Assembly: GCA_900617105.1 (NCBI GenBank)
Contig: UYFQ01000026.1
Location: 1-53,403, forward strand
From: Hydrurus foetidus
Taxonomy: Eukaryota
DNA: 53,403 nucleotides
Direction: 5' to 3'
Translations under genes and position numbers: made by a program
Shown: piece after piece, positions 1-53,403 of the stretch
Position numbering within the stretch: the stretch's first letter is position 1
Layout of the letters: the number at the start of each line of letters is the position of its first letter
Notes under the pieces: generated by a model
Database searches by the model: none
Seen by the model: the letters and a program-made list of their open reading frames with translations, nothing else
Told to the model about the DNA's origin: nothing

Positions 1-3000
1 TGTCTGTCGGAATTATTTTCGAGATACCGTGGAGGCGTAAGAATGCGTGAAGAGCGTGTGTAAGACAAAAATTCTTCCACGACTCCCGCGTGTTGTGTGA
101 GTTATCAAAGTCAGTCAATTTGACTAAAAACCTCATTTGGGTTTTGCGTCTGGAATTTCCTTGACGTTGGATAATGAATTCAATAAAGAATTCCATGTAG
201 TCGCGGCGTGCAACGTCAGCAGGGTCCATATGTTTCGGATTGAAACAGATTACTAATATGAAGATGCTTATGTTTCTTCGTAATTATATCTAACAATGTG
301 TAATCAGAGTTGTGAATAGACACAACTTGAAACAGTCCCCGCCACAACGTATGTAGTCATATGGTGTATTTAGCCAACACATATGAATTTACAGGAAAAA
401 CTATTATTTCCTGCGGACTATTGGCAATATGAGCCTCGTCCATTGTGCGCAAAGCAGTTTGTGCTTGGGCATTTAAGGTATCTTGGATGTTATACATCTC
501 ACATATCACCTTGGATGCTAAGGTATCTGTCTCCGGTAACTATAGAAAAGGTGACAGTATTCCAGAATCAAGATTGATTTAGTTACCAAACAATAAACTT
601 GCTGGTGATGCATTCGTACTGCTATGAATGGAAGAATTCAAAATTCGTTGTATGAATGGTAAACAATTCTTATACTGATATACGTCGTTAGTGTCATACA
701 AGAACGTACGTTAGTACCGGTTAATTTCCTATTAATGCGTTCCACTATCGCATTCTCTTGTTTGGAGTATGCTAGTGTTAGGTTGTGGGGTGTCCCTTTT
801 GACACTAGAAATTGCTTGATCAAATCATTAGCAAAGTGTGAACCCCGTGTCAGTCTAGCATATTCATGCATGATCTGTTAGCATAGTTTCATCTGTAGAT
901 TAGCATTCACATGTCACAAGTAGTGTAGCGCTTCCTCACCCAAAACACCGCCATACACTGTTATGTACATACGCTCACCGTTCTTTTAGCGATATCCCTT
1001 CGGGGCCATCACCAAGCATCCGGTTTTTCACCACCAAGCATCCGGATTTCACCAAGCATCCGATTTCATGAGCAGCGAGGGTTCCACCCGTTGCCCAATC
1101 GCCAACTTGCCAGTTCGCTAAATATATTCGCACTTCGGCGATCATCATTTCATGCACACTGGATGCTTCGCCTTGCTTCTTTGATGGTTGTCTTCATCGC
1201 CAGTTGTTTTACCACTTGGTCGTTGTAAGTAAACACGTATTCCGAGACCAGTTCCACCCCATAGTCTTTCCTTTGCGCTTCCGCAGCCAAAAGGTAGCTA
1301 GCATCACTCCACAGTCTGACTCACACCCCGATCAGATCTGATCATTTGGGGTGCACCGTATCTTCCAAAGTATTGAAGAAGGCAATCGGAAGCAGATTCG
1401 GCGGTATTATTCGCACACCAAAATAGTTCTGTCCATCGTGTGAAAGCATAGAAAATGACAAGAACGTGTGAGGAATCAAGGAAAGATCCGATGAAATCGA
1501 TGTTTAGTACATGAAAAGGTTTGTACGCTGAAGTAACGTACTTGTGTACGTGTATCGGTACGCGTGTAGCATTCATTTTCTGACAACACGCACATTGTTG
1601 TATGAACAAGTGGGTATGTTGAACCATGTGTTCCCAATCAATGGGTAGCTTAAGAAGTTTTTCTACGGTGCGTTTAACACCACCATGTCCTACAACCTTG
1701 TTGTGGCACATGCTGAGTGCGTCGCACTGCTCATCAGTCTTCTCTTATATGACCTTGAGGGCGCCGCAGAACGGACCCGGTAACTTATCTGGTTCTGTAC
1801 CAGTGGTTTCTGGTTGAACCTCAATGACAAGGTCTGAGAGGTTAGCACAGATTCGTGATATAGCGTCCGCAACCGTGTTCTCAGACCCTTGCACGTATGC
1901 GATAGTGTAGTCTAGCTCTTGTAAAGCCATGGAACATCTTCCTACCATCGAGCTAGGAGATGATTTCATGTATGTCAGATTTTTATGATCTGTATGTATG
2001 GTAAACTTGCGATCACGTAAGAGTGGATCAAGTTTTGTACAACACAAGAAGATAGCATAAGAAGTTTGGATTGTTGACCAGTTCAATTGTGAGAAGTTGA
2101 GTGACTTACTCACAAATGAAATTGGTTTCATTTCGTCTTTCACCTTTTGGAATTCACACCACCTACACCATAATCAGACGCGTCGGTGTATAAATGTATT
2201 GGTGATACATTGTCAATGAAGTGCATTAGGGGGCATTGAGAAATTGCCTGCCTAATATCTTAAAACGCTTTAATGGTTCCCGCATTCCAGGTTACCCTGG
2301 AATTTTTATGCGTTGTAGACACCGTCATTTTATGTAACGGTGCCAATATGTTGAAGTGATTTGGTACAAAACTCCGAAAGTAGTTCGCCAAACCGAGAAA
2401 TCCCCTAAGGGCAGTAACGGGTTTTGGACGAGAAAAATCTAAAACAGATTTTATTTTCTCAGCCGAAATAGATAACCCCTCTTTGGAGATTATGCGTTCG
2501 ACATATTCGAGGCGTGTAACTCCGAACTTACACTTCTTAGCTTTCAAGAATAGATTTTTCTCTCGAAAGCGGATGATGAAGATATGACGAAGTCTCTGCA
2601 GAAACTCGTCAGGTCCATTACCAAATAAAATGCAATCATCGAGATACATCTTGCATGTTACATATAAAAAGCCCGTTAGGACAACCGTAGCCATCATCTC
2701 CTGGAAGTATGATGGTGCACGCTTGAGGCCGAAAGGCAATCAAGTGAATTGATAAATTCCATAGAAGCATATAAATGCAGTCAGGATTTTGGCTGATGCC
2801 GTGAGGGGTGCTTGGTGGTAGCCGGACGTTAAGTCCATAACCCCAAAGATGTCAGGTTGACGAGCCCAAATGCGTTCAAACATTGCTGGAATGTTGGGGA
2901 GTGGCCAACTGGCCGACTCCGTACAGTTATTAAGTGGCCGGAAGTCAATACACACACAGTATTGTCCGGGTGACTTCTGTACTACTACAGGGTGACTGTA

Positions 3001-4450
3001 GTATACCGCATTAGACTTCTCAACCACCCCGATCCGTATCAGATCCTGAAAGTTAATGTGAATCGCCTCCTCCTTCTGTGAGGATTGGGAGCGGAGCGGG
3101 GTCCTGTTACCAGGTACTTCCCATTGTGCGGCCTTATGATCAACATCAAAAGGAGGTATACCGGCCGGTTCACTGGCCACCTCATCTTGAAAGATGTCAA
3201 TAAATTCGGTACATAATCTGCTTGCAGAGCTTCCGACCCACCAAAGATGATTGTCGAGATAACATCGCTCGCCCTACCTATTGGAGTAGGGTCTCTCATC
3301 AATGCAGAAAGAAACGGTCCAAACGCATCTGTTTTGTCATCATCATCTCCATTGAGATTGATTCCGCACGGCACAACGCTCGCGGCGTTTAGTGTTACTG
3401 TGTGCACTCTCGTCCCGGTCTCGGAAGCGGGCGGTCGAGACCACTGCCCGTCCATAGCGCAGATGGACCCCACTCTTCTTCCACTGTTGGAATACGGTGG
3501 ATGCTCGAGTGACCTTCGTCTCCATTGTCAGCAGTGTCGGTAATTAGGCGACACTGTGTACAAGGACTACGCGATCCGACAGCGTCACTATAATGACAAC
3601 AGACGTCGGTATGTGAATCTGTACCGATGGCGGACTCTGCCATTAAGGGAAGTAGACCGATGTCATCCGGGCTATAAGACGTGTCGACTAACGTAGGGTC
3701 AAAGCCCATACGTATCGGTGTCAGCACAAACAAGTTGTGTTGATTAAAGGACTTGCGTCCGATGATCAGATCAAGTTGTGCAAAAGGATTAACACTAAAA
3801 GTGATATAGATAGTGTGCTTCATTTAAATATCATCGAGAAAAGTAAGACCTAAATCAACTAGGGTATTACACCTATAACAAGTGCCATCGAGGCCACTAC
3901 ACATGTTAAGTGCGGTTGAAGACACATAACAATGAGTAAGTGCATTAAGTGAAATAAGCAGTGATTGGGAAACAAAATCGCCGGCCATGTTACCCGTGTC
4001 TAAGAGCGCGTGCGCTGTGAGACGGAGTCCCGTGGACTGGGATGGTGATGCGGGTGTAGTGGGGGGTGTCCCTGCAAGGGTCTTCGTTCATCCTTGAAGA
4101 CCAATAATGAAAGTAATTCATTAGGTATTGTCGAATGTACCGCTGCTACAATTGAGTCAGACGGTAACGTACCTGTGAGCGGTATTTCCGATATGTCGGT
4201 ATGGTTATGACACTCCGCCAGTACCTCCGAGATTAGCGGCAGGGAGGTATAAATGGCTGTAACATATTAAGACGTGTGGAGATAACATCGTTAATGTTAT
4301 CCAATAAAGCATTCGGAGTATTACCTACCTTAAATGCATCGGTTAAGTGTACATCAGAGTCTAGTATACATTGTGATGACAGTGGATTGGTAGGACTACA
4401 TGTGTCAACATGCATTGCCACTACCAATGCATCTAACGCTACGGTATGTA
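1..4450 (-). mobile_element. Decayed Ty3/gypsy retrotransposon 1 (protease-RT-RNaseH-integrase-chromodomain; gag missing; 3' end runs off window)
   Basis: Minus-strand fragments in gypsy order: protease AHALLDTGNMAGDFV (~3970-4015); RT (2740-3180 CIDFRPLN..MDLTSGYHQ; 2260-2739 MYLDD); RNase H (1745-2143 HTDHKNL..ADAISR); integrase (1304-1711 H..H..CACC, LNIDFIG, RSDRG; 638-847 SHFAN..NAIVER); chromodomain-like tail (1-240 DVARRDYMEFFI..ESWKNF..LHAFLR). Many stops and frameshifts. Confidence 0.92.
848..1325. mobile_element. Solo LTR (478 bp) inserted in the integrase of gypsy 1
   Basis: Starts TGTCAGTC and ends GACTCACA (7/8 inverted match, TG..CA). Flanked by 5-bp direct repeat CCCCG (843-847, 1326-1330). 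Removing the insert plus one TSD restores the integrase motif RSDRGSHFAN. Confidence 0.85.
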
Positions 4451-7400
4451 CTAAAGGACCGCCGTTACCATCTGCTCTTGAAAGTAAGAGGGGGCACGAC
4501 ACGGACAAAAGGGCAGTCTCGTAAACTGAAAGACCCCCGCAAAGCATATGAATGCCGTGAAAATGCGATATGAGGTGTGTAGCGGTGCTTGATGGTAACC
4601 TGCGGTTAAATCCATCACACCAAAAATATCTGTTTTTTTATTATCAATCCTCTCAAAGAGGTGTTTGATATTAGGCAACGGAAATGAGGCCGGCGTAAGA
4701 CACCTATTAAGTGGCCGGTAATCGATGCAGGTTCGAAATTTACCGGGTGACTTAGTTACTATAACAGGATTACTGTAATAAGCGGCATCTGATCGCTCTA
4801 TAACCCCTGATGCAAGCATCTCGTCAAGGTTTTCTTTGAGAGCAACCTCTTTTGTTGATGACTGGGGACGTACCGGCGTACAGTTTTCGTCTCTTACCCA
4901 CAACTCAAGTGGGATGTTAATCTCAAAGGGTATAAGTGATGTTGCTTTCTCAGCTAACTGATCACTAAAGATGTCTGAATATTCAGAACAGAGCTCTCGG
5001 ATTTTCTTTTCAAAGCTTTCATCTCCTTCAAAGGTAATCTCTTTGAGGAAATCCTCTGGCCCTTTGGGCAAGTCATCTTGACCAGGTTTTTCTGCCAAGA
5101 AGGGGGCAAACGTGTCTATCTTGCCATCGTCAATCTCGTCAACTGAGAGTGCGACACCACTGGGCCATAAAGGCTCAGTGACATGGTCTAGGATATCAGT
5201 TTCCTCAAAAGTGTTTGTAGGGGTGGGAATCTGGTCGCCACCTAGGTGTGGTGTATCACCCGTACGTTTTGCGAGAATAGTAGTGACACTATTCAGTCGC
5301 TCACAACCTACAACACCACAGGGATCTTGGGTCATGACTCCCTCGATTTCCTTGCAATATGCTCTTCATATTTGGATACTCGTAGAATACATATGTTTTT
5401 CTCTTTTTAGAGGGTGGTTTACCGCCTGGATATTTCAGCTTGTCATAGTGAGGTGTTAAAGACTCGACTACGGCTGTATCAGGTTCGGTACCCAACGCTA
5501 TCATACGACGCGTATATTTGTGTCGAAACAATGGATCGAGTTTGTCCAATGCTTCTTTTCTTTCGAATTCGCGTCTGCGAGCATCGCTCTTTCTCTTATT
5601 CTCAGCACTAAGCTCAGGAGAAATGCCGAATGCAAACGGAGTTAACGTAAAGAAGTCAAATTTATTTACCGTATCACGGCCAAATAAAATGTCTATGTCC
5701 GTTTTCCGATTGACCCTCATGGGCAAGCTGATGCTATGGCATTCACCATTGTAAGAATGAAAAAGAATTTTAAATCGCAAATTTCGTTATTTAGGTAACA
5801 TTGGCCATCGAGGCCGCTACAAACAGTTATGGCTTTAAGAGCAGGATAACATATATGTGTAGCATTTAATTTTTCAATCATATCATATGAAATAAAATTG
5901 TCGGAATAATTGGCCGTATCCATCACAGCTTTCCCCGCGGCGCACAGCTCGCTTGCTGGGCCTGTCCTGTCCTTATCCTGCACAATAACCGTAACGTTAA
6001 GGTGGTGAGATGCTAAGGTGGAAGGAACATGTAAAAATTCTTCGCGAATAGGTACAAGTGGTTGCACTTCGAGATGATCGTCAGTCAGATTAAAGATGTC
6101 ATCATCGTCGAAAGTGGCAGCCACGCAGTCATGGGCAAGGTTCTTACCTTGGTTCTGTGCTGACTGAGTGTGTCCCTGCGGTGGGTTGTATTTACCCCTA
6201 CCGCCATACCCACGGCCCTGGTTTTGGTTAGTATTGGGGTTTTGATTTCCCCTCTGCTTACCTCGACCGCCTCCCTGGTTACCATGGTTACCATAACCAG
6301 ATTGGTTTTGGGAATTTCCCCCTTGACCCTAATTGGATCGATCTGAACCATCCGAGGTGTTGGAGTGGTTCCCAGAACCATGGCTGTTCTTGGCGCGCTT
6401 ATTGTCGTTACACATCAAGTAAGGTTTAGAACCTTTGGGATGATACTGAACTCGTTCCTCGTATCCTGGAAGGACGAGGTTGAGTTGCCATTCAGTATAC
6501 CCCACCGCGGCCCAAGCCATCCCCACTGTAGAACTCTGCCACTCAACGTGATGATTAGTGTTGGAGTCGGAGTAATACAGGACGGGGCAGTCTGCCGACA
6601 CGTGCGACTTAGACCCGCACGACCGGCACGGACGAAACATCGGTACGAGCGGTACTTCCGTGGAAGCACGGACAGAGAGTCCGTGCTGCGTCGGAATGTA
6701 CGAGCTAGGGGTACGCACTGCCGCAGTGACTGACTTCGAAGAAGCGGAGGGTGTAGGTGAGGGTGCTTTACTCGTTTCCTTCTTACCAACGTCCGGTGGG
6801 ACTGCTGAGGCAGGAAACGAGTACACCGTCTTTGGGTTGCCTCGGCAAGAACCTGACCAATGCGTAGCATAGTCGAATACCACGTATGAGGTGGGGTGTT
6901 GTCAGCAGCATTTGCTTTCAGATAGTCTTGTTGAATTTGACATCCCTTAGCTAGGCGCTTCTCCAATATCAGAATGATCTTAGCATGCTGAGTCTCAGAT
7001 AATGGTCCCTTAGACCTCTCATAAGTGCCCACAAGTTCGTTGTAACATACGAATGTGGCATTCTCATGATCGTGGTTAGCGATCTGATGATGGAAGGGAA
7101 CTTGGCTAAAGCTCCCTGCCAAAGTGCATTCTCCTAAAGTATTTGGCGAGAAGTACTTAATTATCAGTTTGGCTACCTGAAGTACTTACAATTTAGTCTG
7201 CCAATCATGGCGTAGACAACGATCGATAGGATCGATCATGATCCTGAAAGTCAGCAATTCGACTGCCTGCTTCTGCATGCAATCAGTTAGCTTCGTCGAG
7301 GGGTACCTCTGAGCCTCTTCGTAGAACTCAGTCGCATCAGCTTCATCAATGAAGTTATGCCTGAGAACGAACACCTCACCCTGGAGTTGCATTGTCGATG

Positions 7401-7527
7401 GAAACGCTGGAAACAGCGAGTTCGACATTGAAATAGTTGACTCGTTGAGCGCGGCTAAAGCTGCCAGACGTGCAATCTCCTCCTCTTCAGGAGATGGATC
7501 AGGGATAGGGATAAGCGGTGATGACAT
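4451..7527 (-). mobile_element. Decayed Ty3/gypsy retrotransposon 2 (gag-protease-N-terminal half of RT; truncated)
   Basis: Gag fragments 7186-7527, 6415-7122 and 6329-6883 with CCHC knuckle CRSCGSKSHVSADC; protease AVMDTANYSDNFIS (5717-6124); RT 4451-5335 (TCIDYRPLN, MDLTAGYHQ, APSYFQ) ending before YxDD. Confidence 0.88.
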
Positions 7528-8142
7528 GTCGAATCACTAATCGATATAAATCTCTCTTAAACTTAGTGAAGATCGATAACCCTTGCTCAGAAAAAAAATT
7601 CCAGAGCTGCACCTCGTACACTAACGGGTACTTTACGTTGGTAACAACGAGTGAAGGTATTCTGACCAACTCTTGAACTGAAAAGTTCTATGGCGTAAAA
7701 GCCAAATTTAAAGTGGTAGAAAAAGTGGTGTACCTTTAAGGTAGAAGATGTTGCTCGACGTCGACGAAAAGAAGTCTATAGACTAAGTTGATGTTGCTGG
7801 TGATGAATCTGTGATTCAATCGACCAGCGGAGCAAGCCTTAAATGGCTTCTGGGAAGGATAAATCGACTTCGACCAAGAATGTCAAGTTTGGAAGAGCCC
7901 AAACACGGGGATTCCAAGAAAGCAGGTAATCTGACTAACTCTAACTTAAACTACAGCTCTCTGAGCCAATGGCTGCGAGAGAAGTCGACTTAAAAGTCGA
8001 CGAGCGTAGCTCAGAAGTCTTATCTACAGGTTTCTACGAATAGAGGGACTGAGAAGTAAAAGATAAAGGGATGGACGGAATAATCTGTGAAGCACTCATC
8101 GACATAGCCCAAACTATCCTAGCACACAGTTGCTATCACAAC

Positions 8143-8410
8143 TCTCCTACAAATTGAAACCATCACTCGGGGCAACGCTGGCATGGAATCTACTGCGGTG
8201 CCTCGTCCAATCTTTTGTTCTCTCCAACAGTCGTTCTGACAACTCTTCCCCCAATTGGAACCATCACCAGCAGTAGCACCAGCCTATGATCTCCAACGGT
8301 GCAGTAAGCGCACCTTCTCACTGTGCAGGGTCCTTACTCCCAATTGGAACCATCACGAGGAGTCGCACAGTATATCAGGAGCAGTATAGCAGGAGCACCT
8401 TCTCACTGAC
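8143..8410. repeat. Degenerate tandem repeat, ~90-100 bp period, about 3 units
   Basis: C(A/C)AATTG(A/G)AACCATCAC recurs ending at 8166, 8267 and 8356; GCACCTTCTCACTG recurs at ~8310 and ~8395. Confidence 0.6.
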
Positions 8411-9477
8411 TTACGAGAATCATAGTGCAGTACCATGCAGGAGTAAGAGAATTGCACGAAGCGCGAGTCATAGCACTTTACTATGCAATCGGCAGAACAG
8501 TGCACCAAGCGTGAGAATAATACTTCACCAAGTGATCGATAAGAATAAGAGGTGTAAACGACGTCTAGTAAGTATCCTGTTACTTAATGTCATGCCACTA
8601 TTACCATCCTTCTTACATCATATTTACTATATCACATTACATTACTGGATTATTCATGTCGCATACAAACCAAAGCAGATTAAATTGAAGATTAGACGAA
8701 GGTTGAAGAAGAGGTAGCTGATGATGACGAGCTAGAAGATGATGAAGAAGATGAAGTTGATTTGATTAAGAATTATTTAGTGTATCCTAGGGTTGCATCA
8801 GTCGTAGTGTCTGATCTGCTGCGCTGCCCCCACCTTTTGCGCCACAGTCGATATACATTCCAATTCGTGCATCCATAGCGGAAATGAATGGTGTGGTCAG
8901 ATCGGTTATATTGGGCCTACGGGCCGTACTGGACCTAGTCCCGATCCGTCCGATCCTACCGCCTACTGTACATATACATCTCTAGCACTTCTGCTAGCTA
9001 GCTCCAGCCTTCTCATAGAACTTATCCTAGCTTCTAGCTTAGCTGTAATTAACTACCGACTTTCACCTGTGGATCATTCGATGATTCGAACTTTCTATGG
9101 CGGAACTGTATGGATTTGGAGTACCCTGAAGATTTTTCTTCGTCAGAGGACAGAAATTTGTCGCCGGAAAGGCAAATTTCTGATGCAGAGGAAGTGAATT
9201 TGTGTCTCCTGCGTGCTCTCTACTTGAGTAGTGCTTGATGATTTGGATGACATCGAAGCAACTGAGCTGACAGATGCGCCAGGAAAACTGATATGAAAGT
9301 CCGTTTCGGACATTCGAAAATTAGGAGTAATATTGAATTTCTTAGAGGGATATTAGGGGTAATTGGATCATCAGATAATAGGGGTGATATTGAATTCATT
9401 TAGAGGGATATCTCGCCGGCGAAACGCGCAATTTTTTAGAATACTCCACCAAAGGTGGACAAACAGAAACTGTGTGA

Positions 9478-9594
9478 TCTCGAGGCTCTTCTTTTATTCC
9501 AGGTCCACGTTTAATCTGAACCCACCCCTATACACGACAATTACCAGTACCGTACTCTTTTCAGTTTTCAGTACGGTCAGTTAATTGTCGTGTA
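9478..9594. repeat. Left arm, spacer and start of right arm of an imperfect ~80-bp-arm inverted repeat interrupted by copia A (right arm continues 35617-35670)
   Basis: Reverse complement of 9478-9556 (AGTACGGT..TAATTGTCGTGTATAGGGGTGGGTTCAGATTAAACGTGGACCT..GAGCCT) matches 9570-9594 joined to 35617-35670. Confidence 0.8.
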
Positions 9595-9911
9595 TGTTGG
9601 GGATTCTCTGAATCCGGATGCTTCGCACTCGTGGCGACCGGTGACCCAAGGCTCGTAAAATAGACTTGTATTGCGTAATTACTTGAGAATTAAACTTGTG
9701 CGCCGGCATCAATCAAGACGGCAACGAAGCTTTACATTTCAACGCAATTGCACATGGTCATCCGTGTTGAAGATAGATGAATGGGTGGCTACACTAGCCC
9801 ACACATCCAACGGTCCACGGTCCTCACCACTGGGGTGCCCACCGCTGACCGTCGGGATCCATGCATACGCTATACAACTACAGCAGTGTCTTTTCTCCGG
9901 ATACTCCAACA
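9595..9911 (-). repeat. Copia A 3' LTR
   Basis: Near-identical to 35295-35611; TG..CA ends; lies just downstream of the RNase H end. Confidence 0.95.
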
Positions 9912-10100
9912 CACCCAACAGGCACGCAGTAGTTGAAGCACCCAGGCATACATCGGATTTTCATGTCAGCAATAAAATAAAATGTAAATTGATTTGCAAG
10001 CATTAATGTCTAATTAAATATTATCGGGTCGCACTTCATCAGCGCCGCTGGCACCTTATTTCTCCGCGCTCTCTGCAGGCCAGCCCGTGAGCCCGTCTCT

Positions 10101-13100
10101 CTATCTCCTGAACTGGGATCCTTGGAGCGGCTTGATCAGGACATTGGCGTACATATCCTCGCTGCGTAGGTACTCCATGCGCACTCCACCGGTGTCCACC
10201 CGCTCCTTGACCCAGAAGTAGCGGATCTGGATGTGGCGCGTGCGCTCCGCTCTGGACCTGCCACGCTCCACCAGTGCCATGCACGACTGGTTGTCCTGGT
10301 ATATGGTAACCGGCTCCATCTTGTACCCCTGTGCAATGAGAAATGAGCGGATGAAGATGCTTTGATTGGCTGAGTCTGACAACCCGACCAGCTCTGCCTC
10401 CGTACTCGACTTGGTCACGATGAGCTGCTTCGAGGAGCGACAGTGCACTGCTCCGACATCCCCGATCACTACGCAGCTGCCCATGTGGGACCGTCCATCG
10501 CTATGCACCCCGTATGACGCATCCACAAAAAGCCTCACTGCCACTCCGCTGGCACCCGGTCTGAGCACTACGCCGCTGTCCCGCGTCTTGTGGATATAGC
10601 GCACCAGACGCTGCAGCTTCTCCACATCATCTGCTGTGCATTTGTTGCCTCGAGTGGACAGGAAGGCTACCGCGACGAGGCACTCTGGCTTGGTGCGCTT
10701 CGCGAGGTAGAGGACCATGGCGACGACTTTGTGGAACCACACTCGCACTGGCTCGCTCACCGCTGTCGCGCCCTCTCTCGTCTCGAACAGTCCCTCTGTG
10801 GCAGGTGACTTGGCGGATCCTTTGACTCCTGATACCCTAACGATCTCATCACAGTATCCTGCTGTGGTGATCATCGCCTGTCCAGGTATATGCATGTCTA
10901 TGGCCATACCGAGGTAGTTAATAGCAGGTCCATGTATTAAGGTAATCGCATCATACCTTTTGCGCAGTCCGTCCACTAGGTGCACCACGGAACTCTTGCT
11001 ACGACTCGTTATCAGCAAGTCGTCGACATGAATGGCAACGCTACACTGGTGTCCGTCGGGGCCCGTCCTGTTGAATACGCATTTATCGCAAATATTCCGT
11101 GCGTACCCCAATCCCAGCATGGTGGCGTGCAGATTCTCGTACCACAGTCCGGAGCTCTCGACGCAGCCGTATAGGGCTTTCTTCAGGTGCACAGTCACCC
11201 CACCCCTCGCGTCTGTGAACTTGCCGTACTTCGGATCGATGTCTATGATCAGGTCGGTCATGGTGCGATCCAAGCGCATGTGCACCGGTGTCTCTAACGT
11301 CATGTCCGCATTCAGGTATGCGCCACTGATGTCGACTACCGCCACTCGGCGCTCCTCATGTGCAGCGATCGCTAGCAGGGTGAACACGGCGCTGGTCGAC
11401 ACGGTAGGTGACGACAGGTCTTCATAAAGGCTCTTGTCCTGCTGGTCGCCCCCTGCTACCAGCCTGGCCTTGAGCTTGATGAAGCTTCCGTCTGGGTTGT
11501 TCTTTTGCTTCAAAAACATGCAGGATCTGATTGTTGATGCCCTCTGCATCGCTGACAGCTTACCTCCCATCACCGGCACCCACACTCGCTTGTCGATCAT
11601 CTGCTTCAGCTCCGACACGATGACTTTCTTGGCTTCGTCACCTCGTGCGCGGAACGCCTCCTTGACGCTGATGTTCGCCGTATTGCTCTTGCTCAGCTCG
11701 TCCTTGTGGCGCTTCAGCACCTCTTCCACATCGTGCGTCGACGCCGCTGTGCTCTTTGTACTCGCTGCTGCGCTTCCGTCATCCGTTACGAATGCACCCT
11801 CGCTCGTGTGTGATGATCGAGTCACCATTCGCTCGGTGGGTGCAGGCACCCTGCGTTGCTCTCTTGCTGCCGGATGCACTGGTTGTGCCGTGTCCGCTGC
11901 CGCTGGTTCGCTGTCTGGTGCGGATGCGTCGTCGGGAATGTCACTCGGAAGTGCCGGTTCGTGAGGCGGTGTGGGTGGTGTAAGTACGTCTTGTCCGTGC
12001 ACCCCAATTGCCTCGATTTCCTCTGGTACTGCTGCCGTGTCTACTGCCGCTGGTACCCCCCCCTCCACATCGCAGGGAGGAATCTCGAGAATGTTATCGG
12101 CAGATGGTAGGTCGAGGAGGGTTGGTGGATCCTGCACCGCTCGTTTGTCGATCCTGTCATCCTGAGTGGGGGGGTTGGTAATGAAGGTTGGCAAGCTAGA
12201 TTTGTCGAGGCTGTTGGTGAACAGCAGTTCATCAAACACATGCAATTTCGTTTGTGTGATTATCTCCCCTTCGCAGACTGCCATGGCGTTCAGGGTCATG
12301 ATGACTGACTGAGGCATCGGCAGTATCTTGAACTGGTTCCGCGTGACGATCTTGCCAGTAGCGAGTGATAGCATCTTGAACGAGCCAGTCCTGTTATGAG
12401 ATGGTAGCATGACAACGCAATCTTCAGTACGCGACGACATTGTGTTGTCAGTGTTAGATACTGTACAGACGGCGTAATCCCCGAATGCTGCGCGGAAGTC
12501 CAGGTTCCCGTCAACCCGCCGTCCTGAGAAGAGTTCCCTCGGAGACAGACCCCCTGGTCTTGATCCTGACTGCTGGCAGTTGATACGTGATACGCAGAAT
12601 AGTGCAAGGTAGATTAGACATAGTTCATTCGGAGTGAATGGCAGTCTACCGTTGATGTGGGCGCGTATTCGCTCCTTCACCATCTGGATGCGTCGCTCGA
12701 TTCTCGCCACGTGACCTCCAGCTGCACTGACATCAACCTTGATTCCAAGTGCCATCAGCTCCACCCTCATTTTGCCGATAGCCTCTTCCCCGTCCGACAT
12801 GATGACATGTACCAGGAAATTCCTGGATTTCAGGACCGATATCATCTCATTCAGTGCAGGCTGTACCACTGCCGCTGCACGTAAGGTTTTTGCACTGTCA
12901 AGTCGAATGAGACTCACGGCGAGAGTCATGTCAAGTGGGGTTGATACAGCAATAAGTATTGCAGTGGTCTCCAAGTACATGATATCTACACTCAGCACTT
13001 GTTGCTGTTGAGCTGACGCAGGTGTCAGGGAAATGTCCGCGACGGGCGATGATTTCTTGTGCGTCTTCCCACGCATGCTGGCGAGACACTTCCCCCAGAT

Positions 13101-13535
13101 AGTATGGGCGTTCCTGAAATCGGCCTCCGACACTCTGAAGTTGTTCCCACCGCGAATCATCGCGATCGCCATCTCGACTGGCGGGTATCCCATACGCGCT
13201 ATCAGCTCCCTGACTGCTGCTGCTGACGCTATCTCACGTTTCGTGAACCTCATCAAATTCTCTCTGACGGTGGCGACTAGCGCTTGCTCGACGGTGTTGC
13301 GATGCGGCTCGAGTTCTGCCATGCCGCTCGCATCGCACACGTAGAATCGTCCAGTTGATCCTGGCAGATCCTGCCTACTGAAGCGGTATGTCGTCCTGCT
13401 GCCCGAAGCACCCCGACGCATGGTGGTACTGGATGTTGGCTCCACTGTCAACCATCGCTGCAAACGATAAGATGTTGGCAGTTGCTCCTCTGCTGTAATA
13501 GACAGGGCCGATCTCGCCGAAGTTACCCTCTTCAT
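10101..13535 (-). CDS. pol: Copia A pol (integrase, reverse transcriptase, RNase H)
   Basis: Integrase LSVDIM..MSDGE..IERRIQMVKER; RT KLKARLVAGG, VVDISGAYLNA, LKKALYG, IHVDDLL; RNase H FVDASYG..KSSTEAEL..YQDNQS..RTRHIQIRY. True frame joins gag-PR via a lesion near 13410. Confidence 0.93.
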   Translation of the reverse strand: MKRVTSARSALSITAEEQLPTSYRLQRWLTVEPTSSTTMRRGASGSRTTYRFSRQDLPGSTGRFYVCDASGMAELEPHRNTVEQALVATVRENLMRFTKREIASAAAVRELIARMGYPPVEMAIAMIRGGNNFRVSEADFRNAHTIWGKCLASMRGKTHKKSSPVADISLTPASAQQQQVLSVDIMYLETTAILIAVSTPLDMTLAVSLIRLDSAKTLRAAAVVQPALNEMISVLKSRNFLVHVIMSDGEEAIGKMRVELMALGIKVDVSAAGGHVARIERRIQMVKERIRAHINGRLPFTPNELCLIYLALFCVSRINCQQSGSRPGGLSPRELFSGRRVDGNLDFRAAFGDYAVCTVSNTDNTMSSRTEDCVVMLPSHNRTGSFKMLSLATGKIVTRNQFKILPMPQSVIMTLNAMAVCEGEIITQTKLHVFDELLFTNSLDKSSLPTFITNPPTQDDRIDKRAVQDPPTLLDLPSADNILEIPPCDVEGGVPAAVDTAAVPEEIEAIGVHGQDVLTPPTPPHEPALPSDIPDDASAPDSEPAAADTAQPVHPAAREQRRVPAPTERMVTRSSHTSEGAFVTDDGSAAASTKSTAASTHDVEEVLKRHKDELSKSNTANISVKEAFRARGDEAKKVIVSELKQMIDKRVWVPVMGGKLSAMQRASTIRSCMFLKQKNNPDGSFIKLKARLVAGGDQQDKSLYEDLSSPTVSTSAVFTLLAIAAHEERRVAVVDISGAYLNADMTLETPVHMRLDRTMTDLIIDIDPKYGKFTDARGGVTVHLKKALYGCVESSGLWYENLHATMLGLGYARNICDKCVFNRTGPDGHQCSVAIHVDDLLITSRSKSSVVHLVDGLRKRYDAITLIHGPAINYLGMAIDMHIPGQAMITTAGYCDEIVRVSGVKGSAKSPATEGLFETREGATAVSEPVRVWFHKVVAMVLYLAKRTKPECLVAVAFLSTRGNKCTADDVEKLQRLVRYIHKTRDSGVVLRPGASGVAVRLFVDASYGVHSDGRSHMGSCVVIGDVGAVHCRSSKQLIVTKSSTEAELVGLSDSANQSIFIRSFLIAQGYKMEPVTIYQDNQSCMALVERGRSRAERTRHIQIRYFWVKERVDTGGVRMEYLRSEDMYANVLIKPLQGSQFRR

Positions 13536-14268
13536 CTACTCTAACTCCCTTAGCTCCGAGCTGGACTCCGTCAAGGAGGATCGAATGCTGCGATTTCCTG
13601 ATGCCTGTCAGGAGGCTCGGATTGCAGAAGATGTTGACGGACGCCTGGTTGTCCAGCAACACATGGCTCCTCGTGAACAGTGCCACTTCGTTCGTCGTGA
13701 CGAACACCGCTTCGAAGCTCTCGTCATCCTCGTCGATCTCGCCTTCTGCGCCTGTGAGCATAGCGTGCTCCCCGACCTTGCGTTCATCGCAGTCTTTCGC
13801 GTAGTGGCCAGTCTTTCCACATACGAAACATGTCACCGTCGAGGCTTTCTTCTTTGCGACAGGAGTCTTGCCTTTCGCGCCTTTTCCTGCGACTTTTTCC
13901 TTTGTTCCAACCGGGGTGTCGGTCAGGAACGCGGAATGTTGCTCGGCGCCAAGGGGGACTCCTCCGCCGGCGTTCGTCCAAGATGACGCAACCCTGTATG
14001 CTCCGGCTAAGGTGGAAGGGTAGCTGTTTGGTATGTTTTGTACGGCGCTGTTACGCATATATGTCAACATACCGGTATACCTTTTCGGGTCTAGCTTACT
14101 GAGGAAGTCGATGGCTCTCATCGGTTCTTCCACCACAGCCATGCCTACACCCTTGTTGGCTAAAACCTGATTGTCGAATCTCGTTTTGAAATCCCCGATT
14201 ATCTCACGCTCACCCTGTGTGAGGTAGTTATACCTCAGTGTCTGTTCGTGGACGTTTACTGCTCTCAT
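13375..14268 (-). CDS. gag: Copia A gag C-terminal part with zinc knuckle and aspartic protease (copy 1)
   Basis: CFVCGKTGHYAKDC knuckle; protease VLLDNQASVNIF..ANILS. Continues in frame from 34712-34880 (HIYGEDD|SMRAVN) once gypsy B is removed. Confidence 0.9.
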   Translation of the reverse strand: MRAVNVHEQTLRYNYLTQGEREIIGDFKTRFDNQVLANKGVGMAVVEEPMRAIDFLSKLDPKRYTGMLTYMRNSAVQNIPNSYPSTLAGAYRVASSWTNAGGGVPLGAEQHSAFLTDTPVGTKEKVAGKGAKGKTPVAKKKASTVTCFVCGKTGHYAKDCDERKVGEHAMLTGAEGEIDEDDESFEAVFVTTNEVALFTRSHVLLDNQASVNIFCNPSLLTGIRKSQHSILLDGVQLGAKGVRVDEEGNFGEIGPVYYSRGATANILSFAAMVDSGANIQYHHASGCFGQQDDIPLQ

Positions 14269-14274
14269 GGAGTC

Positions 14275-14596
14275 TATGCTGGATCACGGCTTCGACGAAC
14301 TGGTCGAAGATGAAACGTTGATTGTCCAGTTGGGCAGATTGGCGCAACTGGAGATCCTGTCAGACGGATTGGACTGAACAAGGGATTTGGCTGACTCAAA
14401 GGAGTCGAAGTCGGTTTTGGTTTGTAGTAACGGTAGTTAATTAGATGTGAAAGGAGTGTGAGATTAGCTACGATGAAGTGTGTCTCGAGTTGAAGTTGTC
14501 GAACAGTCAGAAACCGAAAACTGGTCCGAAAAACTACGAGTGACGTGGATTGTGTATGTACATACGTGTGAGCAATGTGTGGTAACGAATGTAACA
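14275..14596 (-). repeat. Gypsy B 3' LTR (copy 1)
   Basis: Same sequence as 21612-21933 and 34386-34707; preceded by TSD AGTC (14271-14274). Confidence 0.93.
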
Positions 14597-14609
14597 CCAC
14601 CCTCTTCTC
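14597..14609 (-). other. Polypurine tract of gypsy B
   Basis: Minus strand GAGAAGAGGGTGG directly abuts the 3' LTR. Confidence 0.85.
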
Positions 14610-14843
14610 GGGTGAAATGTATTATAGGTGAAAACCGCAAAGCTGGAGGTACGAAATGTTTGTTAGGGTTGCTGTGACGTCATTACTTTTTTTTACTGGA
14701 TGAAAAAAACGGAAAAACAAAAAACTAACTGACAGTTGTGAGTGATAAATACATTGTTCGAATTCACATGAGATGCATAATTTAATAAGCAGCATACACT
14801 GCACACTGCGCAACATACTGCACAACACACTACACAACAGACC

Positions 14844-15482
14844 ATGAAAGACGAATTCAAGAAATCAAAGAATTTGTGCATGGCGGCGGCGATGGTTTTG
14901 CCGTTGTCAGCGCAACAACAGAGGTGGATGAGAGTAGGTGGTGATGCAGGCAACGCGTTCCAGAAGTCACTAGGGAAAGAGAATGATGATGGGCTATTAT
15001 ATGGTGCATCTGCTGAGGACGCTGTAACGTATTTGAAGTATGTTTGTGCGAGTAACAAGAAACGGGGAATTAAATTGAAATATGAGTTCCGGAGAGTTAC
15101 GGGGAGGCATGGGAAGATTCGTAGATGGACTGCACACTCAATTCCGAGTACAATTTTGGAGAAGAAAGGCATTTACGTGATATTTGGAAAATCGAAATGG
15201 GCGAATGCTATTCACGCGGCACTTATGAAGAGGATCAAGAAAGCGAGTTGCGTAGGTGAAGAGCTGGAGATATACAGCAAGGTGGCTCAGGGGATGAGCA
15301 GGAAATATCATGCAATGAGCATTCGTAATGATGAAAATGGTGTGAGACTGTTTGATAATGCATGCACTAACGGTAGCGTTGAGTTTAGTATTGAGAACTT
15401 GGCGGGTAAAATGATTGATTTGACTAACTGTTATTATTTTGATTTGTGTGAGAAGGTGAAGAAAACGAAGATAATTAAATAG
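14844..15482 (+). CDS. Antisense cargo ORF in gypsy B 3' region, 212 aa; candidate papain-fold Cys-His-Asp hydrolase (copy 1)
   Basis: Uninterrupted ORF with ACC-ATG start between the chromodomain stop (15651-15653) and the PPT; motifs NLC12MAAAM, GIYVIFG, YH156AMSI, LFD171N. Confidence 0.7.
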   Translation: MKDEFKKSKNLCMAAAMVLPLSAQQQRWMRVGGDAGNAFQKSLGKENDDGLLYGASAEDAVTYLKYVCASNKKRGIKLKYEFRRVTGRHGKIRRWTAHSIPSTILEKKGIYVIFGKSKWANAIHAALMKRIKKASCVGEELEIYSKVAQGMSRKYHAMSIRNDENGVRLFDNACTNGSVEFSIENLAGKMIDLTNCYYFDLCEKVKKTKIIK

Positions 15483-15650
15483 AGTTTTTATTAGGGGGCG
15501 AACCCACATTTTGAATGCCGTCCTCACATAATAGCTTCAACTATTGCTACAATGAGTGGGAAAAGGAATGTGGGCAAGCCTCAGACGTGTTCACAAAGTC
15601 GGAGAATTCCAGCTTGATTATGATGGAGCGATTTTTTGAAGGTAAGTTTT

Positions 15651-16217
15651 TTATTTGTATTGTGTTGGAATGATATTCGACATGTTGTTGTTGTTGAGGT
15701 AGTCGTGTACAACAGACACTCTCTTCATTTCAGCCCATGGTTCCCATGAATCATGTGCTGAGGAATAGTTGTGCCAACGGATTAGGAACTCGAGCGACGA
15801 TACTTTTTGGGATTGCCACGGTGAGTGATAACCAAATCGACGATATATTCATCATGGTCTATTAGTGCTGCTGTTTCTGCATCGGTTTTTGAACCAATGA
15901 ATGGCGTCACTCTACTTGAGTGAAGTATTGAGATGATGTTTGTAACGACATGTCGGCAGTTGATATCGTTTTTTGATTGTTTTATCACTTCGTATGGTCC
16001 GAGGAGTTTCGGAGAAAGCTTACTGGATCGTAGGGATTGCGGAGTCTCTAATGGATTCCATAGTATGTAATCTCCAGGTTGGTATGTGTTGTGCGAAGTA
16101 GGAGGCGTGTTTAATTGACGTTTACGGCGTAGCGATTCTTGATATAAACTAGTTATTGATCGTACGATTGCTAGGTTGCGATCAAGAGCTGTTACAAGAT
16201 CACAATACGTGTGACCT
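15651..16217 (-). CDS. Gypsy B integrase C-terminus with GPY/F motif and chromodomain (copy 1; one frameshift)
   Basis: KLSPKLLGPYEV; EYIVDLVITHRG then, in a shifted frame, LEFLIRWHNYSSAHDSWEPW..VHDYL..QYK-stop. Confidence 0.88.
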
Positions 16218-16486
16218 TGTGGTCTGACGGCGGGGCCTAGGACGGGAGGCGAAGTTGGAGAAGGCGGAGGACGGAAGGCGTGGGCAAACGAAGGCAAAGT
16301 CGAGAGTCGGTGGAATAGACTTGTGTTAGTATCTTACAGTTGAGTATATACAAGTGATGTGTACGCTAAGTGCATTCACGTCATATGTGGAACTAAGACC
16401 TAAAAGTGGAATCTGAGCGTAATATACCTATTGTACCTAGTTAACCTAGACACATTGTATTCCCTTAGGAATGCAATAAGGCTACA
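16218..16486 (-). repeat. Gypsy C 3' LTR (copy 1)
   Basis: TGTGG..CTACA, 269 bp; matches 23555-23823 and 29015-29283; PPT GGAAGAAGGGGTAG adjacent on the minus strand (16487-16500). Confidence 0.93.
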
Positions 16487-16685
16487 CTACCCCTTCTTCC
16501 TTTTTGAAGATCTTTGAAGATATTTGATTTGATATACAGAAAATATGAGATGAAACGAATGTCATTTATACTGATATAGATGAAACGAAGACCCGTAGGT
16601 TTTACTGACTAAACTCTCCAAAAAAGACCCGTAGGTAAAAAAAATAGGAGAGAATCCTCATGGATAAAGTTTCAAATATATTAAG

Positions 16686-17340
16686 TCATCGATGTTGCTT
16701 ATTGATTAATTTAGTCATGTTATTATGACGTAAATAATCATGAAGTTTATCAACATCACGAAGATTTGAATAAGGTTCCCAAGTGTTTTTGTCTGAAGGG
16801 TAATTTAACCATTTGACTAAAAACTCTATGTGGGTACGTTGGTGTTTGCCACGATGATCAAGAATGTCTTCAACAAAGTATTCCATGTGATCACGTCGTG
16901 CAACATCCAACGGATTTGTGATTGAAGGGTCAAATAGAAAAGGTTTCATTGCAGAAACATGAAACTCTGAAGTTTTCTGAGTGACTAAATCATAAAGTGT
17001 GTAACGCGAATTTTCGCCACTAACGACTTTTAATGGGCCTCTCCAATGCGTGTGAAGACGTGAAGGAGGGGATCCATCGCGATAGTGCACTAAGACATAA
17101 GAGTCTTTTGGATAATCTACATGCTGAAAAACTTGAGACTGACTTTGATGAAGCAAATCTGTGCGAAGAAGTTCTTTAGCAGAAGCTTTAAGAAGACTGT
17201 CTTGCGTTTTGAGTAGATTGCTCATACGCTTTGACAAAGGTTTGTCATCAGTAACATTTCGCTCAGCAGGAGGTAAAAAGATACCTCTATCGAGTTTTAG
17301 TACATTTCCGAAAAGAAGTTGAGAAGATGATATTTTTAAA
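16686..17340 (-). CDS. Gypsy C integrase C-terminus and chromodomain (copy 1, runs into garbled junction)
   Basis: HWRGPLKV..FHVSAMKPF..YFVEDILDHRG..EFLVKWLNY..NTWEPY. Confidence 0.88.
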
Positions 17341-18990
17341 CGATCACTGTGATTAAATTTAAAATTCGTTGCACAAATCCGTGACGTTTTATAATTTCTA
17401 GTGTGACATTATCATGTTAGCACGAAGAGTCTATTTCTTTATTCATGCGCGAACTGTGATATTTAGAGCCTTGGTCGACAATGACGTTTTAATAATAATC
17501 TTAATACGTTCTGAAGTGTGGCATACAGAACGGATGTATATCAAACTTTTTAGCCGAAGTAGCAAGAGATTTTGCTGTTGAAAGTGCTGTAAGATTCTGT
17601 ATGAAACAGTTCAACCATCTTGTGATAATATCGATTTGTTGTACGCCGTATGGGAACGGTCAATCTATGTAAGGCCCAGAGAATTTAGAAATAGCAATAT
17701 GAATGATGATTTAACATATTTGATTCTGACAACACGACAAGTGACTGCCACGGAGAGATTATTGCCAAATATCTTTTTCAAGGAGGAAAGTGCGCTCACC
17801 GAAATCCCCGATCAATTGTGCTACTTTACATGTGGACCTCAGGCATCGATGTGAAACTGTATGAGGAAGTCCATCAATAGAAGCTTGATCTCCTAGTCAG
17901 TTGGGCGTTCTCAGAAATTATCAGGCTGCATTTCCTTGTGTATTATTCATTTTAAATGAACCATATTCCAATAAGCTCACCACATCCGTGATCTCCTTTT
18001 GATTTGAACTTGACCATCATTGGACACAAAATAATATGATCTGCAGGCACAGAAGTTTGAGTTTCGAGAGAACGATGACAACTTTTTGTGCCACCCAACG
18101 ACTGAGCTTTGTTAAGATTCGCCTATCTCTTTCCGAAAAGTACCTCTAGTGGCAGTGTGCTTGGCGGATCACTTTGCACGTCCTGATTTTGAAAGATTTC
18201 ATCACATTCCTGCTCTGAGATCATCTATTGTCCATTATATTCATATCTCATGGTTAAACCTGAGGTAAGTTATAGAGCGTCCATGTCTTGAAGCTAATCG
18301 CCATCCATACCTCTTGAGTTGTCCTTCCACTGGTGGAATACGGAACAGTCTTGTTCGTCTCGTTATCAGCAGTGTCGGTAATTAGGCAACCTACACTTAT
18401 TCGCGTTTAAGGCAGCGTCACTGTTGAAACGACAAACATCGTGAATATTCCGATGTCGGACCCCAATCCCATGCATGGGAAGTATAGATATCATCAACCA
18501 CAGACGTGTCTCTAACGCAGGGTTTAGTCATTCTTCGGTGTCAGCACAAACAAGTCGCGTTGTGAACTTGCGTCTTCGGATCAGAAGTCTATGATCAGGT
18601 CGGTCATAGTGCGATCCAAGCGCATGTGCAACGGTGTCTCTAACGTCATGTCCGCATTCAGGTATCGCCACTGATGTAACTACCGCCATCGGCGCTCACT
18701 ATGTGCAGCGATCGTAGCAGGGTGAACACGGCGCTGGTCACAAGGTAAGTGAGACAGGTGTCATAAAGGCTCTTGTCCTGCTGGTCGCCCCTGTACCAGC
18801 CTGGTTGTGCTTGATGAAGCTTCCGTCTGGGTTGTTCTTTTGCTTCAAAAATATGCAAGATCTGATTGTTGATGCCCTCTGCATCGCTGACAGCTTAACT
18901 ACCATGACCGGCACCCGATACTCGCTTGTCGATCACTCTGCTTCAGCTCCGAGACGATGACTTTCTTGGCTTCGTCACCTCGTGACGTGG
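17341..18990. other. Garbled mosaic junction, probably unpolished or misassembled consensus
   Basis: Indel-riddled patches match 24660-25400, then both 10800-11100 and 3470-3770, then 11240-11650 with rising identity. Confidence 0.75.
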
Positions 18991-19378
18991 AATGCCTCCT
19001 TGACGCTGATGTTCGCCGTATTGCTCTTGCTCAGCTCGTCCTTGTGGCGCTTCAGCACCTCTTCCACATCGTGCGTCGACGCCGCTGTGCTCTTTGTACT
19101 CGCTGCTGCGCTTCCGTCATCCGTTACGAATGCACCCTCGCTCGTGTGTGATGATCGAGTCACCATTCGCTCGGTGGGTGCAGGCACCCTGCGTTGCTCT
19201 CTTGCTGCCGGATGCACTGGTTGTGCCGTGTCCGCTGCCGCTGGTTCGCTGTCTGGTGCGGATGCGTCGTCGGGAATGTCACTCGGAAGTGCCGGTTCGT
19301 GAGGCGGTGTGGGTGGTGTAAGTACGTCTTGTCCGTGCACCCCAATTGCCTCGATTTCCTCTGGTACTGCTGCCGTGT

Positions 19379-20872
19379 CTACTGCCGCTGGTACCCCCCC
19401 CTCCACATCGCAGGGAGGAATCTCGAGAATGTTATCGGCAGATGGTAGGTCGAGGAGGGTTGGTGGATCCTGCACCGATCGTTTGTCGATCCTGTCATCC
19501 TGAGTGGGGGGTTGGTAATGAAGGTTGGCAAGTTAGATTTGTCGAGGCTGTTGGTGAACAGCAGTTCATCAAACACATGCAATTTCGTTTGTGTGATTAT
19601 CTCCCCTTCGCAGACTGCCATGGCGTTCAGGGTCATGATGACTGACTGAGGCATCGGCAGTATCTTGAACTGGTTCCGCGTGACGATCTTGCCAGTAGCG
19701 AGTGATAGCATCTTGAACGAGCCAGTCCTGTTATGAGATGGTAGCATGACAACGCAATCTTCAGTACGCGACGACATTGTGTTGTCAGTGTTAGATACTG
19801 TACAGACGGCGTAATCCCCGAATGCTGCGCGGAAGTCCAGGTTCCCGTCAACCCGCCGTCCTGAGAAGAGTTCCCTCGGAGACAGACCCCCTGGTCTTGA
19901 TCCTGACTGCTGGCAGTTGATACGTGATACGCAGAATAGTGCAAGGTAGATTAGACATAGTTCATTCGGAGTGAATGGCAGTCTACCGTTGATGTGGGCG
20001 CGTATTCGCTCCTTCACCATCTGGATGCGTCGCTCGATTCTCGCCACGTGACCTCCAGCTGCACTGACATCAACCTTGATTCCAAGTGCCATCAGCTCCA
20101 CCCTCATTTTGCCGATAGCCTCTTCCCCGTCCGACATGATGACATGTACCAGGAAATTCCTGGATTTCAGGACCGATATCATCTCATTCAGTGCAGGCTG
20201 TACCACTGCCGCTGCACGTAAGGTTTTTGCACTGTCAAGTCGAATGAGACTCACGGCGAGAGTCATGTCAAGTGGGGTTGATACAGCAATAAGTATTGCA
20301 GTGGTCTCCAAGTACATGATATCTACACTCAGCACTTGTTGCTGTTGAGCTGACGCAGGTGTCAGGGAAATGTCCGCGACGGGCGATGATTTCTTGTGCG
20401 TCTTCCCACGCATGCTGGCGAGACACTTCCCCCAGATAGTATGGGCGTTCCTGAAATCGGCCTCCGACACTCTGAAGTTGTTCCCACCGCGAATCATCGC
20501 GATCGCCATCTCGACTGGCGGGTATCCCATACGCGCTATCAGCTCCCTGACTGCTGCTGCTGACGCTATCTCACGTTTCGTGAACCTCATCAAATTCTCT
20601 CTGACGGTGGCGACTAGCGCTTGCTCGACGGTGTTGCGATGCGGCTCGAGTTCTGCCATGCCGCTCGCATCGCACACGTAGAATCGTCCAGTTGATCCTG
20701 GCAGATCCTGCCTACTGAAGCGGTATGTCGTCCTGCTGCCCGAAGCACCCCGACGCATGGTGGTACTGGATGTTGGCTCCACTGTCAACCATCGCTGCAA
20801 ACGATAAGATGTTGGCAGTTGCTCCTCTGCTGTAATAGACAGGGCCGATCTCGCCGAAGTTACCCTCTTCAT
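19379..20872 (-). CDS. pol: Copia A integrase (duplicate copy, frameshifted at a G run ~19505)
   Basis: Near-identical to the N-terminal part of 10101-13535. Confidence 0.85.
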   Translation of the reverse strand: MKRVTSARSALSITAEEQLPTSYRLQRWLTVEPTSSTTMRRGASGSRTTYRFSRQDLPGSTGRFYVCDASGMAELEPHRNTVEQALVATVRENLMRFTKREIASAAAVRELIARMGYPPVEMAIAMIRGGNNFRVSEADFRNAHTIWGKCLASMRGKTHKKSSPVADISLTPASAQQQQVLSVDIMYLETTAILIAVSTPLDMTLAVSLIRLDSAKTLRAAAVVQPALNEMISVLKSRNFLVHVIMSDGEEAIGKMRVELMALGIKVDVSAAGGHVARIERRIQMVKERIRAHINGRLPFTPNELCLIYLALFCVSRINCQQSGSRPGGLSPRELFSGRRVDGNLDFRAAFGDYAVCTVSNTDNTMSSRTEDCVVMLPSHNRTGSFKMLSLATGKIVTRNQFKILPMPQSVIMTLNAMAVCEGEIITQTKLHVFDELLFTNSLDKSNLPTFITNPPLRMTGSTNDRCRIHQPSSTYHLPITFSRFLPAMWRGGYQRQ

Positions 20873-21605
20873 CTACTCTAACTCCCTTAGCTCCGAGCTG
20901 GACTCCGTCAAGGAGGATCGAATGCTGCGATTTCCTGATGCCTGTCAGGAGGCTCGGATTGCAGAAGATGTTGACGGACGCCTGGTTGTCCAGCAACACA
21001 TGGCTCCTCGTGAACAGTGCCACTTCGTTCGTCGTGACGAACACCGCTTCGAAGCTCTCGTCATCCTCGTCGATCTCGCCTTCTGCGCCTGTGAGCATAG
21101 CGTGCTCCCCGACCTTGCGTTCATCGCAGTCTTTCGCGTAGTGGCCAGTCTTTCCACATACGAAGCATGTCACCGTCGAGGCTTTCTTCTTTGCGACAGG
21201 AGTCTTGCCTTTCGCGCCTTTTCCTGCGACTTTTTCCTTTGTTCCAACCGGGGTGTCGGTCAGGAACGCGGAATGTTGCTCGGCGCCAAGGGGGACTCCT
21301 CCGCCGGCGTTCGTCCAAGATGACGCAACCCTGTATGCTCCGGCTAAGGTGGAAGGGTAGCTGTTTGGTATGTTTTGTACGGCGCTGTTACGCATATATG
21401 TCAACATACCGGTATACCTTTTCGGGTCTAGCTTACTGAGGAAGTCGATGGCTCTCATCGGTTCTTCCACCACAGCCATGCCTACACCCTTGTTGGCTAA
21501 AACCTGATTGTCGAATCTCGTTTTGAAATCCCCGATTATCTCACGCTCACCCTGTGTGAGGTAGTTATACCTCAGTGTCTGTTCGTGGACGTTTACTGCT
21601 CTCAT
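20712..21605 (-). CDS. gag: Copia A gag C-terminal part and protease (copy 2)
   Basis: Same protein as 13375-14268. Confidence 0.88.
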   Translation of the reverse strand: MRAVNVHEQTLRYNYLTQGEREIIGDFKTRFDNQVLANKGVGMAVVEEPMRAIDFLSKLDPKRYTGMLTYMRNSAVQNIPNSYPSTLAGAYRVASSWTNAGGGVPLGAEQHSAFLTDTPVGTKEKVAGKGAKGKTPVAKKKASTVTCFVCGKTGHYAKDCDERKVGEHAMLTGAEGEIDEDDESFEAVFVTTNEVALFTRSHVLLDNQASVNIFCNPSLLTGIRKSQHSILLDGVQLGAKGVRVDEEGNFGEIGPVYYSRGATANILSFAAMVDSGANIQYHHASGCFGQQDDIPLQ

Positions 21606-22180
21606 GGAGTCTATGCTGGATCACGGCTTCGACGAACTGGTCGAAGATGAAACGTTGATTGTCCAGTTGGGCAGATTGGCGCAACTGGAGATCCTGTCAG
21701 ACGGATTGGACTGAACAAGGGATTTGGCTGACTCAAAGGAGTCGAAGTCGGTTTTGGTTTGTAGTAACGGTAGTTAATTAGATGTGAAAGGAGTGTGAGA
21801 TTAGCTACGATGAAGTGTGTCTCGAGTTGAAGTTGTCGAACAGTCAGAAACCGAAAACTGGTCCGAAAAACTACGAGTGACGTGGATTGTGTATGTACAT
21901 ACGTGTGAGCAATGTGTGGTAACGAATGTAACACCACCCTCTTCTCGGGTGAAATGTATTATAGGTGAAAACCGCAAAGCTGGAGGTACGAAATGTTTGT
22001 TAGGGTTGCTGTGACGTCATTACTTTTTTTTACTGGATGAAAAAAACGGAAAAACAAAAAACTAACTGACAGTTGTGAGTGATAAATACATTGTTCGAAT
22101 TCACATGAGATGCATAATTTAATAAGCAGCATACACTGCACACTGCGCAACATACTGCACAACACACTACACAACAGACC

Positions 22181-22819
22181 ATGAAAGACGAATTCAAGAA
22201 ATCAAAGAATTTGTGCATGGCGGCGGCGATGGTTTTGCCGTTGTCAGCGCAACAACAGAGGTGGATGAGAGTAGGTGGTGATGCAGGCAACGCGTTCAAG
22301 AAGTCACTAGGGAAAGAGAAAGATGATGGGCTATTATATGGTGCATCTGCTGAGGACGCTGTAACGTATTTGAAGTATGTTTGTGCGAGTAACAAGAAAC
22401 GGGGAATTAAATTGAAATATGAGTTCCGGAGAGTTACGGGGAGGCATGGGAAGATTCGTAGATGGACTGCACACTCAATTCCGAGTACAATTTTGGAGAA
22501 GAAAGGCATTTACGTGATATTTGGAAAATCGAAATGGGCGAATGCTATTCACGCGGCACTTATGAAGAGGATCAAGAAAGCGAGTTGCGTAGGTGAAGAG
22601 CTGGAGATATACAGCAAGGTGGCTCAGGGGATGAGCAGGAAATATCATGCAATGAGCATTCGTAATGATGAAAATGGTGTGAGACTGTTTGATAATGCAT
22701 GCACTAACGGTAGCGTTGAGTTTAGTATTGAGAACTTGGCGGGTAAAATGATTGATTTGACTAACTGTTATTATTTTGATTTGTGTGAGAAGGTGAAGAA
22801 AACGAAGATAATTAAATAG
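22181..22819 (+). CDS. Antisense cargo ORF in gypsy B (copy 2), 212 aa
   Basis: Same as 14844-15482 except Q40K and N47K. Confidence 0.7.
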   Translation: MKDEFKKSKNLCMAAAMVLPLSAQQQRWMRVGGDAGNAFKKSLGKEKDDGLLYGASAEDAVTYLKYVCASNKKRGIKLKYEFRRVTGRHGKIRRWTAHSIPSTILEKKGIYVIFGKSKWANAIHAALMKRIKKASCVGEELEIYSKVAQGMSRKYHAMSIRNDENGVRLFDNACTNGSVEFSIENLAGKMIDLTNCYYFDLCEKVKKTKIIK

Positions 22820-22987
22820 AGTTTTTATTAGGGGGCGAACCCACATTTTGAATGCCGTCCTCACATAATAGCTTCAACTATTGCTACAATGAGTGGGAAA
22901 AGGAATGTGGGCAAGCCTCAGACGTGTTCACAAAGTCGGAGAATTTCAGCTTGATTATGATGGAGCGATTTTTTGAAGGTAAGTTTT

Positions 22988-23554
22988 TTATTTGTATTGT
23001 GTTGGAATGATATTCGACATGTTGTTGTTGTTGAGGTAGTCGTGTACAACAGACACTCTCTTCATTTCAGCCCATGGTTCCCATGAATCATGTGCTGAGG
23101 AATAGTTGTGCCAACGGATTAGGAACTCGAGCGACGATACTTTTTGGGATTGCCACGGTGAGTGATAACCAAATCGACGATATATTCATCATGGTCTATT
23201 AGTGCTGCTGTTTCTGCATCGGTTTTTGAACCAATGAATGGCGTCACTCTACTTGAGTGAAGTATTGAGATGATGTTTGTAACGACATGTCGGCAGTTGA
23301 TATCGTTTTTTGATTGTTTTATCACTTCGTATGGTCCGAGGAGTTTCGGAGAAAGCTTACTGGATCGTAGGGATTGCGGAGTCTCTAATGGATTCCATAG
23401 TATGTAATCTCCAGGTTGGTATGTGTTGTGCGAAGTAGGAGGCGTGTTTAATTGACGTTTACGGCGTAGCGATTCTTGATATAAACTAGTTATTGATCGT
23501 ACGATTGCTAGGTTGCGATCAAGAGCTGTTACAAGATCACAATACGTGTGACCT
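22988..23554 (-). CDS. Gypsy B integrase C-terminus and chromodomain (copy 2)
   Basis: Same as 15651-16217; continues from 29288 (PLLPG|HTYCD) after removing gypsy C. Confidence 0.88.
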
Positions 23555-24012
23555 TGTGGTCTGACGGCGGGGCCTAGGACGGGAGGCGAAGTTGGAGAAG
23601 GCGGAGGACGGAAGGCGTGGGCAAACGAAGGCAAAGTCGAGAGTCGGTGGAATAGACTTGTGTTAGTATCTTACAGTTGAGTATATACAAGTGATGTGTA
23701 CGCTAAGTGCATTCACGTCATATGTGGAACTAAGACCTAAAAGTGGAATCTGAGCGTAATATACCTATTGTACCTAGTTAACCTAGACACATTGTATTCC
23801 CTTAGGAATGCAATAAGGCTACACTACCCCTTCTTCCTTTTTTGAAGATCTTTGATTTGATATACAGAAAAAAAGAGATATGTAAAACATATATATGAGA
23901 TATAGATGAAACGATTATGTCAGACTTTTACTGACTAAACTCTCCAAAAAAGACCCGTAGGTAAAAAAAAATAGGAGAGAATCCTCATGGATAAAGTTTC
24001 AAATATATTAAG

Positions 24013-27000
24013 TCATCGATGTTGCTTATTGATTAATTTAGTCATGTTATTATGACGTAAATAATCATGAAGTTTATCAACATCACGAAGATTTGAATAA
24101 GGTTCCCAAGTGTTTTTGTCTGAAGGGTAATTTAACCATTTGACTAAAAACTCTATGTGGGTACGTTGGTGTTTGCCACGATGATCAAGAATGTCTTCAA
24201 CAAAGTATTCCATGTGATCACGTCGTGCAACATCCAACGGATTTGTGATTGAAGGGTCAAATAGAAAAGGTTTCATTGCAGAAACATGAAACTCTGAAGT
24301 TTTCTGAGTGACTAAATCATAAAGTGTGTAACGCGAATTTTCGCCACTAACGACTTTTAATGGGCCTCTCCAATGCGTGTGAAGACGTGAAGGAGGGATC
24401 CATCGCGATAGTGCACTAAGACATAAGAGTCTTTTGGATAATCTACATGCTGAAAAACTTGAGACTGACTTTGATGAAGCAAATCTGTGCGAAGAAGTTC
24501 TTTAGCAGAAGCTTTAAGAAGACTGTCTTGCGTTTTGAGTAGATTGCTCATACGCTTTGACAAAGGTTTGTCATCAGTAACATTTCGCTCAGCAGGAGGT
24601 AAAAAGATACCTCTATCGAGTTTTAGTACATTTCCGAAAAGAAGTTGAGAAGATGATATTTTTAAACGATCACTGTGATTAGAATTTAAAATTCGTTGCA
24701 CAAATGGAAGTGACGTTTTATAATCTTCTAGTGTGACATTATCGAATGTTAATGCACGAAGATGTCTATTAACTTCTTTATTCATGCGCTCAACAATAGC
24801 ATTTTCTTCTTTAGAGTATGCTAAAGTAAGACAATGTTGAGTGCCAATAAGAGTTAGAAACTCTCTAATAACTTCGGAAATGAAGTGTGGCCCATTATCA
24901 GAACGGAGTTGGAGAGGTGCGCCGAAACGACCGAAGTGTTGCAAGAGGCATTTAGCTGTTGAAAGTGCTGTAGCATCTTCTGTATGAAACAGTTCAACCC
25001 ATCTTGTGAACGTATCGATAATTACGAGTACGTACCCGCCGTCTGGAAACGGTCCTATGAAGTCTATGTTAAGGCATTCCATAGGTGTGTAAGTAGAAGT
25101 TGAGAAACCATGAGCATGTATTGGTATCTTTAACATACTCATTTTCTGACAACACGAACAGTGATCTATGAACCACCTGACGTGCTGACGCATATATTGC
25201 CATACTATCTTTTTGTCAATGAGACGCTTTAAAGTGCGCTCAAGGCCAAAATGCCCAACTTGTGAATTGTGTACTTTACTGATTGTATTGTACTGATCAC
25301 GTGTTAGAATTTTCAATAGTATTAGCAGACATGATTGCATCAGGAGTATATTCCTGAGGGAAATCAACCATGTTATTGCGACAGAGTCGAGACATCGAAT
25401 CAGCTATATCATTGTTAGCACCAGGTATATATTCAATTTTAAATGAATATTCGGATAAGGCCATAAACCACCGAACAATCATTGGATTTGAATTATCCTT
25501 GATGTATAACAAGTTACGATGATCTGTACGCAATGTGAACGTACGATCACGTAATAGCGATTTTAAATACGTGCACGAATAAAAGATAGCATATGCTTCT
25601 TTTTGTATAACAGCCCAACGAAGCTGAGCTTTGTTAAGTGATTTACTGACAAATGCTATGGGCGTTTCTTGACCGTCAACTAGCTGTAAAAATAGGCACC
25701 TACACCATAGTCCGATGCATCAGTGTGCAAGTAAATCGGATCGGTGTCACTTAAAAAGTGCATAGTCGTGCATTTTGAAATCTCGGATTTGATCAAATTG
25801 AATGCTCTGAGAGCTTCTATTGTCCAAGTTATTTTCTTATACTTATTATAGTTAAGAAGCAACTGATGTAACGGGTATACAACAGTAGAAGCGTTTCTAA
25901 CAAAGTCGTGAAAATAATTAACCAATCCTAAAAAACTTTTGAGTTGTTTAGATAGTACTGGTTTAGGAAAATCTAAGACAGTCCGTATTTTTTCTTGTGA
26001 CATTCTAAGTCCATCTGCAGATAGAACTTTGCCAACATAATCTATTTCGGCATAGCCTAGATAACACTTATTCGGTTTAAGGAATATTTTGTGTTTTCTA
26101 AATCGATCAAACACAAGACGAAGTCTAGAAATAAGTTCGTCAATGTCTTTACCGAAAACATTGCAATCATCTATGTACATTTCGCATATAGAGTATATCA
26201 GCCCTGCTAACACAACAGTCGTCATAATCTGTTGGAAATAGGAGGGAGCTTGTTTAGGCCCAAAGGGTAAACGAGTGAATTGATATACTCCGCAGAAAAG
26301 TATGAATGCAGTATAAGCACGTGCAGCAAGTGTAAGTGGTGCTTGATGGTAACCTTGAGTGAGGTCAAGTACAGCAAACACTTTTGCTTTATGTGCACCT
26401 ATTCTACGCAACATCTCACCGATGTGTGGAATAGGATGTGATTTATCTTCGGTACAATTGTTGAGATTCCGAAAATCAATACACATGCGCTTAGTTCCAT
26501 CAGATTTTGGAACTAGCAAAACTTGGCTATAATAAGCCGCGTTCGATTTTTCAACAATATTTTGTTTTTCAAGTTTTTTATTTGACTGAGAATGTCAGCT
26601 TGATCAACTGTTGATTTAGCCCATGGAGGTTGTCTATTTTAGGAACTCTCCATTGGTCGTCATTGACATGAAAGTCAAAGGGTGGAATATCAGCAGGAGT
26701 GGCCGAAAGTTCACTGCTAAATATATCCTTGAATTCGTGTACTAGTAACCGAAGTTTATTTTTCTGATCTTCATCACCTGCTAAGTTTATTAGCGAGAGT
26801 GGGTCAGTATCAGGAAATTCATCTATCCAAGGTGAAAACGAGTCCTTGATCGAGTCGTCGATTTCGTCCTCATCAGGGGGCACAGCCTCAAAAAGTCTTT
26901 CAGACTCTTGTATTAGTGAAGCTAGAATAACATGTGTTTGGGTTACTGCCGGTTTCACCTTTTGGGTTAAAGGATCGACCTTTGGGGAGCCATCAGAGGG

Positions 27001-27450
27001 TTGCAACTTCTCCTTAGGCTGACAGCCACACGTTATATCCACTTGTTCAGAAGATAAAACTTCCGCTAATGAGGTAGTGCTTGATGAAGCATTGGCAGAT
27101 ATTTGATCGGGGAAACGTGAAAATAAATTCAATTCGCGAATTGCTTTTCGTCCCACTATTAGATCAAATTTTGATTCGTTTAAAACATAAGCCGTGATTT
27201 GAAAAGTATAATAATTATTTAAATCAGGGCAAAAATAAGAAAGAGTTAAGTCTATAGTGTCAGAAATATCATAACAATGATTATCTAATCCACTACAAAC
27301 TTTACACAATTTCTTTGAAGAGTTAGAAACGAATTGTGTGAAATTATGATTAGTTATAATGCGGCGATGTATAAAGTTGCCAGCAAAAGAGCCGGTGTCC
27401 AGGAGAGTAAAGACTCTATTACTTTTTCCAGCATAACCTCCTGTGAGAGG
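24013..27450 (-). CDS. pol: Gypsy C pol (protease, RT, RNase H, integrase, chromodomain), broken by several frameshifts
   Basis: Protease VFTLLDTGSFAGNFI (~27370-27416); RT 25680-26519 (MCIDFRNLN, LDLTQGYHQ, MYIDD); RNase H HTDASDYG, RTDHRNL, IADSMSR; integrase 24357-25367 (H..GHFG..CSCC, IDFIG, RSDNG, ENAIVER); chromodomain 24013-24276. Confidence 0.93.
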
Positions 27451-28912
27451 GGAGATACGAAGAAAGGAATAAGTTCTGGATCATCGGAAAGAATAGATGA
27501 TGAATTTAGGTTGCATAGTTGCTCACCTTTGTGTTTCTTCGCAGCGTTTGTCGAGTCTGCTGTTGAAGTAGCAGGTTTTGACGAAGAGGAAGAAGAAGAG
27601 GAAGACGATGAAGAAGAGGTCGATGTCTTAGGTAAAGTTGGAATAAACTTAGCCTTTGAATCGACTTTCAACAACTGCTTGTGACCCTCAGAGTTGATAT
27701 AGGGTGAGTCTGTACTGTTATAGTACGGAGACGTAGTGTAGAAACACGTGGCGACGAAATGGCCAAGTCTCCCACAACCTGTGCACAGAGGTCTTTCGAA
27801 TTTGTCAGACTTGTCTGATTGCACTGATTGTTCGCTCTCTCGTGGACGTTTTTGATTTTGTCCTGAGAGGAACGAGGAGGGGCTTTGATTTGGCGAGAGT
27901 GATCACCATACAAAGGAGAGACATCAATGAACCGTAAGGCATCAATTGATTCTCGTAGCTTAGCAAGCTGCGCAAGCCATACGAATCGAAAGTCTTCGAT
28001 TGTAATGAGTCTTGGCGTTGTATTGTTAAGACTACGCTGTAACACTGCTCTCCAATTGATAGGTTCGACAGGCAACTTATCGATGAGAATTTTGGTTGCC
28101 TGAAGTTGGAGAGCGGGTGTTGCATCAGGGAATCCATCAACAATATCAGCTAAAAGCTGATCTGTCTTGTCTTCCACTGATTTATCCTTCAGGTCGAATT
28201 GAAGTGCGACCTGAGAGACAGTTTCAATGAAACTCAGCTTGTCAGTTCGATTGACAGCTGATGTAGGAACTGTGAGATTGAGTTCTCTACAGAACAATTG
28301 ATTCGACCAATGTTTCCAATTGTTACAGGAGTCGCGACGATCGGGATCAGTTGCAAACTTACGCTTGAGAAGCGTTGTAAACGATTGATGGTTGGAAACA
28401 TGGACTACGTCAACTGGTTTAAATGGAGTTCCATTTGAAAGGAGGACCTCCATTACCCGTAGTACTTCCTGACGAGAGGGCACGGCGCTCAACTTAGGAG
28501 CTCTCTCACCCGTCTGCACATATTGCTGGGGTGGTGCCATCGTCCTTGGAATAGGATTCTCAGCAATAGCTGGTGTCGCAGACGAATCTGGTATCGCAGC
28601 CGAAGCTGGTATCGCAGCCGAAGCTGGTGTCGCAGCCGAAGCTGGTTGCAATGACAAAGCAGATAACGCCGAAATGACAGGAATATCAATGACAGACATG
28701 ACCGCAGGCTCCGAATTCCGCTGAGGAATCGGTGCAGACAGGTCGCCGGCGGGGTCCTGAGCCGCAGGTGGCCCAGGAGACTCTGCGTCTCCACTACGAT
28801 TGTGATGGTCGTCATAGCGTTGTCGGAACGCGACGGCTACAGCACGAGGTTGCTGCTTTCGCCGAAGGGCGTTGATGGAGGATGTCTTTTTGTCTTGGCG
28901 GCGTAGAGCCAT
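27354..28912 (-). CDS. gag: Gypsy C gag (frameshifted) with CCHC knuckle and poly-Ser linker
   Basis: 414-aa ORF 27668-28912 begins ~100 bp after the 5' LTR; CTGCGRLGHFVATC in 27354-27824. Confidence 0.85.
28569..28646. repeat. 18-bp in-frame tandem repeat (~4 units) in gypsy C gag, encoding PASAA(T/I)
   Basis: GCTGGT(G/A)TCGCAGCCGAA units. Confidence 0.85.
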
Positions 28913-29014
28913 AACTTTGACGTGATGGTTTAAGTTGGAGGAGTCGAAGACAAAAAGTCGGAAAAGAGAAAAACTTTCTCGGAGGAAACTTCGGTGAAGA
29001 CCGAATATCGATAT

Positions 29015-29283
29015 TGTGGTCTGACGGCGGGGCCTAGGACGGGAGGCGAAGTTGGAGAAGGCGGAGGACGGAAGGCGTGGGCAAACGAAGGCAAAGTCGA
29101 GAGTCGGTGGAATAGACTTGTTTTAGTATCTTACAGTTGAGTATATACAAGTGATGTGTACGCTAAGTGCATTCACGTCATATGTGGAACTAAGACCTAA
29201 AAGTGGAATCTGAGCGTAATATACCTATTGTACCTAGTTAACCTAGACACATTGTATTCCCTTAGGAATGCAATAAGGCTACA
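29015..29283 (-). repeat. Gypsy C 5' LTR
   Basis: Matches 23555-23823; followed on + by TSD ACCT. Confidence 0.95.
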
Positions 29284-29287
29284 ACCT

Positions 29288-32200
29288 GGCAGTAGTGGTC
29301 GTGTATAGTCTCGCGTGCCGAATTTTAGTTCGACGGGAGACAGACCTCCGATTTCTGTGTTCGGCATTGTCATTAGTGCATGATTGATTAGGGGTAGGAC
29401 AGTGTCAGATGCCCATTGATTTGTAAATCTTTCATCGTGTACTAGACGACGTAGATGGCCCATGAATAAAGCGTTTACATGTTCTGTACCATTTGATTCG
29501 TGTCGTCCAACGAGTGAGATGCGATGTGGAATACCGATTCATTGATTAAGATGGTGCAGTATTTCAGCGGTGAAAGCGCTACCCGGATCGGAGTAGAGTG
29601 AATTATATGATCCGAAGGTGCAGTAATGTTTGAAGAGTATGACTGCAGCTGTTTTAGCCGTGTAATCTCGAATAGGGTAAGCTCGAGGAAATTTTGTATC
29701 GAGTTCTACTACAAGAAGTAGACCGATGTATCCATCTTCGTCGTGTGGAGTGACAGTGACGTGATCGATTCCTATAGATCGAGGATGATGGAGTATTGTC
29801 TCTCGAATTTCATTGTTGGAAATGGTTTGCATTGGGAGTCGATCCTTTTGACAGATAGGACATTCAGACACAAGATCTTGAACAACACGTAGAGGGATTC
29901 CATGGCCAGGAAACTGACGACACAGAGCGAGGTAAGTACGTTTTGCACCGTGATGTAGGGAGCGACCACCATGAACAGCATTGAACATGGTTTTGATAGT
30001 TAGGGGAGTCGAGATGGCAGACAGAGACGGTTGTGGTGTAGGCAGAGGATACATGCGTGATAGCCAATCTGCAACAGTATTATTCTTTCCCGGTATATGT
30101 TTGACGTTAAAGACAAAGCTCTGCAAAAGTACGCGCCAACGAACAACGATCGGAACATGGCTGGTTTCAATCAAGACAAGGTTGCGATGGTCGGTTTCCA
30201 GGAGGAACGGTTTACCACGTAAATAGTAATTGAATTGAGTGACTGCATAATACAGCGCATACGCTTCTTGCTTGAAGGTGTCCCAATTGACGGCTGCTCC
30301 AGAGTATTTGTGTGAAGCGAACGCGATTGGTTGGTGTATGATGGCGCCTTTGGAGTCTGTGTATTCCTGAAACAGAACTGCGCCTACGGCGTGATCGGAA
30401 GAGTCTGATCATATTATCCATGGCAGTGAGTAGTCTGGAAAATGTAGTGTGACAGATTCAGTAATGGCTGTCTTGAAGAGTTCGAACAAATGCTTGTAGT
30501 CAGTTTTCGATGTTGAACTGTCCCAGTTGAAACCAGCTGCAGTGCATTCGTACAAAGCGGATGCCCAGGAGGCGAAGTTGGGTATGTGAGTATGGAAGAA
30601 ATTTGCTGCTCCTAAAAAACTTTGCATTTGTTTTTGTGTTGAGATCATGGATGAGATGGCAGCTTTGCGTGCGTCAGAGAGCTGCCACGAGCCAGGGTGA
30701 ACTTCGTATCCGAAAAACGTCACAACATCTGTACCGATCCAAGATTTCTTCATCTTCAAAACGAGTCCATGCTTTTGGCAGCGGTGTAGGACTTTTTCTA
30801 GCTTACAGTGCGCATCGTAATAGTCGGAGGCAAGTATGAGAAAGTTGTCAAAAATGACTATGATCCAGTCGTCAAAGTCTGTAAAGATACGGCGAACGAT
30901 GGACTGTAGAATACCAGATGCCGGGCCAACTCCTTCGGGGAGGAATTTTGGTCGGAACAGCCCCCATGGTGTTGATACGGAGAGTAGGTTGGAACTAAAG
31001 TCGTCGATGGGTATTTGATGGAATGAGTTTGTCATATCGAGATCGACAAAGATCTTCCAACCAGCAGCTTTTGCGAGGGACTGTTGGACATGTGGTATTG
31101 GTTCTTGTGGAATGCTAATGAATGGATTGATAGGACGATAGTCTCCACAAAGTCTTATGAATGGAGTAGTTGCTTTAGGTGCAATCACTAGTGGACAAGC
31201 TATTGAAGACGTAGATGGTTCGTAGAAGTACGTACGCATTCGATCGAATTCAGTCTTGGCGTCTTGATAGAGGGCTTCTCGAACAGGGCGAGCTCGTGCT
31301 TTTAGAAATTCTGGCAGTCCAGGTTTGACATCGAGATGGTGTGGTGGCATGTCGATACCTTTCCATGTGCGTGGAACGAAGACATCGTAGGCTAGTTCGG
31401 ATTGAAGGAGTTCCATGATTTTTGGACATGCAGCACGAATGCCAGGAGTAACGTGTGAAATCAAATCAGAGTCATAAATCGCACGAGCTTCTTCTGGAGT
31501 AGTTGTGAGGTATGCAAGAATGTCGTCAGGAAAGCTTGTTGGGTCCGGTGTATCGAGCTCTTCAGGCGCAAGGGAGTCTATTGGTTTAGACCAGGGCTTA
31601 ATGATGTCACCGGGATCTGGGGAGCATAATAGCGCACTTAGCATAGTGTATTGCGTTTCAACACGGTCATCAGCGAAGACGTGGCCGAGGCGGGGATGTG
31701 CTAGTATGTTGGTTATTGTCCCATCCTCGAGCGCAAGCAGGTGGATGTGAGTGCTGGCACTATTGCACATTACATTTTTGCGTTGGCTATAATTGGCACT
31801 GCATTCTTGAAGCTTTTGTGTAGCTTGTATTATGCTGCTGTCATTATGTTGAAGACGAAGGGTATTTATTGCTGCTGTTGTTTCCGTCAAATTTGTTCCT
31901 AGATCATTAGTGATCTTAAGTTGTCTTGATGTCATGACAGAGTCAGCGAATAGATCGTAGAATGGACCGATGAGATCAACTAAGCCAATGATGATATCGT
32001 GACTTAAGACGTCAAGGACACTATACCAAAGGAGATGTTGGTGATTGTTGTTGGAGGAGTCTAGGATGCCGACAGTAAGAGGAACTTCAAGTTGAATTGA
32101 TAAGAAGCGAGCATCGCCTAAGCGGACAATTCTATCGATCGGACGGCTAAGGTCGGTGACACTTGGGGGCAGGCTATCGTATAATTGTCTTGATATAAAG

Positions 32201-32427
32201 TTGCTTCCTTGTGCACCAGTGTCAAGGAGACCACGACTGAAGGGCATTAGCCCAGTGTCAGTCACAATGGTACCAGAGCGAATGAAAGGTTGACACAGTG
32301 TTTGTGATGTAGTCGATGTAGCAGACGCCAATTCGTTGAGCATTGCGTGCGTTAGGACTTTGTCAGGGTCAAAGACAGTCGGATGTGGGTAGTCGTTAGA
32401 GGAGGCGAGGTGATCTTCTACATGCAT
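29288..32427 (-). CDS. pol: Gypsy B pol (protease, RT, RNase H, integrase N-terminus and core), with frameshifts
   Basis: LLDTGAQGSNFIS; LCGDYRPIN, DLDMTNSFHQ, LPEGVGPASG, VIFDNFLI; QSFLGAANFF; KHIPGKNNTVADWLSR; HGGRSLHHG..CPIC; IGIDH..YSDPGSAF. Confidence 0.92.
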
Positions 32428-32454
32428 TTCGGCAAAGGAAGGCCTCGCAAAATC

Positions 32455-34175
32455 CTATTTCTGATACGGACGAGTTGATGTGGGTAAGAAGGAAGGCTTT
32501 GTTGCTCCATGGAAAGTTGTAGAGCTGGTGTTCTTTAATCCATGTGCATTGTTTGTCTTCAAGTTGTTAGATGCTTCTTGTTTTGGCGAAGACCATGGCT
32601 CAAGCTGTCCATGTTGTTGGAGCTCTCGTTTGGCAAGGAGTGTAAATGAATTGATGCATCGTTCTTGACCTGCGGTTGAATGGTCAAAGGTACAACCAGA
32701 ATTCTGGCGTGCACATTTACCATAGACGAATGCTTCGCTGCAGAATCCACGAAATGTAGCAGATACAGCTGAACGTGAACGATGCTGATCTGTGCTGATG
32801 GCAAGAAGGTAATCGTCATTAGCGATTTCTGCGTTTGTGTCATTGGAGAATTCTCGATCGTCAGTCATGTTTGTAGGCGTACTTTTATCATCTTTGTCTT
32901 CGTCAGTTTCATTGCCAGGCGCAGTTGTTGTCTGTTGCGTAGAAAGCTCTATTGATGAAAAGTTGGATTGCTGACGCAAATCGTTTTTTCGCGGAGTAGT
33001 AAATGGCGGACGTGTTGCTGGTGAGATCTGATGGCGTGTGTGGGATTCGCCTTGAGTGTAGCGTAAGTCCTCATAACGTATGGGAGTGAGCTTCGCATCG
33101 AAGTCCTGACGAGCCTCGCTTTGGGCGCGGCCTTCCATCAACCTTGCTATGATGAACTTGACGGATGATTCAATGGTCTTGTGCTTAACGAGTTCATCTT
33201 TGCTTAGCCATTGTAGGATGGACTCCTTCTGTGTGTGCCCAAAGAGATAAGCCATAAGGCAATTTGACCGGGGCTGTCACGTGTTCCGTAGCCTTGAACT
33301 GGTATCTTTGACTTGTTGGTGCTGTGGTTGGAATTTTCCTCAGACATAAGATCATGAAGGTGATGTAAGTCGGTCAGCGACTTCATTAATGGGGCGTAAA
33401 ATGTGCTGGAGAAGTTCTCGGTGGTTATAGAAGGAGTTTGTGGGATTCCTTTTCCGAGAAATAGGATGAGTTCCTTTGAGTATAATTCTTTTGTTCGTGG
33501 CCTCGCAGCTTCCACCAGGATGGCTTGGACCTCCGAATTCGATAGAGATAGCCAATCTTCTACCATAATCTCGTTAGATTCAAGACCGGTAATGAGAGAT
33601 TCTCGATAACGATAAGAATTCCACGATGCTACGACGTGTGGGCGCAGATTGTAGGAAACCATGTGGGCCATTTTGATTTCGCGACCTGGGTATTTGGAAG
33701 ACAATAGTTGAAGTTGTCGAGCCAGGTACTGAAGACCTTCAAATGAACTGACTTTGAGCTCTTTGTCATATACGATGTCGGCTTGAAGTACTTGAATGTT
33801 TGATTTGAACGGTGTATCTATAAGGAGCGTATCCGTGAGCTGTGGAGTTGATGGTAGTTGGGATATTCCAAAGAACATTGAAGATCTTCTGCTGCCGCGA
33901 GATCTGACGGGAAGAGGAGTTTCCATACTTTCTGAACCTATTGGTGACTGAGAGCTTGATCTATTGATGGCCTTGATTGCCTCCTTCAATTCATTGATGT
34001 CGGCGCGGTTGCTGGCTTGAGTTTCGCTGTTTGATTTTAGAAACTGGGAGAACATTTTCTTGAGCTCCAAAATAGTTGGGTCTTCTTTTGAGACCTCGAT
34101 TGTTTTCTTTGGATCTTCCTTCTTTAAATCTTCTTTCTTCGGTGGTTGAATTTGGCCTTTCGTTCCTTCCGACAT
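32455..34175 (-). CDS. gag: Gypsy B gag (two overlapping frames, 33204-34175 and 32455-33255) with CCCH-type finger
   Basis: Lies between the 5' LTR and the protease; CSEAFVYGKCARQNSGCTFDH at 32680-32742. Confidence 0.8.
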
Positions 34176-34385
34176 AGTTGAGGAAAGAGAAGAGATTTGT
34201 AGACTTTTTTTCTTCTTCTTTTTTGAGTGGCCTTGCGGGCTTATAAGATTGAGACTGAACTTACCTCAGAGATCTAAATTCCCGCTGAGCCAGGGCGATC
34301 ACTGCTTTCTGGCGGATAGGAAATGAATCAACTGAGGAGAGTCGATATTTCAAACGTTGTCTCGTGTAAACTAGAAATATATATT

Positions 34386-34707
34386 TATGCTGGATCACGG
34401 CTTCGACGAACTGGTCGAAGATGAAACGTTGATTGTCCAGTTGGGCAGATTGGCGCAACTGGAGATCCTGTCAGACGGATTGGACTGAACAAGGGATTTG
34501 GCTGACTCAAAGGAGTCGAAGTCGGTTTTGGTTTGTAGTAACGGTAGTTAATTAGATGTGAAAGGAGTGTGAGATTAGCTACGATGAAGTGTGTCTCGAG
34601 TTGAAGTTGTCGAACAGTCAGAAACCGAAAACTGGTCCGAAAAACTACGAGTGACGTGGATTGTGTATGTACATACGTGTGAGCAATGTGTGGTAACGAA
34701 TGTAACA
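34386..34707 (-). repeat. Gypsy B 5' LTR
   Basis: Same sequence as 21612-21933; element-sense ends TGTTAC..AGCATA. Confidence 0.93.
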
Positions 34708-34711
34708 AGTC

Positions 34712-35269
34712 GTCTTCTCCGTAGATATGCGTCAGGTTGCTCCTGCGGATGTAATGCCACAGTTGCACACTGTCCAATCTGAGGCGGCATGCCTCGAATC
34801 CTGGCGCCTCTCGAACCTTGGATTTGGACCCAGCCGACATCCTTGACCACATTAGTGGAAAAAGCTGGGTCTCCATTGCCTTGCGGCGTCATTCGAACGC
34901 ATTGGCTCTCAATTTGTCGATGAGTGCCTCTGGGAACACGACAGGAGCCTGCTCGGGGAGCTGTGGCCCGATCATAATATTTTCGAGTTCTACGGACCCG
35001 TCTTCGTCTTCCTCCCCGTCTTCGTTTTCGATACCCGCTGTCGAAGCATCGGTCTCCACCGTCTGAAAGGTGGGGTTGTAATCCTCCTCACAAGCATACG
35101 GTTGGACGTAGCTCTTGTTGGTGCTAAAGAACATGCCGGTCATACCGTACAGGCCGCATGCCTCGTTCTGCATTTCTTCCTTCCACTGCACAACGTTGTT
35201 GTGGCGTCCGATCTTCAGCATACACTGCTCTGCACCTGATTTTGGTTCTTCTTGCTTCTTTGGCGGCAT
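34712..35269 (-). CDS. gag: Copia A gag N-terminal part
   Basis: MPPKKQEE.. starts 26 bp after the 5' LTR; an in-frame stop at 34889 is followed by LFPLMWSRMS..HIYGEDD, which joins SMRAVN across the gypsy B insertion. Confidence 0.85.
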
Positions 35270-35294
35270 CTCGATGCGCTAATTAGTTTAATTC

Positions 35295-35611
35295 TGTTGG
35301 GGATTCTCTGAATCCGGATGCTTTGCACTCGTGGCGACCGGTGACCCAAGGCTCGTAAAATAGACTTGTATTGCGTAATTACTTGAGAATTAAACTTGTG
35401 CGCCGGCATCAATCAAGACGGCAACGAAGCTTTACATTTCAACGCAATTGCACATGGTCATCCGTGTTGAAGATAGATGAATGGGTGGCTACACTAGCCC
35501 ACACATCCAACGGTCCACGGTCCTCACCACTGGGGTGCCCACCGCTGACCGTCGGGATCCATGCATACGCTATACAACTACAGCAGTGTCTTTTCTCCGG
35601 ATATTCCAACA
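35295..35611 (-). repeat. Copia A 5' LTR
   Basis: Matches 9595-9911; followed by TSD GTGTA. Confidence 0.95.
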
Positions 35612-36387
35612 GTGTACAGGGGTGGGTCCAGATTAAACGTGGACCTAGAGTACTCGAGGAGCCTTGATCTCTGATCTCTTGATCTGCCAGTAGTAGATAT
35701 TGATATCCTTCCTTATTGATTCTGTTCTCTCTTGACTGCTGTATGCGATGTCTCCTATTCTACTGCTTCTGGTGGCGCGCAACTTGAGGTACAAAGCGTC
35801 AATACGTAGCATAGCGACCATCCACAGTAACATATTCTCTCGACATAACACCCTCAGACAATGAGACAGATATTACATAGGCAAAGCTATCCCATATCTA
35901 GAATCGAAGCTCGTGCATCAATTTTTTGACTGCCTCTTCTCGATAGCAGTTAATGTGATCAGATTGCATTTGATCCGATCACACACTGTGCGGAGAAAGA
36001 ATGAGATAGTATGTGAGAAGAACAAATCTGACTGAGAGTGCCAGTTGTAGTCTAGACTGATCTCGACCGACTCTAGCCTGCTCCAACTGGCTCAGGAGAA
36101 TCCAGTAGCGCGGCACTATTGGCGAAGTCATACTGCAGATGGGCTGCTATGCTGTCTAGTGAGTCAGCAGTTAACCACTACACTAACAGCAGTGATTGAA
36201 TATTTTTCAGAAAGTAGTGCACTGTGGACAGTAGCACCGTCACAACATATTTCAGTCTTACTCAAACTATCATTGTCTGGATGCTTCACACAATCTTCTT
36301 TATTGTGCCAATCTTATTCATCAGCGATATCAACTCTCCATCATATTCTTTTTGAGTAGTTAATTTACTACATGACTTGCAACATGT

Positions 36388-39300
36388 TCAGCAGTACAGT
36401 ACGGTATGTTGGTGAAGCCAGTCCTTGGATGACAACAGGACAAAATACTTCCAGTAAATGTGATGCGCTTCAATGTGTTTTAAACTAAAATTGCGAATAG
36501 GGCGGCAAGACGGTGTCGACAGATGGTCGGGGAGATTTGAGAAGTGATGAGAAAAGCATCTTGCAGAAGTAGGAGCGCACAATGTCCTGATGACAAATCA
36601 GATCAGAGGGAGGTGGATGACTGCGATAAGATAATGAGAGGCGAAGTGAGACATGTGACGTGCATTCCTCCATCTCGTGGGCTTAGAGGGACAGGGAAGT
36701 GTGAGGGAGAGATGCGATGCAGTGCGATGCGATGCAACCCACACCCGCAATCCTTCTCTCTAGAAACTCACACTGGATGCACTCGTCACAGATACGTCAC
36801 TTGTGTGCGCTCGAGTCGGCCATTGTCAGTGGAGTCCAGTACAGGATATTGCAGAAGAGCACTTTGAAGCTTCACATGATGTAAAAGGGCGGACCAGGGT
36901 CAGTTGACTGATCATGAGAGTTGGATACCGAGGAGTATGGGCTATGTATGCGGTTTGTGCTGTCCGAGTGGAGCCTCCTCTGTCTGCGCCACTCGAGACA
37001 GGGGAGGGAGTGTCCGTCTCTGCGACACTGCTCCTCCTTCGAGTTTATTTTCTTGACCATCTCATGCCAGCCCTATGAGTGGAGAGAGGAGAGGCAGTGC
37101 AGTTGCCGAAGGTGAGGTGACATGTCGGTTGACCGGTGAATTGGAATCGAATGGGGAAGAGAAGAGAACAGACAGATGGAATGTGATTCCTACAGGGCAG
37201 GTCAGGCCAGAGAGGCAGAGTTGAGAAGATTGCAACACGATTAGACAGCTTGCAGCACATTTACACACACAGTAAAGCATAGCGGAAGTGAAGGAGTAGC
37301 ATGTATCTAGAAAGGAGGGGATGTGATATCAACACACACACACACACATTGGATCCCTATTGGTGCGACCTTCATGCCATCTGCGATGAATACAGGAGTG
37401 AAGTCGTGGTAGGAGGAAGCATTTGCTGTGTGGTACAGCTTCCGAATGTGCATTGGATCCTTGATCTGTGCAATTAATGTACGGAAAGGGTGAGAGAGGG
37501 AGGGAAGAATAGATGGAGGGAGGGAGGGATGAATAACAGCAGAGGGCGATAGATGGAAATAGAAACAGATAGGTAGTTAGTGTGAGAGTGAAAGAGAGGG
37601 ACAGAAAGAGAGGAAGACAGAGATGTAATGGGAGAAGCGTCGGTGGAGCTGTAGTGCTAGCCTCTGCTGCAGCATTGCGTGCAAATGTCGCATCACTCTC
37701 TCAGCTCACCTTGTCGATGAACAGCGCGTATTCGCAGAGATGCTGCACCTGTGAAATGATATTTCGTGGTGATTACATCACTTATATCTGACGCAGGTGT
37801 CTCTCAAAAGAAATGCGCAGAGGGATCGTGGTATGCAGCCGAATGCAATGCTGTTTGAAGAGAAAAAAAGAGAAGAGAAGTGTCGAGGGAGAGGGAAGGT
37901 GAAGAGGCTACCTTCGGATCGCGTAACATGGTATCAGCAGCTCCTTCCTGATGCACCACCATGCCTGTGCGCGGACAGGGCAGAGACACGTTCATGTTGG
38001 GCGGCGACCATCCCTCTTTATTGGAGACATCGGCTGTTGGGACTCTTTTCCATGGCTGCTACATAATAATATGCGCATATCGATTGAGAGGGAGCACGCA
38101 AATTCAGACAAGACAAGACGAGTGGAGAGAAGGTACATGCATGATGACGTGTGGATGGACTTGATATGGTAGAATATTGCTGGCCAGGAATGAGAATAAC
38201 ACATAAGAAGTTGTGGTGAGGTGCATCGGTTACAGACAGGGAAAGATATGAAGACGAGGGCGAAGACATGAATGGGACGCGGGAATACAGCAAGATTATC
38301 AAATAAGGTTTGACAAAAGAGGAAAGTGAAGAGGTAAGCGAAGTAGAGGGGAATAATAAAACAATCGCACATTTCAACAAGTTGAGAGGGAGATGGATTA
38401 GTGGGAGAAGAAGAACGAATGAGAGCTGATCAGGTGGGACACCGACGAGAATGAGAAAGTGCACTTCACCTTGTTACAGCGGAGCATGACCTTGCTGATG
38501 GCCGGCTGGTTGATGGACATGCCAAACTTCTCCAACAGACGTGCCCTCCAGTCACAGTTCTTGGTCATCCACGAGTTGCCTGCACAATAGATTGCAGTGC
38601 AGTGATGTTCACGAGAGGGAGAGAGACGAGGAATGCGAAATATGAGTCACAGTAAATGACGCACAATGATGCATATACTATCTCTTCGCTCTCATAACTT
38701 CCACTTCATGTGTTCTCATCGTTCTCCTTCTATCCCTTCGCTCACATACGATGTCGCTACTGGCTATGTGCTTTGTAGAGATACGATGAAAATACGATAC
38801 GTTCTCTCATCATATCCTACCCTACCCTATGCCACCCTACCCTACCCTCTGCTATCTTATCCTATGCTACCCTATCCTATGCTACCCCATGCTATCTTAT
38901 CACATTCTATCTTACCCTACCTCTGGTATTTATTCATCACTATCCTGCTCTTCCTTCTCTTGTCCTATCCTACTTTATGATACTCTTTGACGAGTTCTCC
39001 ATCATCATGTTCCTGCTCCTCTTCTCCTACTCTATCGTATCTCATGATGCCCTATGCTCTCCTGTCTATTTGCACCTCCTCTCGGCCGATAGTTTTATCG
39101 GCTTTTTCTTACTGGTCCTATGACCCGTTCTTAGACTCTACTGTATCCCTCCTTCAGAGGACTTGATGAATTACATTATCACTTATCCTACCTACCACAT
39201 GATATGATACCATATCCTATCATCCTATCTCTTTTTCAATGATATCATATCCGATCCTATCCTATCTCATCATGAGTTTAATCTATATAGTCTAAGACAT

Positions 39301-40860
39301 CCCATTTCACTGATGTTCCTCTTGTTCGGACGAATCTCACCCCACGACAGCCACTGCTTCTTCGGCACGTTGGAGACGTCAAGCATGACGGAGCAGTCAA
39401 AGTCCTGATATGACACAGGGCAGATGAGAAGAAGATTCAGACGGATTGTCACAGCAATGATGGTGGGGGTGAGAGTGATGCGTGCAGTCTAACATTGTAG
39501 AGATAATAGCAATAGTATGACAGAGGCCTATCGATGATTGGGGCTGACCCATATCAGGTACAGGAAATGAAGAGATGTACAGCAACAAGGTCGAAGCGAC
39601 ACCATAAGAATAATATAGAATCGATTCGGAGAAGACATTCTTGCTCTATGTGATCTCTCTGTCTCATTTCGTCTTGCTGCGGCCCATTCCGCTCAGATTC
39701 TTGGTGCGATAGCATCATCATCATCATCGCATACAGTGTCACGTTGCCTGTCTTCCCCTCCCATTCCTCCCATTCCCTTCCCTCTACTTCTCTCTCATAA
39801 TCCTTTCTGTTCTTTTCTATTTAATTCTCACCTTGGATGGATAGTGGTTAGCAAATGCCTCTGCTACTTCCCGACTCATGAAAGTCGAGCTGTCATCGAA
39901 GCCGTCCAGTTTATGAAATCCTACAGACGTGGAGGAGCAAAAATAGGAAGAATAATGATAAGACGAAGGAGAAAAAGCAGATGGAAAGGTTCATCGACAA
40001 AATTGAAGGAGGGTCATCTCATCTCATTGAACTCATTCACTTCGCTGCACCACATCACACACGTTTTCACAATTGCGACTCTGCTCATACCAGTTCTGAA
40101 GGGTTTGTGTTTAACGGCTGAGTCCAAGCTCTTGAGCAGCGTGGTGAGGTGCAGCAGGTGTGCGGTGCAGAGGAAGGAGTCGTCTTCCACGAAGGCGTGG
40201 TAGGCAGCCATCGCTCTGTTCTGAGTCGCCCACTGCAGAAAACACACCTTCCAGTCCAGCTTGTAAAAAGCTAACAATATTTGGGACATAGCATTCAGAA
40301 TCATTTCAAAATAAACTGCTTCTCATACGTGATGCCTGTTGCGCATTAATTCGGATGACGATATGGCATGGCCGGACATGGGCACGCTGATCTTCCTACA
40401 GTATGGAATGCCAAGTTTGATGGCATCGTAACACAACAACAAAATCATGATGAAGTGTGCTACATTGAATCATATTATGTACACTCCATCAGGAACATTA
40501 TCTCTGGCTCACCTCGCCGTGGGTAGTCTGGATAGCCACCTTCCTCCTTTTCGGAGCCAATGACAGAATTGCCGTAGTTGATGTAAGCGGGGTGCTGATC
40601 CATGAGGGAGCACCATGGTCCGCGAAATACTAGACTCAGAATGGTGAGTGACGGCTGATAAGATGGTAGACTTTGAGCGAGTTCCGTACGAGTAAAAGTG
40701 ATGTGTATGGTTGGCCCTCACCCATGTCATCATATATCTCCTGCTCTGCTTTCAGTACATCTGTGAGGTTTGTAGCCATGGCGTCGACAAAAAAGCGGTA
40801 ATTGCACAATATCGAATCTATGCAGGGCAGAAGCCAGGTGTTCCTAAATATGAAGTGCAC
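36388..40860 (-). pseudogene. Multi-exon spliced gene of unknown function, apparently decayed
   Basis: GT-AG bounded, phase-compatible exons: ..40091, 39920-39832 (KPFRTG+FHKLDGFDDSSTFMSREVAEAFANHYPSK), 39404-~39270, 38579-38470 (NSWMTKNCDW..MLRCNK), 37748-37710 (VQHLCEYALFIDK), 37465-37370 (IKDPMH..ADGMK), 37072-36872 (GWHEMVKK..). Introns are purine/pyrimidine-skewed and low complexity. Stops in the upstream exons and an apparent ATGAG donor near 39270. Confidence 0.65.
38812..38921. repeat. Degenerate (CCCTA/TCCTA)n microsatellite in an intron
   Basis: CCTACCCTACCCTAT..CCCTACCCTACCCT..CTACCCTATCCTAT pentamer runs. Confidence 0.8.
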
Positions 40861-41486
40861 GGTAGGGTAACAGGTAGTTTTCAGACCGCAAAAGGTGACG
40901 CGGACGAATATACAGTGCCGCTTTCAGGATCCATGATGTGATAGTGATATCAACAGATACGTAATCTAGTGGCTCTACCAACCTCACGACCTCTCTCATG
41001 CGGCTGTGATGCGGTCCTGAAATAAGAAAATGACGCAACCGATTGAGAGTCTTCTGACGCTACGAATTATTTCACGGTGTTAAATTCTGTGCAATCTTGG
41101 CGATGAAGACTCTCGAATTTTAAGGCATAATTTGACATTCACCTGAAGTTATTGATATCATAACTACGGGTTGATCACTTTGAACGAGGCCCTCAGGAAC
41201 CTGACTGGTAGTTTGATGAAGACTGGAAATTTCTGTGCTCAAGAAAACAGGCATCCACAGCAGGAGAATAGACGTCGCATCGAAAAATCTGCTACACATG
41301 GCGAAGAAGCGGAAGCACTTGGACTTCAGTTTCACGTTTCAGCTCCAGGTTACAAAAACATGATGCCAACGACACTATTGTGAAACAGACAGAAGATTTG
41401 AGATAAAGGAGAATCCAACATGTTGTGGTGAGCGGGTTGGGAAAAGGACTCCAGGAACTGGGCAGCGCAGTCTTGGAGTAATTAAT

Positions 41487-44400
41487 TGTTCCGGTTAACC
41501 GTGAAAACACCCTTGAATATCCAGGCAATTGATGCAATTAGCCTATCTCAAATCTGTTGATATTCGTGTTTCTGTTGCAATTCCTTTGCTACTGTAAGAT
41601 AAACTCCTGTTTATTCCTCACAAGCCTTCGAATCCAGTAGGCGCTACTTGTATCTTGATCTCGAAGTGTAGTACTTGGAAGTAAGCTGGAAGCTTATTTA
41701 GTTGAAACAAAGAAATATACCAGTTGCAACAATTACGACATAAAAGCAAGCTGTATATTCCTACTGCAACGGCAACGTGTGCGTCTTTCTCAATCAGTTG
41801 TGAATCATTCAGATGTGTGCTGTGCAACTATATTGATTCCACTTCAAGTATCATGGATCACATCACAGAAGGTTCTTGGACCCAAGTCCTCCTGAACATA
41901 CCCCCTGATGTGGACCACCGATCGACAACTGAAAATTGACTATCTAATACTGAAATGAATAAAATTGACTGGCCCTGAAAAGTTTTAACGGCCCTGAAAA
42001 TATTTTAACGGCATTCGAAACCTTGACAGACTTCGTCATACTCAAATCGAAATGCTCCTATCGAAAGACATATTTCACCACAATTTAACCCATCAAAAGC
42101 CCGGTGAGCTTTCCTAACAGGGCACCATGTAGGGTTTTCGTCAAAGTGTCCGCGACCATGTCTCCTGTGGGCAGATATTCAACTTTGATCTCGTTGGCTT
42201 CGATGTAGCTGGTAATGAAGAAATATCTGTTCTTGATGTGCCTTGTGCGTTCGCTTGTGGACTTTCCCTTATTCACTAGGCAAATTGTTAACTTGTTGTC
42301 TTGATACACGATCGCAGGTCCAACTCGAACGCCTTGGTGAATAATGTACTCCCTCGTCCAAAGTATCTGTGAAAGAGCATCCGAGAGAGCAACCAGCTCT
42401 GACTCGGTGGATGACCGGGTAACTATTTTCTGCTTTGCACTTTTCACATAAACTGTTGCGTTATCGATCATGACGACTACTCCAGTCACTGACCTCATGT
42501 CATCATATGTACCGAAGGACGCATCCATGTACGCCCGCACCGTGGTATCCGGTCCAATTCAGAGAGTCAGTGTCTTGTGTGGGGTTGCTAGGAGATACCC
42601 CAAGATTCTATTTAGCTTGGCCTCGTCGTCTCTATCTGGCCCTAAAATTCTTGTTGCGCAGTAAGACACTGCTGTCAAGATGTCGCCACGGATTCTCTTG
42701 GCAAGGTAATGCAACTCAATTACACACGAATGGAACCATTGCCTTTTTACATCTCCCAACTTTTCGCATTCTGAGTTTGTTTGGAAGAGCATCTCAGTGG
42801 CCGGTGTCTTTGCTTTCTTTGACCGCATACTTTTCTAATATATTATTGACATACCCTTTCATGGATAGGACCACTGTTCGATGTGCTGTAAAATCCCAGT
42901 GGATACCCAAAAAGTCGTGCTCAGTACCTACTTTCAGGGTGACTTCTTTGTACATTTCCTTGAGTGCATTGGCAATGGAAACAAGAGTATCCGTAGACTT
43001 CGAGGTGAGCATGAGGTCGTCCACGTAGACTAGTATGGTATCAGTGCAACCTGTTTGATGTCTCACGAATGAGCACTCATCATAGGGATTCTTTTTAAAC
43101 CCCAGGTTCTCCAGCGTGCCGGAGAGTTCCTTGTACCACAGGACAGCTGATTCTATGCAGCCGTAAAGTGCTTTGCGAAGTCGCACAATGATCGAACCAT
43201 CGGCTCGAACGTATTTTGCATGGCGCGGAGATACGCGGTACAACAAGCTAGCCACCTCTTTCCCGATGCTCATCTCGACCACGTGTCCAACCATCGTGGC
43301 ATTGAGGTACGCAACTTTGTGATCGAGTGTCATGACGTTGTATCCTCTGTCTGCTGCCAATGCTGCTGTCATCAAAACTGAAGAGAGTGCGACTGTCGGT
43401 GATGATGTTTCATGATCTGTGTACAATGATCTGTCCTGGCGACGGCCTCCTGCTACTAGCCTAGCTTTCATTCGATCGATGTTCCCATTTGGTAATTTCT
43501 TCGGCGTTAAAGATATTTTTGATGGTATTTGTGACCTCATTTTATAATCTCGATGCTGGAACTCGAATACATCTTTCTTAATACAATTCTCGATTTCTTC
43601 TACTATCGCAGCATCTGCCACCTCGTCACCATAGAGCCTCTTCGCTTCCTTTATTGAGAAGGTGGCATACACGTGTTGATCTGTAGTTGTCTTCCTCAGG
43701 TTGTACCCATTGTCGAAAGTGTTTCTCGCAAGAGTATCTTCATCTGATTGCTGTGTATCTTCGATTACATCCTCGATTGTAACTAAACTGTTTCCTTTCT
43801 CGCCGATATTGTTTTCTTCCAAAACTTCTTGGTCAACTTCGACAGGAATTCTGAGTGGAAGTGCCTCATTAGATTGGGGTGTCGTTGATTCTTCGAATGG
43901 AATCAAATCGCTGTCTGAGATCGTCTCAGCGGGTACAGGAGTCATCTGGGCGACTTCTGGCATTATGGTCTCTTCTTCAGTGTCTTGTACTTCATCTACC
44001 CCCCGATCTGGATCCAGAGGGTATCATGTGTCGGGATTGAGCAGTGGTGGTTCTTCTATGACAACTGCTGCAGAAACTGGATGACTCGCCATTGCCTTGA
44101 GTATTTTAATCGCATCTTCTGTCAAAGGAGCCACGCGGAACGTGTCGCCAGTGATTTACCTGAGTGTCGCCAGACTAAGGCACCTGTGAGTTCCTTTCTG
44201 GTTTCGGGTTGTTCCGAGCCAAAGACAGTAGTCAGCTCTAGGGCGGCTGTGTTGGTTAGTGGGCCCGGTGCTTTCTGCAGGAATCCTGCAGTTCCAAAAG
44301 GATACGGAGCATCCAACTTGCAATTTGGCACTCTGCCTCTAAAGGAAGTGTACGCTGGGGTGTGACCAGGCGAGTTTGCTTTTGGGACCATATTGGACAG

Positions 44401-47144
44401 ATGAACGACAAAAGCGATCAGAGCTGCCGTCAACTTTGTCGGAAGAGGAAAAGGCAGGCTGTGTAGGGTGCAGCGAGCCTTATTCTTGACATGCCTAATT
44501 GCAGCTTCTGCATGTGGGGCATGGGAACCGTGGCCAAGGATGTTGAGATCAATATCGAGATTCTCAACGTCTCTACGAACTATCTTCACTGCTCCTTCGC
44601 CGTCGGATGTGAAGCCTTTTGAGAGATGCTGTTGTATGTGCAGAAGCAGAGCTTGTCCTGTAAGTGGACGTGATTTCTCATTGTGACTTCCGATTGATTT
44701 TTCTATCCCAGGTCCTAGATGTGTGACCATTATCAGCCCGAGGATGACGGATATGCTGAGGAAGAAAGTCTGCCCCAAGAAGTAGAACAGATCGACCTGT
44801 AGTTCCTGAGCTACTGAATCGTGCAGTGGAATTCTGTCATCACCGCGTGTCTTCGTTTTCAAGTGAGTACCTTGACCCAGTTGATACGCTGCAGGCGTTC
44901 GGTATATGTCTTGAGCAATCACAAGGTCAGACCTTGTGAACGGAATGTCTTTCGTGCTGCCTCGCTGAATGAACTCTGCCGCAGCTTTATAACTGATGTA
45001 TCCCATTCGTTGAATAAACTCGTAGGCGAGATGATAGCTAGCGAGCTGCTTCGCAGAGTACTTGAATGCTTTGGGGTTTATCGCGATAGCGTAGGCGTGG
45101 GCGACTTTCGCGAGGTCCAGCACGTAATGTCCGTTTGCACAATGTAAGGTGTGAGTTGAACCGCTAGTGGGAACAGCACTGAATGTGTCAGTGTGTGAGT
45201 TATATTGAATCACGTGTGTATCGAGCAGCTTGTGGTAACTGATTATATTCGCTGACATGTGTGGACTGAAGTAACATTTTAGACCGATGTCTGTGACGGT
45301 AGCCTCCATGTGAACCCTGACTCGATCTCCCGTGATACCCTGTCCGATGATTAGGTTGTCGGCTGTGTGCATGTCACTGACAATGCTCCGATTTCGGACG
45401 ATGTGGATACTGGACTGCGTGTCTAGTAGGATGATTGTGTCTTGATCATTAGTAACATTGGACAAGAACACGTTAGAGACGTTATCCTCGAGTTTGACCT
45501 CCATCTCGCGGCTGCATGTTTCGACGGATGAGTAAAATGTTGCCTCATCTTCATCGATGGCGTCGGTGAAATGGACGCTTTTCACCGTGCAAACTGAAGC
45601 CCGATGTCCCTTCCTCTTACATCTCCAGCAGACGATTTCACTTGGGGTTATGGGACCCTGTACCACTGTACGACCTTCTCGGCCGTCTTTATTCCCGCGG
45701 TCACCACGGTCATTACGGCCACCTCGACCTCCACACGCTTCTCCCTTTCCTCCCTCTACTTTATCGTCTGTTTGGGAGCAATAGACACTCTCCAGGTTGC
45801 CGCCACCAGTGCCACGGAAACGGATGATTTGGGCATCTTTGACCTCTCGCCAGAGTGTTGCGCTTGCAGCTGGGAGATCCGCAATTCCTCTGCGCTCGTT
45901 ATCAAAGTAATCTCTGGCGAGCTGGGCATACCGGGACATATCGAGCCTATTAAGGATTCCAACGACTAACTCCTCCTCCGGGATAACAGCTAATCCGACT
46001 GCTAGTCTTTCAAGTTGATGATCTTCGACTCGTTTGCGAAATGCAAAACTCGTTTCGTGTTGGAACATTCGGAGGCTAGCCCATGCTGTTTGGACCCGCT
46101 CTCTGTCTTGTCCCGGATTGCCGCTCTGTCGTGCAATATGAGTGGCACGTATTCTAGAGATGAGGAACAGGAGATCCCGCTCTAAGAATGCGGTTGGCCA
46201 GTCCTCGTCATCTTGTACCTCGCCTCTCGAGGATTCACTTAATTGTGAGTAGACCAAGGCGAATACTGCTAACTTCTGCTCTTTTATTTTCTTCGACTCC
46301 GATTTCCAATCCTTATGATCATTCTGATATTCTGATAGGACTGCTTTTCCAACATTCCCTGCTGGTATGTCTTCTGGCATGAGGGGCTCTTCGTCCTCCT
46401 CGCCGTACTCAGGAGGAGTTGACCAGAAAGCACGGCAAATGGATGGCTTGTAATTGATTGCGACATGCTCGCCCATCGTTTGCATGAAATCTATGGGCTT
46501 ATTTTCCTTCGCTGAGGCGCCGAAGTTTAAGCTGGGCAGCTCTGCATTACTGCCACGGAATTTGGGTTCTTTTTCCGTCTTTGCTTGAGCCTCTGGAGAA
46601 GACCTCCCGCGGCCAGCTCACCTTGCTTGGCCTCTCGGCCCTTGTCTATTTCCGCGTCCAGACATGGATTCGATCTGAGATTCTCTCTCACTTATATAAT
46701 CTTGGCAAATGCTCTTTGCTAGATGATATATATTTCTTTGTGTTCCGGTTAACCGTGAAAACACCCTTGAATATCCAGGCAATTGATGCAATTAGCCTAT
46801 CTGTTGATATTCGTGTTTCTGTTGCAATTCCTTTGCTACTGTAAGATAAACTCCTGTTTATTCCTCACAAGCCTTCGAGTCCAGTAGGTGCTACTGTATC
46901 TTGATCTCGAAGTGTAGTACTTGGAAGTAAGCTGGAAGCTTGTTTAGTTGAAACAAAGAAATATACCAGTTGCAACAATTACGACATATAAGCAAGCTGT
47001 ATATTCCTACTGCAACGGCAACGTGTGCGTCTTTCTCAATCAGTTGTGAATCATTCAGATGTGTGCTGTGCAACTATATTGATTCCACTTCAAGTATCAT
47101 GGATCACATCACAAAAGGTTCTTGGACCCAAGTCCTCCTGAACA
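41487..47144 (-). mobile_element. Ty1/copia LTR retrotransposon D (full length, decayed, no matching TSD)
   Basis: LTRs 41487-41898 and 46741-47144 (TGTTC..GAACA, several substitutions and a 7-bp indel); G-rich PPT next to the 3' LTR; gag-PR-IN 44122-46485 (CWRCKRKGHRASVC, LLDTQSS, QVDLF, SDGEG); RT 42794-43963 (KARLVAGG, YVDD); RNase H 42085-42540. Confidence 0.94.
42085..46485 (-). pseudogene. gag-pol: Copia D gag-pol, split by frameshifts and stops
   Basis: ORFs 44122-46485, 42794-43963, 42559-42828 and 42085-42540 carry successive copia domains. Confidence 0.9.
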
Positions 47145-47318
47145 CAAAGCACCTTCCTACAGTATTCCCGTCGATAAGTCATGGGATATCGACGGTGTCA
47201 AATCGGTTTGCCAACAGTTTTGACGGAGCGAAGCGAAGTAAACTGTGGCAGAAGAGAGAGCATTCTTCGTATCGTCTCTGGTCTCGGTGCTGTAAAACTG
47301 TCGTTACTTTCGACCAAA

Positions 47319-48410
47319 ATGAAGTTCAACATCATTTACGAGGATTCGTCAGGTGCTTCGGAAAAGTTTGTCGCTTCCATAACTGATTACTTAAAAATTG
47401 AATATGATCAGTTGCTTCAAGGCCGCAAAATGAGTAATCTCTTTTTAAAAGACACTGACACAAAGATGTGGATTCGCATCCCTTCCATTAAAGTACTGCG
47501 CTGTCTCTTGTCAGCTGTCAGTGATGAAGTAGCAGCTGTATCAATCATATTTTCCGAATTAGATGTGTCGCCAAATCAATCTCGTCAATCCAGCCCTGGA
47601 AGTGGAGAAAATCCAGATGAAATTGACGACTTTTCTCATCGCGTGTCTAGAATGCGATTGGATTTTAAAGATGAATCAACGCTTGGCGGGAGGTCTGCTG
47701 CCAACTCGTTGGAACCTTTCACTATGAATAATGTGTCGGACATATTGGCGCAGGAGTTACTGATTCTTCCTGATGACGATGATCCTGAAATGACCATAAG
47801 AATTCATGCGCCCTCACTTTTGGTGCACATAAGAAGCGAAGTGTTTGACGGCACGCATATATACGACATAACGGTACAAGCCCAGTCAGAGAGCAAAATG
47901 TTGAAAACTACTTTGAAAAAGAATATATGGACTACTTACTTATTAAGAGTGAACGGTTGTTCAGATATATTTCTGGATTTCATGGCTTCTTCATTAGGAA
48001 ATGTAACTATGCTCGATAGGTCTCTTCTGGAACTACACCAAAAAAGTATCCTATGGAATAAAGTAAAGGTCTTCCATAATGATCTCAAGACGTTTGGACA
48101 AAGCGCAGAAGCTCAGAAGCGTCTAGATGCAGACCCGATGGCATTTTGTTTCATGTCTTCCATTTATTTTACTGAAATTGAGCTGGAATATCTTCATAGT
48201 TTTCCTACTTCGTCAGGGTTAACTTGTAAAGAATATCTAAGTGCTTTGATTGAATCCAAAATTGGTTCCGGAATCAAAAATGCTACATTGTGTACGTCAC
48301 ATGATCTTGCGACCGCCTTTGCCAAAATATACGGGATTCGGAAAGAGTACTCGAAGGATACACAATTCAAGAAATTTTTAAAAGATTTTGGAAAAGTCCG
48401 AAAAGTATAA
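47319..48410 (+). CDS. Intronless ORF of unknown function, ~363 aa (likely start CAAAATG at 47319)
   Basis: Over 1.1 kb of open frame with globular-looking composition and a Ser/acidic linker; no TE motif recognised. Confidence 0.6.
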   Translation: MKFNIIYEDSSGASEKFVASITDYLKIEYDQLLQGRKMSNLFLKDTDTKMWIRIPSIKVLRCLLSAVSDEVAAVSIIFSELDVSPNQSRQSSPGSGENPDEIDDFSHRVSRMRLDFKDESTLGGRSAANSLEPFTMNNVSDILAQELLILPDDDDPEMTIRIHAPSLLVHIRSEVFDGTHIYDITVQAQSESKMLKTTLKKNIWTTYLLRVNGCSDIFLDFMASSLGNVTMLDRSLLELHQKSILWNKVKVFHNDLKTFGQSAEAQKRLDADPMAFCFMSSIYFTEIELEYLHSFPTSSGLTCKEYLSALIESKIGSGIKNATLCTSHDLATAFAKIYGIRKEYSKDTQFKKFLKDFGKVRKV

Positions 48411-48567
48411 TCTTGATGTCGATACAAATGTTTCTTACATAAATGGAGTCAAATAATTCTGTAAATATCCAAAAAAAATGACAAATGAATTACTTAAATA
48501 TCTTATTGTCGATACAAAGATTTCTTACCAGTCAATTTACGAACGAGCTAATGCCACCGGAGCGAGC

Positions 48568-48931
48568 TGTCGTACGGTTGGCGTTCAGACTCACTGAATG
48601 TCACACTAGATCTTCCTGCGTACGCTCTCCTTCTGCAACTTCTGCACAGTAGCTAGCAACTGACTCGGCTCGAAGAGAAAGTTCTGCTGTTTGTGAGGTT
48701 AAAGGTAATTAACAATGCAACGTGTCTTACATTGTTCATGGAGACAGCCGACAAGATCGCGCTGTCCCACACAGTCAAACATGGTGTACTTTCATTGCTT
48801 TCGATGTTCCTGGGTTAAAAGAACTTGGACCGTGTGGAGTAGCGACCCCACACAGCACACGACGGTGAAACGTCATCAAGCGTACATACGTAATGACTTA
48901 TACGGTTACTTAACACACAGTTATTCCGACA
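48568..48931 (-). repeat. Probable 3' LTR of copia E
   Basis: TGTCG..CGACA inverted ends; G-rich ATAGGGGTG abuts the right end on the minus strand (PPT position). The left boundary is uncertain and the partner LTR is outside the window. Confidence 0.5.
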
Positions 48932-49259
48932 CACCCCTATGGCGTGAGTCGTCGGGTAGGGGCTATGTGGATGATTAAAACGCAAAGATAAAATTCAAAA
49001 TTGCTCCTTTGACTAGGAGTCATGTATCACAGCATGATGTTTTAGGGTAGGGAGTTAAGGTAATGGTGAGGTTGACCTTTAGGGTGAAGGTAGATACGTT
49101 AGTACACACAGGGTAATATTAGTATCGTACGTTCTGGCTGAAACCGTACGAGCAGTAGAGTTAAACAATGCGGGAGTGATTTTATAGTCAAACAATAGTA
49201 TGCTATAAAAATCCTCTCAGCTTTCTGATTGATTAAAGTGATCGAATCTGAATTTCGAT

Positions 49260-49470
49260 CCAGGGTCCAGTCCAGAGTCCTCGCTCCATATAAATCCGAT
49301 TCAGGGTCCAGGGTCCTCGCTCCTGATGTTTGCTCCATGGCTCTCGCTCCATGGTACTCCTCGCTCCGATATCTCGCTCCATGGTGTCCTAGCTCCAAAT
49401 TCTCGCTCCAGTGTGGGGTTCTCTCAGATTCCGGGTCCGGGGTCCTTGGGTCAGGATCCTCTCGCAGTGG
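49260..49470. repeat. Cluster of short repeats (CTCGCTCC about 6 times; GGGTCC units) in copia E 3' non-coding region
   Basis: CTCGCTCC at ~49280, 49316, 49343, 49359, 49373 and 49402. Confidence 0.7.
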
Positions 49471-49704
49471 GGTGTGGGCACGTCTTGTCCGTGTTGTCCG
49501 TACGTACGTCTCCTGATAGTGCGCGCAGCAGTCGGGTAGTAGGTAAAGAAGGATGGGCAGCAGTAATGTTGGAAGGGCAGCAGAAATGACGGGGGTAGCA
49601 GATCGGACGGGAAGTGGCAGTAGGTATGACAGGGCAGCAGTAGGTGTAGCAGTCATGACAGGGGCAACAGGGGTGGTCGATTCGATGGTGTGAATCGGCC
49701 GGGT

Positions 49705-52700
49705 TTAATTTCTCTTCTTGACTCCTCGTTGAGTCGTTGTAGGTTTAGATGGGTAGGGGAAGTTGGGGTTGAAGTTGGCTTTTGTTCGTGAGTAAGTCAC
49801 GGTGCTGTTGGCGCTATCCTCAGTCTTGCAGCCTTCTGCGTAGGTGACGGATGGGGTGGTGGTGTTTAATAGCTCCTTCCTGAGCTTACGGAATAGTTCC
49901 CCTTGTAGTGGCTTGGTTAGGATATCAGCTGTCATGTCTTGTAGTAGGTAGGTATTGAATGTCGATGTCTCCGGTGCTCAGTCTGTCGTGTAAGAAGAAG
50001 TACCGTATGTCGATATGGCGCGTACGTTCGCTGTTCGAACGTCCGTTCCGAATCAGCTGTATGGTAGACTGGTTGTCTTGATGGATTAGTGCAGGTGGTT
50101 GGTGGTGTCCTTGACAGTGTAGGAAGTTTCGTGTCCATAGCACTTGGTTGGCGGAGTCGCTAAGTGCAACGAGCTCGGCTTCCGTGCTTGATTTGGTCAT
50201 CAAGCGCTGTGTGCCGCTCTTGGCGTAAATCGCTCCCTTTCCCAGGGTAATTACGCAACCTGTGTGGCTTTTCATATCGGGATGTATGGCGAAGGATGCA
50301 TCGACATATGCAATCACATGTATAGGTTCATGTGCTTCAAATGTTACACCCAAGTTCTGGGTATCCCGTATGTACTGTACCGTACGGATCAACTTATTAT
50401 AGTCGTCCCTTTGGGGCTTAGTCACTCTCTTGGTCAGGAACGCTACGGCTGTCAGAATATCTGGCCTCGTCCTCTTGCTCAGATAGAGTAGCTTCGCTGT
50501 AATAGAATGGAAACGCTCACGCAAGTTGTCGGGTAAGGGTGAGTCACATTCGTTAGGTACAGTGAATAGGTTAGATTGTGCAGGTGTGTTAGCCTTGCCA
50601 GGCATATCCTTACACCCCTCGATGAGGTCTTGCACAAATCCCTCCATAGTCATCTTGACTCTGCCTGCCTTAGTAAAGTCAAATGTCATACCTATATAGT
50701 TTAAAACTTTGCCGCGGTGTTTAGTTAGACCGGGGTATATAGTTTCAATTTGCTGAATAACATCGTCAACGCGAGATTCATTTGAAGCAGTGATAATCAT
50801 ATCATCAACATGAATTACGAGTGAGGTTTGTGTGTTATCTGATTCAGTTCTATTAAACACGCAGATGTCATATTCATTAGCAGTATAATTGAGTTTAATC
50901 AAATCATTGGATAGTTTATCGTACCATAGCTTAGCAGATTCAACGCATCCATATAACGCTTTTTTAAGTTTAACAATACAAGTTCCATTGTTGTTAATGT
51001 ATTTATTGTATGTGGCATCAATATTAATTAGTGCCGCAGTCAGTTGTTTGTTCAGACGCATGTATACAACATGGTCTCCGGTCAGCGGCATATCACTATT
51101 CAGGAATGCACCGGGGAAGTCAACAGTGGCAACAGCACGCTTCTGTCTAGCAGCAATTGCAGTCAGTATGAATACACTAGATGTGCTAGCAGTGGGTGAT
51201 GCGCCGTTATTATAAACGTCTCTATCTTGTAAGTGCCCACCGGCTACTAGTCTAGATTTAAGTTTTTCGAACATGCCATCAGCAGTATACTTTTCTTTCA
51301 AGAACATGCTACTAGGTATAATGGTGCGTTTTTGTTGTGGGGTGAGGGATTCATAAGTTACACCTTCCCAAACATTCTTATCACACATTTGTTTCAATTC
51401 AGATGTAATGGAATCAACAGCTATCACCCCTAACTTATTAATACCTTCATTAACAGTCATTTTGTACAGGTGAGTGTGGTTGTAGAACAGATTACCAACA
51501 TATTTCTTATCCCATTTACCAAGTTGGTGATTTCTACCACTTCTACGTAACACGGGTGAGTTTACAACAGGTGGGTCATATGCGGTTTCAATTATAGTGG
51601 CAGGTGGTGTGAATACTTCAGTGTGTACAGTTACATCAGCAAAGTCGTCTTCATCATCACTTATACCAAATATGTCATCTATCAGTGCTTGATCATATTT
51701 CGGTGTGGGCACATGTGTATCATCATGTGTGTCATCATAATATAGTTGGTCATTGTCATATGTATTGTCATTCACATATAGTGTGTCATCTACGTACTCA
51801 TCTAATGTGGGTGGGTGATTTTCATCAGACATGTCGAGTTGTGATTCAAGATATGTGTCGTTGTCATTGTGATCGTTATCTTCAATAATCTCATCGGTGT
51901 AGTTTGCGTTAGCATTTTCATCGACAGTTTCATATTCGACATCACCAATGTACGCACTATCATCTTCAACATCGTCATCATCGAATACAGTGTGACTACT
52001 ATTCTCAAATACAGGCTGTTTAACATTGGCAGTTTTTCTTTTTGAAGCTAATACATTCAAGTGTAATATTACTTCATCAGGCATGGGTAGTACAGTTGCT
52101 TTAGTACGTTTAACAATACGTTCGTTAGCTAACAGCATATAGTACCATGAACCTTCTAGATTACCGGAGCTCATAAGTGCTATGGCCCCGGCTGTTCTTG
52201 GTTTGGTAGAGTTATCAATGACATCATTATGCACTTGGACATAATCACCAAAACCATGTTTAATCTCCTTATCTACGTCTAACTTTCTTCCGGTTAATTT
52301 TTCTCTCGGACTGATGTGGTTAAGTGAGTTACGTGTGGGAGCTAATACAATTCTACTGACTGCATACTTAACTAACCACACTTCTAATTTCTCGTTTAAT
52401 GAGAATGGTAGAGAATTAATCACTGATCTTACTCTCTCCTTTATGTGTCGTATCTTACGCTCGACTACGGCTACGGCTTCTCCGGCTCCGGTAACGTCTA
52501 ATACTATACCTCTTAAGCCGACTTTGTTGTGAAACCATTCTGTGTTAATTGCACCCTCGCCGTCTACTCGGATCATCTTAACTCTGAATCTGTACTTTAC
52601 CATGCTTGCTAATGAAGTCTTTAAGCTGTTCCATATGCTCTTGTGTTCTCTGTTAGCTAACTTGCTAACGTATAGGAACTCGATAGGCTGAACAACTGAT

Positions 52701-53403
52701 ACTAGATATGGTACCTGATTGACGAACATTATATCTACGTACATGATTTGTTCTGTCTTGTACTCTATACCTATCAATGGTAACTTCTCTTCTAACTTGG
52801 CCTGGTGACTGGTGGTCTTCCCTTAAGGGATCCCACGTCCGGTCCCCATATATCAATGGCTCTATGTACGTCTCGCGCAGTCACTTTGCTATTAGTCAAA
52901 TTCCCTTGGGATATCAACTTAATAGTCTGTGCTGCGCTAGCGTATCCTAATCTACGCTGATAGTCTCTAGCTAACGACGCGTCTCTAACTTCTCTCACTG
53001 TATACTTCTTCTTATTCTGTTCTACTGTCGTAACTAACATTGGCATGCATTCTGTTACCATAGTGTCAAGATTGCATTGGTATATATTCATAGTCTCATC
53101 TCGTGAGAATCTATAAAATATTTTCCGCTGACATCTTGCACTATGTAACAATCATAGTCATGTAAGTACTTAACATCAGTACAGTCACGTACAGCATTAC
53201 CAAAAGATAGTATATTACCAGCACAGTCAGGGCTATAATACACGTTGCCGAACGCCGACACCCCACGTTTCTTAATTATTAGCGGTTTTCCTTTCGGATT
53301 CACCCCGCTAACAATCATAGGTGTGGGTGCGTGTTCGACATTATACAGCAGGGATGAGTCGTTGAATACCGACTCACCAGCACATGTATCAAGCAGTATG
53401 TGT
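49705..53403 (-). mobile_element. Ty1/copia retrotransposon E, pol region (5' part outside window)
   Basis: Protease HILLDTCAGESVFN (~53360-53402); integrase YVDIMF..RVDGEG..VERKIRHIKER; RT LKSRLVAGG, VDFPGAFLNS, LKKALYG, IHVDD; RNase H YVDASF..KSSTEAEL..HQDNQS; ADILTKPL in 49705-49935. Confidence 0.94.
49925..52777 (-). CDS. pol: Copia E pol (integrase-RT-RNase H), 950 aa open segment
   Basis: Motifs as listed for copia E; long Asp-rich linker between integrase and RT. Confidence 0.92.
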   Translation of the reverse strand: MIGIEYKTEQIMYVDIMFVNQVPYLVSVVQPIEFLYVSKLANREHKSIWNSLKTSLASMVKYRFRVKMIRVDGEGAINTEWFHNKVGLRGIVLDVTGAGEAVAVVERKIRHIKERVRSVINSLPFSLNEKLEVWLVKYAVSRIVLAPTRNSLNHISPREKLTGRKLDVDKEIKHGFGDYVQVHNDVIDNSTKPRTAGAIALMSSGNLEGSWYYMLLANERIVKRTKATVLPMPDEVILHLNVLASKRKTANVKQPVFENSSHTVFDDDDVEDDSAYIGDVEYETVDENANANYTDEIIEDNDHNDNDTYLESQLDMSDENHPPTLDEYVDDTLYVNDNTYDNDQLYYDDTHDDTHVPTPKYDQALIDDIFGISDDEDDFADVTVHTEVFTPPATIIETAYDPPVVNSPVLRRSGRNHQLGKWDKKYVGNLFYNHTHLYKMTVNEGINKLGVIAVDSITSELKQMCDKNVWEGVTYESLTPQQKRTIIPSSMFLKEKYTADGMFEKLKSRLVAGGHLQDRDVYNNGASPTASTSSVFILTAIAARQKRAVATVDFPGAFLNSDMPLTGDHVVYMRLNKQLTAALINIDATYNKYINNNGTCIVKLKKALYGCVESAKLWYDKLSNDLIKLNYTANEYDICVFNRTESDNTQTSLVIHVDDMIITASNESRVDDVIQQIETIYPGLTKHRGKVLNYIGMTFDFTKAGRVKMTMEGFVQDLIEGCKDMPGKANTPAQSNLFTVPNECDSPLPDNLRERFHSITAKLLYLSKRTRPDILTAVAFLTKRVTKPQRDDYNKLIRTVQYIRDTQNLGVTFEAHEPIHVIAYVDASFAIHPDMKSHTGCVITLGKGAIYAKSGTQRLMTKSSTEAELVALSDSANQVLWTRNFLHCQGHHQPPALIHQDNQSTIQLIRNGRSNSERTRHIDIRYFFLHDRLSTGDIDIQYLPTTRHDS

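Follow-up and report, generated by a model that had tools for sequence, protein, structure and literature searches.

The window analysed here, 53,403 nucleotides of Hydrurus foetidus contig UYFQ01000026.1, carries on its plus strand an open reading frame (ORF) of 212 amino acids (positions 14844-15482) that runs unbroken from ATG to TAG and encodes the motifs NLCMAAAM (C12), GIYVIFG, YHAMSI (H156) and RLFDN (D171), so that the intact opposite-strand ORF described with these motifs in an earlier note on this DNA is confirmed by the sequence. When the 1054-bp spacer that contains it was shuffled 500 times with dinucleotide composition kept, a single shuffle yielded an ORF of at least 212 amino acids. 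The stop codon of a chromodomain (15654-15848, minus strand; Pfam Chromo E 8e-7), which is frameshifted relative to the upstream integrase tail, is located 168 nt past the ORF stop, and the C-terminal SH3/GPY-F region of the same integrase spans 15785-16216 on the minus strand (SH3_Tf2-1 E 0.0016, below cut-off). On the other side, the ATG is approximately 235 nt from a purine tract (the polypurine tract or PPT; 14597-14609, minus strand) that directly adjoins a 322-bp 3' long terminal repeat (LTR; 14275-14596, minus strand) identical to the copies at 21612-21933 and 34386-34707. Because the ORF is bounded by the chromodomain stop and by the PPT and LTR, it lies within the outer of two nested gypsy elements and antisense to its gag-pol; these positions uphold the claim of a cargo gene inside the element, and they fit an antisense additional ORF lying in the interval from pol to the 3' LTR. 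The gap upstream of the ORF (14610-14843, plus strand) is a candidate internal promoter and 5' untranslated region, with a TATA-like site at 14620, a TGACGTCA palindrome at 14675 and an ACCATG start context as its putative signals. Two overlapping minus-strand ORFs (14693-15172 and 15138-15509) had no Pfam match and were rejected as shadows; synonymous changes in the plus-strand ORF hit their first codon positions. The predicted product is basic (pI 9.7, 39 Lys and Arg residues) and has a Lys-rich tail.

The surrounding sequence is a minus-strand triple nest, in which a copia element (LTRs at 9595-9911 and 35295-35611, minus strand) is interrupted by an outer gypsy whose integrase is in turn interrupted by an inner gypsy. 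The outer gypsy measures 7363 bp without the inner insertion and extends on the minus strand from its 5' LTR (34386-34707) through gag, protease, reverse transcriptase (RT), RNase H and integrase (29288-34175, in several frameshifted pieces) to a 3' LTR (second copy, 21612-21933), with the target-site duplication AGTC common to the latter and to 34708. The identical LTR pair, this duplication and the purine tract are all present, as is the order protease-RT-RNase H-integrase-chromodomain (Pfam RVT_1, Integrase_H2C2 and Chromo; protease and RNase H from motifs), and an aspartic protease motif, DTG, is encoded within 30409-32427. The inner element is also a chromodomain gypsy (23555-29283, minus strand; LTRs of 269 bp; target-site duplication ACCT) and has an intact chromodomain at 16686-17225, with no comparable ORF between its chromodomain and PPT. 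Thus, the host of the ORF is indeed a chromodomain gypsy as had been proposed, with the correction that two such elements are nested here, the ORF being part of the outer (LTRs 34386-34707 and 21612-21933) and not of the inner. Contigs of run X5 join 23554 to 29299, the empty site of the inner element, the integrase being uninterrupted in other copies, and join 21605 to 34713, the empty site of the outer element. Across the nest (9595-35611), LTR pairs are 99.4-100% identical, indicating that the insertions are very recent, yet many coding frameshifts are present, some of which are probably sequencing errors.

A second copy of the ORF (22181-22819, plus strand) differs from the first by 2 bases and runs on unbroken into the remainder of the outer gypsy. 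It belongs to a 6.7-kb duplicate (10772-17450 matching 18122-24789 at 96.8% identity with many indels), and both insertion junctions are common to the two copies; these copies are therefore counted once rather than as independent insertions, and the second was rejected as independent support. The earlier note was right that a copy exists at this site, but it is part of the duplicate and not a sister insertion. The duplicate is possibly an assembly artefact. Where its two parts join, positions 17360-18800 hold garbled, low-identity integrase and copia sequence, and this join is likely an assembly artefact.

Homologues of the ORF product, where named, are called 'hypothetical protein'. An indexed search (160 candidates) returned 25 proteins of 58-96% identity, a full HMMER search returned 72 representatives down to approximately 25% identity, none exceeding 284 amino acids, and a profile search returned 62 matches. 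In an alignment of 61 sequences, from which most short fragments were excluded, the most conserved columns are the putative catalytic residues along with structural Gly and Ala. Counting only rows with a residue at the position, all 59 have His156, 23 of 24 have Cys12, and 55 of 59 have Asp171, the other residues there being Asn (3 rows) and Cys (1 row); Asn172 (55 of 59) and Cys196 (55 of 58) are similarly retained. Of the 22 rows that span all three triad positions, 21 read C-H-D and 1 reads C-H-N, at pairwise identities down to 20%, and the conservation of C12, H156 and D171 that had been put forward for testing is thereby borne out. A tree of the 52 rows of at least 150 amino acids has long, deep branches. 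None of the 61 members had a protease-family Pfam match at E values up to 1, and a sequence search of the PDB returned no protease, only 4 unrelated rows (E 0.5-1.3). The homologue searches found no longer or named cellular homologue, and longer fused forms were absent among 7994 candidates, which is weak evidence. One candidate homologue locus (L001) was rejected, being a bacterial anti-sigma-like region matched by a single chance peptide.

It should be noted that 37 of the 61 aligned rows start past Cys12 and lack the Cys region. For some of these the start codon was called too late, the motif being present in cluster mates (P0001, P0125). A hidden Cys exon was examined in 2 of the 37 rows, the long members P0069 and P0049, picked by eye. 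In both, the extra N-terminus is compatible with a Cys motif in a shifted frame (scores of 41.5 and 37.9, each reached by 0 of 100 shuffles), and approximately 20 codons separate the Cys-motif part from the conserved body. Judged from these sequences, the two distant members appear to have a short intron after the Cys, which is the simplest reading. In P0123, a deleted member of another such clade, the Cys motif is in frame. Additionally, one clade (the P0047 cluster) carries an 80-residue Ala/Lys-rich low-complexity extension ahead of the catalytic Cys.

The AlphaFold model of the ORF product (pLDDT 90.1, pTM 0.86) comprises a helix at 12-18, a strand at 109-117, a helical hairpin at 122-147 and strands at 156-163 and 166-170, placing the Cys at the start of a helix, the His at the start of a strand and the Asp at the end of the next strand. 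The homologue P0030, 34% identical to the ORF product, was predicted to have the same topology (pLDDT 90.7). Foldseek returned no match at E 0.001 or better; its top PDB rows are mostly papain-like, with bacterial Josephins leading both lists, and a few papain-like rows also occur among viral models. In a VIA-align comparison with 48,161 chains, 3 reached Z of at least 8 and 57 reached Z of at least 5. Among the 50 rows listed, 46 are proteins that we take, by title or identity, to belong to the papain superfamily, and 22oc, 8brf, 8ssk and 8ssm were not placed there. The best row is VTD (8add; rmsd 4.5, 151 residues aligned) at a middling Z of 8.4, followed by C39 (5xe8; Z 8.1, rmsd 3.7, 130 aligned), staphopain (8oig; Z 7.8, rmsd 4.0, 145 aligned); further rows include Josephin-2 (Z 7.5), M48 (Z 7.3), UfSP2 (Z 7.0) and YopT/AvrPphB (C58; Z 5.6), with no OTU fold among the matches listed. 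In the Atlas, the query matched C39-like clusters and P0030 matched IpaJ- and C39-like clusters, with scores of 0.92-0.94. The register was counted gaplessly from the alignment start, for the Cys pairing only, in 9 entries whose catalytic Cys number came from titles or papers: C12 fell on the catalytic Cys in 5 of them (8z4n, 1glo, 1a6r, 9fn4, 9g7g; that is, PeiR C90, cathepsin S C25, Gal6 C73, PcJOS C162 and PaJOS C66) and missed it in 4 (5txk by 2; 9f5t, 8add and 8adb by more). The papain-like fold suggested earlier is therefore well supported as a prediction by AlphaFold and VIA-align together, and within it Cys12, His156 and Asp171 are the predicted catalytic triad.

The top VIA-align rows are tied (VTD 8.4, C39 8.1, staphopain 7.8, Josephin-2 7.5), and no named family can be assigned. 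With C39, staphopain, Josephin and YopT/AvrPphB the ORF product shares the common fold (Z 5.6-8.1), an N-terminal Cys on a helix, and a His with, 15 residues further on, an Asp on the neighbouring strand, whereas identity to them is only about 7-14% and no HMM match links them. Unlike these proteins, the ORF family has an extra helical hairpin (122-147) before the His strand, an Ala after the His and a conserved Asn after the Asp. For Peptidase C39 there is resemblance in fold only (Z 8.1, Atlas 0.92) and no Pfam match; for YopT/AvrPphB (C58) the Cys-His-Asp order is shared at Z 5.6, without a profile match; and an IpaJ-like assignment has an Atlas match for P0030 only, likewise without a Pfam match.

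Comparison among copies suggests that the ORF is under constraint. Of 21 listed differences in the ORF, taken from the 40 listed of 100 places and pooled over 4 runs, 14 are at third codon positions and 10 are synonymous versus 20% expected (p 0.004). None of the three outcomes that the earlier note had set against its own proposal appeared, neutral decay in sister copies being one of them; for the triad this is judged from the topology of the model. The copy in the window has private substitutions at residues 155, 158 and 202, and it may be ageing or decaying while the family is constrained. A diverged contig of run X4 (37 differences in approximately 310 nt) spans the ORF end into the chromodomain (15411-15720), and contigs of runs X4 and X5 extend over the ORF and its flanking features, with part of the ORF deleted in some copies. 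X4 and X5 copies share a 334-bp deletion (15389-15724 and 22726-23061) that removes the ORF end and part of the chromodomain. Family clusters hold many truncated members, as repeats do. Among the 195 cluster members listed, 33 homologue contigs are at least 6 kb long, and 27 of these measure 6.3-8.7 kb, none 8.7-10 kb and 6 more than that; 5 of the 6 longer ones encode truncated or shortened proteins. This pile-up, centred on 7-8.6 kb and including clades at approximately 27-42% identity, lies near the 7363 bp of the outer element, and a pile-up of contigs at element length is the pattern of collapsed repeats. These contig sizes suggest that distant relatives may also sit in gypsy elements. 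Across the readings weighed below taken together, the ORF product is very probably a working thiol enzyme that the element retains.

Three freshwater metatranscriptomes, each from a different study, yielded contigs that match portions of 14799-15534, the majority with 98-99% identity; portions of the inner element, and sequences related to but diverged from the outer element, are matched too. These contigs are unstranded and low in depth, were picked by means of this very stretch and may derive from DNA; they are read here as presence only. Contigs of runs X1-X3 cover the ORF and not the neighbouring chromodomain; the runs were selected by this stretch, so this gap is no evidence.

Antisense additional ORFs between pol and the 3' LTR have been described for maize Grande (gene23), rice RIRE2, Silene Retand and Botrytis Boty (PMC7264820, PMC11963269). 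These resemble the present ORF in place and orientation, and theirs are kept across copies. The proteins of these elements have no assigned enzyme activity (TRP28, SMC-like or unknown), whereas a catalytic triad is predicted here, and Retand is of a non-chromovirus lineage, unlike the chromodomain gypsy of the window. The function of antisense 3' ORFs in LTR elements was unknown according to a 2020 review, which also reports that gene23 of Grande is served by a separate upstream promoter and that its product is nuclear (PMC7264820). Cysteine proteases occur in DNA transposons, as described for VTD and OTU in Helitrons (PMC9741609) and OTU and Ulp1 in Ginger1 and Mutator (PMC2836005; see also PMC6431247). 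As here, these are mobile elements with a thiol protease that is dispensable for core transposition chemistry; they differ in that they are DNA transposons with the domain mostly inside the transposase ORF and drawn from ubiquitin/SUMO protease families, whereas the present case is a separate antisense gene of an LTR element, from a family without sequence match to theirs. An orchid Ty3/gypsy cargo, an AlkB-type 2-ODD (PMC9289625), is likewise an additional ORF that is retained through replication and whose active site is conserved, but it is an RNA demethylase in Ogre/Tat elements and not a protease. Related literature includes PMC6338049 and bioRxiv 10.1101/2024.07.24.604956 and 10.1101/2021.04.13.439636. 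No LTR element with a papain-like accessory gene was found in the literature covered, the main text of open-access papers. Josephin-like and Ulp1-like domains occur in some non-LTR elements. The ORF is real and conserved, and on this comparison what the chromodomain gypsy holds in its antisense accessory position is a new, unnamed family with a predicted protease fold.

The explanation that we prefer, with a confidence that falls somewhat short of an even chance, is that the ORF encodes an accessory papain-like cysteine protease whose likely substrate is one particular host protein, neither ubiquitin nor SUMO, and whose action would aid spread of the element. In this scheme, the predicted protease is the product of an additional, conserved gene that a chromodomain Ty3/gypsy bears on its reverse strand and that would be expressed from its own transcript, probably starting near the PPT and running toward pol, as in Grande gene23. 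Because the genomic RNA is the opposite strand, the gene, in some relatives with its putative intron, would be copied intact at each transposition. The small, basic protein, with no evident signal peptide, would act inside the cell, probably in the nucleus, and its target may be a host silencing or restriction factor that limits the element. Processing of Gag-Pol is an unlikely task for it, given that the element itself retains a motif of an aspartic protease. A more specific version, which we regard as less likely than not, is that an old and diverse lineage of chromodomain LTR elements in freshwater microbial eukaryotes carries a non-deubiquitinase papain-like counter-defence enzyme that destroys a silencing or restriction factor. 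The antisense placement would then have been kept so that the gene can have a separate promoter, and an intron too, while the genomic RNA is left undisturbed, and the product would be a retrotransposon counterpart of a retroviral accessory protein, but a catalytic one.

The same gene and fold could instead serve to remove ubiquitin or a ubiquitin-like tag, shielding element proteins from degradation or undoing silencing marks, in the manner of the gatekeeper-less ZUFSP and VTD or of UFM1/ATG8 proteases. Several observations point that way: VTD (Z 8.4), Josephin-2 (7.5), M48 (7.3) and UfSP2 (7.0) are among the top VIA-align rows, bacterial Josephins head both Foldseek lists, and most cysteine proteases reported to date from transposons belong to this class (VTD and OTU in Helitrons, OTU and Ulp1 in Ginger1 and Mutator). 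Directly after His156, however, 56 of the 59 rows have Ala, 2 have Gly and 1 has Val, and none has an aromatic residue, whereas USP, UCH, OTU, Josephin, MINDY and SUMO/NEDD8 proteases are reported to have an aromatic gatekeeper after the catalytic His (PMC7391069). The lack of this gatekeeper weakens the ubiquitin/SUMO-editing role that the earlier note had raised, which is lowered but still stands, given that the UFM1/ATG8 proteases and ZUFSP (PMC7391069) and VTD, a further deubiquitinase and here the top structural row (PMC9741609), are without it. The Asp-x-His motif of VTD, UFSP and ATG4 is also absent, the family having an Asp directly before the His and a separate conserved Asp 15 residues on, and neither the gatekeeper nor the sequence profile of Josephin (C86) or other Gly-Gly deubiquitinases was found. 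Ulp1/SENP (clan CE), in which the His precedes the Cys (PMC7391069), is excluded because Cys12 precedes His156. Moreover, the C39 and staphopain rows, which are not deubiquitinases, tie within 1 Z unit. On balance, removal of a ubiquitin-like tag seems unlikely, if still a serious contender.

Three further readings were weighed against cleavage of a specific host protein. The triad might perform other chemistry on a host protein, such as deamidation, acyl transfer or IpaJ-like removal of a lipidated N-terminus. Papain-fold enzymes often perform such chemistry, and IpaJ itself removes the lipidated N-terminus of a host protein. For P0030, the highest-ranking named Atlas clusters are annotated with Pfam IpaJ_protease, at a score of 0.94 and with 167 features in common, but 167 is below the 170 typical of same-family matches, the query itself returned no IpaJ, and the 61 members have no Pfam match, leaving this chemistry quite unlikely. 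A selfish, toxin-like factor that harms element-free cells or offspring, or an enzyme acting on the element's own particle proteins, is very unlikely: a small, stand-alone, long-conserved enzyme in a mobile element is what the former would look like, and a papain-like toxin/immunity pair (9l5u, Z 5.8) stands among the fold-search rows, but no second conserved ORF offers itself as antidote, the overlapping minus-strand ORFs being without Pfam match, and the retained DTG motif counts against self-processing. The least probable reading, to which we give hardly any weight, is that the ORF is a passenger, whether a captured host gene or a non-catalytic basic nucleic-acid-binding protein, or that the antisense RNA is what matters. 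The high pI (9.7) and 39 Lys and Arg residues would suit nucleic-acid binding, and antisense transcription may itself regulate elements (PMC7264820); against this, conservation is greatest at the putative catalytic residues and structural Gly and Ala, longer or named cellular homologues were not found, and the clusters are repeat-like with many truncated members.

If the preferred reading of a protease that cuts a specific host protein is true, antisense cargo genes of LTR elements gain a testable enzyme function by way of the predicted active site, and the repeated capture of cysteine proteases by mobile elements would extend from DNA transposons to LTR retrotransposons. The captured family would stand outside the named ubiquitin/SUMO protease groups, and knowing its substrate would give a lead on the way in which a little-studied eukaryote keeps transposons in check.

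Several features of the window lie apart from the ORF. In the outer gypsy, the first 30 nt past the 5' LTR (34356-34385, minus strand) contain no TGG-type primer-binding site and no 7-nt match to its own LTR, and the corresponding segment of the inner gypsy (28985-29014, minus strand) has no TGG-type site and no convincing self-priming match. At the end of the gag region of the outer gypsy (32455-33255, minus strand) stands a zinc finger of CCCH type (Pfam zf-CCCH_PAN3, below cut-off at E 1e-4) where a CCHC knuckle is usual, and the LTR of this gypsy appears, judging by the AGTC target duplication, to end in TG...TA rather than TG...CA. In run X5, the summed contig depth of the inner gypsy (23555-29283) is approximately 100 times that of the outer gypsy, a ratio that is not a copy number but suggests that the inner gypsy belongs to a far larger family. 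Outside the recognised elements, a 409-amino-acid ORF without a Pfam match (47181-48410, plus strand) is possibly a host gene.

Follow-up and report, generated by a model that had tools for sequence, protein, structure and literature searches.

The LTR retrotransposon that we refer to as gypsy C carries, at its primer-binding position, a perfect 12-bp palindrome that starts on the terminal A of its 5' LTR. This palindrome is a real and selected feature that is spread over two distant gypsy lineages, with a total of 19 elements sharing between them 12 different sequences, each perfectly palindromic and 10, 12 or 14 nt long (the element count excludes L002 and L004, which belong to the same family as L003). 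We lean slightly towards the view that it works by intermolecular self-priming, a model built by analogy in which one element RNA would prime its partner. On the wider proposal we are evenly balanced, namely that a self-priming genome dimer would constitute a third start of reverse transcription beside the tRNA and Tf1-type starts, used by at least two distant gypsy lineages and probably by the GalEa copias.

The window, by which we mean the whole stretch of 53,403 nt that was analyzed, contains gypsy C with the following features:

23551..23554 (-), target-site duplication AGGT, 4 bp, flanking gypsy C; second copy at 29284-29287
23555..23823 (-), 3' LTR, 269 bp, of the LTR pair
23824..23843 (-), polypurine tract
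24013..25403 (-), integrase, split over two frames, with a chromodomain at its C-terminus (rve E 6.4e-16, Integrase_H2C2, Chromo E 8.5e-14)
25680..27902 (-), zinc-knuckle-like, protease-like and RT regions and the start of RNase H, in several pieces
27668..28912 (-), gag-like frame, opening at the first ATG past the palindrome site; relatives at 21-43% identity
28990..29005 (-), small hairpin TTCGGTCTTCACCGAA, overlapping the last two palindrome bases
29004..29015 (-), perfect 12-bp palindrome AATATCGATATT, its own reverse complement, at the primer-binding position
29015..29283 (-), 5' LTR, 269 bp, TG..CA, with 1 mismatch against the 3' LTR

The LTR pair with TG..CA ends, the target duplication, the polypurine tract and the order of RT-RNase H upstream of integrase make gypsy C a Ty3/gypsy LTR retrotransposon, and the chromodomain at the C-terminus of its integrase is the mark of a chromovirus. 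Its pol region was matched in Pfam by RVT_1 (E 7.8e-22) and RT_RNaseH_2, and the closest solved structures to its RT are 4ol8 and the Ty3 Gag-Pol 7q5b. The zinc knuckle and protease were assigned by eye, and a Pfam search with the gag-like frame returned no match. The coding region is split over several frames in the present sequence.

As the LTR pair and the flanking AGGT duplication define the end of the element, position 29015 is the last LTR base, and this terminal A is at the same time the first base of the palindrome. A sequence-only reading of this DNA had described a perfect 12-bp palindrome overlapping the last LTR base, with neither a TGG-type site nor a complement inside the LTR, and on all of these points we concur: the palindrome lies at 29004-29015, there is no TGG-type site within 30 nt of the LTR end of gypsy C, and the longest LTR complement is 5 nt, a length matched by 59% of shuffles. 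A tRNA scan of the 53,403-nt window found none. A 12-bp palindrome by itself is not rare, and it is the position that exceeds chance; the window has 16 palindromes of at least 12 bp (about 3e-4 per position), and the exact register is seen in both of the 2 window gypsies for which an LTR pair defines the ends.

The hairpin downstream of the palindrome, to which the same reading had drawn attention, is present in gypsy C (-5.3 kcal/mol, with 0 of 200 shuffles as good, for a piece picked after the fact) but amounts to a tendency in the relatives, where 15 of 19 elements fold better than the shuffled mean, 4 of 19 have z < -1.5 and the mean z is -1.0. The 12-mer of gypsy C is unfolded when taken alone and lies outside any hairpin loop in the predicted fold, and in local folds the palindrome is no more single-stranded than the flanking sequence. 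In the predicted dimer of gypsy C this hairpin would refold into an intermolecular duplex, and the leader scores -63.5 as a dimer versus -50.2 as two monomers, computed from a guessed transcript start. Among the variants listed for the deepest run (232 records), there is no substitution at or above 1% inside the palindrome of gypsy C, and indels occur on both sides of it; these records are contigs, which drop rare variants. One contig, from run X10, has the palindrome broken at 29012. Contigs from RNA runs match small parts of gypsy C only, and none of them spans the palindrome. Freshwater, biofilm, glacier and air metagenomes are among the runs that contain the window, and its host is probably a freshwater protist.

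Gypsy C is itself inserted in a second gypsy, and the window further contains two copia elements that serve as comparison cases:

34375..34386 (-), 12-bp palindrome AAATATATATTT of the gypsy hosting C, in the same register, starting on the last LTR base
34707-34386 and 21933-21612 (-), LTRs of the gypsy hosting C, with target duplication GACT
35285..35295 (-), primer site of copia A, with an 11-nt complement within its own LTR
46729..46741 (-), primer site of copia B, with a 13-nt complement within its own LTR

The RTs of gypsy C and of the host gypsy are 24% identical and fall in separate clades, and 4 of the 6 pairs in the host-gypsy palindrome are changed on both sides relative to that of gypsy C. 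The LTR complements of copia A and B take in exactly the terminal A, and none of 200 shuffles equalled either of them. This agrees with the earlier claim that the register of gypsy C is the same as that of the two copias. All four elements with LTR pairs in the window appear to be tRNA-independent. Three of them form a three-level nest (9595-35611), with gypsy C in the host gypsy and the latter in copia A. The LTR pairs of the nested elements are 99-100% alike, which suggests that these elements were recently active, and both gypsies have 4-bp target duplications.

Distribution of the palindrome among relatives

Relatives were drawn from metagenome, viral and genome contigs, along with searches of 21 genome bins. 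Bins titled as bacteria contain many eukaryote-type LTR retrotransposon contigs (L007-L042), which are probably contamination or eukaryotic passengers. In order to limit circularity LTR starts were set from the polypurine tract alone, and a palindrome was counted if it had at least 10 bp, started on the last A of ACA or ATA and lay 120-480 nt downstream of the LTR start. By this rule it is present in 15 of 22 loci, and in 15 of the 17 with at least 300 nt of sequence, against a frequency of 0.009-0.042 per locus in shuffled sequences. Of the 7 misses, 5 are loci whose sequence stops no more than 265 nt past the LTR start. The others are L022, whose RT is 71% identical to that of gypsy C and in which a homologous LTR end is followed by a non-palindrome (this site may be a 3' LTR plus flank), and L063, which has a weak chromodomain match. 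Relatives without a palindrome had been named in the sequence-only reading as the case that would speak against it; these two loci do lack the site, while 19 elements have it in register. In a set of 12 loci collected by gag similarity the palindrome was found in all 5 that reach back to the LTR region, with the LTR start falling outside the contig in L080 and L081. Two relatives of the host gypsy are also palindromic, one of them with the host's LTR end CAGCATA.

The palindrome begins on the LTR-terminal A in all 19 elements, stopping there exactly in 16 and reaching one base further into the LTR in 3. Most relatives have one assembled LTR copy, and in these the LTR end is therefore not fixed independently of the palindrome. 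Four elements share the exact 12-mer of gypsy C and another four share a second palindrome. The edges of the 12 palindromes follow a pattern, with A first (12/12), a purine second (12/12) and T third (10/12). Under a laxer rule the background of such sites is 21 in 77,266 nt, of which 9 are the junctions themselves. We also observed that the LTR ends in TA, not CA, at 34386 and 21612 and in L003, L006, L007, L048, L061 and L086, the terminal A always being kept. A third 12-bp palindrome of the window, AGTCTATAGACT at 7773-7784 (-), is preceded by T and lies about 300 nt upstream of the gag-like frame of another gypsy. It fits the edge pattern, and the window has no second LTR to fix the end of that element; its gag as a query drew in 3 weak relatives, none with an LTR junction.

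In a midpoint-rooted RT tree whose outside comparison consists of unnamed control elements, gypsy C and nine relatives form one clade (99/97), in which 8 of the 9 relatives are palindromic and the ninth is L022. The host gypsy and L084 belong to another clade (100/100), and the clade of gypsy C stands apart from unnamed control elements. Among the more distant gypsies L127-L140, a TGG-type junction was identified by eye in 6 of 14, with no palindrome there, and a lax palindrome scan of these controls gave matches in 4 of 14, none at a junction recognizable by eye. A TGG within 10 nt of the LTR end was found in 0 of the 19 palindromic elements, five of which carry a TGG at offset 11-19. When viral contigs were scanned with the single RT proteins of gypsy C and of the host gypsy, no relative emerged; the variability of the chromodomain alignment precluded a pattern scan, and a search with the integrase alignment returned two loci, both already in the set. 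Junctions are lacking in L001 (truncated integrase, no LTR), L055 (no LTR past the 3' motif described below), L075 and L082 (upstream DNA that is foreign or rearranged), L085 (which starts past the junction) and short contigs. In L024 the upstream DNA was examined for palindromes only.

Two-strand pairing and the proposed primer

One test suggested in the sequence-only reading was whether palindromy is kept while the letters vary, and this is what we observed: symmetry is retained in all 12 distinct palindromes up to and including the central pair, which is T-A in 8, A-T in 3 and C-G in 1. When halves of different palindromes were cross-combined, 0 of 72 combinations were palindromic. In an alignment of nine 12-mer junctions all 54 cells are paired, as against 33-61% in slid controls, and both sides change in 5 of the 6 pairs; these figures lean towards structure in that these nine of the 19 junctions were all chosen as palindromic. 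The bases of a hairpin loop need not be complementary. The predicted two-strand duplex has energies of -6.2 to -13.6 kcal/mol, with some of these highly AT-rich palindromes at the weak end (-6 to -7 kcal/mol), and the predicted fold-back hairpin lies at 0.0 to +2.9 kcal/mol in 19 of 19. Given that the center pairs are kept, the duplex is favorable and the fold-back unfavorable, we infer that the selected property is the pairing of two identical strands.

In the self-priming model two element RNAs would pair through the palindrome, one of them would be cleaved where the duplex ends on its 3' side, and the cleaved RNA would then prime the other. The position of the primer fixes the LTR end, and the primer must hence pair at the palindrome site. 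Its partner would be a second sense copy, since this is the only strand surely complementary in every family and since particles package an RNA dimer. The cut, after the 12th or the 11th palindrome base, would be made by the element's own RNase H if the analogy with Tf1 holds, and the 3' end of the primer would be either the U that faces the terminal A or the base before it. In HIV-1 one ribonucleotide stays on the DNA. The A-U pair that is constant at the edge of the LTR fits a primer that stops at this U and leaves a single ribonucleotide behind, and it fits equally a cut one base before. Plus-strand strong-stop DNA would copy the primer, such that any mutation in one half would reappear as its mirror image in the other half within a single cycle, and a new perfect palindrome could then be fixed through repair; such mirroring would explain fast turnover with perfect symmetry. 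The model has a gap, in that the upstream R-U5 tail of the primer would have to be trimmed so that plus-strand synthesis stops, and only one RNA may be cut. From an untrimmed primer plus-strand synthesis would run into an inverted copy of U5-R, and if both RNAs were cut the overlap for the second strand transfer would be lost. Two steps have precedents: the RNase H of Tf1 cleaves its own RNA duplex between bases 11 and 12 to give an 11-nt primer, and yeast particles are described as packaging an RNA dimer (both PMC7175516).

The covariation evidence as a whole speaks for two-strand pairing and not for priming as such, and it would also suit RNAs that paired for packaging alone, as at a retroviral dimer initiation site, with priming at the same edge left to a protein, an untemplated or a host-RNA primer. 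Palindromes are indeed reported to drive retroviral dimer formation, and those in the PBS to contribute to it in MMTV and HIV-2 (PMC5874298). However, pairing for packaging leaves the fixed register at the terminal A unexplained, both in the 19 elements and in the two copias, and retroviral dimer sites accompany a separate tRNA site, of which gypsy C has none. We regard this explanation as unlikely.

The same register could arise without a partner if the RNA were cut past the palindrome and a short hairpin folded back to prime in cis. Though a protein might stabilize such a weak hairpin, its energies are unfavorable in every element, its loop would need no complementary center, yet the center pair is kept in three forms, and the cut would leave the main part of the RNA detached from its primer site. 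Priming in cis is accordingly quite improbable. A cellular RNA, such as a tRNA half or a fragment of snRNA or rRNA, could also act as primer with the palindrome being incidental. The sharing of two palindromes by four elements each would suit a common host primer, and several Copia lineages are known to be primed by half-tRNAs (PMC6317226, PMC10886601). Against this, twelve perfect palindromes would require as many palindromic, nearly all-AU stretches in host RNAs, and the half-tRNA primers of plants are described in Copia only (PMC6317226), making a cellular primer very improbable.

The loose edge pattern of A, purine and T at positions 1-3 might alternatively mark a symmetric DNA site for a dimeric protein, for example integrase or a transcription factor, or a by-product of end-processing. 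The variation of the inner letters and of the length (10, 12 or 14) under perfect symmetry fits base pairing better, and a DNA site names no primer; we consider it highly improbable. Priming of the Tf1 type, from the 5' end of the same RNA, is the least probable explanation for the set, in that an LTR complement above chance is absent from 16 of the 17 testable palindromic elements, gypsy C included, despite the chromodomain that gypsy C shares with Tf1, the complements in both window copias and a 9-nt complement in the L003 family (0 of 200 shuffles), which on the basis of this match could itself prime as Tf1 does.

Relation to known systems

A palindrome of related form has been described in the fungal GalEa group of Ty1/copia elements, in which CHSeq1, a 9-bp sequence, is palindromic together with the final LTR A (PMC5445492). 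In the available text its authors propose that this site replaces the PBS, find that no model fits and offer the retroviral dimer site as an analogy. GalEa resembles gypsy C in having no tRNA site, a palindrome directly past the 5' LTR that includes its final A, and no LTR complement. The GalEa elements differ in being Copia with 5-bp target duplications and in combining a 10-bp palindrome with a downstream inverse complement, CHSeq2 (PMC5445492), whereas gypsy C and its relatives are Ty3/gypsy with a 4-bp duplication, 10-14 bp palindromes and broad paired change. A CHSeq2-like inverse complement 12-41 bp downstream was found within 1 mismatch in 0 of 19 elements, the best candidates having 2-5 mismatches of 9, which is the shuffle level. 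The site of gypsy C is thus not of the GalEa type, though it probably works in a similar way.

The Tf1/sushi group of Ty3/gypsy has, like gypsy C, a chromodomain integrase (PMC7175516, PMC4600332, bioRxiv 10.1101/2022.12.06.519325), and resembles the priming proposed here in being tRNA-independent and using a primer of ~11 nt from its own RNA, released as RNase H cuts an RNA duplex (PMC7175516). In Tf1, however, the RNA is primed by its own 5' end, the complement of which lies in the LTR (PMC7175516), whereas in gypsy C a second RNA would act as the partner, paired through the corresponding site. An LTR complement of at least 10 nt, as expected of the Tf1/sushi type, is present in both copias and not in gypsy C, with its 5 nt. 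Retroviral dimer sites and the PBS palindromes of MMTV and HIV-2 illustrate that two genomic RNAs can be joined through a palindromic stretch of the 5' leader and that neighboring hairpins can refold to an extended duplex (PMC5874298), which is predicted for gypsy C as well. These retroviral sites coexist with tRNA priming and are mostly situated in hairpin loops (PMC5874298), unlike the palindrome of gypsy C, which occupies the primer site and is in no loop. The polypyrimidine stretch of the dictyostelid Skipper chromoviruses is also unlike the site of gypsy C (PMC5006619), and the word palindrome has 0 occurrences in that paper. The Troyka and Helenus papers were considered as sources of palindromic primer sites and rejected, with 0 occurrences in both, and terms for such sites are absent from PMC12440569.

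The sequence-only reading did not recognize such priming as described. A palindrome that includes the final LTR A was in fact already in print, for one Copia group (GalEa), and it is the mechanism that is absent there, the available text giving no priming model (PMC5445492). For Ty3/gypsy we found no report of a palindromic primer site or of dimer priming in the full-text literature covered (including PMC6934838, PMC12859917 and PMC11042837), which lies mostly outside subscription journals and Repbase reports. In none of these sources did we find the occurrence in gypsies, paired changes running through the center or the dimer-priming model. If the self-priming model is true, the primer would be none other than the RNA dimer, which would link packaging to initiation, and the element would depend on no host tRNA and escape silencing by tRNA fragments. 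The model would also offer a mechanism, open to testing, for the GalEa site, which has had no explanation, and for LTR elements classed as having no PBS, which account for 6% of plant LTR elements (PMC6317226). The natural series of 12 palindromes constitutes a ready-made set of compensatory variants.

Further features of gypsy C and the window

The 3' untranslated region of gypsy C contains a conserved structured motif just past the pol stop codon, at 23913..23997 (-). Across 11 sequences of its clade 6 of 11 predicted pairs show compensatory change, and the motif consists of a covarying stem and an invariant 5-bp hairpin (for example, L020:3080-3163, L044:1915-2006 and L061:312-395). An Rfam search with the loci of 6 relatives gave no match; the motif could be a packaging, export or cleavage element. 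A pairing of U5 with this motif, judged by eye, was rejected, being absent from the LTR end of L007.

An open frame of 410 codons without a Pfam match is found at 47178-48410 (+). A 7-kb near-duplicate (95.5%) between 10772-17635 and 18122-25019, covering the 3' parts of gypsy C, the host gypsy and copia A, is either a tandem duplication or an assembly artefact. Two more stretches of gypsy RT are located at 2158-3090 and 4451-5365 (-), the first of which falls in the clade of gypsy C beside L024.

Follow-up and report, generated by a model that had tools for sequence, protein, structure and literature searches.

To our knowledge, self-primed reverse transcription has been proven only in gypsy elements of fission yeast and predicted for one plant copia lineage. 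Self-priming was shown for Tf1 and inferred for the Tf1/sushi elements (PMC10085805, PMC4600332, PMC5341516; these and the papers below are cited for those parts of their text that were available), and priming in Tf1 needs two extra helices, which gives a three-duplex pretzel (PMC10085805). In Tf1 and Tf2 of Schizosaccharomyces pombe, in Tj1 and in the Tf1/sushi and Tcn1 chromoviruses, the primer site directly follows the 5' LTR and is complementary to that part of the LTR where the RNA is predicted to begin, and the retrotransposon analyzed here, copia A, has the same arrangement. Its lineage shares with the Tf1-type Ty3/gypsy elements both the fold-back geometry and the lack of a tRNA match (PMC10085805, PMC4600332, PMC5341516). 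Unlike the Tf1 group, the copia A lineage belongs to Ty1/copia, and its duplex, of 9-25 bp, is known here from sequence alone.

Within copia, the plant elements Houba and Osr-1 have been proposed to self-prime, a prediction that extends to 89% of 203 TAR elements; the published criterion asks for at least 10 bp of complementarity to the 5' LTR, at a site that starts 0-5 nt beyond its end (PMC6317226). The original prediction had taken self-priming to be unfamiliar in copia; this premise falls because of the TAR survey, and the mechanism is not new for copia, although it is apparently unpublished for the non-plant lineage of copia A. Compared by description, the copia A lineage resembles TAR (Houba, Osr-1, Fourf) in being Ty1/copia with predicted self-priming, in duplicating 5 bp of target and in having gag and pol in one ORF, whereas TAR elements were described from plants with a mean length of 6.3 kb (REXdb survey, PMC6317226) and copia A relatives come from environmental assemblies.

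Two further groups of copia elements bear comparison. Fungal GalEa elements also have no tRNA primer site, but their site is a palindrome that pairs with a downstream copy and for which no LTR complement was found, whereas the partner of the copia A site lies upstream, inside the LTR (PMC5445492). CoDi elements, again compared by description, are algal (diatom) copia, an affinity at which the diatom-leaning Gag clusters of copia A also hint; the available parts of PMC2806351 and PMC7466962 hold no statement of the CoDi primer type. The open-access literature searched gave no account of self-priming in copia of algae or stramenopiles, and none appeared in the accessible text of PMC2806351, PMC7466962 and PMC3601003. 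In its available part, PMC3601003 suggests that tRNA priming came late, and the copia A lineage bears on whether self-priming is ancestral or was gained repeatedly. Annotation may be affected as well, as pipelines that require a recognized primer site (as described in the available text of PMC7466962) may lose such elements.

Copia A lies on the minus strand of the window, the whole 53,403-nt stretch of DNA that was analyzed. Its two LTRs, at 35611-35295 (5') and 9911-9595 (3'), are 317 bp each with 2 mismatches, end in TG...CA and are flanked by a 5-bp target duplication, GTGTA, at 9590-9594 and 35612-35616. A short purine tract ending in GGGTG (9912-9920), the same in many relatives, precedes the 3' LTR, and thus the LTR pair, target duplication and purine tract typical of Ty1/copia are all present. 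The reverse transcriptase (RT) matches Pfam RVT_2 (about 10827-11510, E 9e-22) and is of Ty1/copia type. Integrase motifs read by eye lie upstream of the RT, and a Pfam search reported no rve match in copia A at 0.001. Copia A is a Ty1/copia LTR retrotransposon, with an RVT_2 RT and integrase before RT. Membership of the Tf1/sushi group was considered and rejected, as it needs a Ty3/gypsy chromovirus polyprotein and the RT here is copia-type.

The coding region of copia A is split by nested insertions. The 5' part of gag (34708-35269, minus strand) begins at an ATG at 35269, 25 nt past the LTR, and is cut at 34708 by gypsy B, which has gypsy C inside it; these nested elements and a 7.3-kb duplicated block fill 14275-34707 on the minus strand. 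The rest of gag (with a zinc knuckle), protease, integrase, RT and RNase H follow at 10059-14274 (minus strand), and the duplicated block carries a second copy of part of the copia A gag-pol. Because of these nested insertions, an in-frame stop in gag (34889-34891) and a change of frame near 13405, this copy is dead. Copia A also sits in a long imperfect palindrome, in which its flanks (9470-9594 and 35612-35680) jointly fold into an ~85-bp hairpin of -58 kcal/mol as DNA; the palindrome is perhaps a MITE or fold-back element.

The 5' LTR of copia A (35295-35611, minus strand) is followed by GAATTAAACT and by neither TGG nor GGTTATGGG, as the original prediction had noted. The perfect 11-bp inverted repeat that it reported was also confirmed: plus-strand positions 35285-35295 are the exact reverse complement of 35386-35396, enclosing 90 nt, and the primer-binding site so placed (35285-35295, minus strand) includes the last base of the LTR, which is paired. 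A match of 11 bp arose in 6 of 20,000 dinucleotide shuffles of the copia A LTR, with start offsets of -3 to +3 allowed. Across the window, 15 of 53,075 positions carry an 11-mer that is perfectly complementary to a stretch within the 317 nt before it; the primer-site 11-mer of copia A occurs once in the window and its LTR arm once per LTR. With 11 bp of complementarity to its LTR and no tRNA 3'-end site, copia A falls among predicted self-priming elements by the published criterion. ARAGORN found 0 tRNA genes in the window. A 6-nt likeness of the leader to what we take to be a half-tRNA-Ile site was set aside, as it begins 11 nt past the LTR and position 35281 within it differs in relatives.

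On the minus strand, the pairing and a start motif together place the predicted U3 of the 5' LTR at ~35611-35398 and R-U5 at ~35397-35295. The predicted transcription start, at 35396-35397, derives from a lineage-wide motif, and the first 11 nt of the RNA (35386-35396), paired in the predicted fold and perfectly complementary to the primer site, would form the self-primer. The copia A arm is preceded directly 5' by ACA, in contrast to the usual TCA of the lineage. In the predicted fold of an RNA begun at 35397 the duplex is the outer helix; its predicted mean pair probability is 0.98 in an RNA begun at the arm. The duplex is short and AU-rich (-9.7 kcal/mol), and the overall fold of the region is ordinary (z -1.57). 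A short hairpin of 6 bp is predicted in U5 just 5' of the primer site (35301-35315, minus strand).

The same geometry recurs in a second element of the window, copia D (RVT_2), also on the minus strand, with its 5' LTR at 46741-47144 and 3' LTR at 41487-41898. Its primer site (46729-46741, minus strand) includes the last base of the LTR and is complementary over 13 bp, or 14 with G-U, to a predicted self-primer in its own 5' LTR (46953-46965, minus strand), a match reached in 2 of 20,000 shuffles. The letters of the pairing differ from those of copia A, and the RT-RNase H regions of the two elements are 40% identical. The copia D region has a fold z of -5.3, and with 13 bp and no tRNA 3'-end site copia D is likewise predicted to be self-priming by the published criterion. 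No CA stands at the start of its arm. Copia D has no matching target duplication (41482-41486 against 47145-47149) and its two LTRs share 96.8% identity and differ by an indel of 8 bp; it may therefore be a recombinant of two copies.

With the copia A RT-RNase H as query, 7,997 candidates were scored, of which 1,624 proteins matched with an E of at most 1e-30. The closest are 89-90% identical to copia A, and 70 of the best 120 are at least 1,450 aa long; polyproteins of relatives run to ~1,500-1,650 aa on environmental-assembly contigs near 5.0-5.7 kb. In a metagenome scan, 554 of the first 600 pattern matches were confirmed, and the best 80 of these yielded 79 loci. No relative turned up in three scans of viral contigs or among the 155 pattern matches of a Gag-pattern scan of metagenome contigs, and the closest relatives (P0001-P0071) are therefore known as proteins only; the 79 metagenome loci are more distant from copia A than these. 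Among the nearest Atlas clusters for Gag the commonest phylum is Bacillariophyta, on just 7 and 6 members with a record, a weak sequence-based suggestion of diatom-leaning Gag look-alikes.

In a quick unrooted tree of 87 rows without named references, copia A stands beside P0002 in a group with support of 97 that also holds the metagenome loci L001, L002, L024 and L025, with duplexes of 10, 10, 9 and 8-10 bp. In one of these, L002, the region after RNase H has a GT...AG segment in the 5' leader, and gag is interrupted by a long A+T-rich stretch; both look like introns.

Across the lineage, 48 regions with a CA-anchored duplex of at least 9 bp were gathered, and six were dropped (four without gag, one duplicate family and one mis-paired), leaving 42. 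These were picked by their duplex, without regard to which motif stood at the arm's far end. The duplexes are 9-25 bp long (median 12.5), enclose loops of 44-491 nt and have arms of 84% A+T. All 42 primer sites are distinct, and none shows TGG within 0-5 nt after the LTR or GGTTATG, the latter motif being taken from the original prediction; priming from a TGG-starting tRNA site or a half-tRNA-Met site was rejected for these elements on this count. The last base of the LTR lies within the duplex in 26 of the 42. Predicted folds give the duplex a mean pair probability below 0.8 in seven elements of the 42, near zero in four of them.

The far end of the arm bears on where transcription might start. 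Under self-priming, pairing should end at +1, as sequence upstream of +1 is untranscribed, and the arm begins at or just after CA in 32/42 elements (background 11%), with TCA in 24/42. This TCA resembles the diatom initiator-like motif TCAH+1W (PMC4686930, in its available part), and the initiator-like CA at the arm start offers indirect support for a predicted start site there. A C follows the duplex in 18/42 elements against 10.4 expected (P 0.007), a post hoc count with the control flank equally C-rich; it would be what a copied cap gives, but the signal is weak and not specific. For Tf1-like extra helices, duplex energies of own against foreign pairings fell in the top 5% in 2/40 and 3/40 elements by a crude test that misses short helices, and by this test the three-helix pretzel of Tf1 was not detected as conserved in the copia A lineage.

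LTR ends were also called blind to the pairing, from a purine tract plus TG start, a matching terminal 5-mer and a downstream ATG. This gave 42 junctions (40 loci, copia A and copia D); 77 loci had an RNase H match, and 37 of them were skipped. The primer site pairs over at least 9 bp with its own LTR in 26 of the 42 and with foreign LTRs in 27 of 1,722 comparisons. Among the 16 calls below 9 bp, six have a 10-17-bp duplex at another CA, three have a 10-12-bp duplex beginning a few bases off a CA, L018 has 8 bp, L011 on visual reading pairs imperfectly, and five lack a gag match; inspection suggests that most of the 16 are wrongly called LTR ends or ends that lack gag.

Anchoring on the gag ATG instead allowed 35 elements to be tested (34 loci and copia A), with 43 excluded: 34 without a gag match, five in which the ATG could not be placed and four that were too short. 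A duplex of at least 9 bp was found in 31/35, with a shuffle p of at most 0.05 in 26/35. The duplex begins at the last base of, or right after, [AT]CA in 24/35, against a background of 241/2,450 (9.8%).

The letters of the duplex also change between close relatives. Three loci with RT-RNase H 85-91% identical (L041, L050 and L051) carry different duplexes of 22, 19 and 25 bp. At single-pair resolution, contigs of close relatives of copia A have C>A at 35294 (depth 49/73 in run X1, 7,148/7,355 in X2 and 7.9/7.9 in X5) and G>T at 35387 (3,391/3,477, 208,620/238,411 and 39/39, in the same order). Both partners of one base pair thus differ from the window in these contigs, an arm-C:site-G pair becoming arm-A:site-U; the double change is unphased, as among the contigs listed none bridges both positions. 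The original prediction had proposed looking for compensatory changes in relatives, and the own-versus-foreign LTR comparison and the unphased change at 35294 and 35387 both point to them, indicating that complementarity is kept across the lineage while its letters change. In runs X1 and X2 the contig depth, summed, is highest at 35366-35422, over the predicted start and primer, at ~10x the rest of the LTR, a hint that this is the most widely shared LTR segment and not a copy number.

These comparisons leave little room for chance in A+T-rich sequence as the source of the 11-bp inverted repeat of copia A. The repeat is short and was picked after inspection, but it arose in only 6/20,000 shuffles, and pairing recurs with other letters in copia D and in most testable relatives; the chance reading is refuted by the own-versus-foreign LTR test (26/42 against 27/1,722) and we consider it extremely improbable. 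A host tRNA fragment or other small RNA could instead be the primer, with the LTR arm a by-product or helper copy, as the Osser, Bryco and Bianca copia use half-tRNAs without TGG (PMC6317226, in its available part). Under this explanation each of the 42 distinct primer sites would need a different host RNA, and these sites are 84% A+T, differ even between elements 85-91% identical in RT and include no TGG or GGTTATG; one base pair varies in close relatives besides. A host primer is therefore improbable, if less so than chance.

Somewhat more weight, while still unlikely, goes to a duplex between LTR and leader that is real and selected but structural, serving gag translation, packaging, dimer formation or 5'-end shielding while another primer is used. 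In those elements of the ATG-anchored test with at least 9 bp, only 1-39 nt separate the end of the duplex from the gag ATG, so that it could act on translation, and in fungal GalEa copia a hairpin is retained where the primer site would be, without a known priming model (PMC5445492, in its available part). Yet nothing would require a structural stem to start precisely where the LTR ends, as 24/35 do, or to stop at an initiator-like CA, as 32/42 do, and no other primer site (TGG or GGTTATG) was seen in the 42 elements.

We are fairly confident, judging from these sequence comparisons, that copia A is a broken copy of a large non-plant Ty1/copia lineage that likely primes with the 5' end of its own RNA and not with a tRNA. 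The original prediction's self-priming reading gains from the covariation across the lineage, from copia D, from the unphased double change and from the initiator-like CA, and it stays unproven. The model builds on the complementarity, position and covariation described above. RNA polymerase II would start at the initiator-like CA at 35397/35396, a start site placed by inference. The first 11 nt, whose complementarity is observed, are predicted to fold back in vivo over the 90-nt loop onto the site after the LTR. By analogy with Tf1, the RT-RNase H of the element would then nick the RNA at the duplex's inner end, freeing a 3'-OH that points into U5, and in a standard LTR cycle RT would copy ~90-100 nt of U5 and R before transfer to the 3' R. 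Plus-strand synthesis from the GGGTG tract would presumably copy the primer and rewrite the primer site in each cycle; both arms would then change together and fast, and pairing would stop at the predicted +1. If plus-strand synthesis does copy the primer, a change in the arm would reach the primer site within one cycle. As a second, very diverse self-pairing copia lineage, with natural compensatory changes and a start-like motif at the primer, the copia A group suggests that loss of the tRNA primer is common, and also that the RNase H of a copia element is able to make the cut that priming needs.

A more specific version of the self-priming model is possible, and we put it forward tentatively, as doubtful on balance: algal (stramenopile-like) copia self-priming may be independent of Tf1 and TAR and use a minimal 9-25-bp duplex without the pretzel, the primer site being a rewritten copy of the capped 5' end that sometimes carries a cap-derived C. 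If so, every element copy would record its own transcription start site in DNA.

The two gypsy elements nested in copia A show a different arrangement. Gypsy B has LTR copies at 34386-34707, 21612-21933 and 14275-14596, and gypsy C at 29014-29283, 23554-23823 and 16217-16486, all on the minus strand. Tested as for copia A, the primer positions of B and C have an LTR complement of only 3 and 5 bp. Both have instead a perfect 12-bp palindrome at the primer position, at 34375-34386 in gypsy B (AAATATATATTT) and 29003-29014 in gypsy C (AATATCGATATT) on the minus strand, that includes the last A of the LTR, and neither element has a tRNA site. These palindromes recall the palindromic first sequence of the hairpin site in fungal GalEa (PMC5445492, in its available part) and could serve priming or pairing between two RNA copies. 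Gypsy B (14271-14596 and 34386-34711) appears to have TG...TA ends and a 4-bp target duplication, GACT, and gypsy C ends in TG...CA, carries a chromodomain and has a 4-bp duplication, AGGT.

The 7.3-kb tandem duplication spans 10772-17635 and 18122-25019, and differences between the two copies are clustered at both ends, with the middle nearly identical; it is either an artefact of assembling long reads or the product of a recent unequal crossover. A third copia, copia E (RVT_2, ~48935-53403), runs past the end of the window, leaving its 5' LTR outside. In the quick unrooted tree it groups with loci L006, L017, L055 and L069, all four of which have self-complementary primer sites. Its 3' LTR is preceded by the same GGGGTG tract, and an array of short TGGAGCGAG repeats lies at ~49260-49440. 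Between copia D and copia E lies a stop-to-stop ORF of 410 aa (47178-48410, plus strand) with no Pfam match.

Follow-up and report, generated by a model that had tools for sequence, protein, structure and literature searches.

The PBS of the retrotransposon copia D is perfectly complementary to a short segment inside its own LTR, and a pairing of this kind was found, in other letters, in 30 of 40 distinct relatives. This PBS-LTR pairing is real, lies far beyond chance and is a property of a large copia group. Judging from the sequences, the copia D lineage of aquatic protists probably uses Tf1-like self-priming, in which an LTR segment of 10-19 nt at the RNA 5' end takes the place of the tRNA. 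The initial annotation of copia D had pointed to a self-priming copia lineage, a reading supported by the frequency of matches among the relatives, by their different letters and by their placement in one RT group.

Copia D and its PBS-LTR pairing

The window, that is the whole stretch of DNA that was analysed (53,403 nucleotides), is a nest of LTR retrotransposons comprising copia A, D and E, identified by RVT_2 matches, and several gypsy elements. The 5' end of copia E falls past the window end. The features of copia D, and of copia A as a comparator, are the following.

46741..47144, minus strand: 5' LTR of copia D, 404 bp, TGTTC...GAACA, a direct repeat of 41487-41898
46729..46740, minus strand: PBS position of copia D, 12 nt adjoining the LTR, without TGG, complementary to an LTR segment
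46953..46965, minus strand: predicted self-primer of copia D, consisting of the PBS complement (46954-46965) and one further base, the partner of the final LTR base
42085..46665, minus strand: broken gag-pol frame of copia D with CCHC knuckle, protease, integrase core, RT and RNase H; RVT_2 match
41899..41906, minus strand: polypurine tract of copia D, AGGGGG-TA, ahead of the 3' LTR
41487..41898, minus strand: 3' LTR of copia D, 412 bp, holding the 13-mer a second time at 41707-41719
35285..35396, minus strand: comparator region of copia A, with PBS at 35285-35294, 5' LTR at 35295-35611 and the match at 35386-35396, CA lying just before it

On the plus strand, positions 46729-46741 read TATATTTCTTTGT; the reverse complement of this sequence occurs at 46953-46965 and 41707-41719 and nowhere else in the window. 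The 13/13 match takes in the 12 bases past the LTR and the final A of the LTR. When the LTR was dinucleotide-shuffled 20,000 times, a match of at least 13 nt arose only once (the far end of the LTR was set at 47148 in this test, 4 bases too wide, which leaves the match unaffected). The inverted repeat reported in the initial annotation, including its second copy in the 3' LTR, was thus confirmed. Copia A has an 11/11 match between 35285-35295 and 35386-35396, reached by 6 of 20,000 shuffles, and its letters are unlike those of copia D. The 3' LTR of copia A lies at 9595-9911, and the element is flanked by a 5-bp target duplication, GTGTA. The LTRs of copia A and D had been described as dissimilar and indeed gave no blastn match at E 1e-5; the RT-RNase H regions of the two elements are 38% identical.

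Copia D belongs to Ty1/copia by its TG...CA LTRs, its polypurine tract, its gag-PR-IN-RT-RH order and its RVT_2-type RT. The two LTRs (404 and 412 bp) are 96.8% identical, with 5 mismatches and two indels; their termini form a 5-bp terminal inverted repeat, and the final base of the 5' LTR is 46741. The relatives have GG(A/G)G(T/C)G in common as a polypurine tract ahead of TGTT. An intact relative of 1541 amino acids (P0001), which carries CCHC at 361, LDTQ at 429, DLFY at 640, YVDD at 1228 and RNase H at 1393-1470, aligned with copia D by tblastn in three frames at 85-94% identity. Copia D itself is a dead copy: codon 16 is a stop, the frame shifts near 44240-44300 and again near 42800-42820, and its flanks show no target duplication (TTAAT at 41482-41486 versus CAAAG at 47145-47149). 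For want of this duplication, copia D may have arisen by recombination between two copies. It is deeply covered by contigs from two runs, and one contig of run X5 exits the window exactly at the LTR edge, 41487, which together fit a multi-copy family.

The plus-strand CAAAG at 47145-47149, outside the 5' LTR, is the inverted form of the first five PBS bases, so that the terminal inverted repeat comes to 10 bp; this is either chance (about 1 in 1000, post hoc) or the trace of a template switch onto the primer. Metatranscriptome contigs spanning 42703-46339 have five joints inside copia D, four of which are bounded by GT..AG when read on the plus strand, which is antisense to the frame; these joints, each from single contigs at a depth of 2-6, are possibly spliced antisense transcripts. 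A plus-strand open frame of 410 codons (47178-48410) begins 34 bases outside the 5' LTR and has RNA contigs over its start. Pfam gave no match for this frame, and its Atlas scores were at most 0.80, none of them convincing.

Among the neighbouring elements, both gypsy elements with a readable 5' end carry a perfect 12-bp palindrome at the position of the primer site, including the last LTR base and without TGG. These palindromes, at 34375-34386 and 29004-29015, read AAATATATATTT and AATATCGATATT; the 53-kb window holds only 16 palindromes of this kind. They resemble the GalEa site discussed below and may represent another tRNA-free priming design. The gypsy LTR of about 320 bp showed no PBS-LTR complement (4 nt, the LTR end having been set 2 bases short). 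A gypsy element with 270-bp LTRs is nested in one with 322-bp LTRs, itself inside copia A, and a 6.9-kb tandem duplication (10772-17635 and 18122-25019, 95.5% identical) includes part of copia A and nested gypsy pieces.

Pairing and lineage of the relatives

The frequency of matches was tested on metagenome relatives instead of a genome-wide copia set. An alignment of 34 full-length relatives led to 79 metagenome loci, the best of 551 confirmed in 7 of 64 parts read (about 5,500 matching stretches are estimated), and to 21 loci from contigs in bacterial MAGs. The latter contigs (L080-L100) encode the eukaryotic copia group and are probably misbinned eukaryotic DNA. Viral contigs gave 13 stretches, none of which was confirmed as a copia relative. 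In 42 of the 100 loci a family polyprotein begins after the pol end, either within the contig or once the contig is closed on its terminal overlap. The 58 loci without an LTR-PBS-gag junction and two duplicates were dropped beforehand, giving a survey of 40. For each, the longest perfect match was sought between a segment starting at -2 to +1 of any CA and the upstream sequence, and 200 dinucleotide shuffles per locus were passed through the identical search. This anchored test replaced an earlier unanchored scan, which needed a downstream ORF and took in 3' LTRs adjoining host DNA.

Thirty of the 40 relatives had a perfect PBS-LTR match of 11-19 nt, equalled by at most 2 of 200 shuffles and in 27 cases by none; the mean of the shuffles was 6-9 nt. 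In 22 of these 30, the anchoring CA completes a 4-9 bp terminal inverted repeat with the start of the LTR as located from the polypurine tract. Control segments displaced by 20-50 nt gave a median match of 5 nt and none of 10 nt or more, and pairing the PBS of one element with the LTR of another gave the same median, with at least 10 nt in 5 of 992 pairs. The claim that the pairing is not due to chance was borne out by these relatives, which stand far above their matched controls. All 30 PBS 12-mers differ from one another, and a tRNA-type TGG near the LTR end was found in 0 of 30. Among three elements with proteins 77-82% identical (L010, L012 and L014), the arm ends TTCT...AAT are kept and the middle is altered in both arms, so that covariation is seen directly among close relatives.

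As to the identical register proposed for copia A and D, the match starts at the first base past the LTR, with zero spacer, in 32 of 32 matched elements, and this part of the proposal stands. Inclusion of the last LTR base is not general: 13 matches end exactly at the LTR end, 17 reach one base into the LTR and two reach two bases.

The ten relatives that were not significant against their own shuffles are heterogeneous. The best helices of most of them contain 8-13 paired bases, at an LTR end that is plausible or mutated. In L044, 13 of 14 positions pair, at a proper LTR end; 9-11 pairs were seen in L009, L021 and L036, whose LTR ends look mutated, and 9-10 in L057 and L092. The pairing is doubtful in L005, L006 and L055, and the best helices of L037 gave none that was convincing.

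A tree of the RT-RNase H region (57 rows, quick IQ-TREE, with L017 left out as too short) showed a long branch (SH-aLRT 100) that separates copia A, D and E and all placed loci from nine canonical copia proteins. With FastTree one outgroup row, P0095, which is long and poorly aligned, fell among the diatom rows, and the other eight remained together. An RT tree had been named as a check on the self-priming reading, and on it the matched elements do group together, apart from canonical copia. Matched and unmatched loci are intermixed, and the PBS-LTR trait therefore appears group-wide and not limited to a sub-branch. In the RT-RNase H region, the 31 matched rows of the tree are 33-82% identical to one another, with a median of 43%. 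Copia D is 25-27% identical to canonical copia (three LYGL-type proteins), from which it is separate on the tree. The RT motif of its group is LYG(C/T)xxS/A, and the group lies a long branch away from copia of the LYGLxQA type.

Proteins named after Fragilaria crotonensis and Fistulifera solaris fall among the matched loci, and L007 has as its sister a protein of a Sphacelaria rigidula assembly. Bacillariophyta is the commonest phylum, from 3 members, in the top Atlas cluster for the RT of P0001. Because diatom-named proteins lie inside the group and Bacillariophyta is commonest in this cluster, the copia D group is likely CoDi-like; it is set beside CoDi through diatom-named proteins, and copia D is just 37% identical to those proteins.

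RNA 5' end and priming model

The LTR arm of the pairing begins in a characteristic way. A CA marks its 5' edge in 25 of 30 relatives, where 3.4 would be expected, and its head is YA in 30 of 30 (8.3 expected), with the profile T-C-A-(T/C)-(T/A)-N-T-T. Two published initiator consensus sequences, the oomycete YCAYTYY and the mammalian YYANWYY, are given in PMC3599244, according to which INR+FPR is lacking in Thalassiosira. The former matches 11 of 32 arms against 0.6 expected for a YA, the consensus being that of oomycetes; the latter, a mammalian consensus, matches 13 of 32 against 3.0. Measured from the A of the arm up to the base that lies opposite the start of the PBS, the distance comes to 15 nt in 13 of 30 relatives and to 13-17 nt in 28 of 30. 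No positional peak of TATA-like words was found upstream of the arm, and AATAAA-like words there were neither enriched nor peaked.

The CA or YA at the arm head fits a transcription initiator and would mark the RNA start. Copia A fits this pattern, with CA just before the arm. Copia D fits it less well, having GG before the arm and its first YA one base inside, at 46964 and not at the position of about 46965 predicted in the initial annotation. From the initiator pattern of the clade we infer that transcription of copia D would start at 46964 or 46965, the former giving an 11-nt primer. Among the RNA contigs listed, none covers the LTR or the PBS of copia D; the RNA runs hold 7-10% of words, a figure that is not evidence of habitat.

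The copia D helix is A/U-rich and weak (-10.4 kcal/mol). When the leader was folded, the primer:PBS helix was present in both the minimum-energy and the centroid structures, and with a start at 46964 the pair probabilities were 0.88-0.99 for 10 of 11 primer pairs. The z-score of the fold, -5.8, takes in other hairpins and is no test of the primer helix. A coarse search for Tf1-type flanking duplexes of 12 nt detected none as a group feature (the mean z of the two flanks was 0.08 and -0.25, and values below -2 occurred in 2 and 3 of 32 elements).

We propose the following course of priming. Transcription would start at the YA heading the segment, in copia D at about 46964, a point 224 nt ahead of the LTR end. 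In copia D the leading 11-12 nt of the RNA, and in most relatives about 14-15 nt, would then fold onto the PBS. By analogy with Tf1, RNase H would cut behind the paired stretch and leave a 3'-OH, from which minus-strand DNA would begin at the terminal CA of the LTR; RNase H motifs are present in the copia D family (P0001). Plus-strand synthesis would recopy the PBS from the primer in each cycle, as is known for tRNA primers, and this recopying would explain why both arms change jointly and remain perfectly complementary. On a broader reading, to which we lean slightly, a whole deep branch of Ty1/copia, abundant in aquatic protists, would have lost tRNA priming independently of Tf1/sushi and of TAR, using a sequence-free capped end of 10-19 nt without the flanking duplexes required in Tf1, which would be a minimal form of self-priming.

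Several other explanations were weighed. The arms are A/T-rich and 10 of the 40 relatives do not rise above their shuffles, as might be seen if the inverted repeats had arisen by chance in A/T-rich DNA; the single shuffle in 20,000 for copia D, the 30 significant relatives and the flat shifted and cross-element controls refute this, and its probability is practically nil. The helix could instead be a leader structure acting in packaging, dimer formation or translation control, priming being left to another molecule such as an internal tRNA fragment. Half-tRNA priming exists in the copia elements Osser, Bryco, Gymco-II and Bianca (PMC6317226), and the 53,403-nt window contains no host tRNA. A tRNA site should be conserved, however, yet the 30 PBS 12-mers are all different, and a structural helix would have no need to start at the very first base past the LTR as all 32 do. 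Such a division of roles is quite improbable.

A primer could also be tRNA-free and self-derived without being the folded-back capped 5' end, if it were a copy of the segment from the RNA 3' end, a cleavage/poly(A) product or a second RNA. The segment is present in both LTRs, and the flanking duplexes typical of Tf1 were not detected, which would suit a 3'-end or second-RNA primer. A CA followed by U-rich sequence is also a possible poly(A) cleavage site, and the conserved CA could be one. Against a poly(A) product, the sequence after the CA fits the initiators at the frequencies given above, and the upstream sequence has no AATAAA-like peak, a point that is not decisive since protist signals may differ. 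We consider this origin of the primer unlikely and retain priming by the RNA 5' end as the preferred reading.

To our knowledge, experiments have shown self-primed reverse transcription only for gypsy elements of the Tf1 group, and self-priming in copia has so far been predicted from sequence in plants. A third, probably independent, case would come from a deep copia branch in which dozens of compensatory variants occur naturally. Such a branch makes testable whether the RNase H of a copia element can cut an RNA-RNA duplex to yield a primer for itself, and whether elements lost tRNA priming on several occasions or acquired it as a later invention. In practical terms, elements of this kind will be missed or misclassified wherever LTR annotation depends on a tRNA match.

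Comparison with known systems

Like the copia D group, CoDiI and CoDiII of diatoms (Branch 1 of Ty1/copia) are divergent stramenopile copia elements (PMC2806351, PMC2774666); term searches of these two papers turned up nothing on CoDi priming. Our literature search, whose coverage mostly excluded subscription papers and Repbase Reports, found no description of algal or protist copia elements that prime themselves. For elements of Thalassiosira pseudonana, Repbase entries reportedly mention self-priming palindromes at the primer site and may be partial prior art.

The fungal GalEa copia elements are without a tRNA PBS and have a Conserved Hairpin Site instead (PMC5445492). The GalEa site is a local palindrome or hairpin with no complement in the LTR, whereas the complement of the copia D PBS sits in the LTR.

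The idea of a self-priming copia is not new in itself, as it was already predicted for the plant lineage TAR. According to the prediction of Neumann et al. (2019, PMC6317226), 12% of plant elements self-prime, including TAR (Houba, Osr-1), the basis being a match of at least 10 bp starting 0-5 bp past the LTR; copia D and copia A have matches of this kind. The copia D group differs from the LYGLxQA-type copia on the tree in its RT motif, given above. Plant TAR copia elements have an RT motif of the LYGLxQA type.

In Tf1, the RNA's first 11 bases pair with the PBS and RNase H cuts between bases 11 and 12 (PMC7175516); self-priming there needs two duplexes flanking the primer helix (PMC10085805). 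The Tf1 mechanism is experimental, and the copia D group is known here from its sequence. Tf1/sushi elements are Ty3/gypsy chromoviruses, whereas copia D has the copia domain order and an RVT_2-type RT. Unlike the three-duplex 'pretzel' of Tf1/sushi, the copia D group has no detected flanking duplexes, and its primer span of 10-19 nt, mostly 13-16 nt, differs from the 11 nt of Tf1. As in Tf1 and Tf2 of Schizosaccharomyces pombe and in Tf1/sushi elements, the PBS of copia D adjoins the LTR and complements an LTR segment at the RNA start, which for copia D is a predicted one, and its pairing of 11-12 nt is close to the 11 nt of Tf1.
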